64,000 bases of DNA from Bacteriovoracia bacterium. GTDB lineage: Bacteria; Bdellovibrionota; UBA1018; CAIPTA01. Where the stretch lies: assembly GCA_050246755.1 (NCBI GenBank), contig JBFWVL010000006.1, positions 32,001-96,000 on the forward strand, read 5' to 3'. A program made the translations under genes and the position numbers. The notes below the pieces were generated by a model. That model saw only the letters and a list, made by a program, of their open reading frames with translations. It had not been told where the DNA came from and searched no databases. Positions 1-64,000 of this stretch are shown here, in pieces (positions within the stretch are counted from its first letter, which is position 1; each line of letters starts with the position of its first letter).

Positions 1-1
1 A

Positions 2-235
2 TCAAACTTCCTTCACGCGAGAAACTTGAGCGAACGTCACGTCGTCAACGAGTTGAAATTTGACCTTCTTTTTATCCTTCAGCGATTTCCATTTTCTTCC
101 GGAATCAATGGCAGAATAGTGGACGTAATACGACTGGCCACTGTCAGCCTTAATCATCCCTTCACCGGATTTTTCATCGAACCAATGAACGGTCCCGAGC
201 TGCCAGGCTTGTGAAATGGTTTTTGAGCGTGCCAT
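2..235 (-). CDS. Cold-shock domain protein
   Basis: GTVHWFDEKSGEGMI...YYVHYSAI matches CSD RNP1/RNP2-like motifs; GGAGGA RBS upstream. Confidence 0.85.
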   Translation of the reverse strand: MARSKTISQAWQLGTVHWFDEKSGEGMIKADSGQSYYVHYSAIDSGRKWKSLKDKKKVKFQLVDDVTFAQVSRVKEV

Positions 236-526
236 GAACTTCCTCCGCTGAAGTCTCTTGTTGCGTCGTCGCTGCGGACTCCTAGCGGTCGCCGGAGCCG
301 CTGGCTACCTTGCCTGCGACGGTCAAAGAACTTTTCGGTCGTATTCGAAAAACCTAAAGAACGAAGCCCGTTTACACGGCGGAACTGGTCAAACGAAGGA
401 CTCCCCCGGAGGGCAAGGCCCAGCGGCAAAACAAAGCCCTATCCGGTGGCGGATATTTGCTGGACCAAGAAATGGGAAGACTATGACGGGAACCCGTTGG
501 AGCCCTCGACTGACGGCCAATGTGGG

Positions 527-1360
527 CTAGGCCCTGGAGACTCCCAGCTCTCGCCGGTACTTGAAGAACGTCCGTCGCTTCAGGCCGGTGGACTCCTCGA
601 AAATTCGAACCTGATCTTTGACGGCTAGGCCGCGCCGGGAAAGCTGGCGAACCAGTTTCTTCGGATCTTCAGGAGCGGCAACAACCATTCGCTCCAGCAA
701 ATCGCGCCACTGCTCCCCATTGTGCTGGGCCAGCTCGTACCCCATCTGCAAGGTTCGATAGCTGATTTGATGGACCGATGTGGCGCTGATCTTCTGACTG
801 AGGAATCGCGCAACTTCCGTGGCCTTCTGCGTGTCCGAGTACAGATCCTGGTTCTCGGCAGCTTTCTCCAGCAACGCCTTTGCGCCTGTCGGATCAATAT
901 TGATTCTATATGGGAAGCTCCGCGACTTCACCGCCTCGGCATCCGCTGTCGCGGGAAATGAGTTGCACACTATGACCAGCTTGCCCTCGAAGGTGAACTC
1001 TTCGGCGGACGCCTTGCCGCTGGTAGAGCCCCAGCGAATCTTGCGCTGCTTTCCCTGCCCCCATGTGGCGGCTTTCAGAATCGCCATTGAACTTTGGTCG
1101 CTGAACAGTCCCGCGCAGTCGTCGATAACGACGGTGTTGCGGGCATTGTCGTGCAGGAAATTGAAGAGATGCAGCGGTGTTGAGTACGATCCGAGATGCA
1201 CTCCGGTCACGCCCGCCGCTCGCAGAGCATCCTCGACAGCCGTAGTCTTGCCCCATCCGGGCGGCCCCTCGATAATCAGGGCGTGCATCCGCTCGCTGGC
1301 TCGGATCGTGAGGAGCAGCCGTTTGATGGCTTCAATGTGATTCAGCGACTCATTCTTCAT
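527..1360 (-). CDS. AAA+ ATPase with possible C-terminal HTH
   Basis: Walker A GPPGWGKTT, Walker B VVIDD, sensor-1-like VIVCN; C-terminal GLKRRTFFKYRRELG resembles an HTH recognition helix. Confidence 0.75.
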   Translation of the reverse strand: MKNESLNHIEAIKRLLLTIRASERMHALIIEGPPGWGKTTAVEDALRAAGVTGVHLGSYSTPLHLFNFLHDNARNTVVIDDCAGLFSDQSSMAILKAATWGQGKQRKIRWGSTSGKASAEEFTFEGKLVIVCNSFPATADAEAVKSRSFPYRINIDPTGAKALLEKAAENQDLYSDTQKATEVARFLSQKISATSVHQISYRTLQMGYELAQHNGEQWRDLLERMVVAAPEDPKKLVRQLSRRGLAVKDQVRIFEESTGLKRRTFFKYRRELGVSRA

Positions 1361-1391
1361 AAAGCCTCACACATAGGGGGGAAGCGCACGG

Positions 1392-1450
1392 AAAGTGCAA
1401 GATGCACTAGCCTGAGAGCAAAAGTCCACGAAAAAGTGCGCCTTGCACTT
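1392..1450. promoter_or_regulatory. Pair of palindromic operator-like sites upstream of the AAA+ gene
   Basis: GTGCA-AGA-TGCAC (1395-1407) and AAGTGC-GCCTT-GCACTT (1434-1450). Confidence 0.5.
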
Positions 1451-1458
1451 CCTGCGCA

Positions 1459-2847
1459 TTAGGCCCCGGTTCCTTGGCCGAGCTTCGCCGCCTTCGACTG
1501 ATTCAGCAGGTATTGCAGGTGTTGGGGCGTCACGCCGAGCCTGCGGGCCGCTTCGATCTTGCTGCCGGAGGCTTCGATGGTTTCCAGGATGTAGGACATT
1601 TTGGCCTTGGACTTCTGCTCTTCCCATTCGGAAAGCCTCATGCTTCCGGGGGAAAATGAATCTTGATCCGAATAGAGCGCCAGGTCCAAGTCTTCAGGAC
1701 GCACCAGGGGGCCTTCCGTTTGGACCAAATGCTTCTCAACGACCGCCGCCAGCTCACGGACATTGCCGGGCCAGGGGTACTTTTTTAACACGTCCACCGC
1801 TCGGCTCTGGAAATAGCGATTTGTCTGATACCGCTTGTTGTAAATTTCCGAGAAGAACGCCACAAGCGGCTCGATATCTTCTACGCGCTCACGCAGCGGC
1901 GGGATCTCAATTTCCGCCACCTTGATCCGGTACATGAGGTCTTCGCGGAAGAGCCCATGTTTCATGAGGTCGTCGATCTTTTTGTGGCTTGCGCAAACGA
2001 TTCGCACGTCGATTTTCCGTGAGAGCCTTGCTCCAATCGGCTCGACCGTTCTTTCTTGCAGGACGCGCAGGAGCTTTGCCTGAAGATCCAAGGAAAGATC
2101 CCCGATCTCATCAAGAAAAATAGTCCCTTTGTCGGCCTGAATGAACTTGCCATCCTGATCCGCGATGGCTCCGGTGAACGAACCCTTTTTGTGTCCGAAC
2201 AAGGTGGATTCAAGCAGCTCCTTAGCGATGGCCGCACAGTTGATGGCAACGAACGGCCCTTTTGCGCGTGGTGAAAGATCGTGGAGAGCGCGGGCGACAA
2301 GCTCTTTTCCGGTGCCGGACTCGCCGTGAATGAGCACGGAAACGTCGCGGGCCTCCGCGATTTTTTTGGTCTTGATAGCGACTTCCGCCATGACCTGGGA
2401 CTGCCCCTCCATCTTGACGGCCGCCAAGTGGCGGCGATTCTCGTTCTTATTCGTCGTTGGGCGGATGGTTTTCAGCAACTCGTCATACCTGTTGCAGTAC
2501 ATCCGCACTTTGCTCAAAAGATCCTGCGGCTCCGAGCTTTTTTCGATGAACTCCACGGCTCCGGCCTGGTAGCTCAGTTTCAAAGCGTCACGGCTGTAAT
2601 CGGCAGAGTACATGGCGACTTGCTGAACTGGATTGATCTCACGAATCAGCTTCGCCACAAAATCGCCAGAGGACTGCGGCATCTGAAAATCCAGCAACAC
2701 GAGGGCAAATTCCTCTTTTTTGACCAGCATCAGCGCCTCATCGGAGGTTTGGGCCGTGCTGACCTCGTAGCCGTTGATTTCCAAATAGCCCTTAGTGGCT
2801 TTGATGTTCTTCAGGTCGTCATCGACCATGAGGATCTTATACGGCAT
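1459..2847 (-). CDS. Sigma54-dependent NtrC/AtoC-type response regulator (REC-AAA-Fis HTH)
   Basis: REC ILMVDDD...LLDFQMP; GESGTGKE; GSFTGA (GAFTGA variant); FLDEIG; WPGNVREL; AARRLGV HTH. Start moved to ATG 2847, which has an AAGGAG RBS. Confidence 0.95.
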   Translation of the reverse strand: MPYKILMVDDDLKNIKATKGYLEINGYEVSTAQTSDEALMLVKKEEFALVLLDFQMPQSSGDFVAKLIREINPVQQVAMYSADYSRDALKLSYQAGAVEFIEKSSEPQDLLSKVRMYCNRYDELLKTIRPTTNKNENRRHLAAVKMEGQSQVMAEVAIKTKKIAEARDVSVLIHGESGTGKELVARALHDLSPRAKGPFVAINCAAIAKELLESTLFGHKKGSFTGAIADQDGKFIQADKGTIFLDEIGDLSLDLQAKLLRVLQERTVEPIGARLSRKIDVRIVCASHKKIDDLMKHGLFREDLMYRIKVAEIEIPPLRERVEDIEPLVAFFSEIYNKRYQTNRYFQSRAVDVLKKYPWPGNVRELAAVVEKHLVQTEGPLVRPEDLDLALYSDQDSFSPGSMRLSEWEEQKSKAKMSYILETIEASGSKIEAARRLGVTPQHLQYLLNQSKAAKLGQGTGA

Positions 2848-4234
2848 GAGTGCTGCTCCTTTCCGTTCCCTCGGAGGGAACTGATACCGTGATCGTGGTC
2901 CCTTGACCCTGTCGGCTTTCGACATGGACCGAGCCATTTCTCTGCTCGCAGATATGCTTAACGATAAAGAGGCCAAGCCCTGTGCCGGTGGCGGGTTTGG
3001 ACGTGAAATCCGGCTCGAAAATCCGATCATACAAATGCGCCGGGATGCCGCACCCCCGGTCGGCAACTGAGAGAACGGAGGATTCCCCCTGTTTTTCGAC
3101 CTTGACGGAAATCTCCGCGCCCGTGTTTGAGGCATCCGCCGCATTTTCGACAAGGTTCTGAAGAATGCGAGCCACTTCCGAACGAGAAAGCGGAGCCAGG
3201 ACACCGGCCGCGGCTGATATATTCAACCGGATATTTTTGTTCTTGATGGATTCATTTTTCTGAAGAGACTCAATCTCCAGTCGAGCGGCATCGGAAAGAT
3301 CCAGGAGATTTTCTCTCTGATCGTTCTCGTTGAGAGTTTTCACCTGGGAGGCAATCATGGAAACTTTGCGAAGTGAGGTCTTAATTTCGTTAAGCGTGTC
3401 ACTGGCCGAGGGATCGACTTTCATCTGCTGATCCAGCGTCGCAAGATATAGTTGAACCTGAGAAACGGGGCTCAATAAGTCGTGCGCGATCCCGCGAAGT
3501 ACCAGCATCTTGGCCTTCTCGCTGGCCTGGCTTTCATAGCGTTCAATCTGGGCGGTCAGCCCCTCTATGGCATCTCGGAGCGGCGCAAGCTCTAAAAAAG
3601 GAGCCAGTGAAAGAGGGCTTTGGCTTTTGGGATTGATCCGCAGCCGCTTCGCCCATTCTTCGACTTCGGAAGCGAGCTTTTTTGACGAGACGCGGGCAAC
3701 GCTTCCGAGGCCAAGCAACATGGCCGCATAGCCAAAAGAGAAAATGAAGAAAACGATGACGACAAAGAGCCAGTCAATTTGCACCGATTTTGAAAGATAG
3801 AGGTAGCCGAAGAGGTTTTCCTTCTTCTCGTCAAAATAGATCGGGAAGAAAATTCGCCCAGGGCCGGTATAGCCATCGAAGCAAGTGAATCCCACGGTGC
3901 CACATGGACGAATAGTGTTTGGTATGATCGAGGTGGAGCGGTAAATATGCTGACGGTCTTGATTGAGAATCAAAGCGTCTTCGCCTTCCCCCAATCCGAG
4001 AACATTGTGGATTTGGTTTTCCACCGCCTTGATGTCACCTTCCAAGATCCGCGAGCGAAAGGCTTCAGCGGCAGCAGTGGCCGATTTCTGAAGATCGGTC
4101 GCCATTTTGTAGCGAGACAGAAAGAACGTGGCCGTCACGGAAATCAGAGCCATCGCTGTAAACCCGATAACGGATTGACGGAGGATGCTCCTTTCCAGGT
4201 AAGACTTGATCGTGGTGACGGCCCTTTTCTTCAC
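2837..4234 (-). CDS. Membrane sensor histidine kinase with periplasmic domain
   Basis: Two hydrophobic segments flanking a soluble domain; H-box IAHDLLSP; N-box NLVENA; DRGCG; F-box FEPDFTSK; GTGLGL. Confidence 0.95.
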   Translation of the reverse strand: MKKRAVTTIKSYLERSILRQSVIGFTAMALISVTATFFLSRYKMATDLQKSATAAAEAFRSRILEGDIKAVENQIHNVLGLGEGEDALILNQDRQHIYRSTSIIPNTIRPCGTVGFTCFDGYTGPGRIFFPIYFDEKKENLFGYLYLSKSVQIDWLFVVIVFFIFSFGYAAMLLGLGSVARVSSKKLASEVEEWAKRLRINPKSQSPLSLAPFLELAPLRDAIEGLTAQIERYESQASEKAKMLVLRGIAHDLLSPVSQVQLYLATLDQQMKVDPSASDTLNEIKTSLRKVSMIASQVKTLNENDQRENLLDLSDAARLEIESLQKNESIKNKNIRLNISAAAGVLAPLSRSEVARILQNLVENAADASNTGAEISVKVEKQGESSVLSVADRGCGIPAHLYDRIFEPDFTSKPATGTGLGLFIVKHICEQRNGSVHVESRQGQGTTITVSVPSEGTERSSTHAV

Positions 4235-5721
4235 TTGAACCTGACTTTCGAGAAGGCAACGGTTTCATCCGTCGTCGGCACTTGGGAAAGATCAATTCCT
4301 TCCTTAGCGATGACGATGGTCGAGTAGTGGAAAATCGGTAGCAAAGATCCTTCTCGGGTGGCTTCCGTGAAGATGCGGCGATACTCTAGGTTTCGTCCCA
4401 GGTGATCGGGGTTCAAACGGGCTTTCTTAACTCTAGCCTGGAAGTCTTTCGATCCCTCGCCCGCGTTGGGAATGATCGGTGGGGTTAGGCCGAAGAAGAA
4501 ACCCATCGCGCCTTCCACGTTCGGATCATTGACCGGCAGTGAACCAGCGACGAGATCATAGTTTCCTGCGGCTCGGGTCTTCTCAAAATCTGCAAGTGAA
4601 ACGAGCTTAAACGTGGGCTCAATGCCGGTCAGCTCCTTGAGCGTGCTGCGGATATTCCGTTGAAGGATCTCACTCATTCGGGACTCGGCGGCGAGGATTT
4701 CCAGCGGCTTCTTGCGAAAGCCTTCCGGCAACTTTGCCTCCGATCCCGCTTTTTGAAACTCGGGATCGAAAAGGATATACCCTTGCGGGAAAAACTGTTC
4801 TGTCGAATTGAAGCCAGCGAGCCCTTTGGTGATCGCGGAGCGGTCGAGGCGCTGGTTCAGATATTGGAACAGCAATCGGCCATTTTCGTTGGTCAGCCGA
4901 GGGCCAGGCGCAAAGAAGAATACTTTGTCCAGATTGCGGTGCCAGACTTCATACTTTGCTTTCTTAAATCTCTCGCTCGTTTCCACGGGAAGCAATGAAG
5001 ACGACCCCAGGAGGTTCGCCCAAGAATCTTTAAGAAAAGATTCTTGGATTTCCTCTCCGGCGGGTGGGCGGCGGATATGCACGGACTTCGGCATATTGGG
5101 CTGCGTGAAGATCCAGAACTTATTCAGCGATAGTTCGATCTCCGCGTTGGAAACGGATTTTAAGGCGAAGGGGCCGGTGGTTGTTGCCAGATCCAGCGAG
5201 TCGCCCTCTTTCACTCGAACGATACCGTACATCGGTTCCGTGAGCTTCTTCACGACTCCGCTTGTGGCCGCCGCGACATTCAACTTGAACACCAGCGTCT
5301 TGGCGTCCTTCGCTTCAATCGCGGTTACATAGTCGTAGAGGGTCTTCAGGGAATCGCCGTGGACTCGTTTGGCGCGGAGCAGGCTTTTTACAGCCTGCTC
5401 CGCCGTGACTGCGCTTCCGTCGGACCATTTGGAAGCCGCTCCGATCTTGAACGTGATCTCTTTTTCTCCGGTAACGCTCCATGATTCGGCAAGGCCGGAG
5501 ACAAGCTCTCTCGTCTTGCTCCAGCCGACAAGTGTTGAGCCGAGGGCGTAAGATAAATCGAGATCCACCAAGGTTCGCACGTTCGCGGGATCAACCGGGA
5601 GTGTGAACGGCATATAGGTTTTTACGGTGTTCTGGTTCTCTTTTGACATGACATTCTCCCCCGGCAAGATACCGGCTACAACCAACAAGAGCGAAATGCA
5701 GAGAGGCTTCCAGGCTTTCAT
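4231..5721 (-). CDS. Family-5 (OppA/DppA-like) solute-binding protein with no adjacent permease
   Basis: Signal peptide; GLAESWSV...KWSDGSAVTAE, TTGPF and LPIFHY motifs typical of SBP_bac_5. Confidence 0.85.
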   Translation of the reverse strand: MKAWKPLCISLLLVVAGILPGENVMSKENQNTVKTYMPFTLPVDPANVRTLVDLDLSYALGSTLVGWSKTRELVSGLAESWSVTGEKEITFKIGAASKWSDGSAVTAEQAVKSLLRAKRVHGDSLKTLYDYVTAIEAKDAKTLVFKLNVAAATSGVVKKLTEPMYGIVRVKEGDSLDLATTTGPFALKSVSNAEIELSLNKFWIFTQPNMPKSVHIRRPPAGEEIQESFLKDSWANLLGSSSLLPVETSERFKKAKYEVWHRNLDKVFFFAPGPRLTNENGRLLFQYLNQRLDRSAITKGLAGFNSTEQFFPQGYILFDPEFQKAGSEAKLPEGFRKKPLEILAAESRMSEILQRNIRSTLKELTGIEPTFKLVSLADFEKTRAAGNYDLVAGSLPVNDPNVEGAMGFFFGLTPPIIPNAGEGSKDFQARVKKARLNPDHLGRNLEYRRIFTEATREGSLLPIFHYSTIVIAKEGIDLSQVPTTDETVAFSKVRFK

Positions 5722-6024
5722 TTAGAAGGGAGCCGTCCAGCAACTCGGTTCGCTTACGGTTTCCAGTCCAGCGGAGTTTCTTCCCCGGAGAACCAGATTT
5801 CCATTTTCATCCACGCCAAGAATAACCGATTCCCAGTCGATACGCACGGTCCTCTCTAAGTCGCGGATCAATTGTTCGTAGCGAGCGCGCTCATCCGTGG
5901 AAAGTCGTTCCAAGGGAGTGAACTTCCCGTTCGGAATGATCGGGACTTGCGCTTTGGCCGCATGGCCCATCCCCAGCAAAGCAGCGGCGACCAAGAGCCC
6001 CAACTTAGGTTTTGCGTTCTTCAT
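5722..6024 (-). CDS. Secreted 100-aa peptide, candidate YcaO substrate or signal precursor
   Basis: AAAGGGGG RBS before ATG 6024; Sec signal MKNAKPKLGLLVAAALLGMGHAAKA; C-terminus SEPSCWTAPF; stop directly abuts the next ATG. Confidence 0.8.
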   Translation of the reverse strand: MKNAKPKLGLLVAAALLGMGHAAKAQVPIIPNGKFTPLERLSTDERARYEQLIRDLERTVRIDWESVILGVDENGNLVLRGRNSAGLETVSEPSCWTAPF

Positions 6025-6038
6025 ATACTTTCCCCCTT

Positions 6039-7067
6039 TCAGGAAACGATATGCGGTTGAGTATTTAGAGTCCGTTCCTTCATGGAGACAGAAAAATTCC
6101 TCTTCTCTGCCTGTTTCAAAACTTTTTGAATGTCGGTGCTTCCCCATGCCAGTTCAAAAGCTCTTTCGTGAGTGGCAAATCCAGCGATGACCGGATGCTC
6201 CAGGGCTTGGTGAAACTTGAAATCGGACGCTTCCGACCGGAGAAGGTCGAGTCGTTCGTTCCAGGATTGCTCTGCTTCAAGCCAGGATGTTGCTGGGCCA
6301 AACATCCATGCGGGAAATGGCTCATGATGGGCGTAGTAAACCGCGTGAGCACCCGGCTGCACTCGAACTCTTTCTTCACGCCGAAGAAGGATTTGCGAGT
6401 CATTCCAAAATGAGCGGCGCAGGGCATGGTGGGCGGCCCGGCAGGTTTCGGCGATGGCGGATTCGATGCTGTCCTGCAATTCCGTCTTCGTCGAGTGGCC
6501 GGATACTCCGTAACCGGCGGCATTCAGAAAGAGACAAGTCACCGAGGGGCCAAGACCCTCGGTGGAAATCAGGAGCTTCATTTCGGGAAACTCGGACTGC
6601 GACAACTCGTTCCGCACCCAATGCAAGATGGACTGCGGCCATTCGCTCGGTGTGATTTCGAGAAACGGAACCGACAGATACCATTGAGCAAGAACGGCGT
6701 CGCGTTCCACCAGCTCAAGAATCGCTCCGGTTCTTGCTTGCGGAAGGGTTTCGTGCGCCGCCCAGCCATTGCTCGTTCCTAGATTTTCGTGGTTGAGTCC
6801 CTTGTGCCAGCGCATCAGGCTCGCACGTTCGATCAACTCCATGATCGCTTTCGTCATGGCAAGATCCTCTGTCTTGGCCTCTCCGCAAGCCCGAACCTCC
6901 ATGCCATCCAGGGAGGCTTCGATATTGATGATGAACTTGGAGAATCGGAAGCCTGCTGGCCGAGTGCCGCGAGAAACGCGCACGTCTCTAAACCCGAATG
7001 GAAGCGACTCCCACCAGGGAGCGGAGGCACCGCTTTGAGAATCTGGAATGGCGTTATCTAATCGCAT
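6039..7067 (-). CDS. YcaO-family protein (stand-alone, ~342 aa)
   Basis: CGEAKTEDLAMTKAIMELIER and TSNGWAAH...AILELVERDA match YcaO ATP-binding motifs; SAIAE motif; start placed at ATG 7067, downstream of the sigma54 promoter. Confidence 0.85.
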   Translation of the reverse strand: MRLDNAIPDSQSGASAPWWESLPFGFRDVRVSRGTRPAGFRFSKFIINIEASLDGMEVRACGEAKTEDLAMTKAIMELIERASLMRWHKGLNHENLGTSNGWAAHETLPQARTGAILELVERDAVLAQWYLSVPFLEITPSEWPQSILHWVRNELSQSEFPEMKLLISTEGLGPSVTCLFLNAAGYGVSGHSTKTELQDSIESAIAETCRAAHHALRRSFWNDSQILLRREERVRVQPGAHAVYYAHHEPFPAWMFGPATSWLEAEQSWNERLDLLRSEASDFKFHQALEHPVIAGFATHERAFELAWGSTDIQKVLKQAEKRNFSVSMKERTLNTQPHIVS

Positions 7068-7127
7068 GAAATACCAAGCCTTCTTGTTGATAGACCGCCT
7101 TGTTTCAGGCGCTCGGGTTTCCCTATG

Positions 7128-7144
7128 AGCAAGGACGGGGCCAA
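7128..7144 (-). promoter_or_regulatory. Sigma54 (-24/-12) promoter of the YcaO-peptide-SBP-HK-RR operon
   Basis: Minus strand TTGGCCCCGTCCTTGCT = GG-N10-GC, ~60 bp upstream of the ycaO start. Confidence 0.75.
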
Positions 7145-7227
7145 GTCGTAAAAGTGCTGAAAACCTGGGTTTTACGGCGAAATCCTGCATTTTTGTTGAT
7201 CTGCGGGTGCAGTTGGTGGTGCGGAAA

Positions 7228-7515
7228 TTCAGGATTTCTGAATCGGCCTGTGCGATGCGCGGTCGCCTGTAAACAATAACTGCGTGATATGTTTTACGTT
7301 TTCCACACGAAAGGCCCTGGTGCCACAAATTCAGGAACTCTGAATCGACATATAATTTTTATAGGCCGAGTGTCCGCGAGCGCACATGAGGCTGTTGTTT
7401 CGATGACAAATTCAGGATTTCTGAAGGGCTTCAGGTTTCCTGAATGTCATCGCAAGCCGTTGATTTCAAACTCGTAGTTTATTGTTTATCCAATCCGCTA
7501 TTCAGATTTTCTGAA
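7228..7515. promoter_or_regulatory. Five TTCAG-N5-CTGAA palindromes (candidate enhancer/UAS sites)
   Basis: Copies at 7228-7242, 7330-7344, 7411-7425, 7430-7444 and 7501-7515. Confidence 0.8.
7453..7465 (+). promoter_or_regulatory. IHF-consensus site
   Basis: CAAGCCGTTGATT matches YAANNNNTTGATW (reverse of WATCAANNNNTTR). Confidence 0.55.
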
Positions 7516-7595
7516 CTGAATCGGCGCTTTTCGAGAGCGCGAAAAATCCGATTTGTCTTTTTGCTTCTGAGACTTAGGTCACTTCAGCATTTTTC

Positions 7596-7610
7596 TGGCA
7601 TCGCCTTGCA
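7596..7610 (+). promoter_or_regulatory. Sigma54-like promoter of the tra operon, spacer one base short
   Basis: TGGCATCGCCTTGCA has good TGGCA and TTGCA boxes but GG-N9-GC spacing. Confidence 0.4.
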
Positions 7611-7666
7611 CTTTTAGAAGGTGAAAGGCCGCTCATTCCAGCGGGCCTGTTGGAAAGGAAAACGAA

Positions 7667-7891
7667 ATGTCCAAGTCCTATCTCACCCAATGCCCTCGCT
7701 GCGGCACTCGAAGCTACGAACAGCTTCACACCCATGGTCACTGCATCGAATGCCTCTACTCAAACGACCTCGCTCCACAGAGCGACAAGCGCGACTTCCT
7801 CACTCTGCGGGAAGCTGAGGCGCTGATCGAGCCGTCCGAGATTCATCAAATGCGAAGAGATCAAAAAAAGATTTCGGGAGCGGCGTCGTGA
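7667..7891 (+). CDS. Small zinc-ribbon-like protein
   Basis: CPRC...HCIEC; AAAGGA RBS. Confidence 0.7.
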   Translation: MSKSYLTQCPRCGTRSYEQLHTHGHCIECLYSNDLAPQSDKRDFLTLREAEALIEPSEIHQMRRDQKKISGAAS

Positions 7892-8043
7892 TCTGCCGAA
7901 GCACGAAATCCGCCATCAGAAATTTCTGGATCTGGCTCTGCCGCCAATGGGCCAAAGCCGAGGAAGTTCAGCAGCGAATTGATGCTGAACGCCTCAAGGC
8001 CCAAGAGCGTTACGGCTCCGATTTTCCGTCTCGCTGGATCTAA
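7888..8043 (+). CDS. 51-aa hypothetical protein (not in ORF track)
   Basis: GGGAG RBS, GTG overlapping the upstream TGA; reads MICRSTKSAIRNFWIWLCRQWAKAEEVQQRIDAERLKAQERYGSDFPSRWI. Confidence 0.55.
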   Translation: MICRSTKSAIRNFWIWLCRQWAKAEEVQQRIDAERLKAQERYGSDFPSRWI

Positions 8044-8077
8044 GGAGTCCAAACACAAACGAACGAATGGGGGTTCA

Positions 8078-8314
8078 ATGAAAAATTCCGAAACGACTTT
8101 GCGAAAGAACGACTGCGGGCGCTGGGAGGTCGGCACCCACGAGCTGACTTCGGGAAGTGTCCTTGAAATTCAGATTGACGGCCACTGGATCAGCGGCGTC
8201 ATCGAACACTGGCACGACAACTATTACTGGTTCAGCCGCCGCGACGGTGTTCCCGTCGTGCTTCACTCCGGCATTTATGCTCGTCTCCCAGACTCGAACG
8301 AAAGGAGGTTCTGA
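8078..8314 (+). CDS. DUF5348-like small protein
   Basis: ELTSGSVLEIQIDGHWISGVIEH...YYW resembles DUF5348; start at ATG 8078 after GGGGG. Confidence 0.6.
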   Translation: MKNSETTLRKNDCGRWEVGTHELTSGSVLEIQIDGHWISGVIEHWHDNYYWFSRRDGVPVVLHSGIYARLPDSNERRF

Positions 8315-8376
8315 AAACGTAGTTGAGAATCAATGAGGGGCTTTGAGGGTTCATTGTTTCAAATACGGAGTTAAAT

Positions 8377-8730
8377 TTGTCAGAAAATAAAATCGAACAA
8401 AAGCAGAAATCGGAAAGGCTGAATCTCTACTGGCTGTGCGGCCAGACGGGACGAAAGCATCCCGCCGGGGTCGCATTCTTCAACGAAGAACAAGGCGACT
8501 ATCGGCTGAAGATCGACGTGATGCCCGACGATAAGACGTTTTTCCTGAAAACGATCTCGTCGAGCGATGACGTGACTTACTACCGCGTGGAGGCGGCCGT
8601 GAAAAAGGCCGGGCGCGTGGTCCACAGGGCGGAAGTCGGTTCCGGCTACGCCAAGAAGGAAGATCCCACCATCTACATGGACATCGGCCCGTTCTCGCGG
8701 ACCCTTGTTCTTGAGCAACAACAGGCTTGA
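8377..8730 (+). CDS. Hypothetical protein, possible tandem DUF736-like ssDNA-binding fold
   Basis: GGAG-N6-TTG start; two similar units PAGVAFF..YRLKID and EVGSGYA..IYMDIG. Confidence 0.55.
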   Translation: MSENKIEQKQKSERLNLYWLCGQTGRKHPAGVAFFNEEQGDYRLKIDVMPDDKTFFLKTISSSDDVTYYRVEAAVKKAGRVVHRAEVGSGYAKKEDPTIYMDIGPFSRTLVLEQQQA

Positions 8731-9032
8731 AGCAGGATCGTTTTCTGATGGTTCTCTTCGCGGGCTTTGCCGTTCTTATGGTGCTTTGCCCGGAACTCGC
8801 GCTCGCGCAGTTCTCGGGTGGTGCCCTGGAAAGCAAAGTCAACGGAGTGACGAGCGGGCTTATCAACTTTCTCTTGCCCGCCGCGAGCGTGATCGGACTG
8901 ATTTACAGTGCGATCCTCGCCGCGACCGGCGACGCCTCGGCGAAAGCCAGGATGACCACCATCGCAATCTGTAGCGTGGTGGGAATGCTGGCTCCTCTCA
9001 TCATTCGCTGGCTGCAAGGGATGGTGAACTGA
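8727..9032 (+). CDS. VirB2/TrbC-like pilin
   Basis: Signal ending PELALAQ, then two hydrophobic helices; first gene of the T4SS cluster. Confidence 0.75.
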   Translation: MKQDRFLMVLFAGFAVLMVLCPELALAQFSGGALESKVNGVTSGLINFLLPAASVIGLIYSAILAATGDASAKARMTTIAICSVVGMLAPLIIRWLQGMVN

Positions 9033-9316
9033 TGCTCAAGGCATCGACGGTTCACCGAAATCTGGATGCGAAGTTTAAGATCGGCGGCGTCGAAGCCGCC
9101 GATCTGTTGGCCGTTCTACTCACGGGTGCCGTGATGAATCTGATCTTTGGGCGGCTGTCCATTGGCCCCATTTTCATCTTCGGCATTCCGGGTCTTCTTT
9201 TCTGCGCTCTCTACTTTGGGAAGCGCGGAAAACCGGAGGGCTATCTTATGCACGCACTCAAGTTTTTTATTTCATCCGGCGAACTCAGAGCCGGTGAAAT
9301 CGAGGATTCCGTCTGA
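9032..9316 (+). CDS. VirB3/TraL-like membrane protein
   Basis: 94 aa with two TM helices, between pilin and VirB4; KRGKPEGYL tail. Confidence 0.7.
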   Translation: MLKASTVHRNLDAKFKIGGVEAADLLAVLLTGAVMNLIFGRLSIGPIFIFGIPGLLFCALYFGKRGKPEGYLMHALKFFISSGELRAGEIEDSV

Positions 9317-11742
9317 AGAAATCTCCCATTGCGGGGAAAGTGCCGTTCTTCCGGTTCGACGATCATCTGATGGTCTATCAAGACGGCTCGATGGGCGTCG
9401 GTTTCAGGCTCGGCGGATTCGATAGCAGTTGCGCCTCGGTGGACTCGATCAATGCGTTTTGCCAGAAGATCGAAAACTTTCTCGCCGGGCTCTCCGAGGG
9501 CCTGCGAATCCAGGTTTTCTACCGGCTGACGAACAACGCCTATGACGTGGTGGAGCAACACCGGGCGGTTTCGAGTGACAGTGCGCTTATCTATCAACCG
9601 ATCCGCAGCGCCCGCATCGCGTTTTTTGAAGAGAAGCTGGAATCTGGCCGGTTTTTTATGCCGGAAATCTATCTTTTCGTGCGCAGCCAGCCGCTTCAGC
9701 TCAAAAGGCGCAAGTTTTTCGAGAAGAAAGAGCGGTTTGAAGGGTTCCCGCCGGAGCAGTTTCGCGCCCATCAGGAACGGTTTGCCATTCTCGTCTCGCA
9801 GGTGGAGGCGGCGCTGCGCTCGGCGGCGATTGCGCCCAGCCGTCTGTTAAAGACGGATTGGTTCAATCTCTGCTTCTCGTACTTCAACATGGAGCGGGCC
9901 GAGATCATCGGTTGCCCCAGCTTGAGGGAGCCGACGGACGCGCTCGCTCCGAGCCTTGGTGCGCAACTGGCGCTCACGGACATTTCGGTTTCCGAGAAGC
10001 ACCTGAAGATTGGTGGGCTGTTCTTCCGCGTCGTCACGATGGGGATTTTACCGGAGGGCCAGACGGTCGCCTCCATGATCGAAAGCCTGATGAAACTGCC
10101 ATTCCACTTCTGGATGTCGCAGAACATTCACACGCTGGAACAGCGCAAAGAGATCGAAAAGCTCGAACTCATGCGCCGGATCGCAAGCTCGATGGCCTCG
10201 GGAAGCAAGAACGTCTCCGACATCGAAAGCGAATCGAAGCTGTCGAACCTCGAAGACCTGCTCCGCGAGGTCATGACCGGATCGGAGCGGCTGGTGTCTT
10301 CCGACCTGAACGTGATCTTTTGGGCGGAATCCCAAGAGGAGCTGGAGCAAAAGACGGAAGAAATCTTGCGGGCGTTCCGCGCCACCGGCCAGGCCGAAGG
10401 TCTGGTCGAGACGTTCGGCCTGGAGGACGCCTTTTTTAAGGCCGCGCCCAGCGTGTGCGAAGGGTTCCGCCATAAGCGCATGAAGACGAGCAATTGCGCT
10501 CATCTGATGCCCTTATACGCGGCCTGGATGGGCAATAAGCGGCCGGTGGTGCTGCTCACGAACCGCGAGGGAGCGCCCTTTGCCATCGACCCGTTCGCAC
10601 CGGAATTACCCAACTGGAACGGTCTGATTTTCGGCGGTAGCGGCTCAGGGAAGTCTTACTCGATTTCCCAGATGATGCTCCAGTTTTCCGGCCAGAAGTA
10701 TGGCGGCAAGCCGCCGAAGATCGTGTGGATCGACAACGGGGCCTCCAGCGAAAAGCTGATCGAGGTCATGGACGGCGAGTTCATCGACCTGAACCTCAAT
10801 TCGGGCATCCGCCTGAATGTGTTCGACCTTGAGGCCGGAGAAGCGAAGCCCACCGCCACCAAGATCAAACTGATCCTGGGGTGCCTTGAGCTGATCCTGA
10901 AGGACGACGACAAGGTGGGGCTCCCGAAGCGGGACAAGGGCCTGCTCGAAGAGGCCATTTTTTCCTGCTACCGCAAAACCGGTGAGCGCATTCCGCAGCT
11001 CTCCGATCTGAGGGAGATCCTGCGCGAGCATCCGGTGACGGATATGCGCAAATACGCCGACATCCTGTTCTCGTGGACTGGAGAAACGGCGTTCGGTCGG
11101 ATGCTCGATGGCCCCAGCAACGTGAAGCTCACCAAGGACTTGGTGTCCATCGAGATCAAGGGGCTGGAGAACTACCGGGATCTGAAGGACATCTTTCTGC
11201 TGCTGCTCACTTCGTACATCAAGGACGAAGCGGCCAGCGACTTGGCCCGCCCTTATCTGCTGATCGTGGATGAAGCACAACGGCTGTTCAAGTCGGGCTC
11301 TCCGATGGGAAGGGAGTTCGCCATAGATTCCTTTCGCGTTTTTCGTAAGTACAACGCCGGAATCTGGTGCATCTCGCAGAACTATAAAGATTTTTTGTCG
11401 GACCCGGATCTGGCAGATTCTCTCATGCCTAACACCACGTTCGTTTTCATCCTGCGGCAGCGGAAGATCGACTGGAACGACTTCAAGGAAACCTTCGACT
11501 TCGACGAAGCGGTTGTGGAGGCGGCGAAAAGTCTGGAGATCGTCAAGCGCAAGTTCTCCGAGTTTTTGCTGATCCAGGACGAAAATATCGCAGTTTTGCG
11601 TCTGGAATCTGACCCACTCAGTTACCGCATCTGTACCACCGACGGAAACGAAAAATCGGAGGAGAAGGCTCTTCGGGAAAGATATCCCGACCGCCCTCTC
11701 GTGGAAATTTTAAGTGAGCTTGCTCAAGGAGATTCGCATTAA
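9313..11742 (+). CDS. virB4: VirB4/TraC-like conjugation ATPase
   Basis: GGSGSGKS Walker A, LLIVDEAQ Walker B, RKYNAGIWCISQ. Start may be CTG 9313 (GAGGA-N6) or GTG 9340. Confidence 0.9.
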   Translation: MKKSPIAGKVPFFRFDDHLMVYQDGSMGVGFRLGGFDSSCASVDSINAFCQKIENFLAGLSEGLRIQVFYRLTNNAYDVVEQHRAVSSDSALIYQPIRSARIAFFEEKLESGRFFMPEIYLFVRSQPLQLKRRKFFEKKERFEGFPPEQFRAHQERFAILVSQVEAALRSAAIAPSRLLKTDWFNLCFSYFNMERAEIIGCPSLREPTDALAPSLGAQLALTDISVSEKHLKIGGLFFRVVTMGILPEGQTVASMIESLMKLPFHFWMSQNIHTLEQRKEIEKLELMRRIASSMASGSKNVSDIESESKLSNLEDLLREVMTGSERLVSSDLNVIFWAESQEELEQKTEEILRAFRATGQAEGLVETFGLEDAFFKAAPSVCEGFRHKRMKTSNCAHLMPLYAAWMGNKRPVVLLTNREGAPFAIDPFAPELPNWNGLIFGGSGSGKSYSISQMMLQFSGQKYGGKPPKIVWIDNGASSEKLIEVMDGEFIDLNLNSGIRLNVFDLEAGEAKPTATKIKLILGCLELILKDDDKVGLPKRDKGLLEEAIFSCYRKTGERIPQLSDLREILREHPVTDMRKYADILFSWTGETAFGRMLDGPSNVKLTKDLVSIEIKGLENYRDLKDIFLLLLTSYIKDEAASDLARPYLLIVDEAQRLFKSGSPMGREFAIDSFRVFRKYNAGIWCISQNYKDFLSDPDLADSLMPNTTFVFILRQRKIDWNDFKETFDFDEAVVEAAKSLEIVKRKFSEFLLIQDENIAVLRLESDPLSYRICTTDGNEKSEEKALRERYPDRPLVEILSELAQGDSH

Positions 11743-12439
11743 ACGAACGAAGACTTGCCTGGTGGCGGCCCTCATTATGGCCTGCGCGTTGCGCCCAGCG
11801 CCCGCGCTGGCGTTCACCGATGGTTCGGGATGGGCTGCGGTTGGATACCTCATTAAAATTCTGGAGGAAAACTACCGGCGGTATGTGCAGCTCAAGGCCA
11901 TGATCGACACGGCGAACGGTCACTATGACTATATCCGGGCGCTCAATCGCGGCCTGGACAATTCCATCGGTCTTTTGGAGGCGCTGCCCATCAAGGACGA
12001 GAAGGTTCTGGCGGAACTGAAGAACTTCAAGGAAGCGGTCGCCCGCGTGGAACTGCTCTATGGAAAAATTCCGCAGAGCCCGGATGAAGCCCTGCATCTC
12101 CTGCACGATCAATCGGTGGCGGAAAGCCTGCGGATGGCAAACTCCTTCAAGGATTTCTCCGACACGCAGGAGAAAAATTCGCTGTTGATCGCCGCCCAAG
12201 CGCGGGAGGCATCGCCCAAGGGCGCAGCCCGTATGCAGGCCGAGACAAGCGCGGAGATCCTGCGCACTCTCTCGCAGTTGATTCGCCTTAACACGCAGAT
12301 GCTCAAGCTCCAAAGCGAGCAGATCGCAATGGCGAATAAGTCCGCGAAAGACGAAGTGGCGGGATTTCAGAAGATCAACCAAGACCTTGGAAGCGGATTT
12401 TCCAAGTTCAAGCCGGACATGAAATTCATCGTTTTCTAA
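11738..12439 (+). CDS. VirB5/TrbJ-like secreted helical protein
   Basis: Signal peptide KRTKTCLVAALIMACALRPAPALA; coiled-coil character; position between VirB4 and VirB6. Start ATT 11738 (AAGGAG-N6) or GTG 11714. Confidence 0.65.
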   Translation: MKRTKTCLVAALIMACALRPAPALAFTDGSGWAAVGYLIKILEENYRRYVQLKAMIDTANGHYDYIRALNRGLDNSIGLLEALPIKDEKVLAELKNFKEAVARVELLYGKIPQSPDEALHLLHDQSVAESLRMANSFKDFSDTQEKNSLLIAAQAREASPKGAARMQAETSAEILRTLSQLIRLNTQMLKLQSEQIAMANKSAKDEVAGFQKINQDLGSGFSKFKPDMKFIVF

Positions 12440-13387
12440 ATGTTTGAATATCTAGGAAGCGTTGGCGCGGAACTCCACGCGCAGATGGTTCAAATGTACT
12501 GGATTCTTTTGGTTCCATTCGTCGTGTTCCTGTTCGTGTTGGAGGTCATCAAGGACGACAACCCGAATTTGCGCGATTTGTTCCGCCGGATCGTGTTTTC
12601 GGTGCTGCTGCTGCTCACCTTTGACTGGACCCTTCAGACGATTGCCGTGGTTGGCGACGCCGTGACGGAGAAAATCAACGGACTGCAACGACTCTCCGAG
12701 GTTCTTCAGAATCTCGGGCCGAACTACTCCGGCAAGGATAGCTGGTTCAATGTGCGGGAAACGATTCTCTATGTCTTCAGCGTCGCTGCCTACCTGATCG
12801 CCTATCTTGGCTTTTTCGTGGCAACGGCGTTGACCCATTTCGTCTGGACGATCTTGTATGTGGCGGCACCCTTGATGATTCTCATGTACGTCAGTCGCCA
12901 TACGGAGCGCGTGACCATGAGTCTCTACAAGGGATTGGTGCAGGTCGTGATCTGGAAAATTTTGTGGTCGATTCTCGGCGTATTGCTGCTCAAGCTCGCC
13001 ATGCAGCCGGAGGTCACGGGGCTTGAGGATTATATCATGTCCATCGTGGTGAATCTTTGCATCGGCTTCTCGATGCTGTTCATCCCGATTGCCACGAGAT
13101 CCTTGATTTCGGATGGGATGTCGTCGGTTGCAAGCTCGCTTGCGGCGGTTCCGGCGATTGCCGCCGGGGGCGCGGTCAAGATGGCGGCGGCCAAGTACGG
13201 AGGAAAAATCGCGGGTGCCGCCGCGTTCGCGGCCAAGCCCGCCACGAACCCCATCGCGGGGCGCGTGGAGATGATGAAGGACCGACTGCAACCACGATTC
13301 GAGCAGGCAAAGAAGGCTTACGGAGCCATCGGGCTCCCGCAGGAAATTCTCAAAAAAAGAGCCAGAAAAGAAAAGAGGAATAAGTGA
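12440..13387 (+). CDS. VirB6/TrbL-like polytopic membrane protein
   Basis: Multiple TM helices and an Ala/Gly-rich C-terminal tail. Confidence 0.75.
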   Translation: MFEYLGSVGAELHAQMVQMYWILLVPFVVFLFVLEVIKDDNPNLRDLFRRIVFSVLLLLTFDWTLQTIAVVGDAVTEKINGLQRLSEVLQNLGPNYSGKDSWFNVRETILYVFSVAAYLIAYLGFFVATALTHFVWTILYVAAPLMILMYVSRHTERVTMSLYKGLVQVVIWKILWSILGVLLLKLAMQPEVTGLEDYIMSIVVNLCIGFSMLFIPIATRSLISDGMSSVASSLAAVPAIAAGGAVKMAAAKYGGKIAGAAAFAAKPATNPIAGRVEMMKDRLQPRFEQAKKAYGAIGLPQEILKKRARKEKRNK

Positions 13388-13977
13388 ACGAAAAATCTAA
13401 GAACACGATCCCGAATATCTGGACCGCGCAAGAGAACCTGATCCATTTTTATCGGATTCTCTCTGCGGGTCTGGGCGGGCTCGCCGTCATTTTGCTGGTG
13501 GTGGCCGTCGCATTCGGTTTTCGAGATCCGATTGTCGTCGTGAAATCGGATGATGCGCAGGAGTTTTTTGTGAGCCGCCGAGCGCCGGTTTCCATTGAAA
13601 AGAAGGATGTCGAAAATATCACGCGGCGTTTTCTCGATGCGCTGTATGTCTGGCCGGAGTTTAACGGCCAGGCGCTCGCCAAAGAGATCGCGCCTTATGC
13701 TGAAGAAGCCTTGGTGGGAAAAATCGTCGAAACGCAGGTGCTCAAGTACGGAAAGGACTTCAAGGGCAAGAAGCTCGCTCAGGAGCTGTCCTTCGTCAAT
13801 GTGACTGTTCAGGAGGATCGCGTGGTCTGTAACTTCGACCGCATCCTGAAGATCGAAGGGATACCGCTGGTCATTCCAACCGAAGTCACGCTGTCGATGC
13901 TGCGCGGAAGTAGCACACGGGAAAATCCGATGGGCGTCTTCGTCTCTGGTATTTTAGAAAATGAAGGCGCGAAGTAA
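13384..13977 (+). CDS. VirB8/TraE-K-like bitopic protein
   Basis: Single N-terminal TM; C-terminal RENPMGVFV motif typical of the VirB8 family. Confidence 0.75.
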   Translation: MNEKSKNTIPNIWTAQENLIHFYRILSAGLGGLAVILLVVAVAFGFRDPIVVVKSDDAQEFFVSRRAPVSIEKKDVENITRRFLDALYVWPEFNGQALAKEIAPYAEEALVGKIVETQVLKYGKDFKGKKLAQELSFVNVTVQEDRVVCNFDRILKIEGIPLVIPTEVTLSMLRGSSTRENPMGVFVSGILENEGAK

Positions 13978-14713
13978 GTTGTGGGGTTTTGTCGGACTGT
14001 TGATGCTGATTTCGATTGAAGTCGGAGCAATGGTCCCGCCGGGTGACAAACGAACTATCCTCACCTCCGGGGAGAAGGTTTACCCGATCCAATATCGGCT
14101 CGGCACGAGTACGATTTTGTATTTCGGACTGCGCCCCGAGACGGTGATCTGCGGGAACAAAAACTATTTCAACATCGAGAAGATCAAGGAGGGAATCACG
14201 ATTCAACCTCTGTCGAATTTCTCCACTAACCTGACGGTTCTCGCTCAGGGTCGGCGCTATTTGTTTTTCCTGACCCCCGCGAGCGGTCGCCCCGATGGGT
14301 TCGTGGAAGTGAAATGGGTTCCACCCGGTCAGGCCAGATCCGTCAAAGCGTTGGCGAAGCATGACGGCGAAGTGACCCGAGAGCTCGGACAGAAGACCAA
14401 GATCGGCACCGCCGTTGAATTTTCCATTTTGCGCGAGAAGGCATTGGACAAAGGGAAGCGCCGGATCTTCGAGATCGAGATGAAAAACCTCGGCGGGAAA
14501 GCCATTCCCGCAAACCAGTTTGAGGTAGTGGCCTCTATCGCGGGCGTCCCTCTCGCCCGCCAGGTTGTCGTCTGGGAGGGCGACGACCTGAAGGAGAAAG
14601 GCAAGCTCCGGGGCCGCGTGATCGTCTCGGGCCACGATGGAAAGCCTCTGAGTCTCGTTGTCGGCTATCTCGGCAAGAGCACCAAGCTCATCATCAAGGG
14701 GGGCCGCAATTAA
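13961..14713 (+). CDS. VirB9/TrbG-like secreted protein
   Basis: Signal peptide; VYPIQYRLGTSTILYF and STNLTV...RRYLF motifs. Confidence 0.75.
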   Translation: MKARSKLWGFVGLLMLISIEVGAMVPPGDKRTILTSGEKVYPIQYRLGTSTILYFGLRPETVICGNKNYFNIEKIKEGITIQPLSNFSTNLTVLAQGRRYLFFLTPASGRPDGFVEVKWVPPGQARSVKALAKHDGEVTRELGQKTKIGTAVEFSILREKALDKGKRRIFEIEMKNLGGKAIPANQFEVVASIAGVPLARQVVVWEGDDLKEKGKLRGRVIVSGHDGKPLSLVVGYLGKSTKLIIKGGRN

Positions 14714-15638
14714 GTGGTGGGGAACGTGTCGGGAGTGGCTGAAGCGGATTTTTCTCCAGGCTAGCGGCGGCAAAACCATTGTCGCCCTTCAGCGCGTGGG
14801 TGTCGTGGCTGGCGGCGGGCTTTTGCTGCTCGCTGCTGGCATGGCCTGGTTCGGCCCCGCAGAGGATCGGACGTTCTATTTGCAGACGACGCAGACGCAG
14901 AATCGCGGCGAGGAAAATTCCCCAAGCAGCAGAACGGCGGTCAGCGGGCCTGTCGCGGCGCTTTTTGGCAATAGCGAGAGGAAAAAGGAATCAGAGGCGC
15001 GGGCCGCGATGGAGCAAAAACGAAAGCGCGTCGTTATCAAGTATTACGCGCCTCAACTCGTAGGCCAATCGAACAAGGTGCCGAAGGCCATTCGCTCGGG
15101 TGCCAAGCTGGTTGGCTTTCTCCTGAAAGCCATCGACACCCGTGCGCCTTCGCCGGTTCATGTACGCATCGCCCAGGGCGGCGAAGTGAATGGCGTCGAG
15201 ATCGAGAAGGGCTCGGTTTTGACCGGCCAGTATTCCTACGCCGGTTCCGGCGAGCTGGTTTTCGTGTCGTTCTCGCGGCTGGATACGCCCGAGGGCGAGC
15301 CCAAGAAAATCCAGGCGCAGGCCCTTGATAGCGGCACCTACACCGCCGGGATTTCCGGCGAGGTGTATTCCGACGCCGGGCTCAAGACGGCCGCGAGCCT
15401 CGGGCTGACCATGTTCGGCGGTATGGCCGATGTCCTGACGGAGAAGGAATCGCTCGGATTCTCGCAAAACGGTGTGCAGGCCAAATCCACCATGCGGAAT
15501 GCACTCTTGCAGGGGCTTTCCCGTTCAGCACAGGAGCAGACAGGCCGGATGCAGAACGAGATCAACTCGGCGAAGGACTATGTGCTCATTCCCGAGGGCA
15601 AGGAAATGATTATCGAACTGACTGAGGATTTCAAATAG
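14709..15638 (+). CDS. VirB10/TrbI/TraM-like protein
   Basis: N-terminal TM; IEKGSVLTG, AGISGEV and IPEGKEMIIEL motifs. Start ATT 14709 (AAGGGGGG-N5) or TTG 14658. Confidence 0.75.
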   Translation: MKWWGTCREWLKRIFLQASGGKTIVALQRVGVVAGGGLLLLAAGMAWFGPAEDRTFYLQTTQTQNRGEENSPSSRTAVSGPVAALFGNSERKKESEARAAMEQKRKRVVIKYYAPQLVGQSNKVPKAIRSGAKLVGFLLKAIDTRAPSPVHVRIAQGGEVNGVEIEKGSVLTGQYSYAGSGELVFVSFSRLDTPEGEPKKIQAQALDSGTYTAGISGEVYSDAGLKTAASLGLTMFGGMADVLTEKESLGFSQNGVQAKSTMRNALLQGLSRSAQEQTGRMQNEINSAKDYVLIPEGKEMIIELTEDFK

Positions 15639-17173
15639 AGAGCAAAAAGCATGATGGAAAATCAGACGGTTTTACGGCTTTAGGAAAAGTGATCGGCGGA
15701 ACGGCCCGCTTTTTTGGTTCGGTGATCTGGACCGGGATTCGCTACGGCGTCCATTGGAAACCGAGAGTGTTTCTCTCTTGGGGCATTTACCTTGTGTGGA
15801 TCGCCCTCGTCATCTTCGGGCCGAGGTGGAACTTGAGCGTTCTGCTTCAGCTCGCGGGCTCAATCGTAGGATGGGGCGGATTCGGCGCGTGGATGGGGGC
15901 GCACGTTCCGCGCCTGGTGCAGCTCTTTGTGTTTTTCGTTCTGCCCCTGTGCGGCTGGCTGTTCGCGCACGGAATCCGAACGTGGATCGGCTTGAAAAAG
16001 TATCAGCGGGCCATCGACCACTTGGGGCTGAAGACGCCCACGGGGGTCACGCCGAAAGTCGCTCGGGTCGTCGAACTTGAGAACAAGCAGCGCCGGGTTC
16101 TCGTTCACGCCGTTGGGCTCGATGTGGCTCAGTTTCGGGATAAGAAAGGCGTTTTGGAATCGAGCTTCAACGCCATCGTGCAGGAAGTTCGCGTGACACC
16201 AGCAAATCGCCAGATGGTCGAGATCCTGGTTTCCGACCGGGAGCTGCCGACGCTCGTGCGCTTCGACTCTCACGCGGAAGCCTTACGCAAGCCCTACACG
16301 TTCCTCGTGGGCGAAACGGTGGATGGTTTTATCACCGCCGATCTGTGTGAGATCCACCACCTACTGATCGGGGGCGCGACAGGAGGAGGAAAAAGCGTGT
16401 TCTTCAAGCAGGCGTTGGTTGGAATCCTGAAAAGCTCCGACCACGTTCAGCTCTATCTTTTGGACCTGAAACGCGGAGTTGAGTTTCGGGTTTTCGGCAC
16501 ACTCAAGAACGTGCGGGTTTCCAAGGACGAGGCCACGGCGATTTCCATGCTCCAGCGGGTTGTTGAGGAAATGGAGCGCCGGTTCCGCATTCTGGAGGAA
16601 AAGGGATTCACCGAGATCGTGCCGGAAAGGGATGGGTTGGATCGAATCGTGGTCGCGGTGGACGAGGCTTCCGTGCTGTTCACCGTCGGCAAGATGTCAA
16701 AGGAAAGCAAGGCCGCTGCCATAGGTGCCCGCGAGCTGACGGACAAGATCGCCAAGCTCGGCCGCGCCGCTGGCATTCACTTGATCCTGGCGACGCAAAA
16801 GGTTGTGAAGGAAACCATCGACACCCGTGTTCAGACGAACATCAACGCGAAAATGTGTTTTCGCGTGAACACCATCGCAAGCTCAATGACCGTGCTGGGT
16901 AATAAGAAGGCCGCAGACCTCCCCGACATCAAAGGGCGCGGCATTTGGTCCGTTGGAAGCAACGATCTGGTCGTTCAGGTTCCATATCTGGACGGCGACG
17001 AGATCAACGAGGAAGTCTTGGGCCTGGCTGCCAAGTTCAACGGTGAAGCATCGCCGCTGAAGCAAAAAATGCTTCAAACGATGGCGCCGAAGAAGAAGCG
17101 GTCCAAGAGCAACACCATGAGCCAGGAGGAGATCGAACAATTCGAGGCCGAGGAGAATCAGGATGTCGATTGA
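15635..17173 (+). CDS. FtsK/SpoIIIE-type (TcpA-like) coupling ATPase
   Basis: N-terminal TMs; HLLIGGATGGGKS, LDLKRGVEF, VAVDEA, LGRAAGIHLILATQ. Start ATA 15635 (GAGGA-N6) or GTG 15689. Confidence 0.9.
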   Translation: MESKKHDGKSDGFTALGKVIGGTARFFGSVIWTGIRYGVHWKPRVFLSWGIYLVWIALVIFGPRWNLSVLLQLAGSIVGWGGFGAWMGAHVPRLVQLFVFFVLPLCGWLFAHGIRTWIGLKKYQRAIDHLGLKTPTGVTPKVARVVELENKQRRVLVHAVGLDVAQFRDKKGVLESSFNAIVQEVRVTPANRQMVEILVSDRELPTLVRFDSHAEALRKPYTFLVGETVDGFITADLCEIHHLLIGGATGGGKSVFFKQALVGILKSSDHVQLYLLDLKRGVEFRVFGTLKNVRVSKDEATAISMLQRVVEEMERRFRILEEKGFTEIVPERDGLDRIVVAVDEASVLFTVGKMSKESKAAAIGARELTDKIAKLGRAAGIHLILATQKVVKETIDTRVQTNINAKMCFRVNTIASSMTVLGNKKAADLPDIKGRGIWSVGSNDLVVQVPYLDGDEINEEVLGLAAKFNGEASPLKQKMLQTMAPKKKRSKSNTMSQEEIEQFEAEENQDVD

Positions 17174-17903
17174 TATTCAGCCACGGGACCGGCGGATCAT
17201 GCGCCATGTGTTCGTTCATCGTGTTGCGACTTACGATCAGATTCGCAGGAAGTTTTTCACTAAGAACTTTGAAACGGTGGCGAGAAATCGCATTCGTAAG
17301 CTGGTTAAGCACGGATATTTCCGCTCGTTCGGCGCGGAACATGGTGGCGTCCTGATCCGCGCCTTGAGCCTTACGGAAAAATCGTGGCCGCTCATTTCGG
17401 AAGGATGGGGCTTTGACGTGGATAATCCGCACTTCCGCAGTGAATCCATCGAGCATGATTTTCGCTTGGCCGAGGTGGTCTTGAAGTTTGAAAGGCTCCA
17501 GTCCTTTGTGCGGTTCCTGTCGGAGAACCTTCTACAATCCTCATCGGCACTCGCGGCGGACCCGATTTTTCGGGATGCGGTCAACCTGCAAGCGGACGGC
17601 GTTCTCGCGCTCAAAGAAAAGGATGGCAGCTCTATTCTGTACGCGGTGGAGTATGAGATCAGCAAGAAAGCGCCGGATCGCTATATCCGAAAGCTCGAAG
17701 GCTACTATCAGGCCGGCGGCATTGATGGCGTTTTGTACGTCTGCGGGAATCAGGAGATCGCCGCCGCCGTTGCGCAGGCGGATCGTAAGATTCGCACGGG
17801 ACACGAATCCATCGTGTTCCTCGCCGGGGAATCCAGTGTTCTCAAGTCGGAAGGCAAGATCATCTTCAAGGGAGTCAGTGGTGGCGGCATAGGGCTTATT
17901 TGA
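17163..17903 (+). CDS. Replication-relaxation (Replic_Relax/MOBC-like) relaxase
   Basis: N-terminal wHTH (QPRDRRIM...RIRKLVKHGY); IEHD; QADG...AVEYEISKK (D..ExE) and RYIRKLEGY. Confidence 0.8.
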   Translation: MSIDIQPRDRRIMRHVFVHRVATYDQIRRKFFTKNFETVARNRIRKLVKHGYFRSFGAEHGGVLIRALSLTEKSWPLISEGWGFDVDNPHFRSESIEHDFRLAEVVLKFERLQSFVRFLSENLLQSSSALAADPIFRDAVNLQADGVLALKEKDGSSILYAVEYEISKKAPDRYIRKLEGYYQAGGIDGVLYVCGNQEIAAAVAQADRKIRTGHESIVFLAGESSVLKSEGKIIFKGVSGGGIGLI

Positions 17904-17907
17904 GGGG

Positions 17908-18101
17908 TCAGTCGGACGACTAAGTTGCCTCAGTTTTTTCTCAGTCGCTCGACTGAGGCATTTCAAGCGTAAGTGACTGATATGACGGAAATTCGGTTGC
18001 CGGTTTTTATGGGGGGTCACGGCCATACGGAAATTTGCTTCTGAGACGATTTTGCCGGGAGGCAAGGTCGTCGAAGGAGCAAGAAGTGACGAGGCCGTGA
18101 C
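17908..18101. other. Candidate oriT region with nested inverted repeats
   Basis: CTCAGTCG-CT-CGACTGAG (17940-17957); TGCCTCAGT/ACTGAGGCA (17926-17960); TCAGTCG-GA-CGACTAA (17908-17923); GTCACGGCC/GGCCGTGAC (18016/18093); directly downstream of the relaxase. Confidence 0.5.
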
Positions 18102-18159
18102 GGAGCGGCGGCGGGCCGGAGGAAGGATAGAGCGTATTAAATAACAAGAGGAGCTACAT

Positions 18160-18570
18160 ATAAGAGCAAAACTTTTTGTCGGATTTGTTGCAGTTCTAAC
18201 GATGAATGGATGTTCTACGCTGCGCGAGTCGCTGATTCTCGGCGCAGGAACCGGTGCGGTCGTCGGCGGCATCGCTGGCGGTCAGCGGCCCGGTGATCGT
18301 GGCGAGAACGCGATCATGGGTGCTGTGATCGGCGGTGTTGCCGCCGGTCTTGCGAGCTACGCCATCCACGGGGCACTGGAGAGGCGCGACGCGAACGTGC
18401 GCCGCGAGACGCTGATGAACCTGGAGCATTACGATGTTCTTGGCTTCGAGGGCCTGAACGCCAACCCCGGCGGCGACCGTAGCGGCAAGTGCTTCACCAC
18501 GCAGGAGGTTGACGGCCGGCTCATGTCGATTCCCTGCGACCTCGTGAATGGATCGGATGAGGCCAAGTGA
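18160..18570 (+). CDS. Glycine-zipper lipoprotein
   Basis: GAGGAG-N6-ATA start gives signal RAKLFVGFVAVLTMNG-C with a lipobox; GAGTGAVVGGIAGG and GAVIGGVAAG zippers. Confidence 0.75.
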   Translation: MRAKLFVGFVAVLTMNGCSTLRESLILGAGTGAVVGGIAGGQRPGDRGENAIMGAVIGGVAAGLASYAIHGALERRDANVRRETLMNLEHYDVLGFEGLNANPGGDRSGKCFTTQEVDGRLMSIPCDLVNGSDEAK

Positions 18571-18959
18571 GGAACGATCCCATGCAGCCGGGTGCGAATA
18601 AAGAATTCCTGCGCGTTGCCTTGGATAAACAAGCGGCTTTAGCTTTCGCGCAGATGGCAAACCGCCTGAAGGCCCAGAACCCGCACGTCCGGGTTCAGCC
18701 TTCGGCCTTCGTGAGTTTTCTGGTATCGGATTTCTTCACTACTTATTTTGAAAAGGATCTTGGGATTCTGGTGGCCGAGTTCTTCGACTCGAAGAGCTAC
18801 CACGAGGCGCAGTTGCGGCAAGCTAAGGCCCAGGGCGATTTTGAAAGGGTCATGTCGGAATCCCTGGTCACGATTCGGAAGATCAAGGCCAGGGCGCGGC
18901 GTAAAAGCGGCCAGAAGCGGAAGGCCAAGCCGTCGCCCACCTCCACGAGCGCCGAGTGA
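18567..18959 (+). CDS. Hypothetical protein with basic C-terminus
   Basis: GTGA overlap with the upstream stop; GAGG RBS. Confidence 0.6.
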   Translation: MRNDPMQPGANKEFLRVALDKQAALAFAQMANRLKAQNPHVRVQPSAFVSFLVSDFFTTYFEKDLGILVAEFFDSKSYHEAQLRQAKAQGDFERVMSESLVTIRKIKARARRKSGQKRKAKPSPTSTSAE

Positions 18960-19028
18960 AGCAATATAATCGTGCGCGGGAACGAAAAAATCTCTTGAAT
19001 AGTCTTCTAAAAGAGACTATATTGGCAA

Positions 19029-19274
19029 GTGATGGATCTGGACGAGTTCACGCTGGCAGACAGATTGAAGGAACAGCTTCTGACCTCCATCGAGAAGACG
19101 ATGGAGGATGCGAATATCAGCCAAGGGGAAGTTGCTCGGAGAATCGGCGCTCTCCGGCGGAACGTGAATCAGATCATGGGTCGGAAGAAAAACGCGTCCC
19201 TCGACTACATATTGAAAATGGCCGAGAGCATCGGCCTCGATGTGGAGATGAGGGTCAAGAAACCGAGGGCTTGA
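19029..19274 (+). CDS. XRE-family HTH regulator
   Basis: ISQGEVARRIG..RRNVNQIM...ASLDYILKMAESIG. Confidence 0.85.
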   Translation: MMDLDEFTLADRLKEQLLTSIEKTMEDANISQGEVARRIGALRRNVNQIMGRKKNASLDYILKMAESIGLDVEMRVKKPRA

Positions 19275-19360
19275 AGAAGGCCAGCGGTGACTTCGCCGAT
19301 TGCGGCGGGTGATTCATCCGATCCAAAATTGATGATGGTTTTTCGACCCCACAAGGGTCA

Positions 19361-19537
19361 TTGCTCTTTGACAATTCATGGTTAGATACGAAAGAGGCAG
19401 CGGTGTACTTGCGGACCTCTCCGAAGCAGATTCGGAGCTGGGTCTATCAAGGGAAAATCAGGGCCTACAAACTTCTCGGACGTAGTTACCGATTCAAAAA
19501 ACAGGATCTCGACTCCTTGCTGAAAGGGGTCGGATAA
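19361..19537 (+). CDS. xis: Excisionase (HTH_17/MerR-like), not in ORF track
   Basis: Reads LLFDNSWLDTKEAAVYLRTSPKQIRSWVYQGKIRAYKLLGRSYRFKKQDLDSLLKGVG; TAA overlaps the integrase ATG; start uncertain. Confidence 0.85.
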   Translation: MLFDNSWLDTKEAAVYLRTSPKQIRSWVYQGKIRAYKLLGRSYRFKKQDLDSLLKGVG

Positions 19538-20688
19538 TGTCGATTACGTCATATAAGAAAGAAGTTTTGCCAGGAGTGACCAAGAGATTCTTTTTGGTTT
19601 TGGCCGAGGGAATCAACAAGTACACCGGAAAGAGAGTCCAAAAGAAACGCAGGGGCATCACGTCGGAGGTAAAAGCCGAACGTGTTTACCGCGAGTTGTG
19701 GAGTCTATGCCGGGAAGAGCGGCCCGATGGTCCCGCGATCAAAACGTGGGGCGAGTTGAAGGCCGCTTATCTCGACTACGTTCAGAAGAACATCCGAAGC
19801 GAAACCAATAAACATGGTTTTAGCCCGAAGACGTTCGAGAAGAAAAAGAGCCGGTTCAATCATTTGAATGACTGGCACGATCTCCACCTCGCCCTCATCA
19901 ATCCGCAGCGGTTGCGGGAGCGGTTAGATACCCTGGAAGCCCAGGGTATCGCCACTCGTGAGTTGACCAGGGATATTCAGAAGGAAATCCGGTGCGTCTT
20001 CAGCTATGCGGTTGATCGAGGGGCACTCAGCGCGAACCCGCTGGCCGAGATGAAGAACAGGCCGGTTCCGAAAAAGCGAAAGCAGGCTTTGAATCACGAG
20101 GAGGCCAACAAGCTCCTCTCCGAAGCCCGCCACCGGAACCATCCCTATTTCTTCATCTGGTTGTTGTCGATTGCGCTGGGCCTCCGCCGGAGCGAGCTTG
20201 CCGGACTGAAATGGCTGGACATTGATTTTGAAAATCGTCTGGCCCATATCAGGCGGCAGGATATTCCGAGGGAGGGCATCGTCGATGATCTGAAGAACCA
20301 TAAGGAGCGGGTCGTTGCGATCCCGGCCTTCGTTATCCCGACTCTCAAGGAGTACAAGCTACGGTCGAAGACGGATTTTGTGATTGAGGTGGACTGCAAG
20401 CAGTGGAAAAGCGGCAACCAAGCCGCCGTGTTACGGGAGTTTTGCCGGGAAATCGGCATCAAGGAAGTGACGCACCACCGACTGCGGGCCACGCATATCA
20501 CGCTGGCTTTGGTCGATGGCATCCCCTTGGGGATCGTGAAAGAAAACGTGGGGCACTCGAAGCTGAGTACCACGGACGAATACTTCAGTTCGTCCGGTAT
20601 CCAGATGCGAGGCCAAACGGATGGACTGCGAATCAAAGTGCCAACGGGAGTGGAAGCGGAAGTGATGCCGCTCAGGGCTGCAAAATGA
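19537..20688 (+). CDS. int: Tyrosine recombinase/integrase
   Basis: GLRRSEL (R), LKNHKER (K), HRLRATH (HxxR), VGHSK (H), TTDEY (Y). Confidence 0.95.
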   Translation: MSITSYKKEVLPGVTKRFFLVLAEGINKYTGKRVQKKRRGITSEVKAERVYRELWSLCREERPDGPAIKTWGELKAAYLDYVQKNIRSETNKHGFSPKTFEKKKSRFNHLNDWHDLHLALINPQRLRERLDTLEAQGIATRELTRDIQKEIRCVFSYAVDRGALSANPLAEMKNRPVPKKRKQALNHEEANKLLSEARHRNHPYFFIWLLSIALGLRRSELAGLKWLDIDFENRLAHIRRQDIPREGIVDDLKNHKERVVAIPAFVIPTLKEYKLRSKTDFVIEVDCKQWKSGNQAAVLREFCREIGIKEVTHHRLRATHITLALVDGIPLGIVKENVGHSKLSTTDEYFSSSGIQMRGQTDGLRIKVPTGVEAEVMPLRAAK

Positions 20689-21021
20689 ACCCCTTCCATT
20701 CCCTGCCAGGTCGTGCTAACTATTTGAATTCATTGGCCGGGGATTACCCCGACCAATTTATTCTTCACGCAGTTAGCACAATCCCAAAATGGGCATCGTT
20801 CTAAGTAGTTAAATTCTCTCAGAGTCCATATTCGGTTTTTTGAGAATGTCACTCTACGTCCCCTGAGAACCCTGTAGTTCCCTGCCAAACCAATTGAGTA
20901 AAGTGCCGAAAAGAATGCTCCGCAAGGCAATCAATGGCGGAGGAAATCTAACCTGTGCGCTATCGACATCCACTTTAAAAAAATCATTTAGTTGCGGAGA
21001 GCCCACCAGCGCGAGGACGAC

Positions 21022-21801
21022 TCAATCTAATTTGCTCAGCATCCGATCCACCGACCGACTCATCTGCTTTAAAATGAAATCAGGTGCAATTCGGCTCATC
21101 ATTTTAAGCTGGTTGCTCTGGCCCGGCCGAATTTCGAATCGATCGTTCATCATGCCGTTGACCGCGACCTTCACCATATCTTCGACCTTCATGATCGAAA
21201 TGCCCTTCCTATCTTCTTCAGACAAGTCTCCGAGAAGCTCGGTTTGAGTGGCCGGCGGTGCAAGTTCAAAGACTTTCACTTTGGTGTTTTTGAGCTGGAC
21301 CCTCAGGGAAAGAGTATACGAGTGAAGTCCCGCTTTAGTGGCGCAGTAGACCGGAGAGACGGGGAGTGGAACAAACGCGAGACCTGAGGTCACGTTAACA
21401 ATTGCCGCCGCAGCTTTTGCTTTAAGGTGCGGCAGGAACTGTTTCACCATCCGAATCGGGCCATTCAAATTGATTTCAATTTCTTGCGTAAGATCAGTCA
21501 ATGTTCCGGTGGTGTCGTGAACGTTAATGGTCTTCATAATGCCGGCATTGTTGATCAGTATATTTAAATCAGGAAATTGTTTCGTGACTTGTTCGTACAA
21601 TGCAACAACCGCTTTAGGATCGCTCACGTCACTTTGAATTGTATGAATTTTTGGGAAACTTTTTTTAGTGCGCTCGAGCTTTTGCAAATCACGTCCAGTG
21701 ACAATGATGGTATTGTCGAGGTCACTCAGTTGCCTGATAAATTCAAAGCCAATTCCACTGGTGCCGCCTGTGATTAAAATCGTATTCTTTGTCATTTTCA
21801 T
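21022..21801 (-). CDS. SDR oxidoreductase (DltE-like)
   Basis: TGGTSGIG, NNAG, YCATK. Confidence 0.9.
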   Translation of the reverse strand: MKMTKNTILITGGTSGIGFEFIRQLSDLDNTIIVTGRDLQKLERTKKSFPKIHTIQSDVSDPKAVVALYEQVTKQFPDLNILINNAGIMKTINVHDTTGTLTDLTQEIEINLNGPIRMVKQFLPHLKAKAAAAIVNVTSGLAFVPLPVSPVYCATKAGLHSYTLSLRVQLKNTKVKVFELAPPATQTELLGDLSEEDRKGISIMKVEDMVKVAVNGMMNDRFEIRPGQSNQLKMMSRIAPDFILKQMSRSVDRMLSKLD

Positions 21802-21859
21802 AAAACACCTCCGAAAGATAATTTTGTCCGAGCTTGAGTCCGGGTTCAGCGGCCCAATC

Positions 21860-22792
21860 TTAACCTGAAAACGCCTCGGTCAACAGATCCTGTGCGGCCG
21901 TTGCGCCTGCCCACTGCCCAGTCGATAACGCGCCGACTACGGCATGTTGCATTGTCATACTGTCCCCACCGGCGTAGACTCCAGGAACACTTGTTCGATT
22001 CCATTCATCGACTTTGTAGAGGCCCTTTTCATTTTTTTCGCAGCCCAAACTCTCACCCACGTCAGACTTCATCTTAAAGGGCATTGGACCACCGCCCAAC
22101 ATGGCGTCGAGTTCAAATCGCTTACCCCCCGCAATCACCGCTTGCAGAGCATTCCCATCGTGGATCAGCTTTTCCACCGGATGCTCGATGATCCGCACTT
22201 TTCTGCACCGGAACATTTCCGTCTGCTCGGAGGTCAGCTCGCTTTTGCCGTGAGTGAACAGAGTGATGTCAGAAGTCACGCCCGAGATCATAGGAACGAA
22301 GCGCATGGCCGCAGCGCCATTGGCAAACACGCCCATTCTTTCACCTCGGTGTTCATAAGCATGACAAAACGGGCAGTGAAATAGGGATTTGCCCCAAAGC
22401 TCTTGCATGCCTGGGATCGGGGGTAATCGGTCTTCAACCCCGTAGGCAAGAATGACCTTCTTGACCTTCACCGCGCTCTTGGACGAAAGCGTGGCTTCAA
22501 ATCCTCCATGTACCTTAACGACCGAGGCTACGGCTCCCTCGAAAAAATGGACAGTATCGTACCTCTCGATGTCGATCCTTGCTTTCTTGCGCCATTCAAG
22601 AGGCGATAGACCTTCATGGCTCGCGAAGTTATACATATGTGCGGCCGCTAGGTTGCGGGGACGATAGTCGTCGCAGACCAAGACTGACCGCCGCAACCGA
22701 CCCAATGACATAGCTGCTCCTAATCCAGCGGGTCCGCCCCCGATGACTAGGACCTCGTGATCCCACTTCACTCTGTTTTCAGGGAAATTCAT
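21860..22792 (-). CDS. NAD(P)/FAD-dependent oxidoreductase, thioredoxin-reductase-like
   Basis: IGGGPAG, HCPFCH, TSVPGVYAGGD; ATG 22792 overlaps the tetR stop. Confidence 0.9.
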   Translation of the reverse strand: MNFPENRVKWDHEVLVIGGGPAGLGAAMSLGRLRRSVLVCDDYRPRNLAAAHMYNFASHEGLSPLEWRKKARIDIERYDTVHFFEGAVASVVKVHGGFEATLSSKSAVKVKKVILAYGVEDRLPPIPGMQELWGKSLFHCPFCHAYEHRGERMGVFANGAAAMRFVPMISGVTSDITLFTHGKSELTSEQTEMFRCRKVRIIEHPVEKLIHDGNALQAVIAGGKRFELDAMLGGGPMPFKMKSDVGESLGCEKNEKGLYKVDEWNRTSVPGVYAGGDSMTMQHAVVGALSTGQWAGATAAQDLLTEAFSG

Positions 22793-23457
22793 TTCATACT
22801 CCTTGGTTGATCGTTCTTTTGTGTGACGAACAAGCCGGACTGAACATTCCGCCATGCCGATTCAAGGGCCAAAAGGCTGTTGAATCCATCTTTTCCAATC
22901 AAAAAATTCAAACGACCTTCAATGAGGAGCATCGCCAGGCCATGGATCGACGACCACATCTGCACCGAGATGGCGTTGATGTCCTCTCTATTTTTATCCG
23001 GAAAAATTTCCGAAACCGACAAATGCAAATTTTCAAAGCATGCTTTGCTGGCTGATTTCAGCTCTGGATTGTCAGCATCCAATCTCGATCCAAACATGAC
23101 TTTGTAGAGCGCCGGATTGCTTTTTGCGAATCGTAAATACTCAACAGAAGCAACTGAACATGGATTTTCGGCGTCTTTGGGCATGCTCAGAAATTTGGCC
23201 CGTAGCTTTGAAGACAAAGATTGAAATCCTTCAACGGCAAGACTGTTCAAGAGCCCATTGGCATCCTGAAAGTGATGGGCGGGAGCGCTGGGGGAAACCC
23301 CTGCACGGGCAGCGCACTTACGCAGCGTGAACCCCTCGTATCCAACTTCCTCAAGAAGCTCAGAAGCCGCGACCATCAGGGCGCGCTTTAAATCGCCGTG
23401 ATGATAGTCCGTTGTGCGAGTCGTTGATTTCCTCTTTTTCTCTTTCTTTGCAACCAT
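22789..23457 (-). CDS. TetR/AcrR family regulator (WHG-type C-terminus)
   Basis: YHHGDLK...FTLRKCAARAGVSPSAPAHHF; WSSIHG. Confidence 0.9.
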   Translation of the reverse strand: MVAKKEKKRKSTTRTTDYHHGDLKRALMVAASELLEEVGYEGFTLRKCAARAGVSPSAPAHHFQDANGLLNSLAVEGFQSLSSKLRAKFLSMPKDAENPCSVASVEYLRFAKSNPALYKVMFGSRLDADNPELKSASKACFENLHLSVSEIFPDKNREDINAISVQMWSSIHGLAMLLIEGRLNFLIGKDGFNSLLALESAWRNVQSGLFVTQKNDQPRSMK

Positions 23458-23502
23458 TTAGAGCTCCTTTCCCTGGTTTGGTTTGAGTCAGCCTAACATG
23501 CT

Positions 23503-23552
23503 ATCTTGACACTGACAAGATTCCGATCTAGTAATCTAGACACCGTTAAGAT
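23503..23552. promoter_or_regulatory. Two 19-bp palindromic TetR operators in the divergent promoter
   Basis: ATCTTGACACTGACAAGAT (23503-23521) and ATCTAGACACCGTTAAGAT (23534-23552). Confidence 0.7.
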
Positions 23553-23561
23553 TGGAGCCTA

Positions 23562-24218
23562 ATGATGGATCACTTGTCAATGAATAAGAAAATCTATGTC
23601 CTAGCCCTCAGCTTACTTTTGATGCCACAGGGGGCGAGTGCCACCGATCATAGGGTCTCAATTATCAAAGCCGAGCCCGTCTCAGCGACCGTACCGCTGA
23701 CATTGATTGCTGATGTTTCAGATTCGCCTGATAGCAAAGTCACTTCGCTGGCCGGGCGGAACTATCGTCTCTCGATTCTGGTTCCCAGGGGCACGGTCTT
23801 TAATTTGTCGCTCGGCTCAAGTGTGCCGGTGGCCTTACCAACGATCCATCACCGAAATGCTCGAGCAAAAGTGAGTTCGATTTCCAAAACCAAAATCGAG
23901 CTTATGCTCGCCAACCAAGTTCAGCTGCTCGAAGGTCAAAGGCTGCGGGTGACTCTTCCGGCAAAGCCGGTCCATCTTTATCGGATTCCTTTCCAGGCCG
24001 TTTACAGCCCAAGAGGCATAACAGCTGAGGTTTTTGTTCTATCAAGTGATCAACGAGTGAATCTTGTTCCCATCGTTCCTCTCCGTGTACTCTCAAACGG
24101 AAACGTCGTCGTTTTCTCCGATCAACTCAAAGGCGCCACTATCGTCGTGCAAGGAACAGACAATCTTGTCTCGGGAGATAAAGTTCAAGTCATCGAACAG
24201 AAAGAAGCTCATTTATGA
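23562..24218 (+). CDS. Short RND membrane-fusion/adaptor-like protein
   Basis: Signal peptide; IPFQAV...VFV...LKGATIVVQGTDNLVSGDKVQV is a typical MFP C-terminus. Confidence 0.7.
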   Translation: MMDHLSMNKKIYVLALSLLLMPQGASATDHRVSIIKAEPVSATVPLTLIADVSDSPDSKVTSLAGRNYRLSILVPRGTVFNLSLGSSVPVALPTIHHRNARAKVSSISKTKIELMLANQVQLLEGQRLRVTLPAKPVHLYRIPFQAVYSPRGITAEVFVLSSDQRVNLVPIVPLRVLSNGNVVVFSDQLKGATIVVQGTDNLVSGDKVQVIEQKEAHL

Positions 24219-27200
24219 TCTCACTCAAAAACAAGATTGGGATCTTTGCTTGGCAAAGGCTATTGCTCACGATTGGTGCTTTGTTAGTTCTCAACGGAGT
24301 GCTGAGCTGGTTTTCCACTCCGCGCGAAGAAGACCCGCGTCTTCCTCCGCGCCAAGGAAATATCGTCGTGATTTTCCCCGGGTCAACTCCGGAAGAAGCG
24401 GAACGGTTGGTCGTTAAGCCTATTGAAGATGAACTGGCAAAAGTTGAGGAAATAAAAGAGATCCGGTCCCGGATTCATACCGATCTTAGCTTTTTTGAAG
24501 TCAAACTCAAGGACACGGTCGCTCATTCAGAATCCGAAATCGTGTGGGATAAAGTTCAAAGAGCGCTCGACAAAGCACAGCTCAAATTTCCGGATACGGT
24601 TTGGAAACCAGATCTCAACCGGGAAATATTCGATCAAGATGCCGTGTTCATCGCTCTTTATGGCGAAGTGGATCGTCTTAAGTTGTACGACCTGGCACGC
24701 GACTTAAAAGACAAAATACAACTGCATCCGATGGTCAAATTCGTGGATGAGGTAAGCTCTCCAGGCGAGCAACTGACCGTTCTCGTGGATTATAAAAAGC
24801 TCGGTCAGCAAGGTATTTCCATCGCCAATTTCTTGAGCCAACTCAAAGGCGGAAACGCCAATGTTCCGTCCGGATACGTTCGTCTGGAGGACCGAAAAAT
24901 CAGTGTGGTAACGAACTCATTTTACAAGTCCGCCGAAGAGCTTCAGAAATTTCCAGTTGTCGTGAAGTCAGGGGAAACAATTCTCTTGTCAGAGGTCGCA
25001 AGCGTTTCAAGAACCACCGCGCTTCCCGTTCGAGAAAAGATGCTATTCAATGGGCATCAGGTCGTCGGAGTTGGAGTCGTCGCCCAAAAAAGAGTGAATC
25101 TTCAGGTTTTTGGCGAAGAGGTTCGAAAGATTATCGAAGAGTTCAAGAATACTGAGGAGTTCAAAAAGAGCGGTGTCAAGACAGAAGAAATCAGCTTCCA
25201 GCCCCGCTATGTTGAAGAACGAATTCACGAGATCGGACTCGATTTGCTGAAGGCCATAGTTCTGGTCGGTGGAATTCTCATGCTGATGCTGGGGGTTCGC
25301 GTGGGCTCAATTGTCGCCATTCAGGTTCCGCTCGTTACCGCGATCGCATTTGGACTGTTTTCGCAATTGGGCGGAACTATCAATCAAATTTCGGTCGCCG
25401 CATTCATTCTGGCGATCGGACTGCTGGTCGATAACGTGGTGGTGATCGTTGATGGGATTCAGTCAAAACTAGACCAAGGCTTGGACCCCATCGAAGCTGG
25501 CGAGAGAACTCGCAAAGAGTATCTTATTCCGCTCCTTGCCGGAACTTTGACGACGATCGCCGCATTTCTTCCGATGCTGATCGCACAAGGAAACGCGGCC
25601 GACTTCACGCGCGATATCGGTATTATCTCCACGATCGGTCTGGGCGGCAGTTATCTGTTCTGCATTTTTATCACTCCGCTACTGGCGGCAAAAATGCTTA
25701 AAAAAGGCAAATCCCGTCAATGGGTTTTCGTGACTCCGCTTGGTGAAAAACTGGGTGGACTCGTCCATGCTCATTCCAAATTAATTTCGATAACCGCGAT
25801 GGTTGCCGTCGTAGTCGCAATGCTCGGTTTTGGTTTTGTAAAAAAGCAGTTTTTTCCTAATGCGGATCGCGACTTAGTGATTGTTGACGTTCAGTTACCG
25901 GAAGGAACGCATCTTAAAACGACAGAAGAGACGACCAGACGGCTGGAAGAAGAGATCCGCAAGGACAAGCGGGTTGTTTCCATCGCCAGCGTCATCGGTC
26001 GTGGAGTTCCACCGTTCTACTATAACCTTCCAAGAGAACCAAATGCTCCTCACGTAGCTCAAATGATCGTGAAAACGGTCGACGCCAAGAGTGCGGTAGC
26101 CTTTAAAAGAGACCGACAAAATGATCTCGCAAGGCTTGCACCTTTCGGCACATTGATCGTGAGAGAATTAGCGCAGGGGCCGCCCGTTAAAGCACCAATC
26201 GAAGTTCGCATCTTTTCCGAAGACCCTCTCAAGCTTCAACAAATGGCTCAAAAAACGTTCGCTTTGGTGCGCGCAGCGCCCGGAATTGCGAAAGTTCGAT
26301 CCACGCTCGGTGTCGGATCCCTAAATTACAAGATTGACGTCAATGACGGTGCCGCAGGCCTTTACGGTCTCACCAGAGCTGATGTTTCTGCGGTTATTCT
26401 TTCGCGAACCACCGGAGTGCCCGCCACTACGTTTCGAGGTGGATCAGATCCTTACGCGGTCACCTTGCTGTCAACCCAAAATGAGAACTCCCAGTTCTCC
26501 GAACTGGAAGAAAGTTATCTTGGGTCGACCCGAACCGATGATCTGACTGTGCAGACTTTGGTTCACAGTGGGTTCAAATTCAGCCCATCGGTTCTCGAGC
26601 ATATGAATCGAACCCCCGTGGTTTATATCTACGGCGAGCTAGCCGATGGATTTTCAGAAAATGACGTCGCGGCAAATACGGCTGATCAGCTCAAAAAACT
26701 GCAGCCAGAAGATGGAGTCCGCGTCGAGCTCGGCGGGGCAATGAAAGAAGCGCAGGACATGCAGCAGAGAATCTTCGCCGCACTTCCGTTCGCTATGTTT
26801 CTTCTTCTGATTTCTCTTTTATTTGAGTTCAATTCTTTTCGAAGAATTGGAATCATTCTTCTCACGATCCCTTTGTGCGTCGTTGGGTCAGTTCCTGGTT
26901 TGCTTCTGACCGGGAGCACATTTGGATTTATGACACTTCTTGGTCTCTTTGCATTGGCCGGAACCGTTATTCACAACGGAATTTTTCTCCTCGACTACAT
27001 CGATCACAGGCGGCACGAAGGCATCCCACTCGATCAGGCGGTCACTGAAGGAATTCAACGCCGCATGCGTCCGATCATTTTGACGGCCGCCGCGACCATT
27101 GTGGAATTACTTCCAATGACGATGTCCTCGGCGACTCTGTGGCCGCCATTTGCATGGGTGATTATCTCAGGCCTCTTGGTATCAACTCTGATGACCCTTC

Positions 27201-27253
27201 TGGTAATCCCCGCGGTATATAAGCTTACATTTCAGAAAGAGGCTCACTTATGA
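24215..27253 (+). CDS. RND efflux permease (AcrB/MdtB/CzcA family)
   Basis: 1012 aa; PREEDP, IGLLVDNVVVIVD, RMRPIILT. Confidence 0.95.
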   Translation: MISLKNKIGIFAWQRLLLTIGALLVLNGVLSWFSTPREEDPRLPPRQGNIVVIFPGSTPEEAERLVVKPIEDELAKVEEIKEIRSRIHTDLSFFEVKLKDTVAHSESEIVWDKVQRALDKAQLKFPDTVWKPDLNREIFDQDAVFIALYGEVDRLKLYDLARDLKDKIQLHPMVKFVDEVSSPGEQLTVLVDYKKLGQQGISIANFLSQLKGGNANVPSGYVRLEDRKISVVTNSFYKSAEELQKFPVVVKSGETILLSEVASVSRTTALPVREKMLFNGHQVVGVGVVAQKRVNLQVFGEEVRKIIEEFKNTEEFKKSGVKTEEISFQPRYVEERIHEIGLDLLKAIVLVGGILMLMLGVRVGSIVAIQVPLVTAIAFGLFSQLGGTINQISVAAFILAIGLLVDNVVVIVDGIQSKLDQGLDPIEAGERTRKEYLIPLLAGTLTTIAAFLPMLIAQGNAADFTRDIGIISTIGLGGSYLFCIFITPLLAAKMLKKGKSRQWVFVTPLGEKLGGLVHAHSKLISITAMVAVVVAMLGFGFVKKQFFPNADRDLVIVDVQLPEGTHLKTTEETTRRLEEEIRKDKRVVSIASVIGRGVPPFYYNLPREPNAPHVAQMIVKTVDAKSAVAFKRDRQNDLARLAPFGTLIVRELAQGPPVKAPIEVRIFSEDPLKLQQMAQKTFALVRAAPGIAKVRSTLGVGSLNYKIDVNDGAAGLYGLTRADVSAVILSRTTGVPATTFRGGSDPYAVTLLSTQNENSQFSELEESYLGSTRTDDLTVQTLVHSGFKFSPSVLEHMNRTPVVYIYGELADGFSENDVAANTADQLKKLQPEDGVRVELGGAMKEAQDMQQRIFAALPFAMFLLLISLLFEFNSFRRIGIILLTIPLCVVGSVPGLLLTGSTFGFMTLLGLFALAGTVIHNGIFLLDYIDHRRHEGIPLDQAVTEGIQRRMRPIILTAAATIVELLPMTMSSATLWPPFAWVIISGLLVSTLMTLLVIPAVYKLTFQKEAHL

Positions 27254-28554
27254 ATAAACATTTTTTTCAACTGCTCTTTTTATCGGCCCCGCTCGTTTTT
27301 CTTCTAGGGGCGGCTCACGCAGAGGATTCTCCTGTTTCAATTCCGGAACTCCTCGTTAAAGCTTCATCTGGTCCCGAAGTTAAAGCAGCTCAGTCGTCGG
27401 CGAATGAGATGAAAAACAAAGAGGCTGCGACATGGCGACAGATTTATGTACCTAAGCTAAGCGCAGGAGTGAGTTATTCACATTTACTGAGCGATCAGTC
27501 GTTACAGCTGCCACCTCTTGGCGGGATGGCAATTCCTCCGATGAAGTTAGGGCCGGACTTTGCCTCTGGTTCCCTGAGTTTGAGCCAAGTTTTGTTTGAT
27601 CCAGCGAGCATGCTCTACAGCGCTCCGGCGACAAAACGTCTTGCAGAGGCAGCGGAATTAAGAGGCTCCCGGCAAGTGAAGGAAACTCAAAGCAAGGCCA
27701 TCGAACTTTATCTCCGCGCACTTGAGCTGAGGGCCAAACGAAAAGCATTGGAGAAGTACGCCGCGAACTTAAGTAGCCGCTTGCGCGAAATCCGCCGAAT
27801 CTACGAACTGGGAGGCCTCAGTGAGGGCGACCTTCTTAAAATCAAATTAGGTGTCGACGACGCCAATCAAGGAATCAGGGATTTGCAGAAAGGTGAGAGC
27901 TACCTTGCTCATATGATCGCGGCTATCGTCGATGCCAGCAAACCCGTTGTTCCCGCAGATCTGCCGGAAGAGCTCCCCACATCGGCTGCCTGTTCTGATG
28001 AAGCGAACGTCTCGAACCGAGAGGACATCCGGGCCATCGATCAGGAGGTTGAAGCTCTCAAGCTTTCTAAAAGCGGACAAAAGGCAGAGTATCTTCCGAA
28101 AGTTTATGGCTTCGTCCAGCACGGCTACACAAATACCGAACTTGTTTCCAAATCCAATTACGATTTGGTTGGCGTTCAGCTTTCATGGGCCCTTTTTGAC
28201 GGCGGAGTCGCCCTCGCAAATTCAAAAACGGCGGTGGATCAGCTGTATGCCTTAGAGCAAAAAAAGAATTTGGCTCTTTCGACTTCTCGCGCCGCCCTTT
28301 CGGATTCGGTGGCGGCTTTGCAGATTAAAAGACGGGAATACGAAGAAAGACGACAAAACATTTCAGATGCTCGAGTGGTATCTGAACTAGAATTTAAAAG
28401 GCTCAAGAACGGAAAAACGACCATCAACAATTTAATTGATGCAGAAGACATGCTGAAAGATCGCACGGAAAAAGCGAACCTATCGAAGGTCAGTTGGTAC
28501 CAGGCATGGTTCAGTTGTCAGCATGCATCTGGAGGAGCCTTGGCTGCGCCCTAA
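27250..28554 (+). CDS. TolC-family outer membrane efflux protein
   Basis: Signal peptide; YLPKV...VGVQLSWALFDGG. Confidence 0.9.
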   Translation: MNKHFFQLLFLSAPLVFLLGAAHAEDSPVSIPELLVKASSGPEVKAAQSSANEMKNKEAATWRQIYVPKLSAGVSYSHLLSDQSLQLPPLGGMAIPPMKLGPDFASGSLSLSQVLFDPASMLYSAPATKRLAEAAELRGSRQVKETQSKAIELYLRALELRAKRKALEKYAANLSSRLREIRRIYELGGLSEGDLLKIKLGVDDANQGIRDLQKGESYLAHMIAAIVDASKPVVPADLPEELPTSAACSDEANVSNREDIRAIDQEVEALKLSKSGQKAEYLPKVYGFVQHGYTNTELVSKSNYDLVGVQLSWALFDGGVALANSKTAVDQLYALEQKKNLALSTSRAALSDSVAALQIKRREYEERRQNISDARVVSELEFKRLKNGKTTINNLIDAEDMLKDRTEKANLSKVSWYQAWFSCQHASGGALAAP

Positions 28555-28722
28555 AAAAAACGGAGGAGATCGTAAAAATCATTACTTCTCATCTTTGAGA
28601 ACGGCCGGAACGTTGAACATGACGAATTGTGCCTTTGCGGCAATTTCAGGGCCGTAGTGTGTAATCAACCGATAGACTTTGACGTTTCTGGGAAAACCGG
28701 TCCAAAACGGCAATCTAGGATA

Positions 28723-29130
28723 CTACTGGGCGCTGTTGGCCCCCGTCTCGTCTGCAGGCTCTTCCGTCGTAGGATGCTCACCGCTGGCTCTACTAGTACG
28801 AATTGGCTTTAAATAGGCTCCAGATTCTTGAATAAACTGCACATCGCAATTCTTCCGGATAAGCACGTTCCCGAAAGCGGCGAGAAGCCCGGTATCAGTC
28901 ACGGAAAAGAACGGAACCGCCATAAGGTTTTCATTACCCTTATAAATCTCCGCCGGCCTTACGTGCAAAAAGCACTTTTTTGCGCCGTCTCCCGGGAAGC
29001 AAGAAAGATCTTTTTTCATTAATGCCTTCTCGGCAATTTGCTTCGCCTTATATTCGTCACAGGCAAAGGCGTTCATGGGAGCAAAAGTAAACGCAAGCAA
29101 TGCATAAAGAATTAATTTAGAAACGGTCAT
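28723..29130 (-). CDS. Secreted Cys-containing hypothetical protein
   Basis: Signal peptide ending AFA; GGAGG RBS. Confidence 0.7.
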   Translation of the reverse strand: MTVSKLILYALLAFTFAPMNAFACDEYKAKQIAEKALMKKDLSCFPGDGAKKCFLHVRPAEIYKGNENLMAVPFFSVTDTGLLAAFGNVLIRKNCDVQFIQESGAYLKPIRTSRASGEHPTTEEPADETGANSAQ

Positions 29131-29402
29131 AGGCGCCTCCCGCGGTGAGCCCGCATAACTTTTAAAGTGTGTCCTTGTTTATATCGGCGCACTATGTGGG
29201 TTTCATTAATTTGGTTCTGCAGAAAACCGTGAGTTAAATTGGAATCGTGCCACCGCCCTCCGGTGGTTTAAGCCGCCTTTGATATTCTGGCCGATCCGGA
29301 AATCAGTTCGATTTTAAGCGCCACTTAGGTTTTTGAGATGGGGGTTCGCTTAAAATCCTAAAATAAATTAAAGGCTTAGCTTCATTATTGCGATAGTGAC
29401 TC

Positions 29403-30848
29403 ATGCGGCCATTTGCTTTGAGCGCACAATCCCTGTTCTCGCGTATCTTGCTGCTTTGGATTCTCTCGTTTCAGGCTGCTTTAGCGGTTGGAACCGTAGA
29501 CGAACTCCCCGCGCCTTTGCAGGATTTTATTGCCGTGGAGCAAGGACGAATGTCTCGCGCGGTAGATACCAGCAAACTGGTGTCTCCTAACCTATCAAAC
29601 CAAGACCCTCTGTTTGCGCCCGAATCCAGGGGCATATTTAAAGTGAAAACGTATTGGATCGACGAAAGCAAGTTTGATCATTTTCAAGCCGAAGCAATCA
29701 GCCCGGGCGTTCGCGATAGCGTCACCCGAAAAGGAGAAGACGGCAAACGGCAGATCCGCTTAATCGTTCACCCAGAATCTAAAGATTTTTACCAAGAGTT
29801 TCTCAAAAATGCTCAGCCCGGAGAGGATCTTTGGGCCACCGCAACCTCTTCCTCGCGCACCGTCGTTGTGTGGAATGAAAACACCAAACCATTTTTTGCA
29901 AAACTTAGTCTTGATCGCAAAATAGGAGGCGCAAAGCGCACTCTCCCATTGTCGGAGGTTCCGCGATCCCTAGGAACGATGGCCATTCTCGATGCTTCCC
30001 GCGATTCTTTGCCTTCAACGTTTCACTTTTTTCCGGAAACTTTTGGAATTCATCCGGCAGAGATGGCGAGAGGAGGAATGATTATTCGCGAAATTCCTGC
30101 TGAACTTCTATCTGGCGAAAAAAAATACATCCCGCTTTTCTCTCTTTACGCGGCCCCGCCCGAAGGCCCAAAGCCCTATCTCTTGGAAATGATCCAAAAA
30201 AGCGGACAAATGCCGAGCGAATTCATTCACGAGCGAATTATCGCGCCATTCGCGAAGCAATGGGTAGATCTAGCCCTTAACCAAGGGATAACGGTTGAGG
30301 CCCATGCGCAGAATACACTGATTGAATTAGGCCGCGATGGCTTGCCTAACGGAAACTATATGTTTAGAGACCTTGCCGGTTTCGACATAGATATAAATTA
30401 CAGAAAAAAGCTTGGCCTGCCTCTCCCGGAAAAACTTCCGGTGATCGGCAGCTTTACGGACGAATACCACCAGAGGGAGATCTCGGGTGCTCTAAAGCGA
30501 AGCCTCTATAATCACTATGGCGGGGGCTTTCTCTATAACCTGGATAAAAGCATCATCGATTGGGAACGCGCGGGAATGCTGCCCGATGAATTTTTGGGTA
30601 AGGAATCGTTCACCCGGATGCTGATCCGTGAACTAAAAGTAAGCTACGAAAAAGAAACCGGAATTAAAATGGGGCCCATCTCTAGCTTAAAAAATTTTGG
30701 GCCCTATATCAAAAAAGCAAAAGCGAAGAAGATCTCGGCCTTAACGCCCGAGAAAGGCGGGATCTCCTTGGGCTGTTCCTCGATGTTCGGTCGGTTAAGA
30801 AGTTTTTTTACTGAAGGGCCCACCGGCATAAAAAACCTCTCGGAATAG
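29403..30848 (+). CDS. IucA/IucC (NIS-synthetase)-like protein with signal peptide
   Basis: IVHP, ATSSSRTV, FAKLSL, EAHAQNTLI and FRDL motifs; hydrophobic N-terminus ending ALA. Confidence 0.75.
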   Translation: MRPFALSAQSLFSRILLLWILSFQAALAVGTVDELPAPLQDFIAVEQGRMSRAVDTSKLVSPNLSNQDPLFAPESRGIFKVKTYWIDESKFDHFQAEAISPGVRDSVTRKGEDGKRQIRLIVHPESKDFYQEFLKNAQPGEDLWATATSSSRTVVVWNENTKPFFAKLSLDRKIGGAKRTLPLSEVPRSLGTMAILDASRDSLPSTFHFFPETFGIHPAEMARGGMIIREIPAELLSGEKKYIPLFSLYAAPPEGPKPYLLEMIQKSGQMPSEFIHERIIAPFAKQWVDLALNQGITVEAHAQNTLIELGRDGLPNGNYMFRDLAGFDIDINYRKKLGLPLPEKLPVIGSFTDEYHQREISGALKRSLYNHYGGGFLYNLDKSIIDWERAGMLPDEFLGKESFTRMLIRELKVSYEKETGIKMGPISSLKNFGPYIKKAKAKKISALTPEKGGISLGCSSMFGRLRSFFTEGPTGIKNLSE

Positions 30849-30996
30849 CCATTGCTCCCAGCATACTTTTTGAAGCACTAGTCATAAAAATCCAGAGGAA
30901 GCATAGGGGGAGATCGATCCTGCCTTGGCAAATCAACTCTTCCGTCTCCGCCGGTATTCATTTAAACTAGCGGCAAGTACGGAGTGGCTCGATAGT

Positions 30997-31704
30997 ATGG
31001 CACGCGTAGAATTCGATTATTTTTCTCCCAATGAGCTCGCCGAAAATCTCTGGGAAGTTCGCGGCAAATGGTCCAATAAACTCGGGCGGAGGATGACCGT
31101 GATTCGATTGAGCGGCAATCGCTTGGTTCTTCATAGCTCGATCCAGCTCGAAGAAAGCGAATTGGCCTGGCTGCAGTCTTTAGGCGCTCCCTCTTTTATC
31201 GTGGCCCCTAATATTTTTCACTGTTCGGATGCGGACTGGATGGCCAAAAAATTTCCCGCCGCCGAAGTGTTCGTGCCCGCTTCAAAATTAGCCGAATTTA
31301 CAAAAAAGGGCTTCCAGCCTAAAGACGTGAATTCGCAATTTCCTGCGCTTCTTGCCAATGAGCTTAAGTGCATTCCGATGCGCGGAACGAGGATCGACGA
31401 AGCGGCGTTTCTTCACGTTCCTTCCAAGACCCTTATTCTGTGCGACCTGGCCTTCAATATGGACGACGTATTCTCTGGCCTGGAAAAGTGGGTGATGAAA
31501 TGGAATAGGGTTGGCGGGCATTTCGGCCCGAGCCGCATTACAAAATGGCTATTCGCTAAAAACCAGCGAGCTCTCGTTGAGTCGTATGAGGAGCTTCTGA
31601 ATCATGACTTCGATCGCGTGATCGTCAATCACGGGGAAGTGCTGGATTCCGGTGGGCGAGAGAAACTACGCAGTGGTGTAGAGCTCATTTTCGGGAAGAT
31701 CTAG
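30997..31704 (+). CDS. DUF4336 (metallo-beta-lactamase-like) protein
   Basis: RMTVIRL..LVLHS, APNIFH, EAAFLH..KTLILCD, FDRVIVNHG. Confidence 0.8.
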   Translation: MARVEFDYFSPNELAENLWEVRGKWSNKLGRRMTVIRLSGNRLVLHSSIQLEESELAWLQSLGAPSFIVAPNIFHCSDADWMAKKFPAAEVFVPASKLAEFTKKGFQPKDVNSQFPALLANELKCIPMRGTRIDEAAFLHVPSKTLILCDLAFNMDDVFSGLEKWVMKWNRVGGHFGPSRITKWLFAKNQRALVESYEELLNHDFDRVIVNHGEVLDSGGREKLRSGVELIFGKI

Positions 31705-31724
31705 CTGGCGGTTGGCCGATCTAT

Positions 31725-33410
31725 TCAGTCCGCACTCACTAATTCATAGATCACCGTAGAAATAGGATTTAGCGGCAGGCGCACGGCTTCGCGCATCGTG
31801 TAGCGAAGCTCCAACTGCTTACGCATTAGTTCGATTTCCTGGGCGGGTACTTCGGTGCCGGTATGAATCCAAAAAATCTTTCCGATCGCGCCCTGGGCTT
31901 TAAGCTCTCCCAGCTCTTGTTCGTGCTCCAGAAAAAAATCCAAATCCACGGCGGCTTTTCCTAAAGAGAGGAGGAATTCCGACGGGTGAAAAATATAGAG
32001 CGCTTTGGGTTCCTTCGCGCGGGGATCGGTGAGCATAAAATCGTGCAGGCTTGCGCCGGCTAAAGTGGCGAGAGATTCGGGCAAAATTTTCGCTTTCCAG
32101 GCGGATTTTGCCTGCATGGCAAAGGTAAGCAGCGCGATCGCCAGGAGGGCACCGGCAAGCTTTTTTCCCGGAAAACAATATAGCAAGAGCAGCGGCGCCA
32201 ATGCCATAGCAAGCGAGGATAGCAAGAATAGGCGGGCACTCTCGAAGGCAATGGGGTTTCCGTTGAAGAAGGCCAAGGTAAGGGCTAAGGAAAAACTGGT
32301 GGCGATCGCGAGGAAGCCGGCGAATGCGTTCTTTTTTCGCTGGTAAAGCGTGAGGAGGATCGCGGCCGCGGCCAGAAGGTTAAGGGTGCCTTGATAAACG
32401 GAGGACGAGGGTAAAAAGAAGTTTTTCAGAAAGGTGATACCGTTTGTAAAAAAGTAAGAAGGATGAAAAACCGATTGATCCCCTGCTTCCACGAAAGATC
32501 CGGAAGCATTGATCACCACGAGGAGCAGGGGAAGGAGTAGGGTGGGAACGGGGGCGAGGTAGTTTAGTAGTGTGCGGATCGGAAGATCGGCTTTCGCCGC
32601 GCGCCACGCCGAAAAAGGAAGGAGAATGGCAAAAATTCCTATCACTTCGTACCTCGTGTAGGAGGCGATGAGGCCCATGAGGAGGAAGCTCGCGAAAGTT
32701 CTCGTGGAGGGTTGGCGCCAGTGAGAGGCTGCCGCCCAAGCCAGGGCCAGAACGGCGCAGCTCGCGAGTAAGTCCATGGAGCCGGAAGTACCTTGCCAAA
32801 AGAGCAGGGGCGCGCTCGATAGGAGCAGTAGGGAAGAAAAGGCTCCCGCGGCGCCGAGAGACGTAAAGACCAGGCAAAAAGTAGAATAGAGGAGGGTGGC
32901 GAGGAGGACGGTGTTCACGCGAGGCGGGTTTGCTTCAGAGGCCCCGAAGGCGATGTGAGACAAACTCACCGCGAAGGGATAGAGCGGGGGGCGGCGGCCG
33001 AGGCGAAAAAAAATCGGCATCACCTCTCCCGGATTAGGGCCGGGCAGAGCCATCGCGGGCGTGAGGGCGGTTTGGCGAAAACGCATGGAAAGGGAAGTAT
33101 CGTAGAGCTCGGCTTCATCCCACTGCACACGCATTCCCGGTTCGAAAATTTGGTTGCTGAAGTAGGCGAGACCGATAGCGCAGAGAGCGCCGAGAAGATA
33201 GAGGGCCGCCGCTCGGGGAGATTCCGGAAAATTTTTGGGCGTCGTTAAAAATAGCCCCACGCAGGCAAGGGATAGAAGGGCCGCGATCCAATAGAGCGAC
33301 ATTCCTAAAAGTTCGAATTGAGTGTCGGGCGTGCAGCGTCGGAGGGCGCTCAGCAATACGAGCGGGGCGATAAGGCCCAGGAAAGGAATGACCCGGTGTT
33401 TCAGCGGCAT
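31725..33410 (-). CDS. Polytopic membrane protein, GT-C (PMT/ArnT-like) glycosyltransferase
   Basis: WDE in first loop, RPPLYP, TRYE, many TM helices. Confidence 0.65.
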   Translation of the reverse strand: MPLKHRVIPFLGLIAPLVLLSALRRCTPDTQFELLGMSLYWIAALLSLACVGLFLTTPKNFPESPRAAALYLLGALCAIGLAYFSNQIFEPGMRVQWDEAELYDTSLSMRFRQTALTPAMALPGPNPGEVMPIFFRLGRRPPLYPFAVSLSHIAFGASEANPPRVNTVLLATLLYSTFCLVFTSLGAAGAFSSLLLLSSAPLLFWQGTSGSMDLLASCAVLALAWAAASHWRQPSTRTFASFLLMGLIASYTRYEVIGIFAILLPFSAWRAAKADLPIRTLLNYLAPVPTLLLPLLLVVINASGSFVEAGDQSVFHPSYFFTNGITFLKNFFLPSSSVYQGTLNLLAAAAILLTLYQRKKNAFAGFLAIATSFSLALTLAFFNGNPIAFESARLFLLSSLAMALAPLLLLYCFPGKKLAGALLAIALLTFAMQAKSAWKAKILPESLATLAGASLHDFMLTDPRAKEPKALYIFHPSEFLLSLGKAAVDLDFFLEHEQELGELKAQGAIGKIFWIHTGTEVPAQEIELMRKQLELRYTMREAVRLPLNPISTVIYELVSAD

Positions 33411-33464
33411 AGCTAATCGTAAACGCGGTGCGGAAGCAAAGCAAAAAAACACGAAGTTTTATAT

Positions 33465-33480
33465 GCAACTAAATGGTTGC
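33465..33480. promoter_or_regulatory. ArsR-type operator
   Basis: GCAAC-TAAATG-GTTGC palindrome upstream of the SRPBCC-ArsR pair. Confidence 0.6.
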
Positions 33481-33523
33481 CTTTTGGAGATTTGGTGTTT
33501 ATCGTCGTTTTAAGAGGTGATTC

Positions 33524-33976
33524 ATGAATGATCGCATCGAGAAAAAAATTGAACTGAACGCTCCCGTCGCCCGCGTATGGTGCGCGCTCACGAACCATAT
33601 TGAGTTTGGCCAGTGGTTTCGGGTGCGGCTCGATCGCTCGTTCTCTCCGGGCCAGATCACCCGCGGGAATATCCTTTACCCGGGCTACGAACACTTAACG
33701 TGGGAGGTGAAGGTGTTAAAGATGGAGCGAGAAAAACTCTTTTCCTTTACCTGGCACCCCTATGCCGTGGATCCCAAGAAGGATTATTCCAAGGAGGAGC
33801 CTACCCTCGTGGAGTTTCACCTAGAGAAAAAGGGGGAAGGCACTTTGCTTACCGTAACGGAATCGGGATTTTCCAAAATTCCGCCGGAGCGAAGGGAAGA
33901 AGCGTTCCGCATGAACGAAGGCGGTTGGGCCGCGCAGGTGAAAAATGTGGAGCAGTACCTTGCGCAGAACTCGTAG
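33524..33976 (+). CDS. SRPBCC/AHSA1 domain protein
   Basis: APVARVWCALT, FSFTWHPY, LTVTESGF, NEGGW. Confidence 0.9.
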   Translation: MNDRIEKKIELNAPVARVWCALTNHIEFGQWFRVRLDRSFSPGQITRGNILYPGYEHLTWEVKVLKMEREKLFSFTWHPYAVDPKKDYSKEEPTLVEFHLEKKGEGTLLTVTESGFSKIPPERREEAFRMNEGGWAAQVKNVEQYLAQNS

Positions 33977-34301
33977 TGGTGCGGCCCTTAAGCGTGACCC
34001 TTCCGGCTTGTTCGCGGCGCTCGGAGACTCGACTCGTCTTTCGCTCGTGGAGAAGTTGGCAGACGGAGAGAGCAAATCCATTTCGGAGCTCACCGAGGGA
34101 ACGAAGCTCACCCGGCAGGCCGTTACTAAGCACCTGCGCGTGCTGGAGGGCGCGGGGGTGGTGCATAGCGTGAAGGCAGGGAGGGAAAACCATTTCGAAT
34201 TCCGGCCGCAGCCGATTCTCGAGCTTTCCGCATACTTGGAAAAAGTCGCGGGCCAGTGGGATGAGGCCCTGCTGCGCCTCAAGGCGTTCGTAGAAAGTTA
34301 G
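33945..34301 (+). CDS. ArsR/SmtB family regulator
   Basis: FAALGDSTR...TRQAVTKHLRVLEGAGVV...GRE; start uncertain. Confidence 0.9.
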   Translation: MWSSTLRRTRSGAALKRDPSGLFAALGDSTRLSLVEKLADGESKSISELTEGTKLTRQAVTKHLRVLEGAGVVHSVKAGRENHFEFRPQPILELSAYLEKVAGQWDEALLRLKAFVES

Positions 34302-34575
34302 TTTTTTTCGCGCGGAAAATATGCGCTTGATAAAATTTGCCGGAAGGATCGAGGCGGGATTCCAGGCAGGCATCGTATTCTTGGTTGGCTTGCAGTGAAG
34401 CGAAAACCGGTGAAGCCGCGTCCACGCAAACGGTCTCTACGTTTTGTAGCACCAATCCAGAAGGGCAGCCCAATTCTGCTCGAATACTAACGCGTATTTC
34501 GGTGCCTTCTTCGCAAGCCGAGGCAGGAGCTTGAGTGGACAAAAGGCCGGCAAGAAGACAAATAAGGTATTTCAT
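34279..34575 (-). CDS. Small secreted hypothetical protein
   Basis: Signal peptide ending ASA; four Cys in the mature part. Confidence 0.6.
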   Translation of the reverse strand: MKYLICLLAGLLSTQAPASACEEGTEIRVSIRAELGCPSGLVLQNVETVCVDAASPVFASLQANQEYDACLESRLDPSGKFYQAHIFRAKKTNFLRTP

Positions 34576-34675
34576 GAATGGGCGAGTATAGCGCTACGCG
34601 TTACGACCCGCAAGGACTCAGGGCAAAGTAACTTGTCTCTAACTATTTGATTTTACTGATAATTAATAACCGAGC

Positions 34676-35797
34676 CTAGTGTCGGATTCCCATATTGAAG
34701 TCTGCGTCCCGTTTCGGCCTCTGGTTGAGCCGTTTCTCTAGTGTTCGAGCTCTCCAGCGAAAGGGAGCCGCCAGCCAAGATTTTTCCACGAGGTTGCGGC
34801 TCTCGGCTCCGGTTTTGCGCTCGTGAGACTGCCCAACCGGCATGAGGCCAGCCAGTGCTTGCATGATCCGCGCGAAGGTTTCGGGAAAGATGGCCGCCAA
34901 AATATTCCGCGCCCTCGCCGGAACAGAGGGCGTTAAATCCGTGCGGCGTTCCCGGGCGGCTTCCACGATTTTTTTCGCGGCGCTCTCGGCGGAAAGAGAA
35001 ATTCCGGGAAATACGTCGGAAATGGCGAACCACGCGTATTCCTTTTCATGGTCTCCCTTGAATACGGCCTGAATCGGGGAGCCGGTACGCATCACCGTAG
35101 GATAGACCGTCGTTACCGAAATACCGTCGGCGGCGAGCTCCGCCATCAATCCCTGGGAGAATCCCGCCAAGGCAAACTTCGAGGCGTCGTAGGGCAGCAT
35201 ATGCGGCACGGCCACCTTTCCGCCCATGGAACAGATATTCACGATGCGTCTTCCTTCGCTTTGGTAGAGAGAGGGCAGTGCAAGCTGCACGGCTTCGATT
35301 ACGGCGTAGAGATGGAGACGCATCTGCGCTTCAAAATCTTCGGTTACCATGCTCTCGAAAGGCCCGACGCTGATGGCGCCCGCGTTATTGATCAACATAT
35401 CGATCCCGCCGTAGGTGGCCTCGATTTTATTGAAGGCCGTCAGCAGTGGGTCGGACTCTGTTACGTCGCAAGCGAGAATTAAAATTTCGGTGCCGGGGTA
35501 AGCATCCCGCACCATTTTAGCGGCCCGCTCGAGCTCTCCGAGATCGCGTGCGATCAGGGTAAGGCGCGCACCTTCGCTCGCGAGCTGTTTGGCCAGAGCG
35601 AGGCCCAGGCCGCGGGATCCGCCGGTGATCACCACCGATTGCCGGTAGAAAGAATCCTTGTTTTTGGCGCCGCCAAAATAAACGGCGCCGGCCGAGCAGG
35701 CCAAGCCGGCGGCGAGTTTTTTTCGCCCCAGCAGCGCCGCGAACGTGGCGCCGATTCCCAATGCTAAACTTAGTTCATTTCTCATCGCCTTATTCAT
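34676..35797 (-). CDS. SDR oxidoreductase
   Basis: TGGSRGLG, NNAG, YDASK; GGGAG RBS before ATG 35797. Confidence 0.9.
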   Translation of the reverse strand: MNKAMRNELSLALGIGATFAALLGRKKLAAGLACSAGAVYFGGAKNKDSFYRQSVVITGGSRGLGLALAKQLASEGARLTLIARDLGELERAAKMVRDAYPGTEILILACDVTESDPLLTAFNKIEATYGGIDMLINNAGAISVGPFESMVTEDFEAQMRLHLYAVIEAVQLALPSLYQSEGRRIVNICSMGGKVAVPHMLPYDASKFALAGFSQGLMAELAADGISVTTVYPTVMRTGSPIQAVFKGDHEKEYAWFAISDVFPGISLSAESAAKKIVEAARERRTDLTPSVPARARNILAAIFPETFARIMQALAGLMPVGQSHERKTGAESRNLVEKSWLAAPFRWRARTLEKRLNQRPKRDADFNMGIRH

Positions 35798-35980
35798 GGA
35801 AAATCTCCCCGGGTTTATGTGCCGCAAATGGGAGTAGCAAGAAGAGGCCCGAATTGGAGAAGTGCGGCGAATTAACCTATTTTATTGGGACTGCCGGCAC
35901 AACCAAAGCTCAACGCGCGTTTCACGGTCTGGCTTTGCTCGAGATGGATAGGATAGAAGCAGCAATGCCGAAGGCGCCGG

Positions 35981-37810
35981 CTAAAATTTTGGCGCGCGAG
36001 CCCATTTTTTATTCTTACCCGCCGCAGGTGGCTTCGCGTCTTGGTAGTCCAGGGCCGCGAAAAGCATTTCCTGGTTATCGGGATCTGGGCCTTGGGACAC
36101 CGCCACGTTTGTGTCTATTTTATTCGGGTTGGTATCCGAGTTATCGTACACACCGGTAAGGCGCAATGTAGTTCCTGCTTTGATACGCACGAAAGGCTTG
36201 AGGATATAGGATTTATTCGAATTGTAGACGAACTTAGGAATCGAAAAAACTCTTGTTTCTTCGCCATCTGGATTGATTGCCGATAAGGTAATTTTCTGCC
36301 CGCGTTTATGCATGTGGAGCATCACGCGAACTAATTCGATATCGCGGGTGACTTTCTTTTCTTGGTGTAGCGTGAAGTTTTTCGCGCCAGGAGGAATAGT
36401 GAACCCGTTCTCGAAGATAAATAAGTGCTTTACCTCGGTTAAATTACGAGGGTCTCCCAGTTGTAGCTTGATCTTGGTCGTAATTTCCGAGTCTTTTCCG
36501 CTCGGGAGGAGGTGCTGCTCCATGTAGATGAAATGTCCCTTGGGTATTTTAAAGGCTGACCCAAGGGGAAGGTATTCCGGTTGGTAGCTGTTGGGACGTA
36601 AATAAATTACCGAGGAATCGTCTCCCTCGCCGACCTCCATATTAGCGAGACCATTTCCCGAAAGATCCTGATTTTTCTTCGTTACGATGAGCTTTAGGTG
36701 ATGGATGAATGCCGTATTGCTGAACTCTCGCTCGTGGGCAGTGATCCAGAGGTCTTTCGGGGCCACGCCGAGAAATGAACGCACATAGGGGCCTTGGCCG
36801 GGCCGCGGAGATTTTACGGTGATTGGTCCGAGCACGTAGTCGGTGCGGATGGGAGGCAGGATCGTGTACTTGAGTGGGGGAAGCACGCGGCCTTTGCCTT
36901 CTTGCGCCCCAGAGTCGACCCATTTCACCAAAATTCCTTTTTCCTCGGTAGTGAGGGAGGAGTCGTAGAGAAAGCCGGCAAAATAGGGATCGGGGTGTTC
37001 CAGGGGCATGCGGTGGTTGCGGATCACTTCGCGGATCATGGCGGCCCAGCCCCGCGCGTCCTTGAAGGTGCCTAAATTTTGCGGCGGGCTCCCGCCAGGG
37101 CGGTGGCAGTTCAGGCACTTGGCCTGGAGGATGGGCGCCACGTGATCGTAGTAGGTAATGGTTTTGGGCCAGCCTAGCCGTGAAATCGCGCAGCCCATGG
37201 TCTCGGTTTTGGCTTGGCGGATATTTCTATTAGCCAAAAAATCATCGAGGGCATTTCCCAAATATTCATGCTTAGCGGCGAGCTTGGTATCGGTATAGCT
37301 CATCCGATCGTCGATCGCGCCGCGGTAGACGATTTGCCAATTTTTAGTTTCTACGATCACGGCTTCGGCCGTGCGATCAAAATTTAGAGCGTCCGCTACG
37401 ATCTGGCTTTGGTCGAGGAGGATGGGAAGTTTAATCCCAAATTCTTTAGCGTGCTTTACGATATCGGCGCGTTCATCCTGCACGTTGCTGTTCACGAGCA
37501 CGAACTGGATTTTTTTATCTTGGTATTTTTCGGCTAGGGATTGAACTTTCGGCAAGCTTTTCTCAACGATGGGGCACCCGATTCCGGTTGAGATGAAAAC
37601 GATGGCCTTGGATTCGGCAAGTTTTGCGCCCCGGTAGAGCTCGAACATATCTCCGTGGTGATCGAGAAGCGAAAAATCTTCCAGGGGCTTGGGATGAACG
37701 GAACTAAGAGAGCCTCGATGGCTGGCAAAAAAGAAAGCGGCGGCAAGGCCGGCGCTAAGAAATAGGATCGCCGAGGCGCCAATGACTTTATTTCTGAAGT
37801 GCGAGGTCAC
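35981..37810 (-). CDS. Redoxin + cytochrome c + copper monooxygenase (PHM-like) fusion protein
   Basis: GCP..YRGAIDD..GCAI redoxin; CLNCH heme site; HH, HMH and QEM copper-ligand motifs. Confidence 0.8.
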   Translation of the reverse strand: MTSHFRNKVIGASAILFLSAGLAAAFFFASHRGSLSSVHPKPLEDFSLLDHHGDMFELYRGAKLAESKAIVFISTGIGCPIVEKSLPKVQSLAEKYQDKKIQFVLVNSNVQDERADIVKHAKEFGIKLPILLDQSQIVADALNFDRTAEAVIVETKNWQIVYRGAIDDRMSYTDTKLAAKHEYLGNALDDFLANRNIRQAKTETMGCAISRLGWPKTITYYDHVAPILQAKCLNCHRPGGSPPQNLGTFKDARGWAAMIREVIRNHRMPLEHPDPYFAGFLYDSSLTTEEKGILVKWVDSGAQEGKGRVLPPLKYTILPPIRTDYVLGPITVKSPRPGQGPYVRSFLGVAPKDLWITAHEREFSNTAFIHHLKLIVTKKNQDLSGNGLANMEVGEGDDSSVIYLRPNSYQPEYLPLGSAFKIPKGHFIYMEQHLLPSGKDSEITTKIKLQLGDPRNLTEVKHLFIFENGFTIPPGAKNFTLHQEKKVTRDIELVRVMLHMHKRGQKITLSAINPDGEETRVFSIPKFVYNSNKSYILKPFVRIKAGTTLRLTGVYDNSDTNPNKIDTNVAVSQGPDPDNQEMLFAALDYQDAKPPAAGKNKKWARAPKF

Positions 37811-37855
37811 CTTAGATTTTTACCAGAAGAGCTGGATTAGCGGTGCAAATTCCGC

Positions 37856-39232
37856 TTAAGAAAACGTCATTTTCGCAATGGCCGATTTGCGGAATCGGAA
37901 AATGGTTCGTACGTCATTTTTCACCAGTAAAGCGTGCCCCAAATCGCCAAGCACGCCGAAAGGGAGCTGGTAGACGACACGGTCGGTCATGAGCGTTCCG
38001 CCGGCAACTTTTTCAAAGCGGTGGGTATGGTGCCAGTCCCGGTAAGGGCCTTTTAATTGGCGGTCTACGAAATATTCTTGGGGTTGCCATTTTTCGATTC
38101 TCGTACGCCAGCGCACGGGCAATCCCTTGATCAGAAGCTTATAGTCGATAAGCGAGCCTTCCTCGATCGCGGCGGTGGACATTTTCTGAATGCGGAAGCG
38201 GAGCCAAGGGGGCGTGATCGTCTCGAGATTTTTCGCCGCGGCAAAGAAGGGGAAAACTTTTTCTCGTTCCTGGGGAAGCCAAATGGCGGCTTCGAATACG
38301 TACCCGCCTATTTTCCCAAGCGGCGCCAGAATATCGGCGAGGGCCGCGGGCAGGGCGGGAAAGCGAAATGTAAATCCAAGTTTTTGGGCGGCGTCGGGCA
38401 GGGCGCGCTGCGATCCCAGGACCACTACTCCCATTTCACCCAGCGCGAGTTTGAGGACGAAGGCGGGCACTGGAAATAGGGCGGGCCGATGCAGGATTTT
38501 CGCCAAAACTTTCGTGAGCTCGGAATTCGTGACGGGATTTGGCGCCACCGCATTCAGTGGTCCCCGCACTTTTTCATTTTCCAGCGCAAAGACATAAAGT
38601 TGCACGAGGTCCTCGAGATGAATCCAGCTAATCCATTGGCGCCCGCTGCCGATCTTTCCGCCAACACCGAAGCGGAAGGGCGGCAGCATTTTCTCCAAAG
38701 CACCGCCGTTCAGGCCCCAAACCACCCCGGTGCGTAGAATCACGATGCGCTCCGCGGAGCAGGCGTACGCTTTCTCCCAATCGAGGCAAACAGTGGCGAG
38801 GAAATCGGTTCCCGGCTGGCTGCTTTCCGTAAGCAGCTCGTCGTTGCGGTCTCCGTAATAGCCGGTGGCGGAGGCGCCTAGCAGAACTTTAGGTTTTACT
38901 TTCGTGCGGTCGATGGCTTCGGCGAGGCGGGCCGTGCTTACGCTGCGGGAATCGTGGATGGCTTGCTTAGTGGCCTCATCCCAGCGGTGGGCCGCCACCG
39001 ATTCTCCGGCCAAATGAATCACCGCGTGCGCGCCCTCCATGATTTCGTCGGGGAGCGGGCTCGCGCCGTCCCACTTTACGAATTGGTAAGGAAGCGCGAT
39101 TTTTTCCGACCCGCGTTTCGGATCGCGGGTAAGCAGGGTGAGGGAATATCCTAAGCGGAAGAGCTCAAGGCAGAGTTTTTCGCCCACGAAGCCAGTGCCG
39201 CCGGTGACCACGATTCTTTTCATACGTTTCAC
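37856..39232 (-). CDS. TIGR01777/YfcH epimerase fused to an SRPBCC domain
   Basis: TGGTGFVG, HLAGESVA, SGRQWISWIH, NAVAP; C-terminal FVDRQLKGPYRDWHHTH. Confidence 0.9.
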   Translation of the reverse strand: MKRMKRIVVTGGTGFVGEKLCLELFRLGYSLTLLTRDPKRGSEKIALPYQFVKWDGASPLPDEIMEGAHAVIHLAGESVAAHRWDEATKQAIHDSRSVSTARLAEAIDRTKVKPKVLLGASATGYYGDRNDELLTESSQPGTDFLATVCLDWEKAYACSAERIVILRTGVVWGLNGGALEKMLPPFRFGVGGKIGSGRQWISWIHLEDLVQLYVFALENEKVRGPLNAVAPNPVTNSELTKVLAKILHRPALFPVPAFVLKLALGEMGVVVLGSQRALPDAAQKLGFTFRFPALPAALADILAPLGKIGGYVFEAAIWLPQEREKVFPFFAAAKNLETITPPWLRFRIQKMSTAAIEEGSLIDYKLLIKGLPVRWRTRIEKWQPQEYFVDRQLKGPYRDWHHTHRFEKVAGGTLMTDRVVYQLPFGVLGDLGHALLVKNDVRTIFRFRKSAIAKMTFS

Positions 39233-39246
39233 TCTATCCTAAAAGC

Positions 39247-41733
39247 CTAGTAAGTGCGCGGCCGGCCTTTTGCCTGTGGCGCCGCGGTTAGGGGATCGTC
39301 CGGCCAGCTGTGTTTGGGATAACGTGCCCGCATCTCTTTGCGCACCTCGGGATAGCCATTCTTCCAGAAGCTCGCTAGATCGCGCGTTACCTGTACGGGC
39401 CGATAGTTGGGCGCGAGCAGTACCAGCGTCAGCGGCTGGCCGCCTACCAAGGGTGCCGCTTTTAGGCCAAAAAGCTCTTGGAGCCGCACTTCCAGCTGGG
39501 GGCCCTGTTCTTCGGAATATTTGATGGGCAGGCGGTTGCCGGTGGGGACCACGAGGTGGGAGGGACACTCTCTCGCCAAGGCTTCTTTCTGCGCCTCAGG
39601 CAAAAGGTTCTCAAAAAATGGCACTAACTCTTTTGCGGAAACGCCCGCGAGCGAGCTTTCTCCGTAACTGGCTTGTTCGAGGGCTTCCCGAATTTGCTCT
39701 TCGCTCGGTAAGGCCCATTTCGCATCCATTCTATTCAAGTAACGCAGCCGTGAAAACCAAAGCGCGAGAGTTTCGTTGGCGGCGAGCAGACGGTCCCAGC
39801 GGGTAAAAAGCACGCCCCCGAGCTGTCCTTCGATCTCGGGAGCATTGGCCGGGCGCCGGTGTTCCCCCGCGATGGATAAACCATTCCATTCCTTGGTTTC
39901 TGTAACCCAAAAACGCTGCTTCTCTTCGTCCCATTCAAGGTGAGAAGTGGGGGTGGCAAGCGGCAATATTTTTTCTTGGATCAAAGATTCGGGAATGCCG
40001 ACCGCCTGGAACACGAGGGTCTCCGCGGCGTCGCGTCCTTCGGAGAGATCGATCGCGACGAAAAACTCGGACGATTTTACCGTAGAGTCAGGATGGATTT
40101 TGACTCCACGGCCCCCGGCCATTTTTGCTTGGGCCTCGTGGGCGCGGCGGCGGCGGCAGAGGCGGTCGGTATAGGCTTCGAGCATGAGCGCGGGCATTTC
40201 GTGCTCGAGGTCTGCTCTCGATTTTGGGGTTTCACTGGGGTCCCTCAATAGTGTGCGTAGCTGCTCGGCGGAACGAGCCACGTTTCGGTTTCGCGGATTT
40301 GAGGGATTGCGTTTCCAGTCTTCCCAGCGCAGCCAAAGGTCGTTCTCGGCGTCTTGGTAGGAATCCGGCAGGCGCCCGCTTGGCTCGGAAAGCAAAGCGG
40401 CGAGGTCCGCGGCGAAACCGCCCATGCCGCGATTTTTTCCGAGGAGCAATAGCTTGGCGAGCCGGGGATGCACGGGCAGTTCGCGGAGAGCCTGGCCAAT
40501 TTCCGTGAGCGTGCCGTTCGGATTTACCGCGCCGATCGACTGCAAAAACTGTTTGGCCTGCTCGAGCGAGCGGGCGGGCGGAGGTTCGAACCAACTGAAG
40601 CTCTCGAAGTTCGTCACGCCGAGGGCGGAGAGAAGGAGCAGGCTTTCGGAAAGATCCGTGCGGAATACTTCGGCGGGCTCAAAATCCTTCATGGATAGTT
40701 CGTCGTAGGGCATCCAGGCGCGGTAAACTGTTCCGGGCCCCAGCCGCGCGGCGCGGCCGGCCCTCTGGGTAGCCGAAGCCTTGGAGGCGCGCACTAGGTC
40801 CAGCGACTCAAATCCCGTGCGGGGATGGAGCTGAGAAATTCTGGCGAGTCCGCAGTCCACCACGATGCGCACTCCCTGCACCGTAAGCGAGCTTTCAGCC
40901 ACGTTGGTGGCTAAGATAACTTTACGCGTACCGGGAATGGTTTGCAGCGCCGCTTTTTGTTCCTGCAGATCGAGACTGCCGTGGAGAGTGAAGAGCGCCA
41001 CGCCCTTCGCGCCGGCCCAATCGCCGAGCTCGCCGCGCAGCCTTTCGATCTCTCCTCGCCCTGGCAGGAAGCAGAGTAAATCGCCCTCGCGGTTTTCGGC
41101 CATGGCCTTTTGCACCAGCTTGCGCATTCGCTCGGTGAAATCGGGGCCGGTGCGGATGAGCTGGGATTTCTCGTCGTAGCGAACTTCCAGGGGAAATAGC
41201 TGCCCCGGTACCTCGGCCACGGCCGCGTGTTCCAGGTAGTTCGCGAGCGGCGCGGCATTCAGCGTGGCGGACATCACCACGATCTTGAGATCGGGGCGAG
41301 AGAGTTCCTGGAGTTCTTTCAGTGCCGCGAGCGCGAGATCCACGTGCAGGCTGCGTTCGTGAAATTCGTCCAGTACCACGCAACCCACTTCCGAGAGCTC
41401 TGGGTCCTGGAGAAGTTTCCGCATCAAGAGGGCTTCGGTGAGGAATAATAAGCGTGTTTCGCGGGAGCTTTTATTGTCGAAGCGCACTTGGTAGCCCACT
41501 TCTTTGCCGAGCTTCCAGCCATTTTCTTCGGCGATGCGCTGGCTGGCGGCGATGGCGGCGATGCGGCGGGGCTCGAGCACCCAGACGGATTTATGCGTGA
41601 GCTTGAGGAGCTCCGGTGGAAGACGGGTGGTTTTTCCGGCTCCGGGCGCGGCGCTGAGCACGAGAGATTTTTTCTTCGCGAGCATCTCGAGAATCCCGGG
41701 AATCTCAGCATCGATCGGCAGGGCCGTTTTCAT
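39247..41733 (-). CDS. hrpB: ATP-dependent helicase HrpB
   Basis: APGAGKTT, DEFHERS, SAT, QRAGRAAR, C-terminal RYPKHSWPDDP. Confidence 0.95.
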   Translation of the reverse strand: MKTALPIDAEIPGILEMLAKKKSLVLSAAPGAGKTTRLPPELLKLTHKSVWVLEPRRIAAIAASQRIAEENGWKLGKEVGYQVRFDNKSSRETRLLFLTEALLMRKLLQDPELSEVGCVVLDEFHERSLHVDLALAALKELQELSRPDLKIVVMSATLNAAPLANYLEHAAVAEVPGQLFPLEVRYDEKSQLIRTGPDFTERMRKLVQKAMAENREGDLLCFLPGRGEIERLRGELGDWAGAKGVALFTLHGSLDLQEQKAALQTIPGTRKVILATNVAESSLTVQGVRIVVDCGLARISQLHPRTGFESLDLVRASKASATQRAGRAARLGPGTVYRAWMPYDELSMKDFEPAEVFRTDLSESLLLLSALGVTNFESFSWFEPPPARSLEQAKQFLQSIGAVNPNGTLTEIGQALRELPVHPRLAKLLLLGKNRGMGGFAADLAALLSEPSGRLPDSYQDAENDLWLRWEDWKRNPSNPRNRNVARSAEQLRTLLRDPSETPKSRADLEHEMPALMLEAYTDRLCRRRRAHEAQAKMAGGRGVKIHPDSTVKSSEFFVAIDLSEGRDAAETLVFQAVGIPESLIQEKILPLATPTSHLEWDEEKQRFWVTETKEWNGLSIAGEHRRPANAPEIEGQLGGVLFTRWDRLLAANETLALWFSRLRYLNRMDAKWALPSEEQIREALEQASYGESSLAGVSAKELVPFFENLLPEAQKEALARECPSHLVVPTGNRLPIKYSEEQGPQLEVRLQELFGLKAAPLVGGQPLTLVLLAPNYRPVQVTRDLASFWKNGYPEVRKEMRARYPKHSWPDDPLTAAPQAKGRPRTY

Positions 41734-41741
41734 GGATCTCC

Positions 41742-42260
41742 CTAGCGGTACCCGAGAAGAAAACGAACCACCGCGCCAGAGCCATCGCGTTCCGCGGCGA
41801 TCACGAAGCGGCCATTGGCCGAGCGGAAAATTTCTCCGGAAGGCATGGAAACAAACGTTTGGGCCATACGGGAGGCCTCGGCGGAGTCGGTGAGATCGTA
41901 CGTCACCGTTTTATTGGGAAGATCGATCATCATGGCGGCGGCGGCATGAAGCACCACCGTGCAGGTCCCGCTGCCATGAACGATTTTAGAGAAAACGCAG
42001 ACGACGCTGAAGGCCTTTACGCCCTGTTTATCCACGAAGGCCGCTTTTTTGGTCCACTTTCCCTGTTCGTCTTGCTGGCCTACGGCCAAGATTTCAAAAA
42101 GCCTCTGGGTATCAGAGTCGCCGCCACCGATGCCCGAGAGCATGAGGGTGGCTTGGTTGCCTTCGCGGTTAAAGATTGGGTAGATCCCGGCCTCGGCGGC
42201 GAGGGACGCGAACACGGCGCAGAAAATGAGGAGCAAATTAGCCATATAATTTCGTAACAT
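41742..42260 (-). CDS. Secreted hypothetical protein
   Basis: Signal peptide ending AEA; start may be 42245. Confidence 0.65.
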   Translation of the reverse strand: MLRNYMANLLLIFCAVFASLAAEAGIYPIFNREGNQATLMLSGIGGGDSDTQRLFEILAVGQQDEQGKWTKKAAFVDKQGVKAFSVVCVFSKIVHGSGTCTVVLHAAAAMMIDLPNKTVTYDLTDSAEASRMAQTFVSMPSGEIFRSANGRFVIAAERDGSGAVVRFLLGYR

Positions 42261-42332
42261 TTATTTGGGAGAGGGTCGAATTTAACGCGCTCCGTCCCGC
42301 GGCGTCGTGGTTTCGCTAAGAATGGTTAAATT

Positions 42333-42785
42333 TCAGCGGCACTTTTTGCAGATGCCCAGCAGCTCGAAGCGGTGCGACGTAACCAAGAATCCCATTTCTT
42401 TGGCTTTTGCGATCATCGGGTCGATGCCGCAAAAATCGATGGGCGAGGCGGTTTGGCAGCTCGTGCAAAACACGTGGTGGTGATGGTGGGCCGAGGATTC
42501 CAAGCAAAAGTGGGTGGCGCCGGTGCCGAACTCGGTGGCTTGCAGCACACCGTCCTCCGAGAGGGTTTTCAGATTGCGGAAGACGGTAGCGCGGTCAAAG
42601 GCGAGTTTTTTGTATTTTTTTTTCTTCAGGCCGGCAAAAATTTGCTGGGCGTTTTGCGGTTGCTCGGCATGGAGCAAATACCGAACCAAAGCGAGCCGGA
42701 ACTCTGTTTTTTTGAGTCCGTGTTTCTCTAAAAGCGCGCCGGCCCCGAGTAAATGCTCATGGGAGTGATCGTGCTTTGCTTTCAT
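42333..42785 (-). CDS. zur: Fur-family regulator, probably Zur
   Basis: DRATVFRNL, HHHHVFCTSC, CKKC; lies in a zinc uptake operon. Confidence 0.8.
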   Translation of the reverse strand: MKAKHDHSHEHLLGAGALLEKHGLKKTEFRLALVRYLLHAEQPQNAQQIFAGLKKKKYKKLAFDRATVFRNLKTLSEDGVLQATEFGTGATHFCLESSAHHHHHVFCTSCQTASPIDFCGIDPMIAKAKEMGFLVTSHRFELLGICKKCR

Positions 42786-43569
42786 AGAGAATCTTTACCA
42801 GCAGCGCCAAGAAAAAACTAGCCGTAAGGGTTACCACCACGCTCGCCCCCGCGGGCAGATCGAGGCGGTAGGAGAGCAGAAAGGCTACCAGAATTTCGGA
42901 TACGCCGATGGCCCAGGCGAGCAGTAGCTGCGCTCGTAAGCCTTGCACCAGGCGGCAGGCGAGGGCCGCAGGAACCACGAGGATCGAGAATACCACCAGC
43001 ACGCCGGCGTGGGCGGTGGAAAAAGTGATCACGATGCCGAACAGTAAATAAAAAAGGAAATCCCATACCAGCGAGGTTAGCTCGCCGCGAGAGCAGGCCC
43101 AGAATTGCTTTCGGAATAGGTAGTGAATCGCACCCACCACCGAATATACGGCGAGCGTTTCCAGCACTTTCGGCCAAGTGACGAAGAGAATATTTCCCAC
43201 GAGCGCCTCTTTGAGGTGCTCGGTGCCATGGGGCAAGCGATCCGCCACGAGAATGAGGGCGCCGCTGGCGAGGGCGTAGGTAATGCCGATGAGAACTTCC
43301 TGCGATATTTTCCTTTCGTAGTGCCGCAGCAAAGCGAGCAGGAAGGCCACGAAGAGGCAGAGAAAGAGAGAGCAGAGTAAATGCGCGGGACCGCCTTCTT
43401 CCGGCGTCAGGTAGAGGCTGAGCGTGCCACCGAGGGCGGCCACTTGAGCGAGACTGATGTCCACGAAAATCACGCCGCGCTCGAGCACGTGGAGGCCCAA
43501 GTAGGAATGGATGGCTACGAGCAATACGGCGAGCGCAATCGGCGCGGCGAGAAAGGAAAGAGTTTCCAC
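42757..43569 (-). CDS. znuB: Metal (Zn/Mn) ABC permease
   Basis: GLHVLERGVIFVDISLAQ, GVLVVFSILVVPA. Confidence 0.85.
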   Translation of the reverse strand: METLSFLAAPIALAVLLVAIHSYLGLHVLERGVIFVDISLAQVAALGGTLSLYLTPEEGGPAHLLCSLFLCLFVAFLLALLRHYERKISQEVLIGITYALASGALILVADRLPHGTEHLKEALVGNILFVTWPKVLETLAVYSVVGAIHYLFRKQFWACSRGELTSLVWDFLFYLLFGIVITFSTAHAGVLVVFSILVVPAALACRLVQGLRAQLLLAWAIGVSEILVAFLLSYRLDLPAGASVVVTLTASFFLALLVKILYESKARSLP

Positions 43570-44465
43570 TATTTCGCCGCCTCAACCGCTTGCACCAAGC
43601 GCTCCACAAGTTCTTCCGTGCTGTGGATGGAAGGTTCCCCGCCCACGGACACGGGAACGCGCGCGATATGTGCGTCCGGTACGCTAAGCTTGATTTTTTC
43701 GCCCGCGGCCGAGTCGAAAAAATTCTCGATCAGCACGAGGCGGATTTTCTTCGCTTTCATCCCGGCGATCACCTCGAGGAGGTGGGAAGCGGTGGGCGGG
43801 ATGCCTGGTTTTGGTTCCAGCTGGTAGGAGTTTTTGATTCCGAAGCGTTCAAAAAAGTAGGAGAGCGTTTTGTGGTAGCTAACTGCTTCTTTGATCCCGG
43901 TTTTCGCGAGGCGTGCTTGCCAGGATTTGGTTTTGTCTTCGAGCTGCTTTTGCCAGGCGGCGGCATTCTTTCGGTAGAACTCTGCGTGAACACCATCCAG
44001 CTCTGCCAGGCGCTCGGCCACTATGACCGCGGCTTTTCCCATACGAACGGGATCCACCTGGAAGTGAGGATTTCCCCCTGGATGCACGTCGCCCTCAGCA
44101 CGCGAAACCGTGCCGGTGGGCTTCTCGATCGGATCGAGGGATGGGCCAAGTTCGAGAAAGCCTTTGCTTCCCGGGTTCACGCCGGGATTACGTGCCCCAC
44201 GGATGAGGGGGAGCAGCCACGCGGTTTCGAGCTCGAGGCCTTGCGCTACCACGAGGTTTGCGTTCCTTACTTGCACCATGAACGAAGGTTTCGCTTCGAT
44301 CTCGTGCGGATCCTGGGTTCCCTTCGCAATCGAGGTAGCCGCTACTTCCTGGCCGCCCACCACGGAAACGAGCGCCGCCAGATCGGTGGTGGTCGTGACC
44401 ACCGTTACTTTTGCTTCGGCAGGAGTAACTAGCGCCAGAAATACGAGAAAGAAAATTTTTTTCAT
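43569..44465 (-). CDS. znuA: Metal ABC substrate-binding protein
   Basis: QDPH, GLELE, GDVHPGGNPH, YHK. Confidence 0.85.
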   Translation of the reverse strand: MKKIFFLVFLALVTPAEAKVTVVTTTTDLAALVSVVGGQEVAATSIAKGTQDPHEIEAKPSFMVQVRNANLVVAQGLELETAWLLPLIRGARNPGVNPGSKGFLELGPSLDPIEKPTGTVSRAEGDVHPGGNPHFQVDPVRMGKAAVIVAERLAELDGVHAEFYRKNAAAWQKQLEDKTKSWQARLAKTGIKEAVSYHKTLSYFFERFGIKNSYQLEPKPGIPPTASHLLEVIAGMKAKKIRLVLIENFFDSAAGEKIKLSVPDAHIARVPVSVGGEPSIHSTEELVERLVQAVEAAK

Positions 44466-44476
44466 GGGTTCTCTTT

Positions 44477-45592
44477 TCAATAGGAATGCGAAGGATGCGC
44501 GCCGATCGTGAAATTAGCCTGCACCAAAAATTTTCTTTCTTTGCGGTTTCCCTGCGCGTTGGGGGGAGTGATCGCGTGATCGTACTCCGCCCGGAAAGAA
44601 GAAAACTCACTCGGGCTGAAGCTGAGCCCGGTGGAATATTTATCGGTAATGCCATTGGTGAGGGCGCTCGAATTTACGGCGGAGTCGGAATCTTCCACGC
44701 GCAAATGGTCGTAGCGGGCCACGGCCGCCCAGCGCTTCGCGAATTGGAACTGCACCCAAACGTTTCCGCCATTGGCCCTCTCGTTTTTAAGCGCGCCCGG
44801 CTGATCGAGCTTTCTTTGCAGGAATTCGCCGGCGAAGATCCAGGAATGGTATTTTCCGCCTTCTACAGGGCGCCATTTGAAGGTGAGGTCGGCGCCGAGC
44901 AATTTCGTTTTCGTGCGTAAATAGTTATTTCCTTCCGCATAGCTTCCACCCACTTCAGCGGTGAGCGAATCCGAGAGGTCCCAGAGGTTTTTCCAGTGGC
45001 CCACGCCTGCGCCATCGTCGGGGGTGGGAGATTTGAATTCGGTATTTTCTCCTGCTCCGCGGAAGAATTGGCCGGTGATTTCGCTATACCAAGAGAAAGG
45101 TAAAAGTACGGCGGCGGAGGCGCCCACGTCGTTCAGTCCTTCTTCGCCGAGGAGGGCGGTATTAGCCACCGGTGCTTCCACCAATGGGAATACGTGAGTG
45201 TGCAGGGTATTGTGCTTGCCGAAGGCCGCTTTAAATTTTCCCACCCGCAGGGTGGTATAGGGCACGTGGTTGCTTTCGGCGAAGAGCTCTTCTGGCTCGA
45301 CCTTCCAGGCTTGGTCCACCACGCCGGAGCTATTGAGAGTGTATTCCGGATGGATCGATAGCAGCATGGTAAGGCTGCTATAGGGGTCTACGTCGGAAAA
45401 AAAAGCGAGTTCGGCTTCTTGGAGATCGATCCCGTTCCGGGTCGTATTTGTTCCTTCCCGGCCCAAATTAGAGTGGCGATAGAGGAATAGCGTATTGGCG
45501 CTCACGTTCGGCGAATTTAGGGAGGACGGCTCCTGGGCAAAACTAATTTGGGTAAACGCTAGGGCCGCGGCGGCGAGTAGGAAAGGCTTCAT
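44477..45592 (-). CDS. Zinc-regulated outer-membrane beta-barrel protein
   Basis: Signal peptide; EAEL...VDPY, FGKHNTLHTH, C-terminal IGAHPSHSY. Confidence 0.75.
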   Translation of the reverse strand: MKPFLLAAAALAFTQISFAQEPSSLNSPNVSANTLFLYRHSNLGREGTNTTRNGIDLQEAELAFFSDVDPYSSLTMLLSIHPEYTLNSSGVVDQAWKVEPEELFAESNHVPYTTLRVGKFKAAFGKHNTLHTHVFPLVEAPVANTALLGEEGLNDVGASAAVLLPFSWYSEITGQFFRGAGENTEFKSPTPDDGAGVGHWKNLWDLSDSLTAEVGGSYAEGNNYLRTKTKLLGADLTFKWRPVEGGKYHSWIFAGEFLQRKLDQPGALKNERANGGNVWVQFQFAKRWAAVARYDHLRVEDSDSAVNSSALTNGITDKYSTGLSFSPSEFSSFRAEYDHAITPPNAQGNRKERKFLVQANFTIGAHPSHSY

Positions 45593-45611
45593 CTGCACCT
45601 CGAAAGTTGAT

Positions 45612-45630
45612 AATGCAACTTAGTCGCATT
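45612..45630. promoter_or_regulatory. Probable Zur box
   Basis: Near-perfect palindrome AATGCAACTTAGTCGCATT just upstream of the operon. Confidence 0.65.
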
Positions 45631-45678
45631 TGAGTTTTCCGAAAGCAAGCAGAAATTTCCGTGCCACCGCGTCAATGG

Positions 45679-45891
45679 CTAGGCGGCTCGGGAGCCGTTG
45701 CGATTTTCCGGTTTCTGTTCGCCAGCGTGAATGGGCTCGTGCGGCGCAGGCTCTTCCAGTTTTTCTTCGTGAGGCGCGCCGGGGCGCTGGTTTTTGGGAT
45801 CGTAGCTAGCTTGGCGCCAGTCATCATGTTCGGTCATTCCCTCGGGGCCGAAATAGTAGTCGTGATGGTATTTTTTTGGACGTGGTGTCAT
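45679..45891 (-). CDS. Small hydrophilic hypothetical protein
   Basis: GGGAGG RBS before ATG 45891. Confidence 0.45.
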   Translation of the reverse strand: MTPRPKKYHHDYYFGPEGMTEHDDWRQASYDPKNQRPGAPHEEKLEEPAPHEPIHAGEQKPENRNGSRAA

Positions 45892-45933
45892 CGGAAGCCT
45901 CCCTGGCGAGGGAGGTAGCAAGATAGGGCCCAA

Positions 45934-46815
45934 CTAGGGCGAAACGGATGCGGCGGGTTGCCCGATCGGCACGATGGTAGGTGCCGGTGCGCCCGGTGGG
46001 CGAGGGCGAGGGCGAGGCATGGGAATGGGATGTTCTCCGTCGGCGGCAGGCATGGGGGAGGGGGGGACTCCGGGTTCTGCCAAGGTATTGGGCATCACCG
46101 AATCGGAAAGAGGAACTGGTCGAGGTGCTTCGGCAGGGCGCGGGCGCGGAAGAGGGATTTTGGGCTTTTCGGGGTCTGGGCATTTAGATATTTCGCCCTT
46201 AAAAACTTGGTCGCGCATAAATTCGTAGCCGGCGAGGCACTCGGCTTTCAAAAAGTTTGGCGCCGTAATATAGCCCGAAAAAACTTCGGCGAAAGTTTCG
46301 TTGAGGTCATTATTATGGGGCTGGCCATTGCGGCGATGAGTGCTATAGCCGTCGAAACCGCGGCAGGTGCGAAAAGCCGAGGCACGAAAAGCTTCGTACG
46401 CGGTTTTCCCCCGGATATCCATCGTGTGCCCAATCCAGTGGCCGATTTCGTGAGCCACCGTGCCGGTGCTTACCGGGCAGGCGTATAGAGTATTGTTTTG
46501 ATCGAGGCAGCCCATGGAATACAAGATTCGGTTTCCGCCAAACTGATTGCTGCCATGGTTGGCTACGACGTAACTGAATTTGAGGGGGTCGAGAAAACGG
46601 CGCGCATCCATTTTCATTTCGCGCAGGCGCTTTAGGACGGCATCCGTACGCTCTTTAGAGATCGCTTCCACGGCGCCCTTGCGGCCTTTCGGAAGTCCAA
46701 GGCAGAGGCCCTGCTCGGAGCTTGGGATATCTCCGATCATATGCACGTTGGAGCGCGCGTGAGCCAAGCTGGTCATAAGGCAGAGCGCGATGGTGAGAAA
46801 AGACAGTGCTTTCAT
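45934..46815 (-). CDS. Secreted zinc metallopeptidase with Pro-rich tail
   Basis: Signal peptide; HEIGH; NETFAE; PLPRPRP and PMPRPRPRPP repeats. Confidence 0.75.
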   Translation of the reverse strand: MKALSFLTIALCLMTSLAHARSNVHMIGDIPSSEQGLCLGLPKGRKGAVEAISKERTDAVLKRLREMKMDARRFLDPLKFSYVVANHGSNQFGGNRILYSMGCLDQNNTLYACPVSTGTVAHEIGHWIGHTMDIRGKTAYEAFRASAFRTCRGFDGYSTHRRNGQPHNNDLNETFAEVFSGYITAPNFLKAECLAGYEFMRDQVFKGEISKCPDPEKPKIPLPRPRPAEAPRPVPLSDSVMPNTLAEPGVPPSPMPAADGEHPIPMPRPRPRPPGAPAPTIVPIGQPAASVSP

Positions 46816-47054
46816 AGGGGACCAGCTAAATAGTATACTTAATTGGTCTGATATCCAATGAAAACCTATTAATAATTTCGTCAATTATATTAATGGGTTG
46901 GGGGACTGAAATCAGCCTTTCCCTGGGCGATCAGACTTTCGATTTCTATCGGGCCCGAGAGCCAGTATTATGAAGGCGCCTGAACAATCCATATTTAAAT
47001 TCGACTGATTCTTCGCCCAGCGAGGCCTGCGATTTTTTTGATTTCGTCCTCTGC

Positions 47055-49124
47055 TTGATCCTCATTTTCGGAGCCTGGTTTCTATGGTTCGGCTGGAAAC
47101 CGGGAATTATATTTTCGGCGGGAGATGGCCTGGATTATGCGTATCCCGCGATTCATTTTTTAAAAGAAAATGTAACAAAAAATATTTACTACGATCCTTC
47201 CTGGCTAGGCGGGGCGAAAGTGGAAGGGGTTTGGGCAAGCCCTTGGTTCCTTAGTTTGCCCCTGCGTCTCGGGCTAAGCACGCCTTCCCTATTTTTTCTC
47301 TGCTTTTTCGTGCCGCAGGTATTGCTCGCGTTTGCTTCCTTACGATTCTTGGAAAGCTTGGGCGCGGGTGTCTCCGATTTTCGCCCGGCGAATATCCTCA
47401 AGAAAATCTCCTGGATATTCCTAGTTGCCTTCCCGCCTTTTCTCGGCTGGTCGTTCCTGGAAGGGCGATTTTTCTTTCCCTCTCTGTTCGCGCTGGCGGT
47501 TTGCGCCTTGTTCGCGAGTATCTGCCGAAGACAACTCAGCGTTTTCTCGGCTTTGGTATTGGTGGCTACCTTGGTGAGCACGGCGCAAAGCGTATCGTAC
47601 CAGCAGTTTATTTCGGCGGCCTACGTCAGCCTTCCATTCCTATCGATTTTGGCCTGGAAACTTAAGCCCGGGAAATTCGAGCTGGCGATTTTTTTTACCC
47701 TAGGTGCAGTGGCCGCGCTCTGGTGTCTCCGTCAGCAGCTAGAAATGCTCGCGCATTTTATGGGTGCCGACGCTTCCCGCTCGGAAAAGGGCGCGCAAAT
47801 TGTCTTCTCCTTCGTGGTGATGAACTGGCGCGACTGGCTTGCCTCGATTTTCTGGCATAGAGAGCTGCTAACGCCGCGGCGGCCCATGATCGAGATTACC
47901 GAAACGAATATCGCTTTCGGTCCCTTGTTGATTTTTCTCCTGGCCGGCTGGAGCTCTAGCCGCTGGCGCAGCTTGGGTTGGGCGGCACTGGGGCTATTCG
48001 TGGTTTTAGCGGCATTCGCTTCGAATGTATTTCCTGTTCCGTCGCTCCTATTTTTTCTCGCGCCTCCGCTGGAATATTTTCGCGTGCCGGTGCGCACGAT
48101 TTTTCCTCTCCTTTACTGTGCCCTGCCGATCGCGCTCTTTTTCCTCGAGGAGGCTAGGGCGCCCGGAACGGTAAAAAAATCATGGGCGGCGAGCTGGATC
48201 CTTCTTCTGAGTTTGGCCGTATACTTTAGCCCACCTCCGATCAGAGAGGGAATGGTTTGGATTTTAGTGGCGGCATTGGTGTGGAAAAAATCCGCTAAAA
48301 AATTCGGCAGTGAGGTTTTCCTTTTTCCGCTCGCGCTGGCGTCACTGCTGGCATTCGGCGCAAGACTAGCCTTTACTCACGACCTCAGTGAAACGGACGC
48401 GAATGCCCAGGCGCTCAGGGAGAAAATCCTGAGGGAGGCGCCCGAGCTTAAAAACCCTCTCGTGCGCGCCACGCTAGATTTTCAGGACAAAAAATTTCAC
48501 GCCAACACGGCGCACGTATTAGGAATTTCTTCCCTCGACGGATACTGGCAGCCACTAAAATCTTTTAACTCTATCGCCAGCGACGCTTACCGCGTTCCGG
48601 CCAATCCTCTCGCGCTGAATTTTCGCATCCCAAATTCGGAGCCGGCCTCGGAAAAACTATTCAAGCTTTACAACGTGAAATATCGCCTTCGCCTGGAAGC
48701 CGACGGCACATTGCGGGTGAGGCCCGTGGATTCTAAAGGAACGAGTGCGTGGCTGCTCCAGAGCGGCGCAGATTTGCCCTGCGGAGATGGCCAGGTAAAA
48801 GCGCTCCGCATCCTCGACGCTTATTTTTCTTTGGAGACTGAGGTGCAGAACGCCGGCGGCTGCCGCCTCGTGTTTGCGAGCAACTTCGCCGAAAATATAC
48901 TTGCCACCGATGAGGGAGGAAAAATTTTACCCACGCGGCCGGCGCTCGGCGGCCTCTTGGCCGTGCAATTACCTGAACATGTGGAACGCGTGAGCTTACG
49001 GGCCGTTTCCTCCGCGCCGGCTTGGACGAGGTTTTCTCAAATTTTAGGTGGGATATTATTCTTTCTGGCTATTGCGCTCTGGCGCCGCCGTTATCCTCGC
49101 CGCCTTCATCATCGGGCGGGATAA
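47055..49124 (+). CDS. YfhO-like / GT-C polytopic membrane protein
   Basis: Many TMs, GDG..Y..P loop, FRVPVR, SLDGY, LYNVKY, C-terminal TM. Confidence 0.65.
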   Translation: MILIFGAWFLWFGWKPGIIFSAGDGLDYAYPAIHFLKENVTKNIYYDPSWLGGAKVEGVWASPWFLSLPLRLGLSTPSLFFLCFFVPQVLLAFASLRFLESLGAGVSDFRPANILKKISWIFLVAFPPFLGWSFLEGRFFFPSLFALAVCALFASICRRQLSVFSALVLVATLVSTAQSVSYQQFISAAYVSLPFLSILAWKLKPGKFELAIFFTLGAVAALWCLRQQLEMLAHFMGADASRSEKGAQIVFSFVVMNWRDWLASIFWHRELLTPRRPMIEITETNIAFGPLLIFLLAGWSSSRWRSLGWAALGLFVVLAAFASNVFPVPSLLFFLAPPLEYFRVPVRTIFPLLYCALPIALFFLEEARAPGTVKKSWAASWILLLSLAVYFSPPPIREGMVWILVAALVWKKSAKKFGSEVFLFPLALASLLAFGARLAFTHDLSETDANAQALREKILREAPELKNPLVRATLDFQDKKFHANTAHVLGISSLDGYWQPLKSFNSIASDAYRVPANPLALNFRIPNSEPASEKLFKLYNVKYRLRLEADGTLRVRPVDSKGTSAWLLQSGADLPCGDGQVKALRILDAYFSLETEVQNAGGCRLVFASNFAENILATDEGGKILPTRPALGGLLAVQLPEHVERVSLRAVSSAPAWTRFSQILGGILFFLAIALWRRRYPRRLHHRAG

Positions 49125-49935
49125 TCGGCTCTCCCGGGGAAGAGCATTGCAGTAGTTCCGGCAGTGGGCTGAGCGTAGGGATGGCGCGCAGCTGCTCCGT
49201 GGACAAAGCCGGGGCTTCTCCGTTTTCTCCGCTCAAGTAAAAATCGCTGATTTCTTTGCCGGTGGCAGCAGAAATTTTTTCCAGGTAGCTGCGCTCTACT
49301 TCCAAAGGAGAATCGCCGGCAATCTTTGCGCCGACGCTACCCGTCCAGTCGTATACTTTCGTTTGTTCTATGAAAATAGGATTTTTTTCGCTTCCGCAGG
49401 GAACATCGTAACTCACAAAACGATTTGAAAATTCCAATTGCTGCGGCGATAGCCAGCGATACTCCAGACGGAGGCCCGATTCGCTTTGTGCCACCAACCG
49501 TTCCCGCGTATGTTCTTTAATCAAGTAGGTTTCGGTTGTGCCGTCGGTTTCAGTGAGCACGAGGGATTCGCAGCCGTTCTGGATGATGTTCAAATCGTCC
49601 TGGAGCTGGCTCACGTTCACCGGTGTGAACTGAAAAGCGCCAAAGGCGAAGAGCACTTCAAAATTGGCACGGATTTTTTTCTTCGAGCTGAATTGAATTT
49701 TTTTAGAAATTTCTAATCCGGTGATATCGGCGCTGATCTTTCGCAGGTTCTGTAGGTATTTAGGAATACTTAGGCAGCCTTGGGTATTAACGGATTCTTC
49801 TAAAGAAACAGATGTCCTGGCTGGAACGTGGTTTTGGGTATTTTCCGAGTCCCTATTCTTTCCGCAAGAGAGAACAGTGAGGGAGAAAATAAATAACCAG
49901 TTGGATCGGCGACACAGATTCGTGAGCGAAGGCAT
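49069..49935 (-). CDS. Hypothetical lipoprotein
   Basis: Lipobox VLSC; start placed downstream of the terminator. Confidence 0.65.
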   Translation of the reverse strand: MPSLTNLCRRSNWLFIFSLTVLSCGKNRDSENTQNHVPARTSVSLEESVNTQGCLSIPKYLQNLRKISADITGLEISKKIQFSSKKKIRANFEVLFAFGAFQFTPVNVSQLQDDLNIIQNGCESLVLTETDGTTETYLIKEHTRERLVAQSESGLRLEYRWLSPQQLEFSNRFVSYDVPCGSEKNPIFIEQTKVYDWTGSVGAKIAGDSPLEVERSYLEKISAATGKEISDFYLSGENGEAPALSTEQLRAIPTLSPLPELLQCSSPGEPIIPPDDEGGEDNGGARAQ

Positions 49936-49955
49936 TGGCGAAACTCCATCTCCAT

Positions 49956-49988
49956 AGAAAAAGGGAGGCGGCTTGCACCGCCCCCCTT
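49956..49988 (-). terminator. Rho-independent terminator
   Basis: AAGGGAGGCGG-CTTGCA-CCGCCCCCCTT stem followed by a T-run on the minus strand. Confidence 0.7.
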
Positions 49989-50016
49989 CCTGCATTCTTG
50001 TTCTTATTTTAGCGGC

Positions 50017-50784
50017 TTATACTTTCGAGCCCTGATCCTGGCCTTTGTCTTCGCCTTTAGCAGGCTCTTCTACTTTGCCTTGGTCTTGGCCTTTATCTTG
50101 ATCCTGGCCTTTGCCTTGGTCTTCGTCTTTAGGCTGAGCAATCTCGCGGAGATTCATGGTGAAGGAAACAAGCTTGCAAGATTGTACTTCGCCCTTGTCT
50201 TCGCCTTTATCTTGGTCCGACCCCAGCGCCACGATTTTGCCTTGGTCTTGGCCTTTATCTTGATCCTGGTCTTGGCCTTTGTCTTCTTCTTTCGGAGCCA
50301 TGCACTCCTTAAGATTTACCGTTACGGTGCCCGTAGAGAGACCCTGATCGGCCGCTTCGTGAGTATACGAGAGGCTTTCCACGGTCATCCCCGATTTCGA
50401 AAATACGATCGAAGGGCTAGCTTCGTGAAGGTCGGCGGCCAAGATCAATTCTTCTCCCGACCAGAATTCGAGATTCTGCGCGCGAGTCTCCACGGCTTTA
50501 GAAATCGACGTCAACTCGGCCACGTTGGCGGCGAGGGTAGGGTAGCCTTCGAAGGTTGTGTCGTCGACCACGTCCACTGATTGCCCGTCGACCATCATCG
50601 AGCCTTTTTCTACGGTGAATGCATAGGCCGCAATGCCGCGCTCATAGGCTGGGTTGGAGTCGGCTAAGGCCGGTGCGGCTTTGGCGTTGCCGGAAGTGAG
50701 GGTATTGCTGTCGTTGCTGCCACTGCTGCAAGCGGCAAGAGAGCAGATGGCGAGAGCTCCGATAAATAGATTTCCTAATTTCAT
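50017..50784 (-). CDS. Lipoprotein with DKGQDQGK-type Gln/Lys/Asp repeats
   Basis: Lipobox LAAC; repeated DKGQDQ units; GGAGGA RBS. Confidence 0.8.
   Translation of the reverse strand: MKLGNLFIGALAICSLAACSSGSNDSNTLTSGNAKAAPALADSNPAYERGIAAYAFTVEKGSMMVDGQSVDVVDDTTFEGYPTLAANVAELTSISKAVETRAQNLEFWSGEELILAADLHEASPSIVFSKSGMTVESLSYTHEAADQGLSTGTVTVNLKECMAPKEEDKGQDQDQDKGQDQGKIVALGSDQDKGEDKGEVQSCKLVSFTMNLREIAQPKDEDQGKGQDQDKGQDQGKVEEPAKGEDKGQDQGSKV
50074..50269. repeat. 34-bp exact direct repeat within the lipoprotein repeat region
   Basis: TTTGCCTTGGTCTTGGCCTTTATCTTGATCCTGG at 50074-50107 and 50236-50269. Confidence 0.85.
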
Positions 50785-50850
50785 TTTCTTAATCCTCCAA
50801 ATGAAGCCGAATAAATCGAGCCTCGTTAATTTTTAGTTCTTCGAGCCATT

Positions 50851-50866
50851 TGCAACTGCCGGACCA
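50851..50866 (-). promoter_or_regulatory. Sigma54-type promoter
   Basis: Minus strand TGGTCCGGCAGTTGCA, GG-N10-GC. Confidence 0.55.
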
Positions 50867-51039
50867 ATTTTTTTTCCGCGGATCATCTAACGCTTTCTCT
50901 CGAGAGAACCGATGCGCGCAAATTTTGCGGATATTTTCTCCACGGGCGGCTTGGTACGTCGTAACGAAATCGCCCCGTGTTCCCGGGGCGGTCTTACTCT
51001 CTGATCTTATTTTTCTCTGACGAATTTCCGCTGTCTGCC

Positions 51040-51055
51040 CGGCACCGACTTTGCG
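51040..51055 (+). promoter_or_regulatory. Sigma54-type promoter
   Basis: CGGCACCGACTTTGCG, GG-N10-GC. Confidence 0.55.
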
Positions 51056-51121
51056 TGAGCGGCAGTTTGGAAGAGGAAAAAAATTTTATTTTGAATCAAC
51101 GTAGAAGCCCAAGGGGAAATT

Positions 51122-52627
51122 ATGAAACCAGGAATGTTTATGAGTGTGGCGTTCATGCCGGTGGTGCTAGCGGTATTTTCTATTTCCGCAGTAGCCGAAA
51201 CCGCGGCTGATTACTTAAAGGAGTTTCATGAAAATCCTGCGGCGGTAATGCAGCGTTTGCCCAGTTGGGTCGATGAAAAGGGCAATGCTCACCGCCGCGG
51301 AATTATTGATCAGCATGAGGTAGAAAGGAGATTTTCCGATCGTAAGGCGGCCCGTGCTCATATAACCGGACGCCGCGCGGATAGCTCAATTATTGGCGGA
51401 GACGTTCCCGACTCCAAGGACGTTCCCGAAAAATTGGTGGAACCAGGCTCGGCGATAGTTCGCAACTTACCGGAGATGGACGCCCGCGCCCTGACCCAGG
51501 GAGTAGTTCCGGTATTGCCTTGGACGGATTCTTATTGGCCCATGTATAGAGGAATCATCGGCTATCGCTACGCAGATAAATCTTTTCCCAAGTCGAAAGA
51601 CTGGCAGACAAACTACCAGTACGTGCAGGCCAATCCGGCTAGCTCGATCGTGGCCACCGGCGATACCGCGCTCATCAACGCACTTTCTCCGGCGGAAAAA
51701 TACGATTTCGCTCTTGGGGATCCCAATTTTACGCTTACCCATTTTTCGTGGGCTACGGGCGAAAAGCATTTTACCGAGACGGGATCGGTGGCCAGCTGGA
51801 TGGGAATTTGCCACGGCTGGAGCGGGGCGGCGCACATGCAGAGCGTGATCACCGAAATTCCGGTGGAGGTGATCGCCAGCAGTGGCGTGAAGGTTACTTT
51901 CTTTCCCCAGGACGTGAAAGCCCTGCAATCGATGCTGTGGGCGAATGCTTCTCCACCGACCCGCTTCGTGGGGAATCGCTGCGATACACCAAAGCCGCCA
52001 AAGAACGCGTACGGACGCATCCTGGATCCCAACTGTTTTGATACCAATCCCGGTACCTGGCATACGGCGGTAGTAAACCAGCTGGGAATAAATCAGCGAA
52101 GCTTCGTGATGGATTCCACCTACGACGCGCAGGTCTGGAATTTTTCGCTTTCCAAATATAGGTATAAGTACATCAATCCCCAAACGTTCCAGGAAACCTC
52201 GAACCTCGCCAGGGCCGCCATTTCCATCGAGCGTTTTACCTTGGATAAATTCAAGGAGTTCCGTTCTCCCGGTGTGCGTTTCGTGGTGGGAGTGGCGATG
52301 GACGCCTCTTACGTGAGCGATATTGCTCCCACGCGGGCGAACAAAGTGGAGCCCTCGCTGAAGACTCTGCGCTTTATTTACGACCTTGAGCTCGACGAGA
52401 ACTACAATATCATCGGCGGGGAATGGTATTCGAATGCGCACCCGGACTTTATGTGGACCTTCGATAAATCTGCGCAGGCCATGGCGCCAGGAGATGCCCA
52501 ACTGGCGAATGCCGATTGGACACTCGCCAGCCCAGTGCCGGCGGACTGGGCCGCGCCGGCGCAAAGAGCAGCTAGCCGGGGGGCGCCTCTATTCGCTTTC
52601 ATTCGCCGTTTGGTAGGTGCACCTTAG
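51122..52627 (+). CDS. Secreted transglutaminase-elicitor family protein
   Basis: Signal peptide; [25 protein letters not shown] (catalytic Cys), NPGTWH, VWNF, LELD..IIGGEW..HPDFMW. Confidence 0.8.
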
Positions 52628-53403
52628 CCGAAATGGCCGGTGATATAATCTTCGGTCAGCTTCACGGTGGGGTTCGTGAAGATCTTGCCGGTTTCGTTAA
52701 ACTCGATAAGCTCGCCCATATACATAAAGGCGGTGTACTCCGAGGTACGGGCGGCCTGCTGCATATTGTGGGTCACGATCACCACGCAATATTCGGTGCG
52801 GATCTCGCCGATTAGCTCTTCGATGCGGGCGGTGGAGATAGGGTCGAGCGCAGAGGTGGGCTCGTCGAGGAGCAGTACTTCCGGGCGCACTGCGATCGCG
52901 CGGGCAATGCACAAGCGCTGCTGCTGGCCGCCGGAAAGGCTCATGCCGTTTTGTTTCAACTTATCTTTTACTTCGTTCCAGAGGGCCGCTTTCTGCAAAG
53001 CCCACTGCACGCGCTCTTCTAGCTCGGCCCAGGAAAGAGTCTCGTAAAGCTTCACGCCGAAGGCCACGTTATCGAAGATCGACATGGGGAATGGAGTGGG
53101 TTTTTGGAATACCATGCCGATCTTGGCGCGGATTTTATTAATGTCTTCGCGGGAATCGAGAATATTAGTGCCGTTGAACCCGATCTCACCCGTGGCTTTC
53201 TGTTTCGGATACAGCTCGTACATGCGGTTGAACGTGCGAAGGAGCGTGGATTTCCCGCAGCCCGAAGGGCCGATGAAGGCGGTAACGGTTTTATCGGGGA
53301 TGGTAAAATTCACGGATTTTACGGCGTGGAAACCACCGTAGAAAAAGTTGAGGTCTTTTACCTGCAATTTCGATATGCCTTTGGGGACCGCAATATTCGT
53401 CAT
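52624..53403 (-). CDS. pstB: Phosphate ABC ATPase
   Basis: [41 protein letters not shown]. Confidence 0.97.
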
Positions 53404-53418
53404 CTGCTTCTCCAGTAT

Positions 53419-54261
53419 TTAGCCACGGCGCGCCCGGAGCGCAAAGCGGGCGATAATATTTAAAAATAAAACGGCGAGTGTGATCAAGAGGGCGCCGGCC
53501 CAGGCCAGATGCTGCCAGTCGTCGTAGGGGCTCATGGCGAACTGAAAGATCACTACGGGCAGGTTCGCCATCGGTTTATTGAGATCTGTATTCCAGAACT
53601 GGTTATTGAGGGCCGTAAACAGCAGCGGGGCGGATTCGCCGCTGATGCGGGCGATCCCGAGAAGTATACCGGTGAAAATACCGTTCCTGGCCGCGCGATA
53701 GGTTACCGATACGGTGATCTTCCACTGGGGAGCCCCCAGCGCGGCCGCGGCTTCGCGCAAGTTATTCGGCACTAGCAGCAGCATATTCTCGGTATTGCTC
53801 ACCACGAGGGGAATGAGAATCGTGGCGAGCGCGCAGGTGCCCGCCCAGCCGGAGAAATGCCCCATCCTGGCTACCACCACCGTGTAGATGAAAAATCCGA
53901 TCACCACGGAGGGCGCAGAGAGCAAAATACTGTTCACGAAGCGAATCACCTCGGCGAGCTTATTGTTGCGGCCGAATTCGGCGAGGTAGGTTCCCGCCAA
54001 AATTCCGATCGGCGTTCCGATCAGGGTGCCGATGCCGGTGAGCATAAGACTGCCCACGATCGCGTTTAGCAAGCCACCTTTGTTTCCGGGCGGAGGGGTC
54101 ATTTCGCGGAATACCGCCATCTGCAGGGCGGGGATTCCGTTGCGGAAAAGAGTAAATAAAATCGCGCCGAGAGCCAGGAGGCCGATCATCATCGCTAAGC
54201 AAGCCGCCCCGAGGCCAAGGCGGTTCACGATTTTTCGGCGTCGGTAAAGGGAAGCGTCCAT
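53419..54261 (-). CDS. pstA: Phosphate ABC permease PstA
   Basis: [33 protein letters not shown]. Confidence 0.95.
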
Positions 54262-55271
54262 TAGGTTTCCGCTCCGTCTCTGCGCTTCATGCGAATGAGT
54301 AATATTTTTGCGAGCGCCAACACGATGAAAGTGATCACGAAGAGGATGAGCCCGAGCTCGATCAGGGCGGAGGTGTAGAGCGTGCCCACAGCCTCGGTGA
54401 ACTCATTGGCGAGCGCCGACGAAATCGTATTGCCCGGCATGAGCAAAGAGCCGGATAGCTCGTGCGCATTTCCGATCACGAAGGTAACCGCCATGGTTTC
54501 TCCGAGGGCGCGGCCGAGGCCGAGCATAATTCCGCCGATCACGCCCAGTTTGGTATGAGGAAGTACCACGCGCCAGGCCACTTCCCAGGTGGTGGCGCCC
54601 AGGCCGTAGGCGGATTCTTTGAGCATCGGCGGAACTACGTCGAACACATCGCGCATTACCGAAGAAATAAAAGGAATGATCATGATCGCCAGGATCATTC
54701 CCGCCGTGAACATACCGATGCCTAGGGGCGGGCCTTGGAATAAAGTGCCCACTATCGGCCAGGCGCCCAGATTGGCAACTAGCCAAGGGTGAATATTTTT
54801 CGCGAAGAAAGGGGCGAACACGAAAAGCCCCCACATGCCGTAAATAATGCTGGGAATGGCGGCGAGCAGTTCGATGGCGATGCCGAGTGGAATTCTCAGC
54901 ACGCGGGGGGAGAGCTCGGTGAGAAAAAGGGCGATCCCGAAACTGATCGGAACTCCGATCAGCAGCGCAATCCCGGAAGTGACCAAGGTTCCGAAGATAG
55001 GAACACCGGCGCCGAATGCTTCGGCCACGGGATCCCAGTGCGTATTGAAGAAAAAGCCCCAGCCGAAAGCCTTGATCGCCGGAAGACTGCCGTGGACAAG
55101 GGCGGCGACGATGGCCAGGAGAAGAGCGAGCACGAATAGGGCAAAGAAAAGAGTCGACGCCCGAAAAATTCGATTGATCCAGCGCTGTTGTTTTAGGCGT
55201 AAATCGATGCGGGCCAAAGAGAGCGAACCATCCTTCTCCGTCACGAGGTTACTCTCGCGCGTATGATCCAT
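54261..55271 (-). CDS. pstC: Phosphate ABC permease PstC
   Basis: [28 protein letters not shown]. Confidence 0.95.
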
Positions 55272-55319
55272 GATAGTCCGCCCGCTCCGTATGACGCTGC
55301 ACGAAAAAGCGTTTGATCA

Positions 55320-56336
55320 CTAATTCTTCAGCTCGTCTTTCCAGGTTTTCTCGACGAGTTTCGATACCTTTGCCGGTACCGGTACATAATGGAGCTCTTC
55401 CGCCATGGTCTTTCCGTTGGCGAAAGCCCAACGGAAGAATTTCACGGCTTCCTTGGCTTGTTCCGCATTGCTAGGGTCCTTACGCATGAGCACGAAGGTA
55501 GAGCCGGCGATCGGCCAGCTACCGGCACCGGGGGCGTCGGTAAGGATGAGGTAATAGTTCTTTGCCTTAGCCCAGTCGGCGCCAGCCGCGGCGGCTTCGA
55601 AGGATTTGCTATTGGGCTCAACGAACTTTCCGGCCGCATTCTTCATCTGCGCGAAAGCTATTTTATTCTGAAGCGCGTACGCATATTCCACGTAACCGAT
55701 CGAGCCTTCGATTTGCTTTACGTAGGAGGCCACGCCTTCGTTTCCTTTGCCTCCCACACCAGTAGGCCAGTTCACGGCGCTGCCTTCACCCACCTTGGAT
55801 TTCCATTCTTCGCTGACTTTCGAGAGGTAGTTGGTGAAGATGAAAGAGCTGCCCGAACCGTCGGAGCGGTGAACGATGCTAACCGCGGTGGCGGGAAGCT
55901 TCACTCCCGGATTCAGTTTGGAGATCGCGGCGTCGTTCCAGGTTTTTACTTTGCCGAGGAAAATATCGGCGAGCACAGGCCCCGAAAGTTTTAACTGACC
56001 CGAAGCTACGCCGGGAACATTGATGATGGGAACGAGGGCGCCGTTGATGATGGGAAACTGCACGAGATGATCTTTTTCGAGATCTTCCGCCTTGAGAGGC
56101 ATGTCGGTGGCGCCGAAATCCACGGTCTTGCCTTGAATTTGCTTGATGCCGCCGCCCGAACCGATGGACTGGTAATTCACCGAGCTTCCCGTTGCCTTTT
56201 TATAAGCGTCGGCCCATTTAGCGATCACGGGGTAAACGAAAGTAGAGCCGGCTCCGGTTACGTCAACGGCGAAGGCCGAAGGCATCGCTAGAAAGGCCGC
56301 GAGCGCGAGAGCAATAGAAAGGCGTGGAATGGGCAT
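55320..56336 (-). CDS. pstS: Phosphate-binding protein PstS
   Basis: GAGSTF, YQSIGSGGG, HRSDGSG, GKGNEGVA. Confidence 0.97.
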   Translation of the reverse strand: MPIPRLSIALALAAFLAMPSAFAVDVTGAGSTFVYPVIAKWADAYKKATGSSVNYQSIGSGGGIKQIQGKTVDFGATDMPLKAEDLEKDHLVQFPIINGALVPIINVPGVASGQLKLSGPVLADIFLGKVKTWNDAAISKLNPGVKLPATAVSIVHRSDGSGSSFIFTNYLSKVSEEWKSKVGEGSAVNWPTGVGGKGNEGVASYVKQIEGSIGYVEYAYALQNKIAFAQMKNAAGKFVEPNSKSFEAAAAGADWAKAKNYYLILTDAPGAGSWPIAGSTFVLMRKDPSNAEQAKEAVKFFRWAFANGKTMAEELHYVPVPAKVSKLVEKTWKDELKN

Positions 56337-56451
56337 GGATTTCCTCCAGAGAAAGTAGAATTGTTTTGTCTATAATTTATAGGGTCATGGACCACTGCGT
56401 TCAATAGGAAATACCTTCCCAATCAATTCCTAATAATCGAATATTTGTGCG

Positions 56452-56467
56452 TGGCACGATGGTTGCT
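56452..56467 (+). promoter_or_regulatory. Sigma54 promoter
   Basis: TGGCACGATGGTTGCT, near-perfect -24/-12 consensus. Confidence 0.7.
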
Positions 56468-56498
56468 CTATGGGCCTTGGGGCAGTTAAGGGGGCAAA

Positions 56499-57041
56499 GT
56501 GGTGCGTGTGCAGCGAAAAAATGAAAATGATCACCTAAGGTTGGTGGCCAATCGGGAAAAGAAGCAGGCGTTTCAGCGTTCAGCCGTGGACCGCAACCGA
56601 GGTTCCGTGGTTTTGGGCTTCCGCCTTTTGCAATTCGCGCTGGCCATACTTTTGGCGGGAGCGGGGGCCGATAAAATTTTCCAGGCTTCTTTAACCTGGA
56701 ACCAATACGTTCCCGCGATCTTGCCTTGGCTCTTCGGGATGGACGTTTCGTCTTTTCTCGCCGTGATTGGATTGTTCGAAGTAGCTCTGGCGCTCGGGCT
56801 GGTACTTGCCCCAGGGTATTTTGGCGGAGTGGTTTCTCTCTGGCTTTTATTGGCGAATTTCAACTTAGTGGCCAGCGGAAACTTCTTAGACCTTGGTTTA
56901 CGAGATCTTTCGCTCGCGATCTGTGCCTTTGCGCTGGGCTCTCTTGGGCAAATCCCAGAAATTTCCACCTTGCATCGAATTAAGCCGAGGCGCTTTCGCC
57001 TTCTTGTATCGAAGAATCCGCGATTTCAAGCAGCCCAATAG
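56499..57041 (+). CDS. DoxX-like membrane protein
   Basis: GADK...W..Y, IGLFE, DLGLRDL. Confidence 0.7.
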   Translation: MVRVQRKNENDHLRLVANREKKQAFQRSAVDRNRGSVVLGFRLLQFALAILLAGAGADKIFQASLTWNQYVPAILPWLFGMDVSSFLAVIGLFEVALALGLVLAPGYFGGVVSLWLLLANFNLVASGNFLDLGLRDLSLAICAFALGSLGQIPEISTLHRIKPRRFRLLVSKNPRFQAAQ

Positions 57042-58536
57042 TGGCCGGCCCATTGATCACGTTCCCCATTTTATCAAAGCGAGAGCCATGGCAAGGGCAG
57101 TCCCAGGTTTTCTCCGCTGAATTCCATCGCACTATTCCATTTAGGTGGGGGCAAACGGCCGAGTACCGGTGGATTCGCCCGAAGGAGTCTTTATAGACGG
57201 CGATCTTTTGTAGGCCTTCTCGAATTACGGCGCCCTCGCATTTAGGAATGTCTTGCGGGGAAGAAACGTCTCCGCCGTCGATCCAATCGGAATAGGGGAC
57301 AGTGGACTGCATCGTTTCCTTCACGAAAGTATTCAGGCTTAGCAGTGAAACGCGAGAGGGATCATAGAGTTTCGCCCACGGGTTTGGCTTTCCTTTGATT
57401 AGATCCGTGAGCAAGATGCCGGCGATTGTACCGTGGGTCAGGCCGTGGCCGGAGTCTCCCGTCACGATAAACACATTTTCCTCGTCGTGAGGATTACGTC
57501 CGATGAAGGCCAAGCCGTCGTGAGGCTCCATCACCTGGCCTGACCAAGAATACGCAATCGGCGCATGCACGCCGAGGCGTTCGGCGGCCCAGCGGCGAAG
57601 CTTTTCGTAGTGGTCCACGGCTTCGCCGTCCTGGCCGGTGCGATGGTCCTCGCCTCCCACGATGAGGATCTCGCCTTCCGGATCTTTGGCCCAGCGCACG
57701 TAGTGGTAGGGATCCGAGTTGTCCCAGTAGAGGCCCAGCGCGGGAGATTTTCTGGAAGGTACCCGCAGGCCCACGCAGTAGGTTCGATATGCCGCCATTT
57801 TGGTGTGCATGGTTACGCGATCGTTGAAGGGAACGTTGGCGGCCACTACCACCGCTGCGCTCACTACTTGAAAGCCGCGGTCAGTAGTCACCCGCGCGGG
57901 CCGGCCCCCTTCCACGGATTTCACCTCTGTATGGGTGAAAATTTTTCCGCCTTTCGCCTGCACGGCGAGGGCGAGGGCGTTGAGGTAGCGCAGCGGATGA
58001 AACTGCGCCTGGCGCGGGAAGGCCACGCAGATCCCGGTTTCAAATATTTCTCCGGGCGCATTCTCGATCAGCTCGGCATCGCTCAAGGGAGTTTCTTTGG
58101 TGAGCTCGTATTCGCTGATGAGTTCCTGCCGGCTGGAATCGGCTCCAAGAAATAAATAGCCTTTCACGCGTTCGAAGGAGCAATCAATCTTTTCTTTTTT
58201 TACGATCCTTTCGATTTCGTCGATGGCCGCCGCGTGGCTTTCTATCGCAAGCGAGAGGCCTTTTTTTCCGTGCAGTCGTTTGAGGCGAGCGAAACCGTCG
58301 TCGAGGGCGCTCGCGAGGTGAGCGGAAGTAAGGCCGGTCTCTCCCTGCCCGATGCTTTCTCGATCGAGCACCACTACGCTTTTGCCGGCTTCGAGCAGGC
58401 GATACGCCGTGCTGAGGCCGGCGATTCCCGCCCCGATTATGCACACGTCGCAGTGGTGGTGAGCGTTCAAGGAAGGAAAGAGAGGATGCTCTATTTTTTG
58501 CCAGATGGATTGGCTGCCATGTTTATTTCTATCCAT
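56980..58536 (-). CDS. FAD-dependent oxidoreductase with C-terminal Rieske domain (YhfW-like)
   Basis: IGAGIAG, QFHP, GGEDH; CPHL...WDCPCHGSRF. Confidence 0.92.
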   Translation of the reverse strand: MDRNKHGSQSIWQKIEHPLFPSLNAHHHCDVCIIGAGIAGLSTAYRLLEAGKSVVVLDRESIGQGETGLTSAHLASALDDGFARLKRLHGKKGLSLAIESHAAAIDEIERIVKKEKIDCSFERVKGYLFLGADSSRQELISEYELTKETPLSDAELIENAPGEIFETGICVAFPRQAQFHPLRYLNALALAVQAKGGKIFTHTEVKSVEGGRPARVTTDRGFQVVSAAVVVAANVPFNDRVTMHTKMAAYRTYCVGLRVPSRKSPALGLYWDNSDPYHYVRWAKDPEGEILIVGGEDHRTGQDGEAVDHYEKLRRWAAERLGVHAPIAYSWSGQVMEPHDGLAFIGRNPHDEENVFIVTGDSGHGLTHGTIAGILLTDLIKGKPNPWAKLYDPSRVSLLSLNTFVKETMQSTVPYSDWIDGGDVSSPQDIPKCEGAVIREGLQKIAVYKDSFGRIHRYSAVCPHLNGIVRWNSAEKTWDCPCHGSRFDKMGNVINGPATIGLLEIADSSIQEGESASA

Positions 58537-58545
58537 AATTCCCCT

Positions 58546-59007
58546 TTATTGACGAAGCATAGCTAGGACCGTCGAGGTGGATGCCGATTCCCGCTTTGCG
58601 AAACGTTTGCTTTGCACCGGCAGGCCGCTAAAATTTTCGCGGAGGAATTTACGGATTTCCTCATTTCGTAGTTCCGCCAAGGCGATGGCCTCCGCGCTGG
58701 GTTTTTCGAGCTCCGCCCAGTTCACCACTTCAAATTTTTCGATCTTTTCTTTTCCGCCGGCTTCTTCCACGAGCGCGAGAAGACGCTCCTTGTTTTCCGG
58801 GCTGAGCTTAATTTGTGCTGGCGCGAAAAAGAAATCGGTGGCCAGGGTATTTTCCGGATTCGCTGAGTAATTTTCCGTCTCCGAAACGGCACTTACTTTG
58901 GGCAGCTCCTTTTTTTGTGGGCAGGCGCTGAGCAGCAGGATGGGCGCCAGAGAAAGAAGAAAGGGTAAAAGATAGGCTACTAGCCTAGTGTGATTTTGTT
59001 TGATCAT
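58546..59007 (-). CDS. Hypothetical lipoprotein
   Basis: GGAGGA RBS; lipobox LSAC. Confidence 0.65.
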   Translation of the reverse strand: MIKQNHTRLVAYLLPFLLSLAPILLLSACPQKKELPKVSAVSETENYSANPENTLATDFFFAPAQIKLSPENKERLLALVEEAGGKEKIEKFEVVNWAELEKPSAEAIALAELRNEEIRKFLRENFSGLPVQSKRFAKRESASTSTVLAMLRQ

Positions 59008-59044
59008 CCTTCCTCCTTTGGCTGGTAAACCAGTGAAGGAAGGT

Positions 59045-59060
59045 AGCAAAGCTCAGGCCA
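59045..59060 (-). promoter_or_regulatory. Sigma54-type promoter
   Basis: Minus strand TGGCCTGAGCTTTGCT, GG-N10-GC. Confidence 0.6.
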
Positions 59061-59125
59061 GCAGGAGGCGGGGAGTAATGTCCCAAAGAAAGGCCTAAGC
59101 GTGGCCTTTCTTTGGGGCTAAGAAT

Positions 59126-59722
59126 CTAATTGGTGATGCGTACACGCGTATTCGCGCGTCCATATTTACTGACCAGGCGAAAAAGGCGGTCCGCATTCGT
59201 TGGGTGCTGGCGAATGCAGCCGCCGGAATCACGGCGTCCCAGCATCCGGATATGGTCGCCGTAGGTGGCGTGAAGGGCGATTCCGCCCACGATGAAAATC
59301 GCCCGGTCCATGCGCGCCTCCCAAGAGCGCGAGGTATAGGTATAGTGCAGGCTTTTAGGAGAAAAAACTCCACTGGGAGTATGGGCAGTATAGCAGCGGC
59401 CATTCGGGGGGCAGCGTACCGTTTCGGAGCCGGTGGAAACAGCCCAGTCGCCGAAGAGCTGGCCATTTTCCCAGACCCAGAGGTGCTGGCGGGATTTATC
59501 TACGAGTACGTAGACGGCGGCATCGCGGGGGTCTTTCAGGCCGATAGTGAAATCAATGTTGATGGAGTCGTCGAGGCGAACGCCTTCTCGGAGCATTTCT
59601 CCGTAGATTTCCGCGGGGCTGGCGATATCACCGAGCTCTGCTTCGCCGGAAGCAAAGGTCTCTGCAGCCAAGGCGGCGTGAATGGGCAACGCAAACAATA
59701 GAAACGCTAGAATCAGTTTCAT
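59126..59722 (-). CDS. L,D-transpeptidase (YkuD family)
   Basis: Signal peptide; VSTG, TPSG, IALH...LGRRDSGGCIR. Confidence 0.88.
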   Translation of the reverse strand: MKLILAFLLFALPIHAALAAETFASGEAELGDIASPAEIYGEMLREGVRLDDSINIDFTIGLKDPRDAAVYVLVDKSRQHLWVWENGQLFGDWAVSTGSETVRCPPNGRCYTAHTPSGVFSPKSLHYTYTSRSWEARMDRAIFIVGGIALHATYGDHIRMLGRRDSGGCIRQHPTNADRLFRLVSKYGRANTRVRITN

Positions 59723-59850
59723 GATTTTCTCCTCGGGTTTTTCCTTGCGGCTCTCAGCGCGCGGCCGAAACATAGCAAAGCCCGGGTACGCTTACAATAA
59801 AGCATCTGCCGCGAGGCGTTTTGGTAAATAGGCGCTCTGCGTCATTTTTT

Positions 59851-61029
59851 TTATTTGGGAAATACCGAACTAGATTTTGCGCGGAGGAGCGTGGCCCGCT
59901 TCACATCGCCTTTTTCCTCTAGCTCTACGTTGTCCCAGAGATCGCCGCGAGCGCATTCCAGTACAAACTCATTCTCGGCATGAGCCTTCGAGCGTTGCAC
60001 GCGGGCGGCTCGTTTTCCGTCTGGAAGGCAAATTCGGCATTCTACTTGGCCTTTTCGCTCCATCCGCTGGCTCACGATTCGCCCCGTGCTTCGCGGGGGA
60101 GAAGGGGAAGCAGTTGCCGAAATGAGAACGTAAGAAAAAAGCAGGGCCTCTTTTCTTAGCCCTACGGAAGCCCCTACTTCGTTCACCCATTCCGGAAATT
60201 CGCAGCTCGCTTCTTCGTGGCACCAATCTCTGGCTTCTTTCAAGGCTCCGCAGGGCCGCGCATCTAAGCAAGGTAGGAGAACCCGCCCGAGCCCTTCGCT
60301 TTGTAAGGCATCCTTCAGCTCCGCCAATTCCCGCGAGCTTTCGCGGGACCCCGGCTCGATGAGGACCAAAAATCTTTCTTTTCCGTCGGCTTCGCTGAAT
60401 GCGCGAAGAGCGTTGAGCGCATTCGCCATGGCTTTTTTCCGTGCACCAAAATCTGGATACACCTCCGCCAGAGAGTTCACGAAACTAAGGTGAGTGGGTT
60501 TATTTTTGCGCAATAAGCTCTCCCAGTTTTCCCCTTTCGCGGCGGGCGCCTGAAACCGCGCCGTGAATCCGAACGGTTTTGCGCGAGTGAGATTGGCGGC
60601 AATCTCGCTGAACAGGGGTGACTGATCCCAGCCATGAAAGGAAAACTTCTTACTCCGCTGGGCGCACCACCAGGCGGCGCCCCAGAATGCCGTGCCTGGA
60701 CCCGTTCCCACGTCGAGCCACTGTGCTTCTTCCTGTGGCAGCGGATCCTGGCCAAGGAGAAACGCTTCCTCGAGCACCACCGCAACCTTTAAGGCATTGG
60801 CCGGTAAATAATAGGCGGCATAGGCCTCGGCTTCCTCACGGCGAAAAGAATAATGCGTCTCGTGTTCGGGAACAATCCCGCGGCCCTTCGCGAGTCTCGG
60901 CCAGAGGCTTTTCAAGCCCGCGCTGCGCTTGGCGATCGCCTGGGGGGTGGGGATGCCTTGCCAAAGTGCGCGGGTTAAAGCCTCTTCGAGGTCCGGCGGA
61001 AAACGAAAGGATTCCCGTAAAAAAAACAT
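59851..61029 (-). CDS. Rsm22-family SAM-dependent methyltransferase
   Basis: AYAAYYLP, LDVGTGPGTA, LIEPG, PC...C...WCH, FSY. Confidence 0.8.
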   Translation of the reverse strand: MFFLRESFRFPPDLEEALTRALWQGIPTPQAIAKRSAGLKSLWPRLAKGRGIVPEHETHYSFRREEAEAYAAYYLPANALKVAVVLEEAFLLGQDPLPQEEAQWLDVGTGPGTAFWGAAWWCAQRSKKFSFHGWDQSPLFSEIAANLTRAKPFGFTARFQAPAAKGENWESLLRKNKPTHLSFVNSLAEVYPDFGARKKAMANALNALRAFSEADGKERFLVLIEPGSRESSRELAELKDALQSEGLGRVLLPCLDARPCGALKEARDWCHEEASCEFPEWVNEVGASVGLRKEALLFSYVLISATASPSPPRSTGRIVSQRMERKGQVECRICLPDGKRAARVQRSKAHAENEFVLECARGDLWDNVELEEKGDVKRATLLRAKSSSVFPK

Positions 61030-61030
61030 C

Positions 61031-62464
61031 TTAGCCTTCCTTGGGGAAGGAGCAGATAAATTCCGTGCCGTGCGGCGAAGCGGTTTGAACCCTCACTTTT
61101 CCGCCGTGTCTTTGCACGATGTGTTTCACGATGGCGAGGCCGAGGCCGGTGCCGCCTTGGTCGCGGGTACGCGCCGTATCGATCCGGTAGAAGCGCTCAA
61201 AAATCCGCGGTTGGTGCTCGGGAGCAATTCCGGGGCCGCTATCCACCACGTGTAGCCGAACTTCCTGGCTTTCATTTTCCCAGCGCACCAGAATTTTTCC
61301 TCCGCCGGGAACATACTTGATCGCGTTTTCCAGCAAATTGAACAGTACCTGTTCTAGGCGCTTCCGATCGGCGAATAATTCCTTGGCGCCAAATTGCGTT
61401 TCGATGCGGTGGCCCTTTTTTTCGCGCAGAGACTCCAGCTGCTGGAGCACCGAGGCGGTAAGCTGCTCGAGGCCAATTTTTTCCCGGGATAGCTCGGTGC
61501 CGCTTTCGAGGGCAGAGAGGCTGAGCAAATCGCGCACGAGCTCGATGAGGCGGTCGGCGTTCCGTTCGATCGTAGCCGCCGCTTTTTGTTCCTGCTCTCT
61601 TCCTGCTAAATCGCCTTTCAAGGTTTCGGCGTATCCTTTGATCGAGGTGAGAGGGGTACTGAGTTCGTGCGATACGTTCGCCACGAAATCGATTCTCACT
61701 TGGTCCATCTGCTTGAGCTCGGTTACATCATGGAAAACACCCACCACGCCGTATAGCTCTTCGCCCGACATCTTGAGCGGTGCGAGAGACACGGAAAAAT
61801 TTCTCGCTAAATTCTCGCCCTTGGTACGCAGTTTCGTATCGAGGTAAAGAGGCGTGCCCCCGCTCAAGGTTTCGCGGAAAGAATCGAGCACGTCGGGATT
61901 GCGCAAAAAATCGGAGAGACGGCGGTTTTTCTGGCCGAGGTTGCCGAAGAGCACGGCGAAACGGGAATTATAAAAAAGCACGTTCCCGTTCCGGTCCACT
62001 GCCACCACCGCTTCGGTGATGGCGCTCATGATCGCCTGGATTTCGTCTCGTTCCTGACGGAGAATTTTTTCCTGGTTCTCGATACTGCGGCCGATCCGGT
62101 GGATGGCGCTCTCGAGGTGCGACCATTCATCTTCTTCGCCGTACTGGCGGCGGGGGGTTCCATCGCCCCGTTTCAGGATCAGGCGCGCTTTAATCAGGAT
62201 CTTTCCTAAGGGCAGAACCAGCTGGTATCCGGTCCACAGGCTGATGGCCGTTACGATCAGCGCCACGATGCCAGCAAGAATCAAAAAGGCGCGGTCATAG
62301 GCGGAGATCACTTCTGCGGCGGTGTGCAGAGAGGAAAATTTCTGAGCGAGGTAAATCCGGGTGAGGAGGCCGGCCACGAGCATGGCGGGAAAAAATCCGA
62401 GCAGCTGCTGCAGCAAAAAGCGGCGAAATAAATGCCGGGGAAAATGCGGTCGAAAAAGCTGCAT
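61031..62464 (-). CDS. phoR: Phosphate regulon sensor kinase PhoR
   Basis: PAS domain; DFVANVSHELSTPL, NAIKY, IFERFYR, GTGLGLAIVKH. Confidence 0.9.
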   Translation of the reverse strand: MQLFRPHFPRHLFRRFLLQQLLGFFPAMLVAGLLTRIYLAQKFSSLHTAAEVISAYDRAFLILAGIVALIVTAISLWTGYQLVLPLGKILIKARLILKRGDGTPRRQYGEEDEWSHLESAIHRIGRSIENQEKILRQERDEIQAIMSAITEAVVAVDRNGNVLFYNSRFAVLFGNLGQKNRRLSDFLRNPDVLDSFRETLSGGTPLYLDTKLRTKGENLARNFSVSLAPLKMSGEELYGVVGVFHDVTELKQMDQVRIDFVANVSHELSTPLTSIKGYAETLKGDLAGREQEQKAAATIERNADRLIELVRDLLSLSALESGTELSREKIGLEQLTASVLQQLESLREKKGHRIETQFGAKELFADRKRLEQVLFNLLENAIKYVPGGGKILVRWENESQEVRLHVVDSGPGIAPEHQPRIFERFYRIDTARTRDQGGTGLGLAIVKHIVQRHGGKVRVQTASPHGTEFICSFPKEG

Positions 62465-63159
62465 TAGCTCCTAGCCGAAACTCGGTAGCCCACGCCGCGC
62501 ACGGTTTCGATCAATTCCCCGCATTCGCCCAGTTTTTTTCGCAGGCCAAATACATGGGTGTCGATCGCTCGCTCCACCACGGCCACATCGCCCTGAACTT
62601 CGGCGATGAGCTGATCGCGCGTGAGCACGCGGCCTTTATTTTGCACTAAAGCGGTAAGCAGTTTGAACTCATAGGGAGTGAGCGAAATGATCTGGCCTTC
62701 GAGGCGGGCCTCATGGGCAGATTCGTCGATCACCAGGGGGCCAAGCTCGAGGCGCTTGCTTGCTTCGCGGGTTTCTGTGCGGCGTAAAAGGGCGCGGGCG
62801 CGGGCGGTGAGCACGGAGAGCTCAAACGGTTTCACCAGGTAATCATCGGCGCCCGCTTCCAGGCCCAAAATTAAATCCGCGTTCGTGGCCTTCGCGGTAA
62901 CCATCAGGATCGCCAGCGAATTATGATCGGAAATTTTTCTCAGCTCGCGAATCACTTCCAGGCCGCTCAGCTCGGGCAGCATCCAGTCCAGAACGGCGAG
63001 ATTGAATTTCTCATTTTTCAGGAGATGGAGGGCTTCCCGGCCATTGGTGCAACTCTGCACTTCATGGCCCTCGCGGCTGAGGTGCATCACGATAAGATTG
63101 CGGATATCTTCTTCGTCTTCCACTACCAGCACACGGCTACGTCGCGCGTTGTTTGTCAT
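62464..63159 (-). CDS. phoB: OmpR/PhoB-family response regulator
   Basis: VEDE, LDWMLP, GADDYLVKPF, ETVRGVGY; between phoU and phoR. Confidence 0.88.
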   Translation of the reverse strand: MTNNARRSRVLVVEDEEDIRNLIVMHLSREGHEVQSCTNGREALHLLKNEKFNLAVLDWMLPELSGLEVIRELRKISDHNSLAILMVTAKATNADLILGLEAGADDYLVKPFELSVLTARARALLRRTETREASKRLELGPLVIDESAHEARLEGQIISLTPYEFKLLTALVQNKGRVLTRDQLIAEVQGDVAVVERAIDTHVFGLRKKLGECGELIETVRGVGYRVSARS

Positions 63160-63168
63160 AAGAGAATC

Positions 63169-63840
63169 CTAGGTTTCGGTCTTCGGCCTGCCGCCGTGGC
63201 GGATATCATCGCCGGTCACGGCGAAGATCACATCCTCGGCGATATTCGTGGCGTGGTCGCCCAGCCTTTCTAGGTTGCGGGCGATCAAAATCAAATCGAG
63301 CGCTTGCTTGGCGATATCCGGTTTGGCTTGAATACGCGTGATCAAGTCATGGAAAACTTTGTCCTTCAAATTATCCACGGTGTCGTCCATTAACAGAACT
63401 TTCTGCGCGAGCTCACGGTCCCGATTCACGAAAGAGTCGAGAGACTCGCGTACCATCGCCCGTACTTCGGTGGCCATCACGGGAATATCAATGAGATCTT
63501 TCACTGGCTCACCTTCCAGATAATCTTTGGTATTGTAGGCGATGTTCACCGCCTGATCGCCCATGCGCTCCAGGTCGGTCGAGATTTTCAGTACAGCAAT
63601 TACAAGTCTTAAATCGGCGGCCAGTGGCGATTGCCGGGCGAGCAATTGCAGACAAGCTTCGTCCACTTCCATATGCTCCCGATTAATTTTTGCTTCGAGA
63701 TCGTGCACCTGTTTGAGCAGTTCTGGCTGCCTTTGGATCAATGCTTGAGTGGCTGCTTCTACTGCCAGCTCCACATGACCACCCATGGCAAGAATTTGTT
63801 CTTTGAGATTTTTCAGTTCGTGTTCGAAATGCCTTTGCAT
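63169..63840 (-). CDS. phoU: Phosphate signalling protein PhoU
   Basis: DLERMGDQA and NLERLGDHATNIAE. Confidence 0.95.
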   Translation of the reverse strand: MQRHFEHELKNLKEQILAMGGHVELAVEAATQALIQRQPELLKQVHDLEAKINREHMEVDEACLQLLARQSPLAADLRLVIAVLKISTDLERMGDQAVNIAYNTKDYLEGEPVKDLIDIPVMATEVRAMVRESLDSFVNRDRELAQKVLLMDDTVDNLKDKVFHDLITRIQAKPDIAKQALDLILIARNLERLGDHATNIAEDVIFAVTGDDIRHGGRPKTET

Positions 63841-64000
63841 GCATAATGCTTACCTTTTTCCCGCAAAAAATTCTCTTTATCTTTGCGTTAGGATAGTGCG
63901 AAAATTTTCTATTGCTGCGCGCCAAGTTTGAATAAATTTTTTTCTTGGGGCTTGGGCTAAGTGCACCCATACTATTTCTGACACGGAAATTTGTACGGGA

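What the first reader, a model, noticed from the sequence alone, without database searches (positions are those of the whole stretch)
1459..7610. Candidate YcaO-peptide quorum-sensing circuit wired to ICE conjugation genes
Seen: five tightly packed co-oriented genes, namely YcaO (6039-7067), a secreted 100-aa peptide (5722-6024), an orphan OppA-like SBP, a membrane histidine kinase and a sigma54 response regulator. They sit behind a canonical sigma54 promoter (7128-7144) and are divergent from the T4SS operon across a region with five palindromic sites. Established: YcaO enzymes ATP-activate peptide backbone amides in RiPP pathways, SBP-kinase pairs such as LuxP-LuxQ sense signals, and agr-like loops encode precursor, processing enzyme and two-component system in one autoinduced operon. 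Inference: the modified peptide is exported, bound by the SBP and sensed by the kinase; the regulator then activates its own operon and the tra genes. I do not know of a described YcaO-based, sigma54-output peptide quorum system on a Gram-negative ICE.
Basis: partly seen in the sequence, partly recalled or inferred. Interest (0 to 1): 0.92.

Follow-up and report, generated by a model that had tools for sequence, protein, structure and literature searches.

The report
Modified-peptide signalling module on a conjugative element
A mobile DNA element of a predatory-bacteria lineage carries its own five-gene set that seems to make a chemically modified secreted peptide, sense it, and switch itself and probably its DNA-transfer machinery on, and related elements hold the same set, sometimes with a different peptide-modifying enzyme.

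Summary
Five tightly packed minus-strand genes encode a 342-aa YcaO, a 100-aa protein with a signal-peptide-like N-terminus, an orphan family-5 SBP, a two-TM histidine kinase and a sigma54 response regulator. They sit behind a correctly spaced sigma54 promoter and five exact TTCAG-N5-CTGAA palindromes, divergent from a T4SS/integrase element.

Comparison adds much. YcaO, small ORF and SBP recur in all 26 loci examined in Bdellovibrionota; kinase and regulator follow wherever the contig continues. T4SS genes lie in the held flanks of 14. The small protein keeps a C-terminal [ST]-C in 20 of 26 loci. Palindromes differ between elements and track the regulator's recognition helix. The same genome holds four such T4SS elements: two share this gene order, one has a permuted order, and one has a radical SAM/SPASM enzyme in place of YcaO.

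This supports a private modified-peptide, SBP, kinase and sigma54 circuit belonging to the element. Not shown:
- the modification itself;
- ligand binding by the SBP;
- release of the peptide beyond the periplasm, so "quorum" is unproven;
- activation of the tra genes. The tra-side motif looks like a sigma54 promoter but its spacing is 1-2 nt short.

Seven literature searches found no description. I rate it a new variant of a known kind.

The parts
1459..2850 (-). Sigma54-dependent response regulator (receiver + AAA+ bEBP with a GSFTGA loop + Fis-type HTH)
   Evidence: Pfam Response_reg, Sigma54_activat (E 1.5e-65), AAA_lid_14 and HTH_8. NtrC/AtoC-like in NCBIfam, below the equivalog cut-offs.
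2837..4234 (-). Membrane histidine kinase with two TM segments and a periplasmic loop of about 105 aa
   Evidence: HATPase_c E 9e-25 and a weak HisKA hit. Hydrophobic segments at residues 21-40 and 145-180.
4231..5721 (-). Orphan periplasmic family-5 (OppA/NikA-like) solute-binding protein
   Evidence: SBP_bac_5 E 3e-20. N-terminal hydrophobic segment. Conserved next to the small ORF in 26 of 26 loci.
5722..6024 (-). 100-aa precursor-like protein: signal-peptide-like N-terminus, small conserved domain, C-terminal tail EPSCWTAPF
   Evidence: No Pfam or NCBIfam family. 12 homologues; P93, S94 and C95 are invariant. An equivalent ORF lies in 26 of 26 loci.
6039..7067 (-). Minimal standalone YcaO-domain enzyme (342 aa)
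   Evidence: PF02624 E 9e-17. AF2 model pLDDT 91.4. All 41 Foldseek PDB hits at E<=1e-3 are YcaO entries. ExxER motifs, SNGWAAH and the C-terminal PHIVS are invariant or nearly so in 36 family members.
7128..7143 (-). Sigma54 (-24/-12) promoter of the five-gene operon
   Evidence: TGGCCCCGTCCTTGCT with GG-N10-GC spacing. An equivalent promoter lies upstream of YcaO in 15 of 16 loci.
7228..7515 (.). Five exact TTCAG-N5-CTGAA palindromes (7228-7242, 7330-7344, 7411-7425, 7430-7444, 7501-7515): presumed enhancer (UAS) sites of the regulator
   Evidence: 5 of the 7 exact sites in the genome. The position is conserved but the sequence differs in other elements, and it tracks the regulator's HTH.
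7596..7610 (+). Conserved tra-side motif TGGCATCGCCTTGCA, sigma54-like but 1 nt short
   Evidence: Found at the same place in 11 distinct loci. In 10 of them the next ORF is the Zn-ribbon gene; L048 was not checked.
7667..7891 (+). Zn-ribbon small protein, first gene of the T4SS leader operon
   Evidence: CPRCG...HCxxC. Conserved first ORF after the motif. No family at the thresholds used.
8078..8730 (+). DUF5348 protein (8078-8314) and conserved 117-aa ORF (8377-8730) ahead of the pilin gene
   Evidence: Pfam DUF5348. Homologues of orf117 lie next to VirB2 in many loci.
8727..15638 (+). T4SS operon: VirB2-like pilin, VirB3-like, VirB4, VirB6-like, VirB9-like and VirB10-like
   Evidence: Pfam TrbC, CagE_TrbE_VirB/TraC_F_IV, TrbL, CagX and TrbI. 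Several hits fall below the curated cut-offs.
15689..17903 (+). FtsK/SpoIIIE-type coupling protein (15689-17173) and Replic_Relax protein (17163-17903)
19537..20688 (+). Tyrosine integrase at the right end of the element
   Evidence: Phage_integrase E 2.4e-18. GC content falls beyond about 20.7 kb.

Best explanation
I read this as a self-contained signalling module that belongs to a conjugative element. Steps are marked as shown or inferred.

1. Shown from sequence: one sigma54 promoter drives five genes.
2. Inferred: the cytoplasmic ATP-dependent YcaO modifies the backbone at the conserved Pro-Ser/Thr-Cys site in the C-terminal tail of the small protein. The most likely product is a thiazoline, since the nucleophile is built in and no TfuA or dehydrogenase was found in the genome.
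3. Inferred: the protein leaves the cytoplasm through Sec by way of its signal-peptide-like N-terminus.
4. Inferred: in the periplasm, of the producer and possibly of neighbours, the modified tail is the ligand of the dedicated orphan family-5 binding protein.
5. Inferred: the loaded binding protein acts on the periplasmic loop of the kinase, which sets the phosphorylation state of the sigma54 activator.
6. Inferred from architecture and covariation: the activator binds the five element-specific palindromes and fires its own operon, giving positive feedback.
7. Inferred, weaker: the same enhancer region also controls the divergent T4SS leader operon.

Whether the signal is shared between cells (quorum sensing) or stays private (a bistable switch) is left open.
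For: Module conservation:
- YcaO, a small ORF and the SBP recur in 26 of 26 loci. Kinase and regulator follow wherever the contig continues.
- The same five parts appear in a permuted order (RR, peptide, SBP, YcaO, HK) in a second element of the same genome and in 3 further loci.
- A third element replaces YcaO with a radical SAM/SPASM enzyme and keeps peptide, SBP, kinase and regulator.

Substrate link:
- [ST]-C lies near the C-terminus in 20 of 26 small ORFs. Four of the other six have S-S at that place.
- P-S-C is invariant in 13 of 13 close relatives.

Enzyme:
- The fold is YcaO.
- Acidic ExxER motifs, SNGxAAH and the C-terminal tail are invariant or nearly so.
- The profile aligns to the TruD/LynD cyclodehydratase motif.
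- No TfuA or SagB-type gene was found in the genome, which is 95.7% complete.

Autoregulation:
- A sigma54 promoter lies upstream of YcaO in 15 of 16 loci, and directly upstream of the regulator gene in 3 of 5 regulator-first modules.
- rpoN is present.

Enhancer sites:
- Recurrent palindromes (2-5 copies) lie in 14 of 25 upstream regions. Their sequence differs between elements and tracks the regulator's recognition helix.

Link to transfer:
- T4SS genes lie in the held flanks of 14 of 26 loci.
- A sigma54-regulator homologue lies within 14 kb upstream of 27 of 35 further T4SS loci chosen by VirB4 similarity alone. The genome holds about 23 strong bEBP genes in 3.55 Mb, so chance would give roughly 1 in 10.
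- In L056 two perfect palindromes and a correctly spaced sigma54-like promoter lie directly upstream of the T4SS leader gene.
Against: - A Sec-type signal on a RiPP precursor is unusual (recalled). YcaO would have to act before export.
- No exporter, leader protease, RRE or E1-like partner is encoded. TIGR03604 scores 59 bits against a cut-off of 219.
- The mature long-type protein is about 74 aa, too large to cross an outer membrane by diffusion (general knowledge). Signalling between cells is therefore doubtful.
- 6 of 26 tails lack Cys.
- The tra-side motif has GG-N8/9-GC spacing in the window and in most relatives, and no canonical sigma54 promoter lies on that side.
- 4 loci with 8 kb or more of upstream flank show no T4SS gene with these queries: L031, L032, L034 and L049.
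- Palindromes were not found by my method in 11 of 25 upstream regions.
- All loci are relatives within one phylum, so the counts are not independent.
- No expression, chemistry or binding data exist.
Confidence: 0.5

Rival explanations
1. The SBP-kinase-regulator part senses an outside cue, such as peptides from prey or from the cell wall. The YcaO-modified protein is an output of the operon rather than its signal: for example a bacteriocin, a mating or exclusion factor, or a periplasmic helper of the T4SS.
For: - Family-5 SBPs commonly bind exogenous peptides or nickel. The best NCBIfam hits are NikA and OppA, far below their cut-offs.
- No exporter is encoded.
- The long-type product is a small folded protein with a conserved core, not a short peptide.
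- Other T4SS elements of this family pair the regulator and kinase with quite different genes, such as an MFS transporter or a hydrolase.
Against: - The small ORF always sits directly between the maturase and the SBP, or just upstream of the SBP, including in the permuted and the radical-SAM versions.
- The SBP is orphan and, in the window and in L056 and L057, abuts or overlaps the kinase gene.
- Two co-resident elements with the same gene order (the window's and L042) have distinct tails, SBPs (38% identity) and DNA sites. That fits private channels better than one shared external cue.
Confidence: 0.22
2. The components are the same but the sign is opposite. The modified peptide is an inhibitor that reports that neighbours already carry the element and shuts transfer off. 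This is the logic of PhrI on ICEBs1 or iCF10 on pCF10 (both recalled).
For: - Element-encoded peptides that repress transfer are the known pattern in Firmicutes (recalled).
- Co-resident elements carry distinct tails and DNA sites.
Against: - Peptide and regulator lie in one operon behind a promoter that needs the activator. An inhibitory signal would therefore shut off its own synthesis.
- Nothing in the sequence gives the sign of the response.
Confidence: 0.13
3. YcaO does not act on the small protein. It modifies another protein, as E. coli YcaO thioamidates ribosomal protein uL16, or it is not catalytic here. The small ORF would then be an unrelated secreted protein.
For: - The best structural matches are protein-modifying archaeal YcaOs of similar size, 6PEU and 6CI7.
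- A YcaO acting on a ribosomal protein is described in PMC13063428; I read passages only.
- No RRE domain is present.
Against: - The [ST]-C tail is conserved next to YcaO in 20 of 26 loci.
- A radical SAM/SPASM peptide-maturase-like enzyme substitutes at the same position beside a small secreted ORF.
- The clade is small and tied to these modules: 98 cluster representatives at E<=1e-30 out of 1.84 billion.
Confidence: 0.1

Closest known systems
Staphylococcal agr system (AgrB-AgrD-AgrC-AgrA); recalled, not tested here
   Same: The precursor peptide, its modifying enzyme, a membrane kinase and a response regulator lie in one operon that the regulator itself switches on.
   Different: - No protein family is shared with AgrB, AgrD or AgrC.
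- The maturase is a cytoplasmic YcaO.
- The ligand is read through a separate periplasmic binding protein.
- The output is a sigma54 activator.
- The host is diderm and the module is carried by a conjugative element.
Binding-protein-dependent two-component systems: LuxP-LuxQ, and AioX-AioS-AioR (SBP + kinase + sigma54 regulator); recalled
   Same: An orphan periplasmic binding protein is encoded beside a kinase with a periplasmic loop. In AioXSR the regulator is also a sigma54 activator that acts on a -24/-12 promoter.
   Different: Those systems sense a small molecule made elsewhere (AI-2, arsenite). Here the operon also encodes a candidate ligand and the enzyme that would modify it.
Peptide control of conjugation in Firmicutes: pCF10 (cCF10/iCF10 with the OppA-like PrgZ) and ICEBs1 (RapI-PhrI); recalled
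   Same: A mobile element carries its own peptide signal. In pCF10 it also carries its own OppA-family binding protein, and the signal decides when transfer genes are expressed.
   Different: - Those peptides are unmodified.
- They are imported and act on cytoplasmic receptors.
- They use no YcaO or radical SAM enzyme, no kinase and no sigma54.
YcaO RiPP pathways: azoline-forming TOMM/cyanobactin enzymes (TruD, LynD, McbD), standalone YcaOs, and archaeal thioamide-forming YcaOs
   Same: - YcaO fold.
- The SNGxAAG...ELVERD motif aligns to TruD and LynD.
- A small ORF with Ser/Thr-Cys lies next to the enzyme.
   Different: - At 342 aa this is among the smallest YcaOs.
- No E1-like or RRE partner, no dehydrogenase and no TfuA.
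- The precursor has a Sec-type signal instead of a classical leader.
- The neighbours are signalling genes, not transport or immunity genes.
- The NCBIfam SagD model scores far below its cut-off.

Membership tests
YcaO superfamily (PF02624) | Sequence match above the curated cut-off | tested here: met
   61.7 bits against a cut-off of 25.7. Only profile positions 113-289 are matched.
YcaO superfamily (PF02624) | YcaO fold | tested here: met
   AF2 model pLDDT 91.4. All 41 Foldseek PDB hits at E<=1e-3 are YcaO entries; the best are 6PEU and 6CI7, with TM about 0.53.
YcaO superfamily (PF02624) | Conserved acidic ATP/Mg-binding motifs (that these motifs bind ATP/Mg is recalled) | tested here: inconclusive
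   E63, E77, E80, R81, E118, E121, R122 and D123 are invariant in 36 family members. The motif aligns to TruD and LynD. I made no residue-by-residue superposition on a nucleotide-bound structure.
TOMM / SagD-type azoline-forming cyclodehydratase (TIGR03604) | Score above the NCBIfam cut-off | tested here: not met
   59 bits against a cut-off of 219.25.
TOMM / SagD-type azoline-forming cyclodehydratase (TIGR03604) | E1-like/RRE partner and SagB-type dehydrogenase | tested here: not met
   No such gene lies in the locus. No TIGR03605 match in the genome, which is 95.7% complete.
TOMM / SagD-type azoline-forming cyclodehydratase (TIGR03604) | Adjacent precursor with Cys/Ser/Thr in the core | tested here: met
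   [ST]-C tail in 20 of 26 small ORFs. P-S-C invariant in 13 of 13 close relatives.
YcaO-TfuA thioamide pathway | TfuA partner | tested here: not met
   No PF07812 match in the genome; the control search rang in Methanosarcina. TfuA-independent thioamidation is known in archaea (recalled), so the chemistry is not excluded.
Sigma54-dependent promoter | -24 GG and -12 GC separated by 10 nt, with rpoN and a bEBP present | tested here: met
   TGGCCCCGTCCTTGCT. rpoN. The regulator has Sigma54_activat. Genome-wide, TGGCAY-Nn-TTGCW counts 26 for N5 against 3-10 for other spacings.
Sigma54-dependent promoter (tra side, 7596-7610) | GG-N10-GC spacing | tested here: not met
   GG-N9-GC in the window, and N8 or N9 in relatives. 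Canonical spacing appears only in L056.
Integrative conjugative element | T4SS, coupling protein, relaxase-type protein and integrase | tested here: met
   Several T4SS Pfam hits fall below the curated cut-offs. Relaxase function is inferred from a weak Replic_Relax hit.
Integrative conjugative element | Defined ends (att repeats), excision | tested here: inconclusive
   One 14-nt direct repeat at C6:8117 and C6:52746, with a chance expectation of about 0.09. No excised form was sought.
Peptide quorum-sensing system | Signal released from the cell and sensed in a density-dependent way | not testable with these tools
   No exporter is encoded. I found no RNA or culture data.

The most novel reading that the evidence does not exclude
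Conjugative elements of Bdellovibrionota each carry a private, orthogonal RiPP-based communication channel. The channel consists of a swappable maturase (YcaO, radical SAM/SPASM, possibly others), a Sec-exported precursor, a dedicated binding protein, a kinase and a sigma54 activator with its own DNA sites. Up to four co-resident elements in one genome could then decide on transfer independently. If so, this would be the first YcaO-made signalling molecule and the first peptide pheromone control of conjugation in a diderm lineage.
Probability: 0.3. Interest if true: 0.9.

Novelty: new variant of a known kind. Interest (0 to 1): 0.78.

Why it matters
YcaO enzymes are known for making antibiotics and cofactor-like protein modifications, not signals. 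Peptide control of conjugation is known from Firmicutes, with unmodified imported peptides. Here a compact, widely conserved module joins four things:
- a RiPP-type maturase and its likely substrate;
- an SBP-dependent kinase;
- a sigma54 activator;
- a conjugation machine, all in a diderm phylum.

The element-specific DNA sites and the interchangeable maturases hint at insulated channels.

If confirmed, it would add a new role for YcaO chemistry. It would also give a testable route to how conjugative elements time their transfer in predatory bacteria, and a set of naturally orthogonal peptide, receptor and promoter parts. The hypothesis can be tested by reconstitution in a laboratory host, because every part is encoded in about 6 kb.

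Tried and rejected
- **Complex prediction.** SBP residues 26-496 (alignment A3) with the mature small protein (A2, residues 27-100) returned no verdict: score 0.00, controls not run. It counts neither for nor against binding.
- **Expression.** No RNA holder is listed for window 1459-7700. Two runs guessed to be RNA, and flagged by the tool as probably DNA, gave short contigs over parts of the kinase, SBP and pilin genes. Contigs show no starts or strands, so I draw nothing from them.
- **ESM Atlas** for the 100-aa protein gave no usable feature hit and only structural rows with TM below 0.45.
- **Selection.** Against the near-identical element L044, every gene tested has dN/dS below 0.2. dS is raised at SBP (0.73) and the regulator (0.42) against 0.11-0.25 in T4SS genes. 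That pattern looks like recombination, not positive selection. Differences are not concentrated in the kinase's periplasmic loop. This gives no support for diversifying selection.
- **Other palindrome sites.** The two other genomic TTCAG-N5-CTGAA sites lie inside ORFs without a sigma54 promoter and are rejected as targets.
- **First palindrome scan.** It used a 6-nt spacer and found nothing. The spacer is 5 nt.
- **Flank checks.** Four loci without T4SS hits were scanned with Pfam. L031 lies beside ParB/RepB genes and a serine recombinase. L034 lies beside an RHS protein. L049 and L032 lie beside transport genes.
- **Literature.** Searches found no paper describing this module. Genome-neighbourhood tables in YcaO surveys, such as those of PMC13063428, may list this clade.

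Full report
**1. What is there**

The minus strand of window 1459-7067 holds five ORFs. Their junctions are a 14-nt gap, a direct abutment, a 4-nt overlap and a 14-nt overlap.

Pfam and NCBIfam give, in order of transcription:
- a 342-aa YcaO-domain protein (PF02624, E 9e-17);
- a 100-aa protein of no family;
- a family-5 solute-binding protein;
- a histidine kinase;
- a response regulator with receiver, Sigma54_activat and Fis-type HTH domains.

The kinase has two hydrophobic segments (residues 21-40 and 145-180) around a loop of about 105 aa. The SBP has an N-terminal hydrophobic segment. YcaO and the regulator have none. The N-terminus of the small protein reads as a Sec signal; this is by inspection only.

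Sixty-one nt upstream of the YcaO start lies TGGCCCCGTCCTTGCT, with the canonical GG-N10-GC spacing. The genome has rpoN and about 23 strong bEBP genes. The motif TGGCAY-N5-TTGCW is enriched in the genome: 26 copies against 3-10 for other spacings.

Five exact TTCAG-N5-CTGAA palindromes lie between this promoter and the divergent operon. They are 5 of only 7 exact copies in 3.55 Mb. The other two lie inside ORFs.

The divergent side encodes a Zn-ribbon protein, a DUF5348 protein, a conserved 117-aa ORF, VirB2/3/4/6/9/10-like proteins, an FtsK-type coupling protein, a Replic_Relax protein and a tyrosine integrase. To the left the element continues with a defence cargo.

**2. Is it a unit?**

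Homologues of the YcaO are about 330-345 aa. Where a source names the organism, it is mostly Bacteriovoracia or Bdellovibrionaceae; one record is labelled Pseudomonadota.

*Loci gathered.*
- A scan of 401 genomes of the phylum found the YcaO in 26, the window's own genome included.
- I fetched 15 of these loci.
- I fetched 12 more from the species-representative collection. Two of those duplicate earlier loci.
- With the window this makes 26 distinct loci.

*Gene content.*
- YcaO, a gap and the SBP are present in 26 of 26.
- Kinase and regulator follow wherever the contig continues.
- In every gap there is a small ORF with a hydrophobic N-terminus.

*T4SS adjacency.*
- T4SS genes lie in the held flanks of 14 of 26 loci: 12 divergent and 2 downstream in the same orientation.
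- Four loci with 8 kb or more of upstream flank show none with these queries. One of them sits beside ParB/RepB genes and a serine recombinase.
- The remaining 8 loci have short flanks.

*Shuffling.* Module type and T4SS lineage are mixed. L030 shares 63% regulator identity with the window but only 28% VirB4 identity. L035 shares 51% VirB4 identity over a partial match but only 34% regulator identity.

**3. The same genome holds four such elements**

| Element | Gene order of the module |
|---|---|
| Window | YcaO, peptide, SBP, HK, RR |
| C1, about 1.31 Mb (L042) | same order |
| C6, about 146-164 kb (L056) | RR, peptide, SBP, YcaO, HK, upstream of and co-oriented with its T4SS |
| C5, about 220-240 kb (L057) | RR, radical SAM enzyme, 112-aa ORF with a signal-like N-terminus, SBP, HK |

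The peptide of L056 ends in ...SVICY. The radical SAM enzyme of L057 matches SPASM-type peptide maturases in NCBIfam, below their cut-offs.

A maturase of a different class in the same slot is the strongest single argument that the small ORF is a modified-peptide precursor, and that peptide, SBP and kinase work together.

*Wider sample.*
- I sampled 37 further T4SS loci, picked only by VirB4 similarity and not fetched before. Two had almost no flank, which leaves 35.
- A sigma54-regulator homologue lies within 14 kb upstream in 27 of the 35. Chance would give roughly 0.1 from the bEBP density.
- The permuted YcaO module is present in 3.
- The others carry different genes between regulator and kinase, such as MFS transporters, SBP-like lipoproteins, or a hydrolase with a secreted small protein.

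**4. The candidate substrate**

Tails read, for example, ...EPSCWTAPF, ...QPTCWGH, ...QPSCVGGL, ...GSGATCG and ...GGGASCG.
- [ST]-C lies within the last 14 residues in 20 of 26 loci.
- Four of the other six have S-S at the equivalent place.
- L032 ends ...HPTSI and L040 ends ...GTGGTGI. The L040 ORF assignment is uncertain because its gap is 1.4 kb.
- Two length classes exist: 47-60 aa, which is a signal followed by a Gly/Ser-rich tail, and 94-117 aa, which has a conserved small domain.
- In the window's subfamily P93, S94 and C95 are invariant in 13 of 13 sequences and the tail barely varies. Tails therefore differ between distant modules, not between close ones.

**5. The enzyme**

- In 36 family members the two acidic ExxER motifs and the SNGWAAH stretch are invariant, and the C-terminal ...PHIVS is invariant or nearly so.
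- The AF2 model is confident, with pLDDT 91.4.
- All 41 significant PDB matches are YcaOs. The nearest are the minimal archaeal thioamide-forming enzymes.
- The sequence profile aligns to the TruD/LynD cyclodehydratase motif.
- The genome shows no TfuA and no SagB-type dehydrogenase.
- With a built-in Cys nucleophile, azoline formation is my first guess.
- A thioamide or a YcaO-type cleavage is not excluded. That these activities exist I take from reference lists and passages in PMC13063428 and from the abstract of PMC12455567.
- The clade is small: 98 cluster representatives at E<=1e-30 and 271 at E<=1e-10, out of 1.84 billion.

**6. The wiring**

*Own operon.*
- A correctly spaced sigma54 promoter precedes YcaO in 15 of 16 loci.
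- One precedes the regulator gene in 3 of 5 regulator-first modules.

*Palindromes.*
- Recurrent palindromes (2-5 copies) lie in 14 of the 25 upstream regions long enough to scan.
- Their arms differ between elements: TTCAG-N5-CTGAA, TWCAG, TACAG, CACAG, TTCAA-N5-TTGAA, GCGCR-N6-YGCGC and GGACG-N6-CGTCC.
- The arms go with the class of the regulator's second HTH helix: HLQYLL, HLRHLL, xLHYF and STLRxx.
- The loci are related, so this is suggestive rather than statistical.
- The window's element and its co-resident L042 differ in sites, in tails and in SBP (38% identity).

*The tra side.*
- The window has TGGCATCGCCTTGCA at 7596-7610, 57 nt before the Zn-ribbon gene.
- The motif TGGCAY-N3/4-TTGCA recurs at this position in 11 distinct loci. 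It accounts for 13 of 17 hits in 1.92 Mb scanned, counting two duplicate loci. L048 was not checked for the following ORF.
- Its spacing is 1-2 nt shorter than a sigma54 promoter allows (recalled rule). No canonical promoter lies on that side.
- Palindromes sit about 80-120 nt upstream of both motifs.
- In L056 the equivalent motif has canonical spacing, with two perfect palindromes 100 and 180 nt upstream.
- Control of the tra operon by the regulator is therefore plausible but not established.

**7. Reading**

The best-supported model is a private loop: modified peptide, SBP, kinase and sigma54 activator, with positive feedback, belonging to the conjugative element and probably gating its transfer genes.

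I do not endorse 'quorum sensing'. The precursor uses Sec, no exporter is encoded, and the long-type product is about 74 aa. The loop may therefore close in the producer's own periplasm and act as a bistable switch.

The rivals are set out in the rival explanations:
- an external cue with the peptide as output;
- an inhibitory sign;
- another YcaO substrate.

**8. Novelty**

Seven full-text searches found no description. The library lacks most subscription journals, and supplements were closed.

Each idea has a precedent: autoinduced peptide operons, SBP-dependent kinases with sigma54 output, and peptide control of conjugation. Those precedents are recalled. The combination, the YcaO or radical SAM maturase, and the diderm host are new to my knowledge. 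I therefore rate it a new variant of a known kind, with high interest.

Noticed in passing
own genome: C1:1306-1325 kb (L042), C5:220-240 kb (L057), C6:145-164 kb (L056), besides window 1-20.7 kb: One 3.55-Mb genome carries four T4SS elements of the same family. Each has its own sigma54 regulator, so 4 of about 23 strong bEBP genes belong to such elements.
   Followed up: partly
window 7612-7666, and the same place in L030, L039 and L042: A conserved GGTGAGAGG... stem-loop lies in the 5' leader between the tra-side motif and the Zn-ribbon gene. No U-run follows it. Its role is unknown.
   Followed up: no
L056:9042-9407; similar small ORFs in L030, L067 and L070: Small proteins resembling sigma-70 region 4 (Sigma70_r4_2, E 3e-6 in L056) are encoded in the T4SS leader operons of sister elements. 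I saw none in the window, where a DUF5348 gene sits at that place.
   Followed up: no
window 20746-20759 and C6:8117-8130 (outside the window): A 14-nt direct repeat, ACCCCGACCAATTT, lies 58 nt past the integrase gene and again 103 nt past another integrase-like gene 44.6 kb to the left. These may be att sites. The chance expectation is about 0.09.
   Followed up: partly
L001 (C6:12001-32000) and window 527-1360: The cargo left of the module is a defence island: an Eco57I/MmeI-like methylase fusion, a radical SAM protein, a Z1-domain protein, DUF2779, McrBC, AbiEii and ParB/RepB. A 277-aa STAND-like NTPase lies just downstream of the regulator.
   Followed up: partly
window 15689-17903: The coupling protein is of the FtsK/SpoIIIE type and is followed by a Replic_Relax protein. 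By recall this pairing is typical of monoderm conjugation systems. Here it sits beside VirB9/VirB10-like outer-membrane parts.
   Followed up: no
L044 compared with window 1-17 kb: A near-identical element occurs in another metagenome-assembled genome, with T4SS proteins 96-99% identical. Synonymous divergence is raised over SBP, kinase and regulator (dS up to 0.73, against 0.11-0.25 elsewhere). This suggests that part of the module was replaced by recombination.
   Followed up: partly
window 21022-30848: Just outside the element lie an SDR, a pyridine-nucleotide disulphide oxidoreductase, a TetR regulator, an RND efflux pump with an outer-membrane factor, and an IucA/IucC-like gene.
   Followed up: no

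What the first reader, a model, noticed from the sequence alone, without database searches (positions are those of the whole stretch)
7128..7610. Bidirectional enhancer region: five TTCAG-N5-CTGAA palindromes, an IHF site and outward-facing sigma54-type promoters
Seen: the motif occurs at 7228, 7330, 7411, 7430 and 7501. The 7411/7430 pair lies inside a larger inverted repeat, CGATGACA…TGTCATCG (7401-7452). An IHF consensus sits at 7453-7465. The outermost copies are each ~80-100 bp upstream of the leftward (7128-7144) and rightward (7596-7610) promoter-like elements. Established: bEBPs bind palindromic UAS ~80-150 bp upstream, often with IHF bending. Inference: these are the binding sites of the 1459-2847 regulator, linking autoinduction to tra expression.
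Basis: partly seen in the sequence, partly recalled or inferred. Interest (0 to 1): 0.75.

Follow-up and report, generated by a model that had tools for sequence, protein, structure and literature searches.

The report
Activator sites switching on conjugation genes
Five short DNA palindromes between two back-to-back operons are most likely the docking sites of a signal-sensing activator that switches on both its own signalling genes and the DNA-transfer genes of a mobile element in predatory bacteria, and the transfer promoter has an oddly shortened layout that recurs across the element family.

Summary
The five TTCAG-N5-CTGAA copies are real (0.09 expected) and unchanged in a close relative (50 of 50 bases against 326 of 402 others). 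They lie between a YcaO/peptide/sensor/NtrC-type operon and the transfer operon of an integrative conjugative element; its relatives are nearly all Bdellovibrionota. Across that family the regulatory module is swapped and the palindrome changes with it. Where module and transfer promoters lie 1-8 kb apart, the dyad learnt at the module promoter picks out its own transfer promoter (first of about 36 in 5-6 of 9 elements; a tenth afterwards). Binding and autoinduction are untested. Two corrections: the IHF match is chance-level window-wide and lies between sites, not next to the promoter; and the rightward promoter is GG-N9-GC, one base short. All 13 module promoters are canonical, but 16 of 36 transfer promoters have N8, N9, N19 or N20. 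That is unexplained and is the most interesting lead. I found no description of such control in nine literature searches.

The parts
7228..7242 (.). Palindrome 1, TTCAG-N5-CTGAA; centre at -118 from the predicted leftward start (7117); proximal site of the signalling operon promoter
   Evidence: kept in L001
7330..7344 (.). Palindrome 2; -220 from the leftward start, 102 bases from site 1 (103 in L005)
7411..7425 (.). Palindrome 3; -203 from the predicted rightward start (7621); first of a pair 19 bases apart
   Evidence: same offset in L001 and L011
7430..7444 (.). Palindrome 4; -184 from the rightward start
   Evidence: same offset in L001 and L011
7501..7515 (.). Palindrome 5; -113 from the rightward start; proximal site of the transfer promoter
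   Evidence: other elements carry their own dyad at -104 to -129
7128..7143 (-). Canonical sigma54-type -24/-12 element (GG-N10-GC) before the YcaO-peptide-SBP-kinase-activator operon; predicted +1 near 7117
   Evidence: 13 of 13 module promoters examined have this spacing
7596..7610 (+). Sigma54-like element before the transfer operon, with GG-N9-GC spacing (one base short); predicted +1 near 7621 if the -12 box sets the start
7453..7465 (-). Exact IHF consensus match between palindromes 4 and 5; role doubtful
   Evidence: kept in L001, absent in L011; the consensus itself is recalled
7401..7452 (.). Longer imperfect inverted repeat enclosing palindromes 3 and 4; outer arms not conserved
1459..2847 (-). 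NtrC-type enhancer-binding protein: receiver, sigma54-activator AAA+ domain (GSFTGA loop), Fis-type HTH; the proposed binder
   Evidence: Pfam PF00072 and PF00158, PF02954 above cut-off; three-helix C-terminal model, mean pLDDT 75
2837..4234 (-). Sensor histidine kinase
   Evidence: PF02518, PF00512
4231..5721 (-). Family 5 solute-binding protein, candidate signal receptor
   Evidence: PF00496; receptor role inferred
5722..6024 (-). 100-residue ORF ending in CWTAPF, candidate signal precursor
   Evidence: sequence; no Pfam match; homologue in L005 ends CWGH; role inferred
6039..7067 (-). YcaO-family peptide-modifying enzyme, first gene of the leftward operon
   Evidence: PF02624
7667..7891 (+). 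74-residue zinc-ribbon protein, first gene of the rightward operon
   Evidence: two CxxC motifs; only weak zinc-ribbon matches
8727..17903 (+). Transfer genes: VirB2-, VirB4-, VirB6-, VirB9-, VirB10-like, FtsK-type coupling protein, Replic_Relax-like relaxase
   Evidence: several matches are below the curated cut-off
19029..20688 (+). XRE-type HTH (19029-19274), excisionase-like HTH_17 (19361-19537) and tyrosine integrase (19537-20688)

Best explanation
The region is the shared control centre of an integrative conjugative element. The five palindromes are upstream activator sequences for the element's own NtrC-type enhancer-binding protein (1459-2847). Sites 1-2 serve the canonical leftward sigma54 promoter of the signalling operon, which makes a positive feedback loop. 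Sites 3-5 serve the rightward promoter of the transfer operon. Shown: the sites, their conservation, their offsets, the protein domains, and the co-variation of dyad with module across the family. Inferred: that the kinase phosphorylates the activator after the solute-binding protein senses a YcaO-modified peptide; that the activator's HTH binds the dyads; that it loops to sigma54 polymerase. My working reading of the short spacer is a deliberately weak promoter, so that transfer needs a higher activator level than the feedback loop does. That step is the least secure.
For: (1) 5 copies against 0.09 expected; 50 of 50 motif bases unchanged in L001 against 326 of 402 other bases, Fisher p 5.5e-5. 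(2) L011 (67% VirB4 identity) keeps sites 3-5 at the same -203/-184/-113 offsets though its spacer DNA is unrelated. (3) L005 has the same YcaO/peptide/SBP module, 6.1 kb from its transfer promoter, with copies at both: two before YcaO (one exact, one with 1 mismatch, 103 apart) and one with 1 mismatch at -200 of tra. (4) L003, with a closer backbone (74% VirB4) but another module and activator clade, lacks the motif and has a different dyad shared with L009, whose activator is of its clade. (5) In split elements the dyad learnt at the module promoter ranks its own tra region first among 35-37 regions of other clades in 5 or 6 of 9 cases over four settings. For L053 the dyad learnt was later found 3 times in 22 kb: twice at the module promoter and once 90 bases before a tra promoter located afterwards. 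(6) Within one activator clade, L019-L021 have ATTGC half-sites and L027/L036 have ATCGC, in step with a change in the HTH helix. (7) 26 of 37 loci with at least 7.8 kb of upstream DNA encode such an activator. (8) Proximal sites at -113 and -118 fit the 100-150 bp range given in PMC7057263 (passages).
Against: No binding or expression data. The tra element fails the canonical sigma54 spacing (N9). The blind test failed for L007 and L027 and did not put L005 first; the reverse direction gave only 2-5 of 9 among 8-9 competitors. L051 and L052 are one clade, so the successes are five independent clades plus L053. L011's regulatory module is not on the fetched stretch, so its activator is unknown; its backbone sister L007 has an unrelated HTH yet a similar TTCAG-N4-CTGAA dyad (3 one-mismatch copies), so half-site similarity does not map one-to-one on HTH sequence. 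L005's activator is assigned (P0254, 68% identity over the C-terminal 78 residues) only by equal contig length. The activator has GSFTGA, not GAFTGA. Presence of rpoN in the host was not checked.
Confidence: 0.72

Rival explanations
1. The activator binds all five sites, but the tra promoter does not work as an ordinary sigma54 promoter. Either it needs an element-encoded co-factor that corrects the geometry (for example the first-gene zinc-ribbon protein), or the activator acts there without sigma54 or as a repressor, as FleQ does at pel.
For: 16 of 36 distinct tra promoter cores place the -12 box at N8 (4), N9 (3), N19 (3) or N20 (6) and 5 more have a degenerate -12, against 13 of 13 canonical module promoters. 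Background TGC frequency at any one offset is 1-3%. N19/N20 is about one helical turn beyond N9/N10. FleQ acts without sigma54 at pel (PMC3424551, passages).
Against: 15 of 36 tra cores are canonical, so no special mechanism is needed family-wide. Activator-site offsets and the downstream AT-rich then G-rich block stay in register with the -12 box, as expected for sigma54 opening. Some papers allow spacing slack (TGGCACN5-7TTGCT in PMC12316311; 4-7 nt in PMC11997794). No sigma70-type promoter was found in 7040-7700.
Confidence: 0.17
2. The palindromes are operators of another element-encoded DNA-binding protein: the XRE (19029-19274), the excisionase-like protein, or the AAA+ protein (527-1360).
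For: All three are encoded by the element; divergent operators are typical of XRE switches (recalled). The AAA+ gene is co-oriented with the module and cannot be excluded for L005 and L011, whose fetched DNA stops short of that position.
Against: The XRE helix of L005 (AKRYNINKVM) is nearly that of L003 (AQRYNINKVM), yet their dyads differ. XRE identity to the window is 59% for motif-less L003 and 51-54% for motif-bearing L005 and L011. No copy lies near the XRE, xis or int genes. The AAA+ gene was found only in the window and L001 of 58 stretches, while the two-promoter dyad design occurs in elements whose captured modules lack it; it has other dyads before its own gene and no clear HTH match.
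Confidence: 0.07
3. The repeats are an origin of transfer, replication iterons or RNA hairpins.
For: They are clustered inverted repeats in a conjugative element.
Against: They lie between the two predicted transcription starts, so they would not be transcribed; no Rfam match in the window. They change with the signalling module, not the relaxase. A better oriT candidate, a conserved GGGGTCA-like motif after an inverted repeat, sits just behind the relaxase gene.
Confidence: 0.03

Closest known systems
NtrC-family enhancer/sigma54 promoter systems (NtrC, NtrC1, ZraR, DmpR-Po)
   Same: Receiver-AAA+-Fis HTH activator (best solved relative Aquifex NtrC1, 1ny5, E 2e-76); dyad sites about 110-120 bases upstream; a canonical GG-N10-GC promoter on the left.
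   Different: One site cluster serves two divergent promoters of a mobile element; the transfer promoter is mis-spaced; the IHF-like site is not between the proximal site and the promoter.
Signal-controlled ICEs: ICEBs1 (RapI/PhrI/ImmR) and ICEMlSym-R7A (TraR, QseM/QseC)
   Same: An element-encoded signalling module appears to gate transfer genes (PMC5812530, passages).
   Different: Those use a peptide-inhibited antirepressor or a LuxR-type activator. Here it is a periplasmic binding protein, kinase and sigma54 activator, with the presumed signal synthase swapped among YcaO, radical SAM, acetyltransferase and hydrolase/methyltransferase genes.
Myxococcus xanthus EBP regulons (Nla28)
   Same: Autoregulating enhancer-binding proteins with tandem half-sites and TGGCACG-N4-TTGC promoters (PMC9765219, passages).
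   Different: Chromosomal developmental control, not a mobile element; the consensus quoted has canonical spacing.
FleQ at the pel promoter
   Same: An enhancer-binding protein acting at a promoter that lacks a typical -24/-12 site (PMC3424551, passages).
   Different: Here both boxes are well conserved and only their spacing is off, and the sites are far upstream rather than overlapping the start.

Membership tests
sigma54/bEBP enhancer system | Cognate activator with sigma54-interaction AAA+ domain and DNA-binding HTH | tested here: met
   PF00158 E 1.5e-65, PF00072, PF02954 above cut-off
sigma54/bEBP enhancer system | GAFTGA loop | tested here: inconclusive
   GSFTGA; keeps the T and F that PMC7057263 calls important; P0254 and most family members have GAFTGA or GAYTGA
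sigma54/bEBP enhancer system | GG-N10-GC promoter, leftward (signalling operon) | tested here: met
   7143-7128; 13 of 13 module promoters
sigma54/bEBP enhancer system | GG-N10-GC promoter, rightward (transfer operon) | tested here: not met
   GG-N9-GC at 7596-7610, same in L001; so it resembles, but is not filed as, a canonical sigma54 promoter
sigma54/bEBP enhancer system | Conserved dyad sites about 100-150 bp upstream of the start | tested here: met
   centres at -113 and -118 from predicted starts; further sites to -220; starts are predicted, not mapped
sigma54/bEBP enhancer system | IHF site between the activator sites and the promoter (frequent, not obligatory) | tested here: inconclusive
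   exact match lies between sites 4 and 5; 2 seen against 1.78 expected; not in L011; many relatives have matches 19-51 bases before the -24 box instead
sigma54/bEBP enhancer system | Direct binding of the activator and dependence on sigma54 and ATP hydrolysis | not testable with these tools
   needs bench work; host rpoN lies outside the window and was not checked
Integrative conjugative element | VirB4, coupling protein, relaxase and integrase in one chromosomal block | tested here: met
   housekeeping-type genes follow in the window; left end and att sites not defined
Quorum-controlled ICE (ICEBs1 or ICEMlSym type) | Rap/Phr or LuxR/LuxI regulators | tested here: not met
   no such Pfam match among the element's genes scanned
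Quorum-controlled ICE (ICEBs1 or ICEMlSym type) | Self-made diffusible signal controls transfer | not testable with these tools
   gene content is suggestive only

The most novel reading that the evidence does not exclude
This ICE family keeps its transfer operon behind a purposely mis-spaced sigma54 promoter (-24 box shifted by -1, -2, +9 or +10 bases, in several separate lineages) that is functional, either through unusual flexibility of sigma54 under a multi-site enhancer or with an element-encoded co-activator that resets the geometry. It would be a natural class of sigma54 promoters outside the fixed-spacing rule, used as a second lock on conjugation behind swappable private signalling channels.
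Probability: 0.25. Interest if true: 0.85.

Novelty: new variant of a known kind. Interest (0 to 1): 0.62.

Why it matters
Enhancer-dependent sigma54 control is textbook, but my searches found no report of it gating conjugative transfer, nor of this element family in predatory Bdellovibrionota. The family offers a natural series of about a dozen activator HTH/dyad pairs, each read out twice per element, which makes the recognition code and the signalling specificity directly testable. The repeated non-canonical spacing at only the transfer promoter bears on how strict sigma54 promoter geometry really is.

Tried and rejected
DNA similarity searches of 7060-7700 in phages and plasmids: no match; VirB4 in plasmids gave only distant hits, 23-27% among the 15 listed. 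Rfam and tRNA scans of the window: nothing. Sigma70 promoter and terminator scan of 7040-7700: none. A small ORF over the region (7289-7477) is broken by stops in L001 and is rejected; 7444-7617 stays open in L001 but has no other support. A 2x2 test of promoter box against activator presence (p 0.02) is withdrawn: my first pattern missed TGGT-type boxes in L053, L054 and L055; only L002 and L025, from one genome, lack both. The W-versus-L011 footprint p-value is circular and not used. A hand-read motif matrix is post hoc and missed its own element for L029 and L052. The careful activator tree did not finish; the quick tree was used for clade labels only. The accession look-up that would confirm that P0254 lies on the L005 contig could not be made. 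Two papers on sigma54 spacing (PMC3429621, PMC148710) are not held, so the strictness of the rule is recalled.

Full report
Observation. TTCAG-N5-CTGAA occurs exactly five times in the 64 kb window, at 7228, 7330, 7411, 7430 and 7501; shuffles give 0.09 and never 5. Allowing one mismatch adds a single distant site. The leftward element at 7143-7128 is a canonical GG-N10-GC. The rightward element at 7596-7610 is GG-N9-GC. The IHF consensus (pattern recalled) matches exactly at 7453-7465, but 2 matches in the window are what chance gives (1.78); its presence in this particular 600-base region is only mildly unusual. The outer inverted repeat is present but not conserved in the closest relative.

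Context. To the left run YcaO, a 100-residue ORF, a family 5 solute-binding protein, a histidine kinase, an NtrC-type activator, an AAA+ protein and a cold-shock protein. To the right run small ORFs, VirB-like genes, an FtsK-type coupling protein, a relaxase-like gene, an XRE, an excisionase-like gene and a tyrosine integrase. The activator has a receiver, a sigma54-interaction domain with GSFTGA, and a Fis-type HTH. An alignment of 32 VirB4 homologues fetched 57 loci from genome contigs; nearly all record titles name Bdellovibrionota. Of the 37 loci with at least 7.8 kb upstream of VirB4, 26 encode such an activator; in several of the other 11 the module is cut by the fetch limit. The modules share activator, kinase and usually a binding protein but differ in the accompanying enzymes: YcaO, radical SAM, acetyltransferase, hydrolase with methyltransferase.

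Conservation of this motif. L001 (98% VirB4) keeps all five sites: 50 of 50 motif bases against 326 of 402 other bases between the promoters, p 5.5e-5. L011 (67%) keeps three exact copies at the same offsets from the -12-derived start, -203, -184 and -113, although its promoter spacer is one base shorter still. L005 (70%) has the YcaO module 6.1 kb from its transfer promoter and has copies at both places. Its two leftward sites are 103 bases apart (102 in the window) and shifted 21-22 bases, about two helical turns. Among 38 transfer-promoter regions, only these four carry the motif within 250 bases at one mismatch or fewer. L002 has one exact copy inside its VirB4 gene, which I treat as chance.

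Which protein binds. The motif follows the module, not the backbone. L003 is closer to the window than L005 or L011 in VirB4, FtsK, relaxase and XRE identity, but it has another activator clade and another dyad, shared with L009. The XRE helices of L003 and L005 are nearly the same while their dyads differ. The AAA+ gene was seen only in the window and L001 and has other dyads before it. As a less biased test I took the nine elements whose module and transfer promoters are 1-8 kb apart, learnt the top dyads from 250 bases before the module promoter alone, and ranked all 38 transfer regions. The element's own region beat all 35-37 regions of other clades in 6 of 9 and in 5, 6, 5 and 5 of 9 under four settings; about 0.25 would be expected by chance. 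L007 and L027 failed, and L005's dyad picked L011, the window and L001 ahead of L005. The reverse direction was weaker, 2-5 of 9 among 8-9 competitors. L053 was left out at first because I had not found its transfer promoter; once found, the dyad learnt earlier lay 90 bases upstream, one of only three copies in 22 kb. Promoter positions were picked by hand from pattern lists, and related elements are not independent. The activator is the only DNA-binding protein common to these modules, so it is the best candidate. For L011 the activator is unknown.

The promoter anomaly. All 13 module promoters examined are GG-N10-GC. Of 34 distinct transfer-promoter cores, 13 have GC at N10, 5 have a degenerate -12 there, and 16 have the -12 box at N8 (4), N9 (3, the window among them), N19 (3) or N20 (6). 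Two more canonical cores (L053; L054/L055) were found later, giving 16 of 36. TGC follows an arbitrary YGGCAY at any one offset in 1-3% of 1502 background sites. On a quick VirB4 tree without clade tests, N20 appears in two separate groups, N19 in a third, and N8/N9 interleave with N10. The AT-rich stretch and G-rich block downstream stay in register with the -12 box in most members. The N19 calls are the weakest (ATGCT, CTGCT, TCGCT). That one-base changes in this spacer abolish sigma54 promoters is recalled; the papers I could read give the canonical consensus (PMC9765219) or allow some slack (PMC12316311; PMC11997794).

Mechanism. Most likely, signal sensed through the binding protein and kinase activates the enhancer-binding protein. 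It binds sites 1-2 to boost its own operon from a strong canonical promoter, and sites 3-5 to open a weakened transfer promoter at a higher threshold. Sites, domains, offsets and co-variation are shown; binding, signal identity, sigma54 dependence and the threshold are inferred. IHF may bend DNA between sites 4 and 5, but the evidence is thin.

Literature. Nine searches (listings and abstract starts only) showed no paper on sigma54/enhancer control of conjugation or on this element family. I read passages only, by term search, of PMC7057263, PMC5812530 (rpoN appears only in its reference list), PMC9765219, PMC12316311, PMC11997794, PMC13682980, PMC3162934, PMC2700276 and PMC3424551. The library lacks most subscription journals, so absence is weak evidence.

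Verdict. It works like an NtrC enhancer system; the left promoter passes the membership test, the right one fails on spacing. New variant of a known kind; interest 0.62.

Noticed in passing
window 17900-18202: Non-coding gap after the relaxase gene: an inverted repeat followed by a GGGGTCA-like motif that recurs at this place in 9 of the 10 elements printed (not L006); candidate origin of transfer.
   Followed up: partly
window 1394-1450: Two other dyads before the AAA+ gene (AAGTGC-N5-GCACTT and AGTGCA-N3-TGCACT), kept in L001; 12 bases of the first are identical to 7602-7613 in the transfer promoter. Could be a second regulator's site or chance.
   Followed up: partly
window 527-1360: 277-residue AAA+ protein with no named family; nearest Atlas clusters are mostly phage hypothetical ATPases; seen only in the window and L001.
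   Followed up: partly
L003, L009, L017, L020, L034, L045, L051 upstream of the transfer genes: The regulatory module is swapped across the family, with different candidate signal synthases (YcaO plus small ORF, radical SAM, GNAT, cupin, hydrolase plus methyltransferase) beside activator, kinase and binding protein: a possible set of private signalling channels.
   Followed up: partly
window 5722-6024: Possible precursor with a signal-peptide-like start and a C-terminal CWTAPF; the L005 homologue ends CWGH.
   Followed up: no
L054:6225-6560 and L055:6235-6570: Three copies of a roughly 50-base unit (TGTTAA-N9-TTAACA followed by a G-rich and T-rich tail) downstream of a sigma54-like site and before the first transfer gene.
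   Followed up: no
L034:8604-8945, L034:7926-8483 and homologues: Many elements start the transfer operon with a stand-alone sigma70 region-4 HTH protein (33 proteins in 28 loci), and some with a DksA/TraR-type zinc finger; the window has DUF5348 there instead.
   Followed up: no
window 7139-7161 and 7583-7605: Both promoters have TTCAGCAYTTTT just upstream of the -24 box; not well kept in L001.
   Followed up: partly
window 56452-56467: A textbook sigma54 site (TGGCACGATGGTTGCT) in an intergenic region outside the element suggests that the host uses canonical spacing.
   Followed up: no
window 19537-20760; L001:20270-21319; L036:20633-22366: The integrase is swapped between near-identical elements (28% identity to L001's) and many relatives carry a large serine recombinase instead.
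   Followed up: no

What the first reader, a model, noticed from the sequence alone, without database searches (positions are those of the whole stretch)
9302..18162. Systematic non-canonical start codons (CTG, ATT, ATT, ATA, ATA) in the transfer region
Seen: five genes have a strong SD 5-6 nt before an in-frame non-canonical codon. These are virB4 GAGGA-N6-CTG (9313), virB5-like AAGGAG-N6-ATT (11738), virB10-like AAGGGGGG-N5-ATT (14709), FtsK GAGGA-N6-ATA (15635) and the lipoprotein GAGGAG-N6-ATA (18160). The first four overlap the upstream stop (CTGA, ATTAA, ATTAA, ATAG). The ATA at 18160 is needed to give the lipoprotein its signal peptide. Several neighbours use TTG or GTG. Established: IF3 discriminates against ATT-type starts (infC autoregulation). 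Inference: a translational throttle or coupling mechanism keeps T4SS synthesis low or ties it to host translation state.
Basis: partly seen in the sequence, partly recalled or inferred. Interest (0 to 1): 0.75.

Follow-up and report, generated by a model that had tools for sequence, protein, structure and literature searches.

The report
Weak start codons in conjugation genes
Five genes of a DNA-transfer machine on a small mobile element in a predatory bacterium appear to start at the rare weak codons CTG, ATT and ATA, a habit shared by dozens of related elements that standard gene finders miss.

Summary
Observation confirmed.

The region is the type IV secretion operon of a compact integrative conjugative element (ICE, about 7.9-20.7 kb) in a Bdellovibrionota genome.

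Related elements give 48 clusters at 90% VirB4 identity. Rule-based calls put ATT, ATA or CTG at the homologous start in:
- virB5-like: 23 of 31 clusters
- virB10: 16 of 27
- lipoprotein: 14 of 23
- virB4: 5 of 37
- FtsK-type ATPase: 4-5 of 24

The remaining clusters have ATG, GTG or TTG there. Many have no canonical alternative. Silent sites are saturated between lineages, so the codons are maintained.

Five other junctions in the same operons are near-cognate in 12 of 145. The host chromosome is ordinary: 0 convincing cases in 191 orthologue pairs.

Best reading: SD-anchored initiation on weak codons. Four sit on the upstream stop (CTGA, ATAG, and the rare -5 overlap ATTAA); the lipoprotein stands alone.

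That this throttles synthesis, enforces coupling or gates it through IF3 is inference.

Public gene calls hold the lipoprotein truncated, without its signal peptide.

The parts
7979..20688 (+). Compact integrative conjugative element. Gene order: DUF5348 gene, unknown gene (TTG 8377), T4SS operon, FtsK-type ATPase, Replic_Relax protein, lipoprotein, unknown gene (GTG 18567), HTH (19029), excisionase-type HTH_17 (19361), tyrosine integrase (19537-20688). The left border is uncertain.
   Evidence: Pfam and NCBIfam hits. Conserved synteny from 8347 to about 19300 in 9 genome loci and in about 35 loci overall.
9302..9316 (+). virB3/virB4 junction: SD GAGGA (9302-9306), N6, CTG 9313-9315, overlapping the virB3 stop TGA 9314-9316 (CTGA, -4 overlap).
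   Evidence: The CTG aligns exactly with the ATG of L002. CTGA is also found in clusters L059, L063 and L064 with no canonical codon up to +30. ATAA is found in L012/L013.
9313..11742 (+). VirB4/TraC-like ATPase gene, read from CTG 9313. The alternative GTG 9340 has no proper SD.
   Evidence: TIGR02746 3.8e-74 and TIGR00929 8.1e-60, both below the curated cut-offs. PF19044, PF11130 and PF03135 above their cut-offs.
11726..11742 (+). virB4/virB5-like junction: SD AAGGAG (11726-11731), N6, ATT 11738-11740, overlapping the virB4 stop TAA 11740-11742 (ATTAA, -5 overlap).
   Evidence: Near-cognate ATT or ATA, always with a strong SD, in 23 of 31 clusters. 6 of those 23 have no canonical codon from the in-frame stop to +30.
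11738..12439 (+). Secreted protein in the VirB5 position. No family match; the name is by gene order only. From ATT it has a standard signal peptide.
   Evidence: Searches gave no family. N-terminal alignment.
14696..14713 (+). virB9/virB10 junction: AAGGGGGG (14696-14703), N5, ATT 14709-14711, overlapping the virB9 stop TAA 14711-14713 (ATTAA, -5 overlap).
   Evidence: ATT, ATA or CTG at this junction in 16 of 27 clusters, 8 of them with no canonical codon up to +30. In L003 and L004 the first canonical codon lies 36 and 38 alignment columns into the conserved protein.
14709..15638 (+). VirB10/TrbI-like gene, read from ATT 14709.
   Evidence: PF03743 TrbI, 48.6 bits against a cut-off of 35.
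15624..15638 (+). virB10/FtsK junction: SD GAGGA (15624-15628), N6, ATA 15635-15637, overlapping the virB10 stop TAG 15636-15638 (ATAG, -4 overlap).
   Evidence: The ATA aligns with ATG in L002, L004 and L005. ATAA or ATAG is also found in clusters L012, L061 and L064.
15635..17173 (+). FtsK/SpoIIIE-type ATPase, the presumed coupling protein, read from ATA 15635.
   Evidence: PF01580, 81.2 bits against a cut-off of 24.
18148..18162 (+). Stand-alone lipoprotein start: SD GAGGAG (18148-18153), N6, ATA 18160-18162. No upstream gene ends here.
   Evidence: An SD-led ATA or ATT is the only SD-led candidate upstream of the hydrophobic core in 14 of 23 clusters, 10 of them without any plausible canonical alternative. 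The same holds in two further elements of this genome.
18160..18570 (+). Glycine-zipper lipoprotein (possible VirB7 analogue), read from ATA 18160. The lipobox cysteine codon is 18211-18213.
   Evidence: PF13441 4e-05, below cut-off. NF053611 2.3e-05, below cut-off. Public gene calls hold only the 122-aa form that starts at ATG 18202.

Best explanation
Each lies 5-6 bases after a good SD box.

Inferred mechanism:
- SD/anti-SD pairing places the ribosomal P site on the weak codon.
- The ordinary initiator tRNA reads it with one mismatch.
- At four genes the weak codon overlaps the stop of the upstream gene: CTGA, ATAG (-4), and ATTAA twice (-5). A ribosome that has just finished the upstream protein is therefore already held at the site and can re-start. 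This is termination-reinitiation coupling.
- The lipoprotein gene uses the same SD plus ATA design without any upstream gene, so de novo initiation on ATA must also work.

Expected consequences, all inferred:
- Low synthesis that depends on upstream translation.
- Sensitivity to initiation factor 3 for selected parts of the transfer machine of a costly mobile element.

Shown: the anatomy; its conservation or replacement by ATG across related elements; its restriction to the element family; its gene specificity.
For: (1) Anatomy; 5 of 5 near-cognate codons have an SD at proper spacing, 0 of 5 canonical alternatives do, and four overlap the true upstream stops.

(2) Orthologues. There are 16 genome loci and 49 metagenome loci, giving 48 clusters at 90% VirB4 identity. 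Rule-based calls (lipoprotein) give near-cognate starts in:
- virB5-like: 23 of 31
- virB10: 16 of 27
- lipoprotein: 14 of 23
- virB4: 5 of 37
- FtsK-type ATPase: 4-5 of 24

The other clusters have ATG, GTG or TTG at or near the same place.

(3) Forced cases. The first canonical codon lies far inside the conserved protein in:
- L012 virB4: column 61, with 33 identities upstream
- L007 virB5: column 55
- L003 and L004 virB10: columns 36 and 38
- L013 lipoprotein: column 44

All.

(4) Time. Fourfold-degenerate sites of virB4 are 16-41% identical between 8 lineages, which is saturated.

(5) Specificity.
- Five other junctions of the same operons: 12 of 145 near-cognate, against 62 of 142 for the five flagged genes.
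- Host chromosome: 191 orthologue pairs with a relative, 0 convincing cases in this genome.
- Junction classes B plus D: 35 of 1438 outside the four elements against 10 of 38 inside.

(6) The host machinery is ordinary. The initiator tRNA has the C1:A72 mismatch and three G-C pairs in the anticodon stem.

(7) Positive control. The same kind of reading recovers a conserved SD-led CTG start of host infC.

(8) SD strength. Near-cognate starts at the stop carry a strong SD in 34 of 42 cases, canonical ones in 22 of 43 (p 0.006). This fits compensation for a weak codon.

(9) Literature.
- Raised IF3 inhibits initiation at non-canonical codons and also re-initiation (PMC2268962, passages).
- ATT is the only start that allows a -5 overlap, and such overlaps are more than 1000-fold rarer than -4 (PMC10666635, passages).
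Against: - No direct evidence of translation exists: no proteomics and no ribosome profiling.
- In the window itself, three genes have in-frame canonical alternatives: GTG 9340, GTG 11714 and TTG 14658. The case against them rests on relatives and on the missing SD.
- The per-cluster start calls are heuristic. I discounted 4 automatic virB4 calls by eye. 3-4 lipoprotein calls, L012-type virB5 calls and 2 virB10 calls have a possible canonical alternative.
- Clusters are related, so the p-values overstate.
- The throttle and IF3 steps come from E. coli knowledge. Efficiency of ATT and ATA in Bdellovibrionota is unknown.
- Persistence of ATTAA may owe something to lock-in rather than to selection for weakness.
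- The chromosome control compares only 400 kb of one relative. It would miss poorly conserved N-termini.
Confidence: 0.72

Rival explanations
1. Tolerated drift and lock-in, not regulation. The near-cognate codons are the real starts but carry no regulatory meaning. In tightly coupled junctions the identity of the start codon matters little, so ATGA can drift to ATAA or CTGA. Once a -5 ATTAA junction exists it cannot return to ATG without destroying the upstream stop. Low demand for transfer proteins keeps selection weak.
For: - Most cases sit on an upstream stop.
- ATGA to ATAA is a single transition that keeps both signals. ATTAA to ATGAA loses the stop, as read from the sequence.
- ATC, which cannot overlap a stop, was never picked as a start at the stop. 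However, the call rule excluded ATC at that position, and only ATA and ATT appear among the 14 lipoprotein calls.
- Clusters switch between canonical and near-cognate at every one of these genes.
Against: - The stand-alone lipoprotein start has no such constraint. ATA to ATG is one transition, yet the start is ATA or ATT in 14 of 23 clusters and in three elements of this one genome.
- The trait is gene-specific: 62 of 142 against 12 of 145 in the same operons.
- Strong SDs accompany the weak codons: 34 of 42 against 22 of 43.
- The element is poor in ATG as a whole.
Confidence: 0.3
2. The canonical alternatives (GTG 9340, GTG 11714, TTG 14658, GTG 15689, ATG 18202) are the true starts, and the SD plus near-cognate sites are coincidence.
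For: - These are the codons that the ORF listing returns.
- Public gene calls hold the 122-aa lipoprotein from ATG 18202.
- For virB4 the loss would be only 9 poorly conserved residues.
Against: - 0 of 5 alternatives has an SD.
- ATG 18202 leaves 3 residues before the lipobox cysteine.
- GTG 15689 removes an N-terminus that aligns with the ATG-started N-termini of L002, L004 and L005.
- Many relatives lack the alternative altogether.
Confidence: 0.05
3. A host-wide peculiarity: relaxed start-codon choice, or an unusual initiator tRNA or genetic code, in this bacterial lineage.
For: - Host infC uses CTG.
- In-frame ATA preceded by an SD is marginally above background genome-wide: 6.3% against a 95th percentile of 6.2%.
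Against: - The initiator tRNA is canonical.
- 0 convincing cases in this genome among 191 chromosomal orthologue pairs, with one possible CTG start in the relative.
- ATT, ATC and CTG are at background.
- Near-cognate junction classes make up 2.4% outside the elements against 26% inside.
- An odd infC start is the rule in bacteria (recalled).
Confidence: 0.03
4. No separate initiation at all. The downstream proteins are made as fusions by programmed frameshifting at the overlaps, or the odd codons are assembly errors.
For: SD-like boxes near a stop can stimulate frameshifting, as in prfB and dnaX (recalled).
Against: - The virB5-like protein and the lipoprotein need a free N-terminal signal peptide.
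- No conserved slippery sequence exists: the bases before ATT vary between lineages.
- The lipoprotein has no upstream reading frame.
- The same codons occur in independent assemblies, L001 and L081, at 95-98% VirB4 identity.
Confidence: 0.02

Closest known systems
infC (IF3) AUU start and IF3 autoregulation in E. coli
   Same: A near-cognate start codon behind a good SD. IF3 discriminates against it, so output falls when IF3 activity is high (passages of PMC2268962; the infC details are recalled). The host's own infC has a conserved SD-led CTG.
   Different: That is one gene regulating itself. Here, structural genes of a mobile element's secretion machine carry the weak codons. No IF3-like gene was found among the element's genes scanned, so there is no feedback loop. 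IF3 dependence is untested.
Termination-reinitiation coupling at ATGA (-4) and TGATG (-1) stop/start overlaps
   Same: The start overlaps the upstream stop, the SD lies inside the upstream gene, the genes encode subunits of one complex, and the arrangement is conserved (PMC10666635 passages; PMC6728339 listing and start of abstract only).
   Different: The start is ATA or CTG in the -4 overlaps. It is ATT in a -5 overlap (ATTAA, ATTAG, ATTGA). PMC10666635 reports that class as more than 1000-fold rarer than -4 and attributes it to annotation error or rare ATT use. Here the -5 junction is conserved at two junctions across many clusters.
pcnB (poly(A) polymerase I) AUU start in E. coli
   Different: That is a single chromosomal gene with no coupling. 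Here there are several genes per operon, and the trait is conserved across a family of elements.
VirB/Trb-type type IV secretion operons of plasmids and ICEs
   Same: Gene order VirB2-B3-B4-B5-B6-B8-B9-B10, with overlapping genes, on an element with an integrase.
   Different: - Most components are too divergent to reach family cut-offs.
- The coupling ATPase is FtsK-type rather than VirD4-type.
- The relaxase candidate is Replic_Relax-like.
- In the searches I found no report of systematic near-cognate starts in such operons.

Membership tests
Near-cognate (ATT/ATA/CTG) bacterial start sites | In-frame near-cognate codon 5-9 bases after an SD box | tested here: met
   5 of 5 sites.
Near-cognate (ATT/ATA/CTG) bacterial start sites | No usable canonical start for the conserved N-terminus | tested here: met
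   In the window this holds for the lipoprotein and the FtsK-type gene. For virB4, virB5-like and virB10 it holds only in relatives: 4, 6 and 8 clusters with no canonical codon up to +30, with the first canonical codon up to 61 columns inside the protein.
Near-cognate (ATT/ATA/CTG) bacterial start sites | The homologous position is ATG, GTG or TTG in other lineages | tested here: met
Near-cognate (ATT/ATA/CTG) bacterial start sites | Protein N-terminus or initiating-ribosome footprint at the codon | not testable with these tools
   No proteomic or ribosome-profiling data were reachable.
Termination-reinitiation coupling junction | Downstream start overlaps or abuts the upstream stop, with the SD inside the upstream gene | tested here: met
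   for 4 of the 5 genes. Not met for the lipoprotein.
Termination-reinitiation coupling junction | Overlap of the canonical types: -4 NTGA or -1 TRRTG with an NTG start | tested here: not met
   CTGA and ATAG are -4 overlaps but with CTG and ATA starts. ATTAA is a -5 overlap. So the junctions work like the known kind but are a variant of it.
Termination-reinitiation coupling junction | Downstream translation depends on upstream translation | not testable with these tools
   Needs reporter constructs.
IF3-gated expression (infC type) | Expression falls when IF3 activity rises | not testable with these tools
   The only indirect support is that host infC has a conserved CTG start.
Conjugative type IV secretion system on an ICE | VirB4-family ATPase | tested here: met
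   PF19044 59.4 bits against 25.8, PF11130 35.9 against 28.1, PF03135 34.3 against 21. The NCBIfam equivalogs score below their cut-offs.
Conjugative type IV secretion system on an ICE | VirB10/TrbI, a coupling ATPase, an integrase and an excisionase | tested here: met
   PF03743 48.6 against 35, PF01580 81.2 against 24. PF00589 66.9 against 27.1, PF12728 57.1 against 27.
Conjugative type IV secretion system on an ICE | Recognisable VirB2, B3, B5, B6, B8, B9 and a relaxase | tested here: inconclusive
   TrbC/VirB2 24 against 27.9, DUF3487 19.1 against 27.8, TrbL 21.4 against 25.9, CagX 23.2 against 34.2, Replic_Relax 23.5 against 25.3. No hit for the genes in the VirB5 and VirB8 positions. Those names rest on gene order.

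The most novel reading that the evidence does not exclude
This family of conjugative elements has turned near-cognate initiation into a built-in gate.
- Synthesis of the VirB5-position protein, VirB10 and the lipoprotein is set by how strictly the host polices start codons, that is by IF3 activity and translational state. In this element the same would apply to VirB4 and the coupling ATPase.
- The transfer machine would then be assembled only in particular physiological states of a predatory host.
- AUUAA would be a genuine third class of stop/start coupling junction, one so far regarded as practically non-existent.
Probability: 0.3. Interest if true: 0.8.

Novelty: new variant of a known kind. 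Interest (0 to 1): 0.68.

Why it matters
- **Annotation.** Gene finders that allow only ATG, GTG and TTG mis-start these genes. Public collections hold the lipoprotein as a 122-aa 'hypothetical protein' without its signal peptide: 10 of 12 members of its cluster have that length. This distorts localisation predictions, protein family models and the detection of conjugation systems in Bdellovibrionota.
- **Translation biology.** The element offers natural, conserved examples of two things thought very rare in bacteria: repeated ATT and ATA starts within one operon, and -5 ATTAA stop/start overlaps. That makes the rules of re-initiation on weak codons directly testable.
- **Mobile-element biology.** It suggests a purely translational way for an element to keep a costly machine scarce or stoichiometric. 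ICE activation harming host cells is reported for Tn916 and TnSmu1 (PMC9632896 and PMC10098952; I saw the titles and starts of abstracts only).

Tried and rejected
**Genome-wide relaxed initiation: rejected.**
- The loose SD-by-codon scan and the stricter one showed no enrichment of ATT, ATC or CTG. ATA was marginal.
- Orthologue control: 20 stretches (400 kb) of relative G006 against this genome.
  - A first pass with composition statistics off (189 pairs) flagged many pairs. On reading 17 of them, the upstream extensions were weak or came from overlapping conserved frames or translated SD boxes, and canonical starts aligned between the two genomes.
  - The second pass (191 pairs) flagged 27 pairs. 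I read 23 of these across. The 4 I did not read had 2 identities or fewer upstream.
  - Result: no convincing case in this genome, and one possible CTG start in G006.

**A leader reading frame coupled to the lipoprotein start: rejected.** No consistent upstream frame exists across 8 loci.

**Frameshift fusion: rejected.** See the rival explanations.

**An element-encoded translation factor or tRNA: not found.**
- No tRNA gene lies in the window.
- The element genes scanned had no translation-related family. Three of them have no family at all.

**Stop codon overlapping the near-cognate start as a signal in itself: left open.** ATT is followed by AA or AG, and ATA by A or G, in nearly all cases, even where no gene ends there. 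But canonical lipoprotein starts are also often followed by A (5 of 9), so this may just be second-codon preference.

**Automatic calls that I overrode.**
- 4 virB4 'near-cognate at stop' calls (L007, L070, L079, L087) have no SD and have an ATG a few codons upstream.
- The window's relaxase 'ATTGA' call is spurious: an SD-led ATG lies at 17163.

**Not done.**
- No phylogenetic tree or tree-aware test.
- No read-level check of the window.
- No structure prediction.
- Paper supplements were closed. I did not see the tables of start-codon efficiencies in the 64-codon study (10.1101/063800). The 0.3% figure for ATT is quoted from PMC10666635.

**Literature searches for prior reports** found none describing near-cognate starts in conjugation operons or in Bdellovibrio. 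These searches cover only the held library.

Full report
**What is there.** The finding lies in a plus-strand operon on a compact integrative conjugative element (ICE). Its genes, in order:
- VirB2-like, 8727
- VirB3-like, 9032
- VirB4/TraC-like ATPase
- a secreted protein in the VirB5 position
- VirB6-like, 12440
- a gene in the VirB8 position, 13384
- VirB9-like, 13961
- VirB10/TrbI-like
- FtsK/SpoIIIE-type ATPase
- Replic_Relax-like protein, 17163
- glycine-zipper lipoprotein
- an HTH protein, an excisionase-type HTH and a tyrosine integrase, ending at 20688

Several components score below family cut-offs, and two are named by position only. Record titles of the closest genome loci place the element in Bdellovibrionota: Bdellovibrionaceae, Pseudobdellovibrionaceae, Bacteriovoracaceae and Bdellovibrionales. 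The window is contig C6:32001-96000 of a 3.55-Mb, 10-contig genome.

**Checking the observation.**
- All five near-cognate codons have an SD match at proper spacing. None of the five canonical alternatives does.
- The stops inside CTGA, ATTAA, ATTAA and ATAG are the true stops of virB3, virB4, virB9 and virB10, ending open frames of 113, 814, 251 and 328 codons.
- For the lipoprotein, no canonical codon lies between the in-frame stop and ATG 18202. That ATG sits three codons before the lipobox cysteine.

**Relatives in genomes.** A scan of one genome per species returned 16 loci, 13 of them with the syntenic operon at 57-98% VirB4 identity. Reading the frames upstream shows the same picture at each of the five genes. 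The homologous position is either ATG, GTG or TTG, or it is ATT, ATA or CTG with an SD.
- The window's CTG aligns with the ATG of L002.
- Its ATA at the FtsK gene aligns with ATG in L002, L004 and L005.
- The ATT of the virB5-like gene is ATT or ATA in eight lineages, and ATG, GTG or TTG in three.

A simple pipeline asks how many aligned columns lie upstream of the first canonical codon. It gives extreme values for some relatives:
- 61 columns for L012 virB4
- 55 for L007 virB5
- 36 and 38 for L003 and L004 virB10
- 44 for L013 lipoprotein

In those relatives nothing but a near-cognate start can produce the conserved protein. Fourfold-degenerate sites of virB4 are only 16-41% identical between eight lineages. 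Silent sites have therefore turned over completely, and the ATT and ATA codons are being maintained.

**Relatives in metagenomes.** One scan with a VirB4 alignment added 49 loci at 45-95% identity. Most longer loci have the same gene order. Together with the genome loci they form 48 clusters at 90% VirB4 identity.

I used one representative per cluster and fixed rules (lipoprotein read). Near-cognate starts are called in:
- 23 of 31 clusters for virB5-like, all with a strong SD, 6 of them with no canonical codon up to +30
- 16 of 27 for virB10, 8 of them with no canonical codon
- 14 of 23 for the lipoprotein, 10 of them without a plausible alternative
- 5 of 37 for virB4: CTGA in four clusters, ATAA in one. 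I discounted four automatic calls that had no SD and an upstream ATG.
- 4-5 of 24 for the FtsK-type gene

The junction types are ATTAA, ATTAG and ATTGA (-5 overlap), ATAA and ATAG, and CTGA (-4). A few have short gaps or longer overlaps. In one clade an SD-led ATA lies 26 bases before the virB4 stop.

**Controls.**
- *Same operons, same rules, five other junctions.* Near-cognate calls: 1 of 38 (virB3), 2 of 29 (virB6), 4 of 28 (virB8 position), 1 of 28 (virB9) and 4 of 22 (relaxase). The window's own relaxase call is spurious. Together that is 12 of 145, against 62 of 142 for the five flagged genes. The clusters are related, so the p-value overstates.
- *Host chromosome.* 191 orthologue pairs between this genome and 400 kb of a relative gave no convincing non-canonical start here, and one possible CTG in the relative.
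- *All same-strand junctions of the genome under the same rules.* Near-cognate classes account for 35 of 1438 outside the elements against 10 of 38 inside the four related elements that this genome carries.
- *Genome-wide codon scan.* In-frame ATT, ATC and CTG behind an SD are at background. ATA is marginally high.
- *Initiator tRNA.* It is canonical.
- *Positive control.* The host's infC starts at an SD-led CTG. This is conserved in 6 loci of the family and 1 of the order, out of 10 examined; 1 is ambiguous and 2 distant ones use ATG.

**Other copies in the same genome.** The genome holds three more VirB4 loci of this kind, at 59%, 58% and 34% identity. In the two closer ones the lipoprotein again starts at an SD-led ATA with no usable canonical codon.

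**How it most likely works.**

*Shown.* An SD at optimal spacing precedes each weak codon. At four genes the weak codon overlaps the upstream stop. The design is conserved, gene-specific and confined to the element family.

*Inferred.* SD pairing fixes the P site on ATT, ATA or CTG, and fMet-tRNA reads it with one mismatch.
- At the overlapped junctions the terminating ribosome is re-used. The P site needs to move only +1 base for ATTAA and +2 for ATAA or CTGA.
- The stand-alone lipoprotein start shows that de novo initiation on ATA also works.
- By analogy with E. coli, such starts are inefficient. ATT is about 0.3% of ATG as quoted in PMC10666635.
- They are also selectively suppressed by IF3, and re-initiation is IF3-sensitive too (PMC2268962).
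- The outcome would be scarce synthesis that depends on upstream translation and is sensitive to IF3.

Two observations support a throttle. Near-cognate starts at the stop carry a strong SD more often than canonical ones (34 of 42 against 22 of 43). The element uses ATG for only 5 of 16 genes, against 694 of 921 unambiguous host starts. The GTG and TTG starts of the small genes were checked only partly.

The main rival accepts the starts but denies a function: drift under coupling, plus lock-in of ATTAA. The uncoupled lipoprotein start and the gene specificity argue against a purely neutral reading, but they do not exclude it.

**Comparison with what is known.** Near-cognate starts (infC, pcnB) and stop/start overlap coupling (ATGA, TGATG) are both established. 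Three things are new here:
- their systematic combination inside one operon
- conservation across a family of conjugative elements, well past silent-site saturation
- recurrent use of the -5 ATT overlap

PMC10666635 reports the -5 overlap as more than 1000-fold rarer than -4 and explains it by annotation error or rare ATT use. A survey of 34 well-annotated genomes gives ATG 81.8%, GTG 13.8% and TTG 4.35% of annotated starts, which leaves very little for all other codons (10.1101/063800, passages). My searches found no report of this in conjugation systems or in Bdellovibrio. They cover only the held library.

**Practical consequence.** Public gene calls hold the lipoprotein only as the 122-aa form starting at ATG 18202. 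Of the 12 members of its 90% cluster, 10 are 122 aa long, and the three that carry a name are called hypothetical protein. In the databases the protein therefore lacks its signal peptide.

**Verdict.**
- My confidence that near-cognate codons are the true starts for the family is about 0.85-0.9.
- For the individual window genes it is highest for the lipoprotein and lowest for virB4.
- Including the mechanistic reading it is about 0.7.
- I rate this a new variant of a known kind, with interest 0.68.

Noticed in passing
G000 C6:153441-155825, C5:229111-231492, C1:1314782-1317052 (outside the window): The same genome carries three further VirB4 loci of this element family, at 59%, 58% and 34% identity to the window's VirB4. 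The two closer ones have the full gene order. Each has an SD-led ATA lipoprotein start, and each has an ATTAG at the junction between the VirB8-position gene and virB9.
   Followed up: partly
G000 C4:123947 (outside the window); loci L045, L048-L054: Host infC (IF3) appears to start at an SD-led CTG followed by AAA AAT. This is conserved in the host's family. The protein has a proline-rich N-terminal extension before the conserved IF3 core. Two distant relatives use ATG.
   Followed up: partly
window 17926-17960: An inverted repeat (arms of about 9 bases) lies just after the Replic_Relax gene, in the 256-base gap before the lipoprotein gene. It could be a terminator or part of an origin of transfer.
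   Followed up: no
window 7979-20688: The element as a whole is poor in ATG starts: 5 of 16 genes, the rest being TTG, GTG, CTG, ATT or ATA. Among 921 unambiguous host starts 75% are ATG.
   Followed up: partly
loci L012, L013, L059, L061, L063 (virB4/virB5 junction): In one clade the SD-led ATA of the virB5-like gene lies 26 bases before the virB4 stop, a 29-base overlap, instead of on it. The SD plus ATA design therefore persists even where the stop overlap is lost.
   Followed up: partly
near-cognate starts in the window and in loci: ATT is almost always followed by AA or AG, and ATA by A or G. An out-of-frame stop therefore overlaps the start even where no gene ends there (lipoprotein genes; L003 is one exception). 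This may be only a preference for A-rich second codons.
   Followed up: partly
window 6039-7328 (-) and 4231-5721 (-): A YcaO-domain gene and a family-5 solute-binding protein gene flank the left side of the element. They are not conserved next to the related elements.
   Followed up: no
window 20000-32000: A stretch of lower G+C (0.48-0.51, against 0.54-0.58 in the transfer region) lies right of the integrase and contains large reading frames (for example 24182-27253). It may be cargo or a second island.
   Followed up: no
window 8377-8730: The first gene of the conserved block (117 aa from TTG 8377) has no family match but is conserved in all 9 genome loci compared.
   Followed up: no
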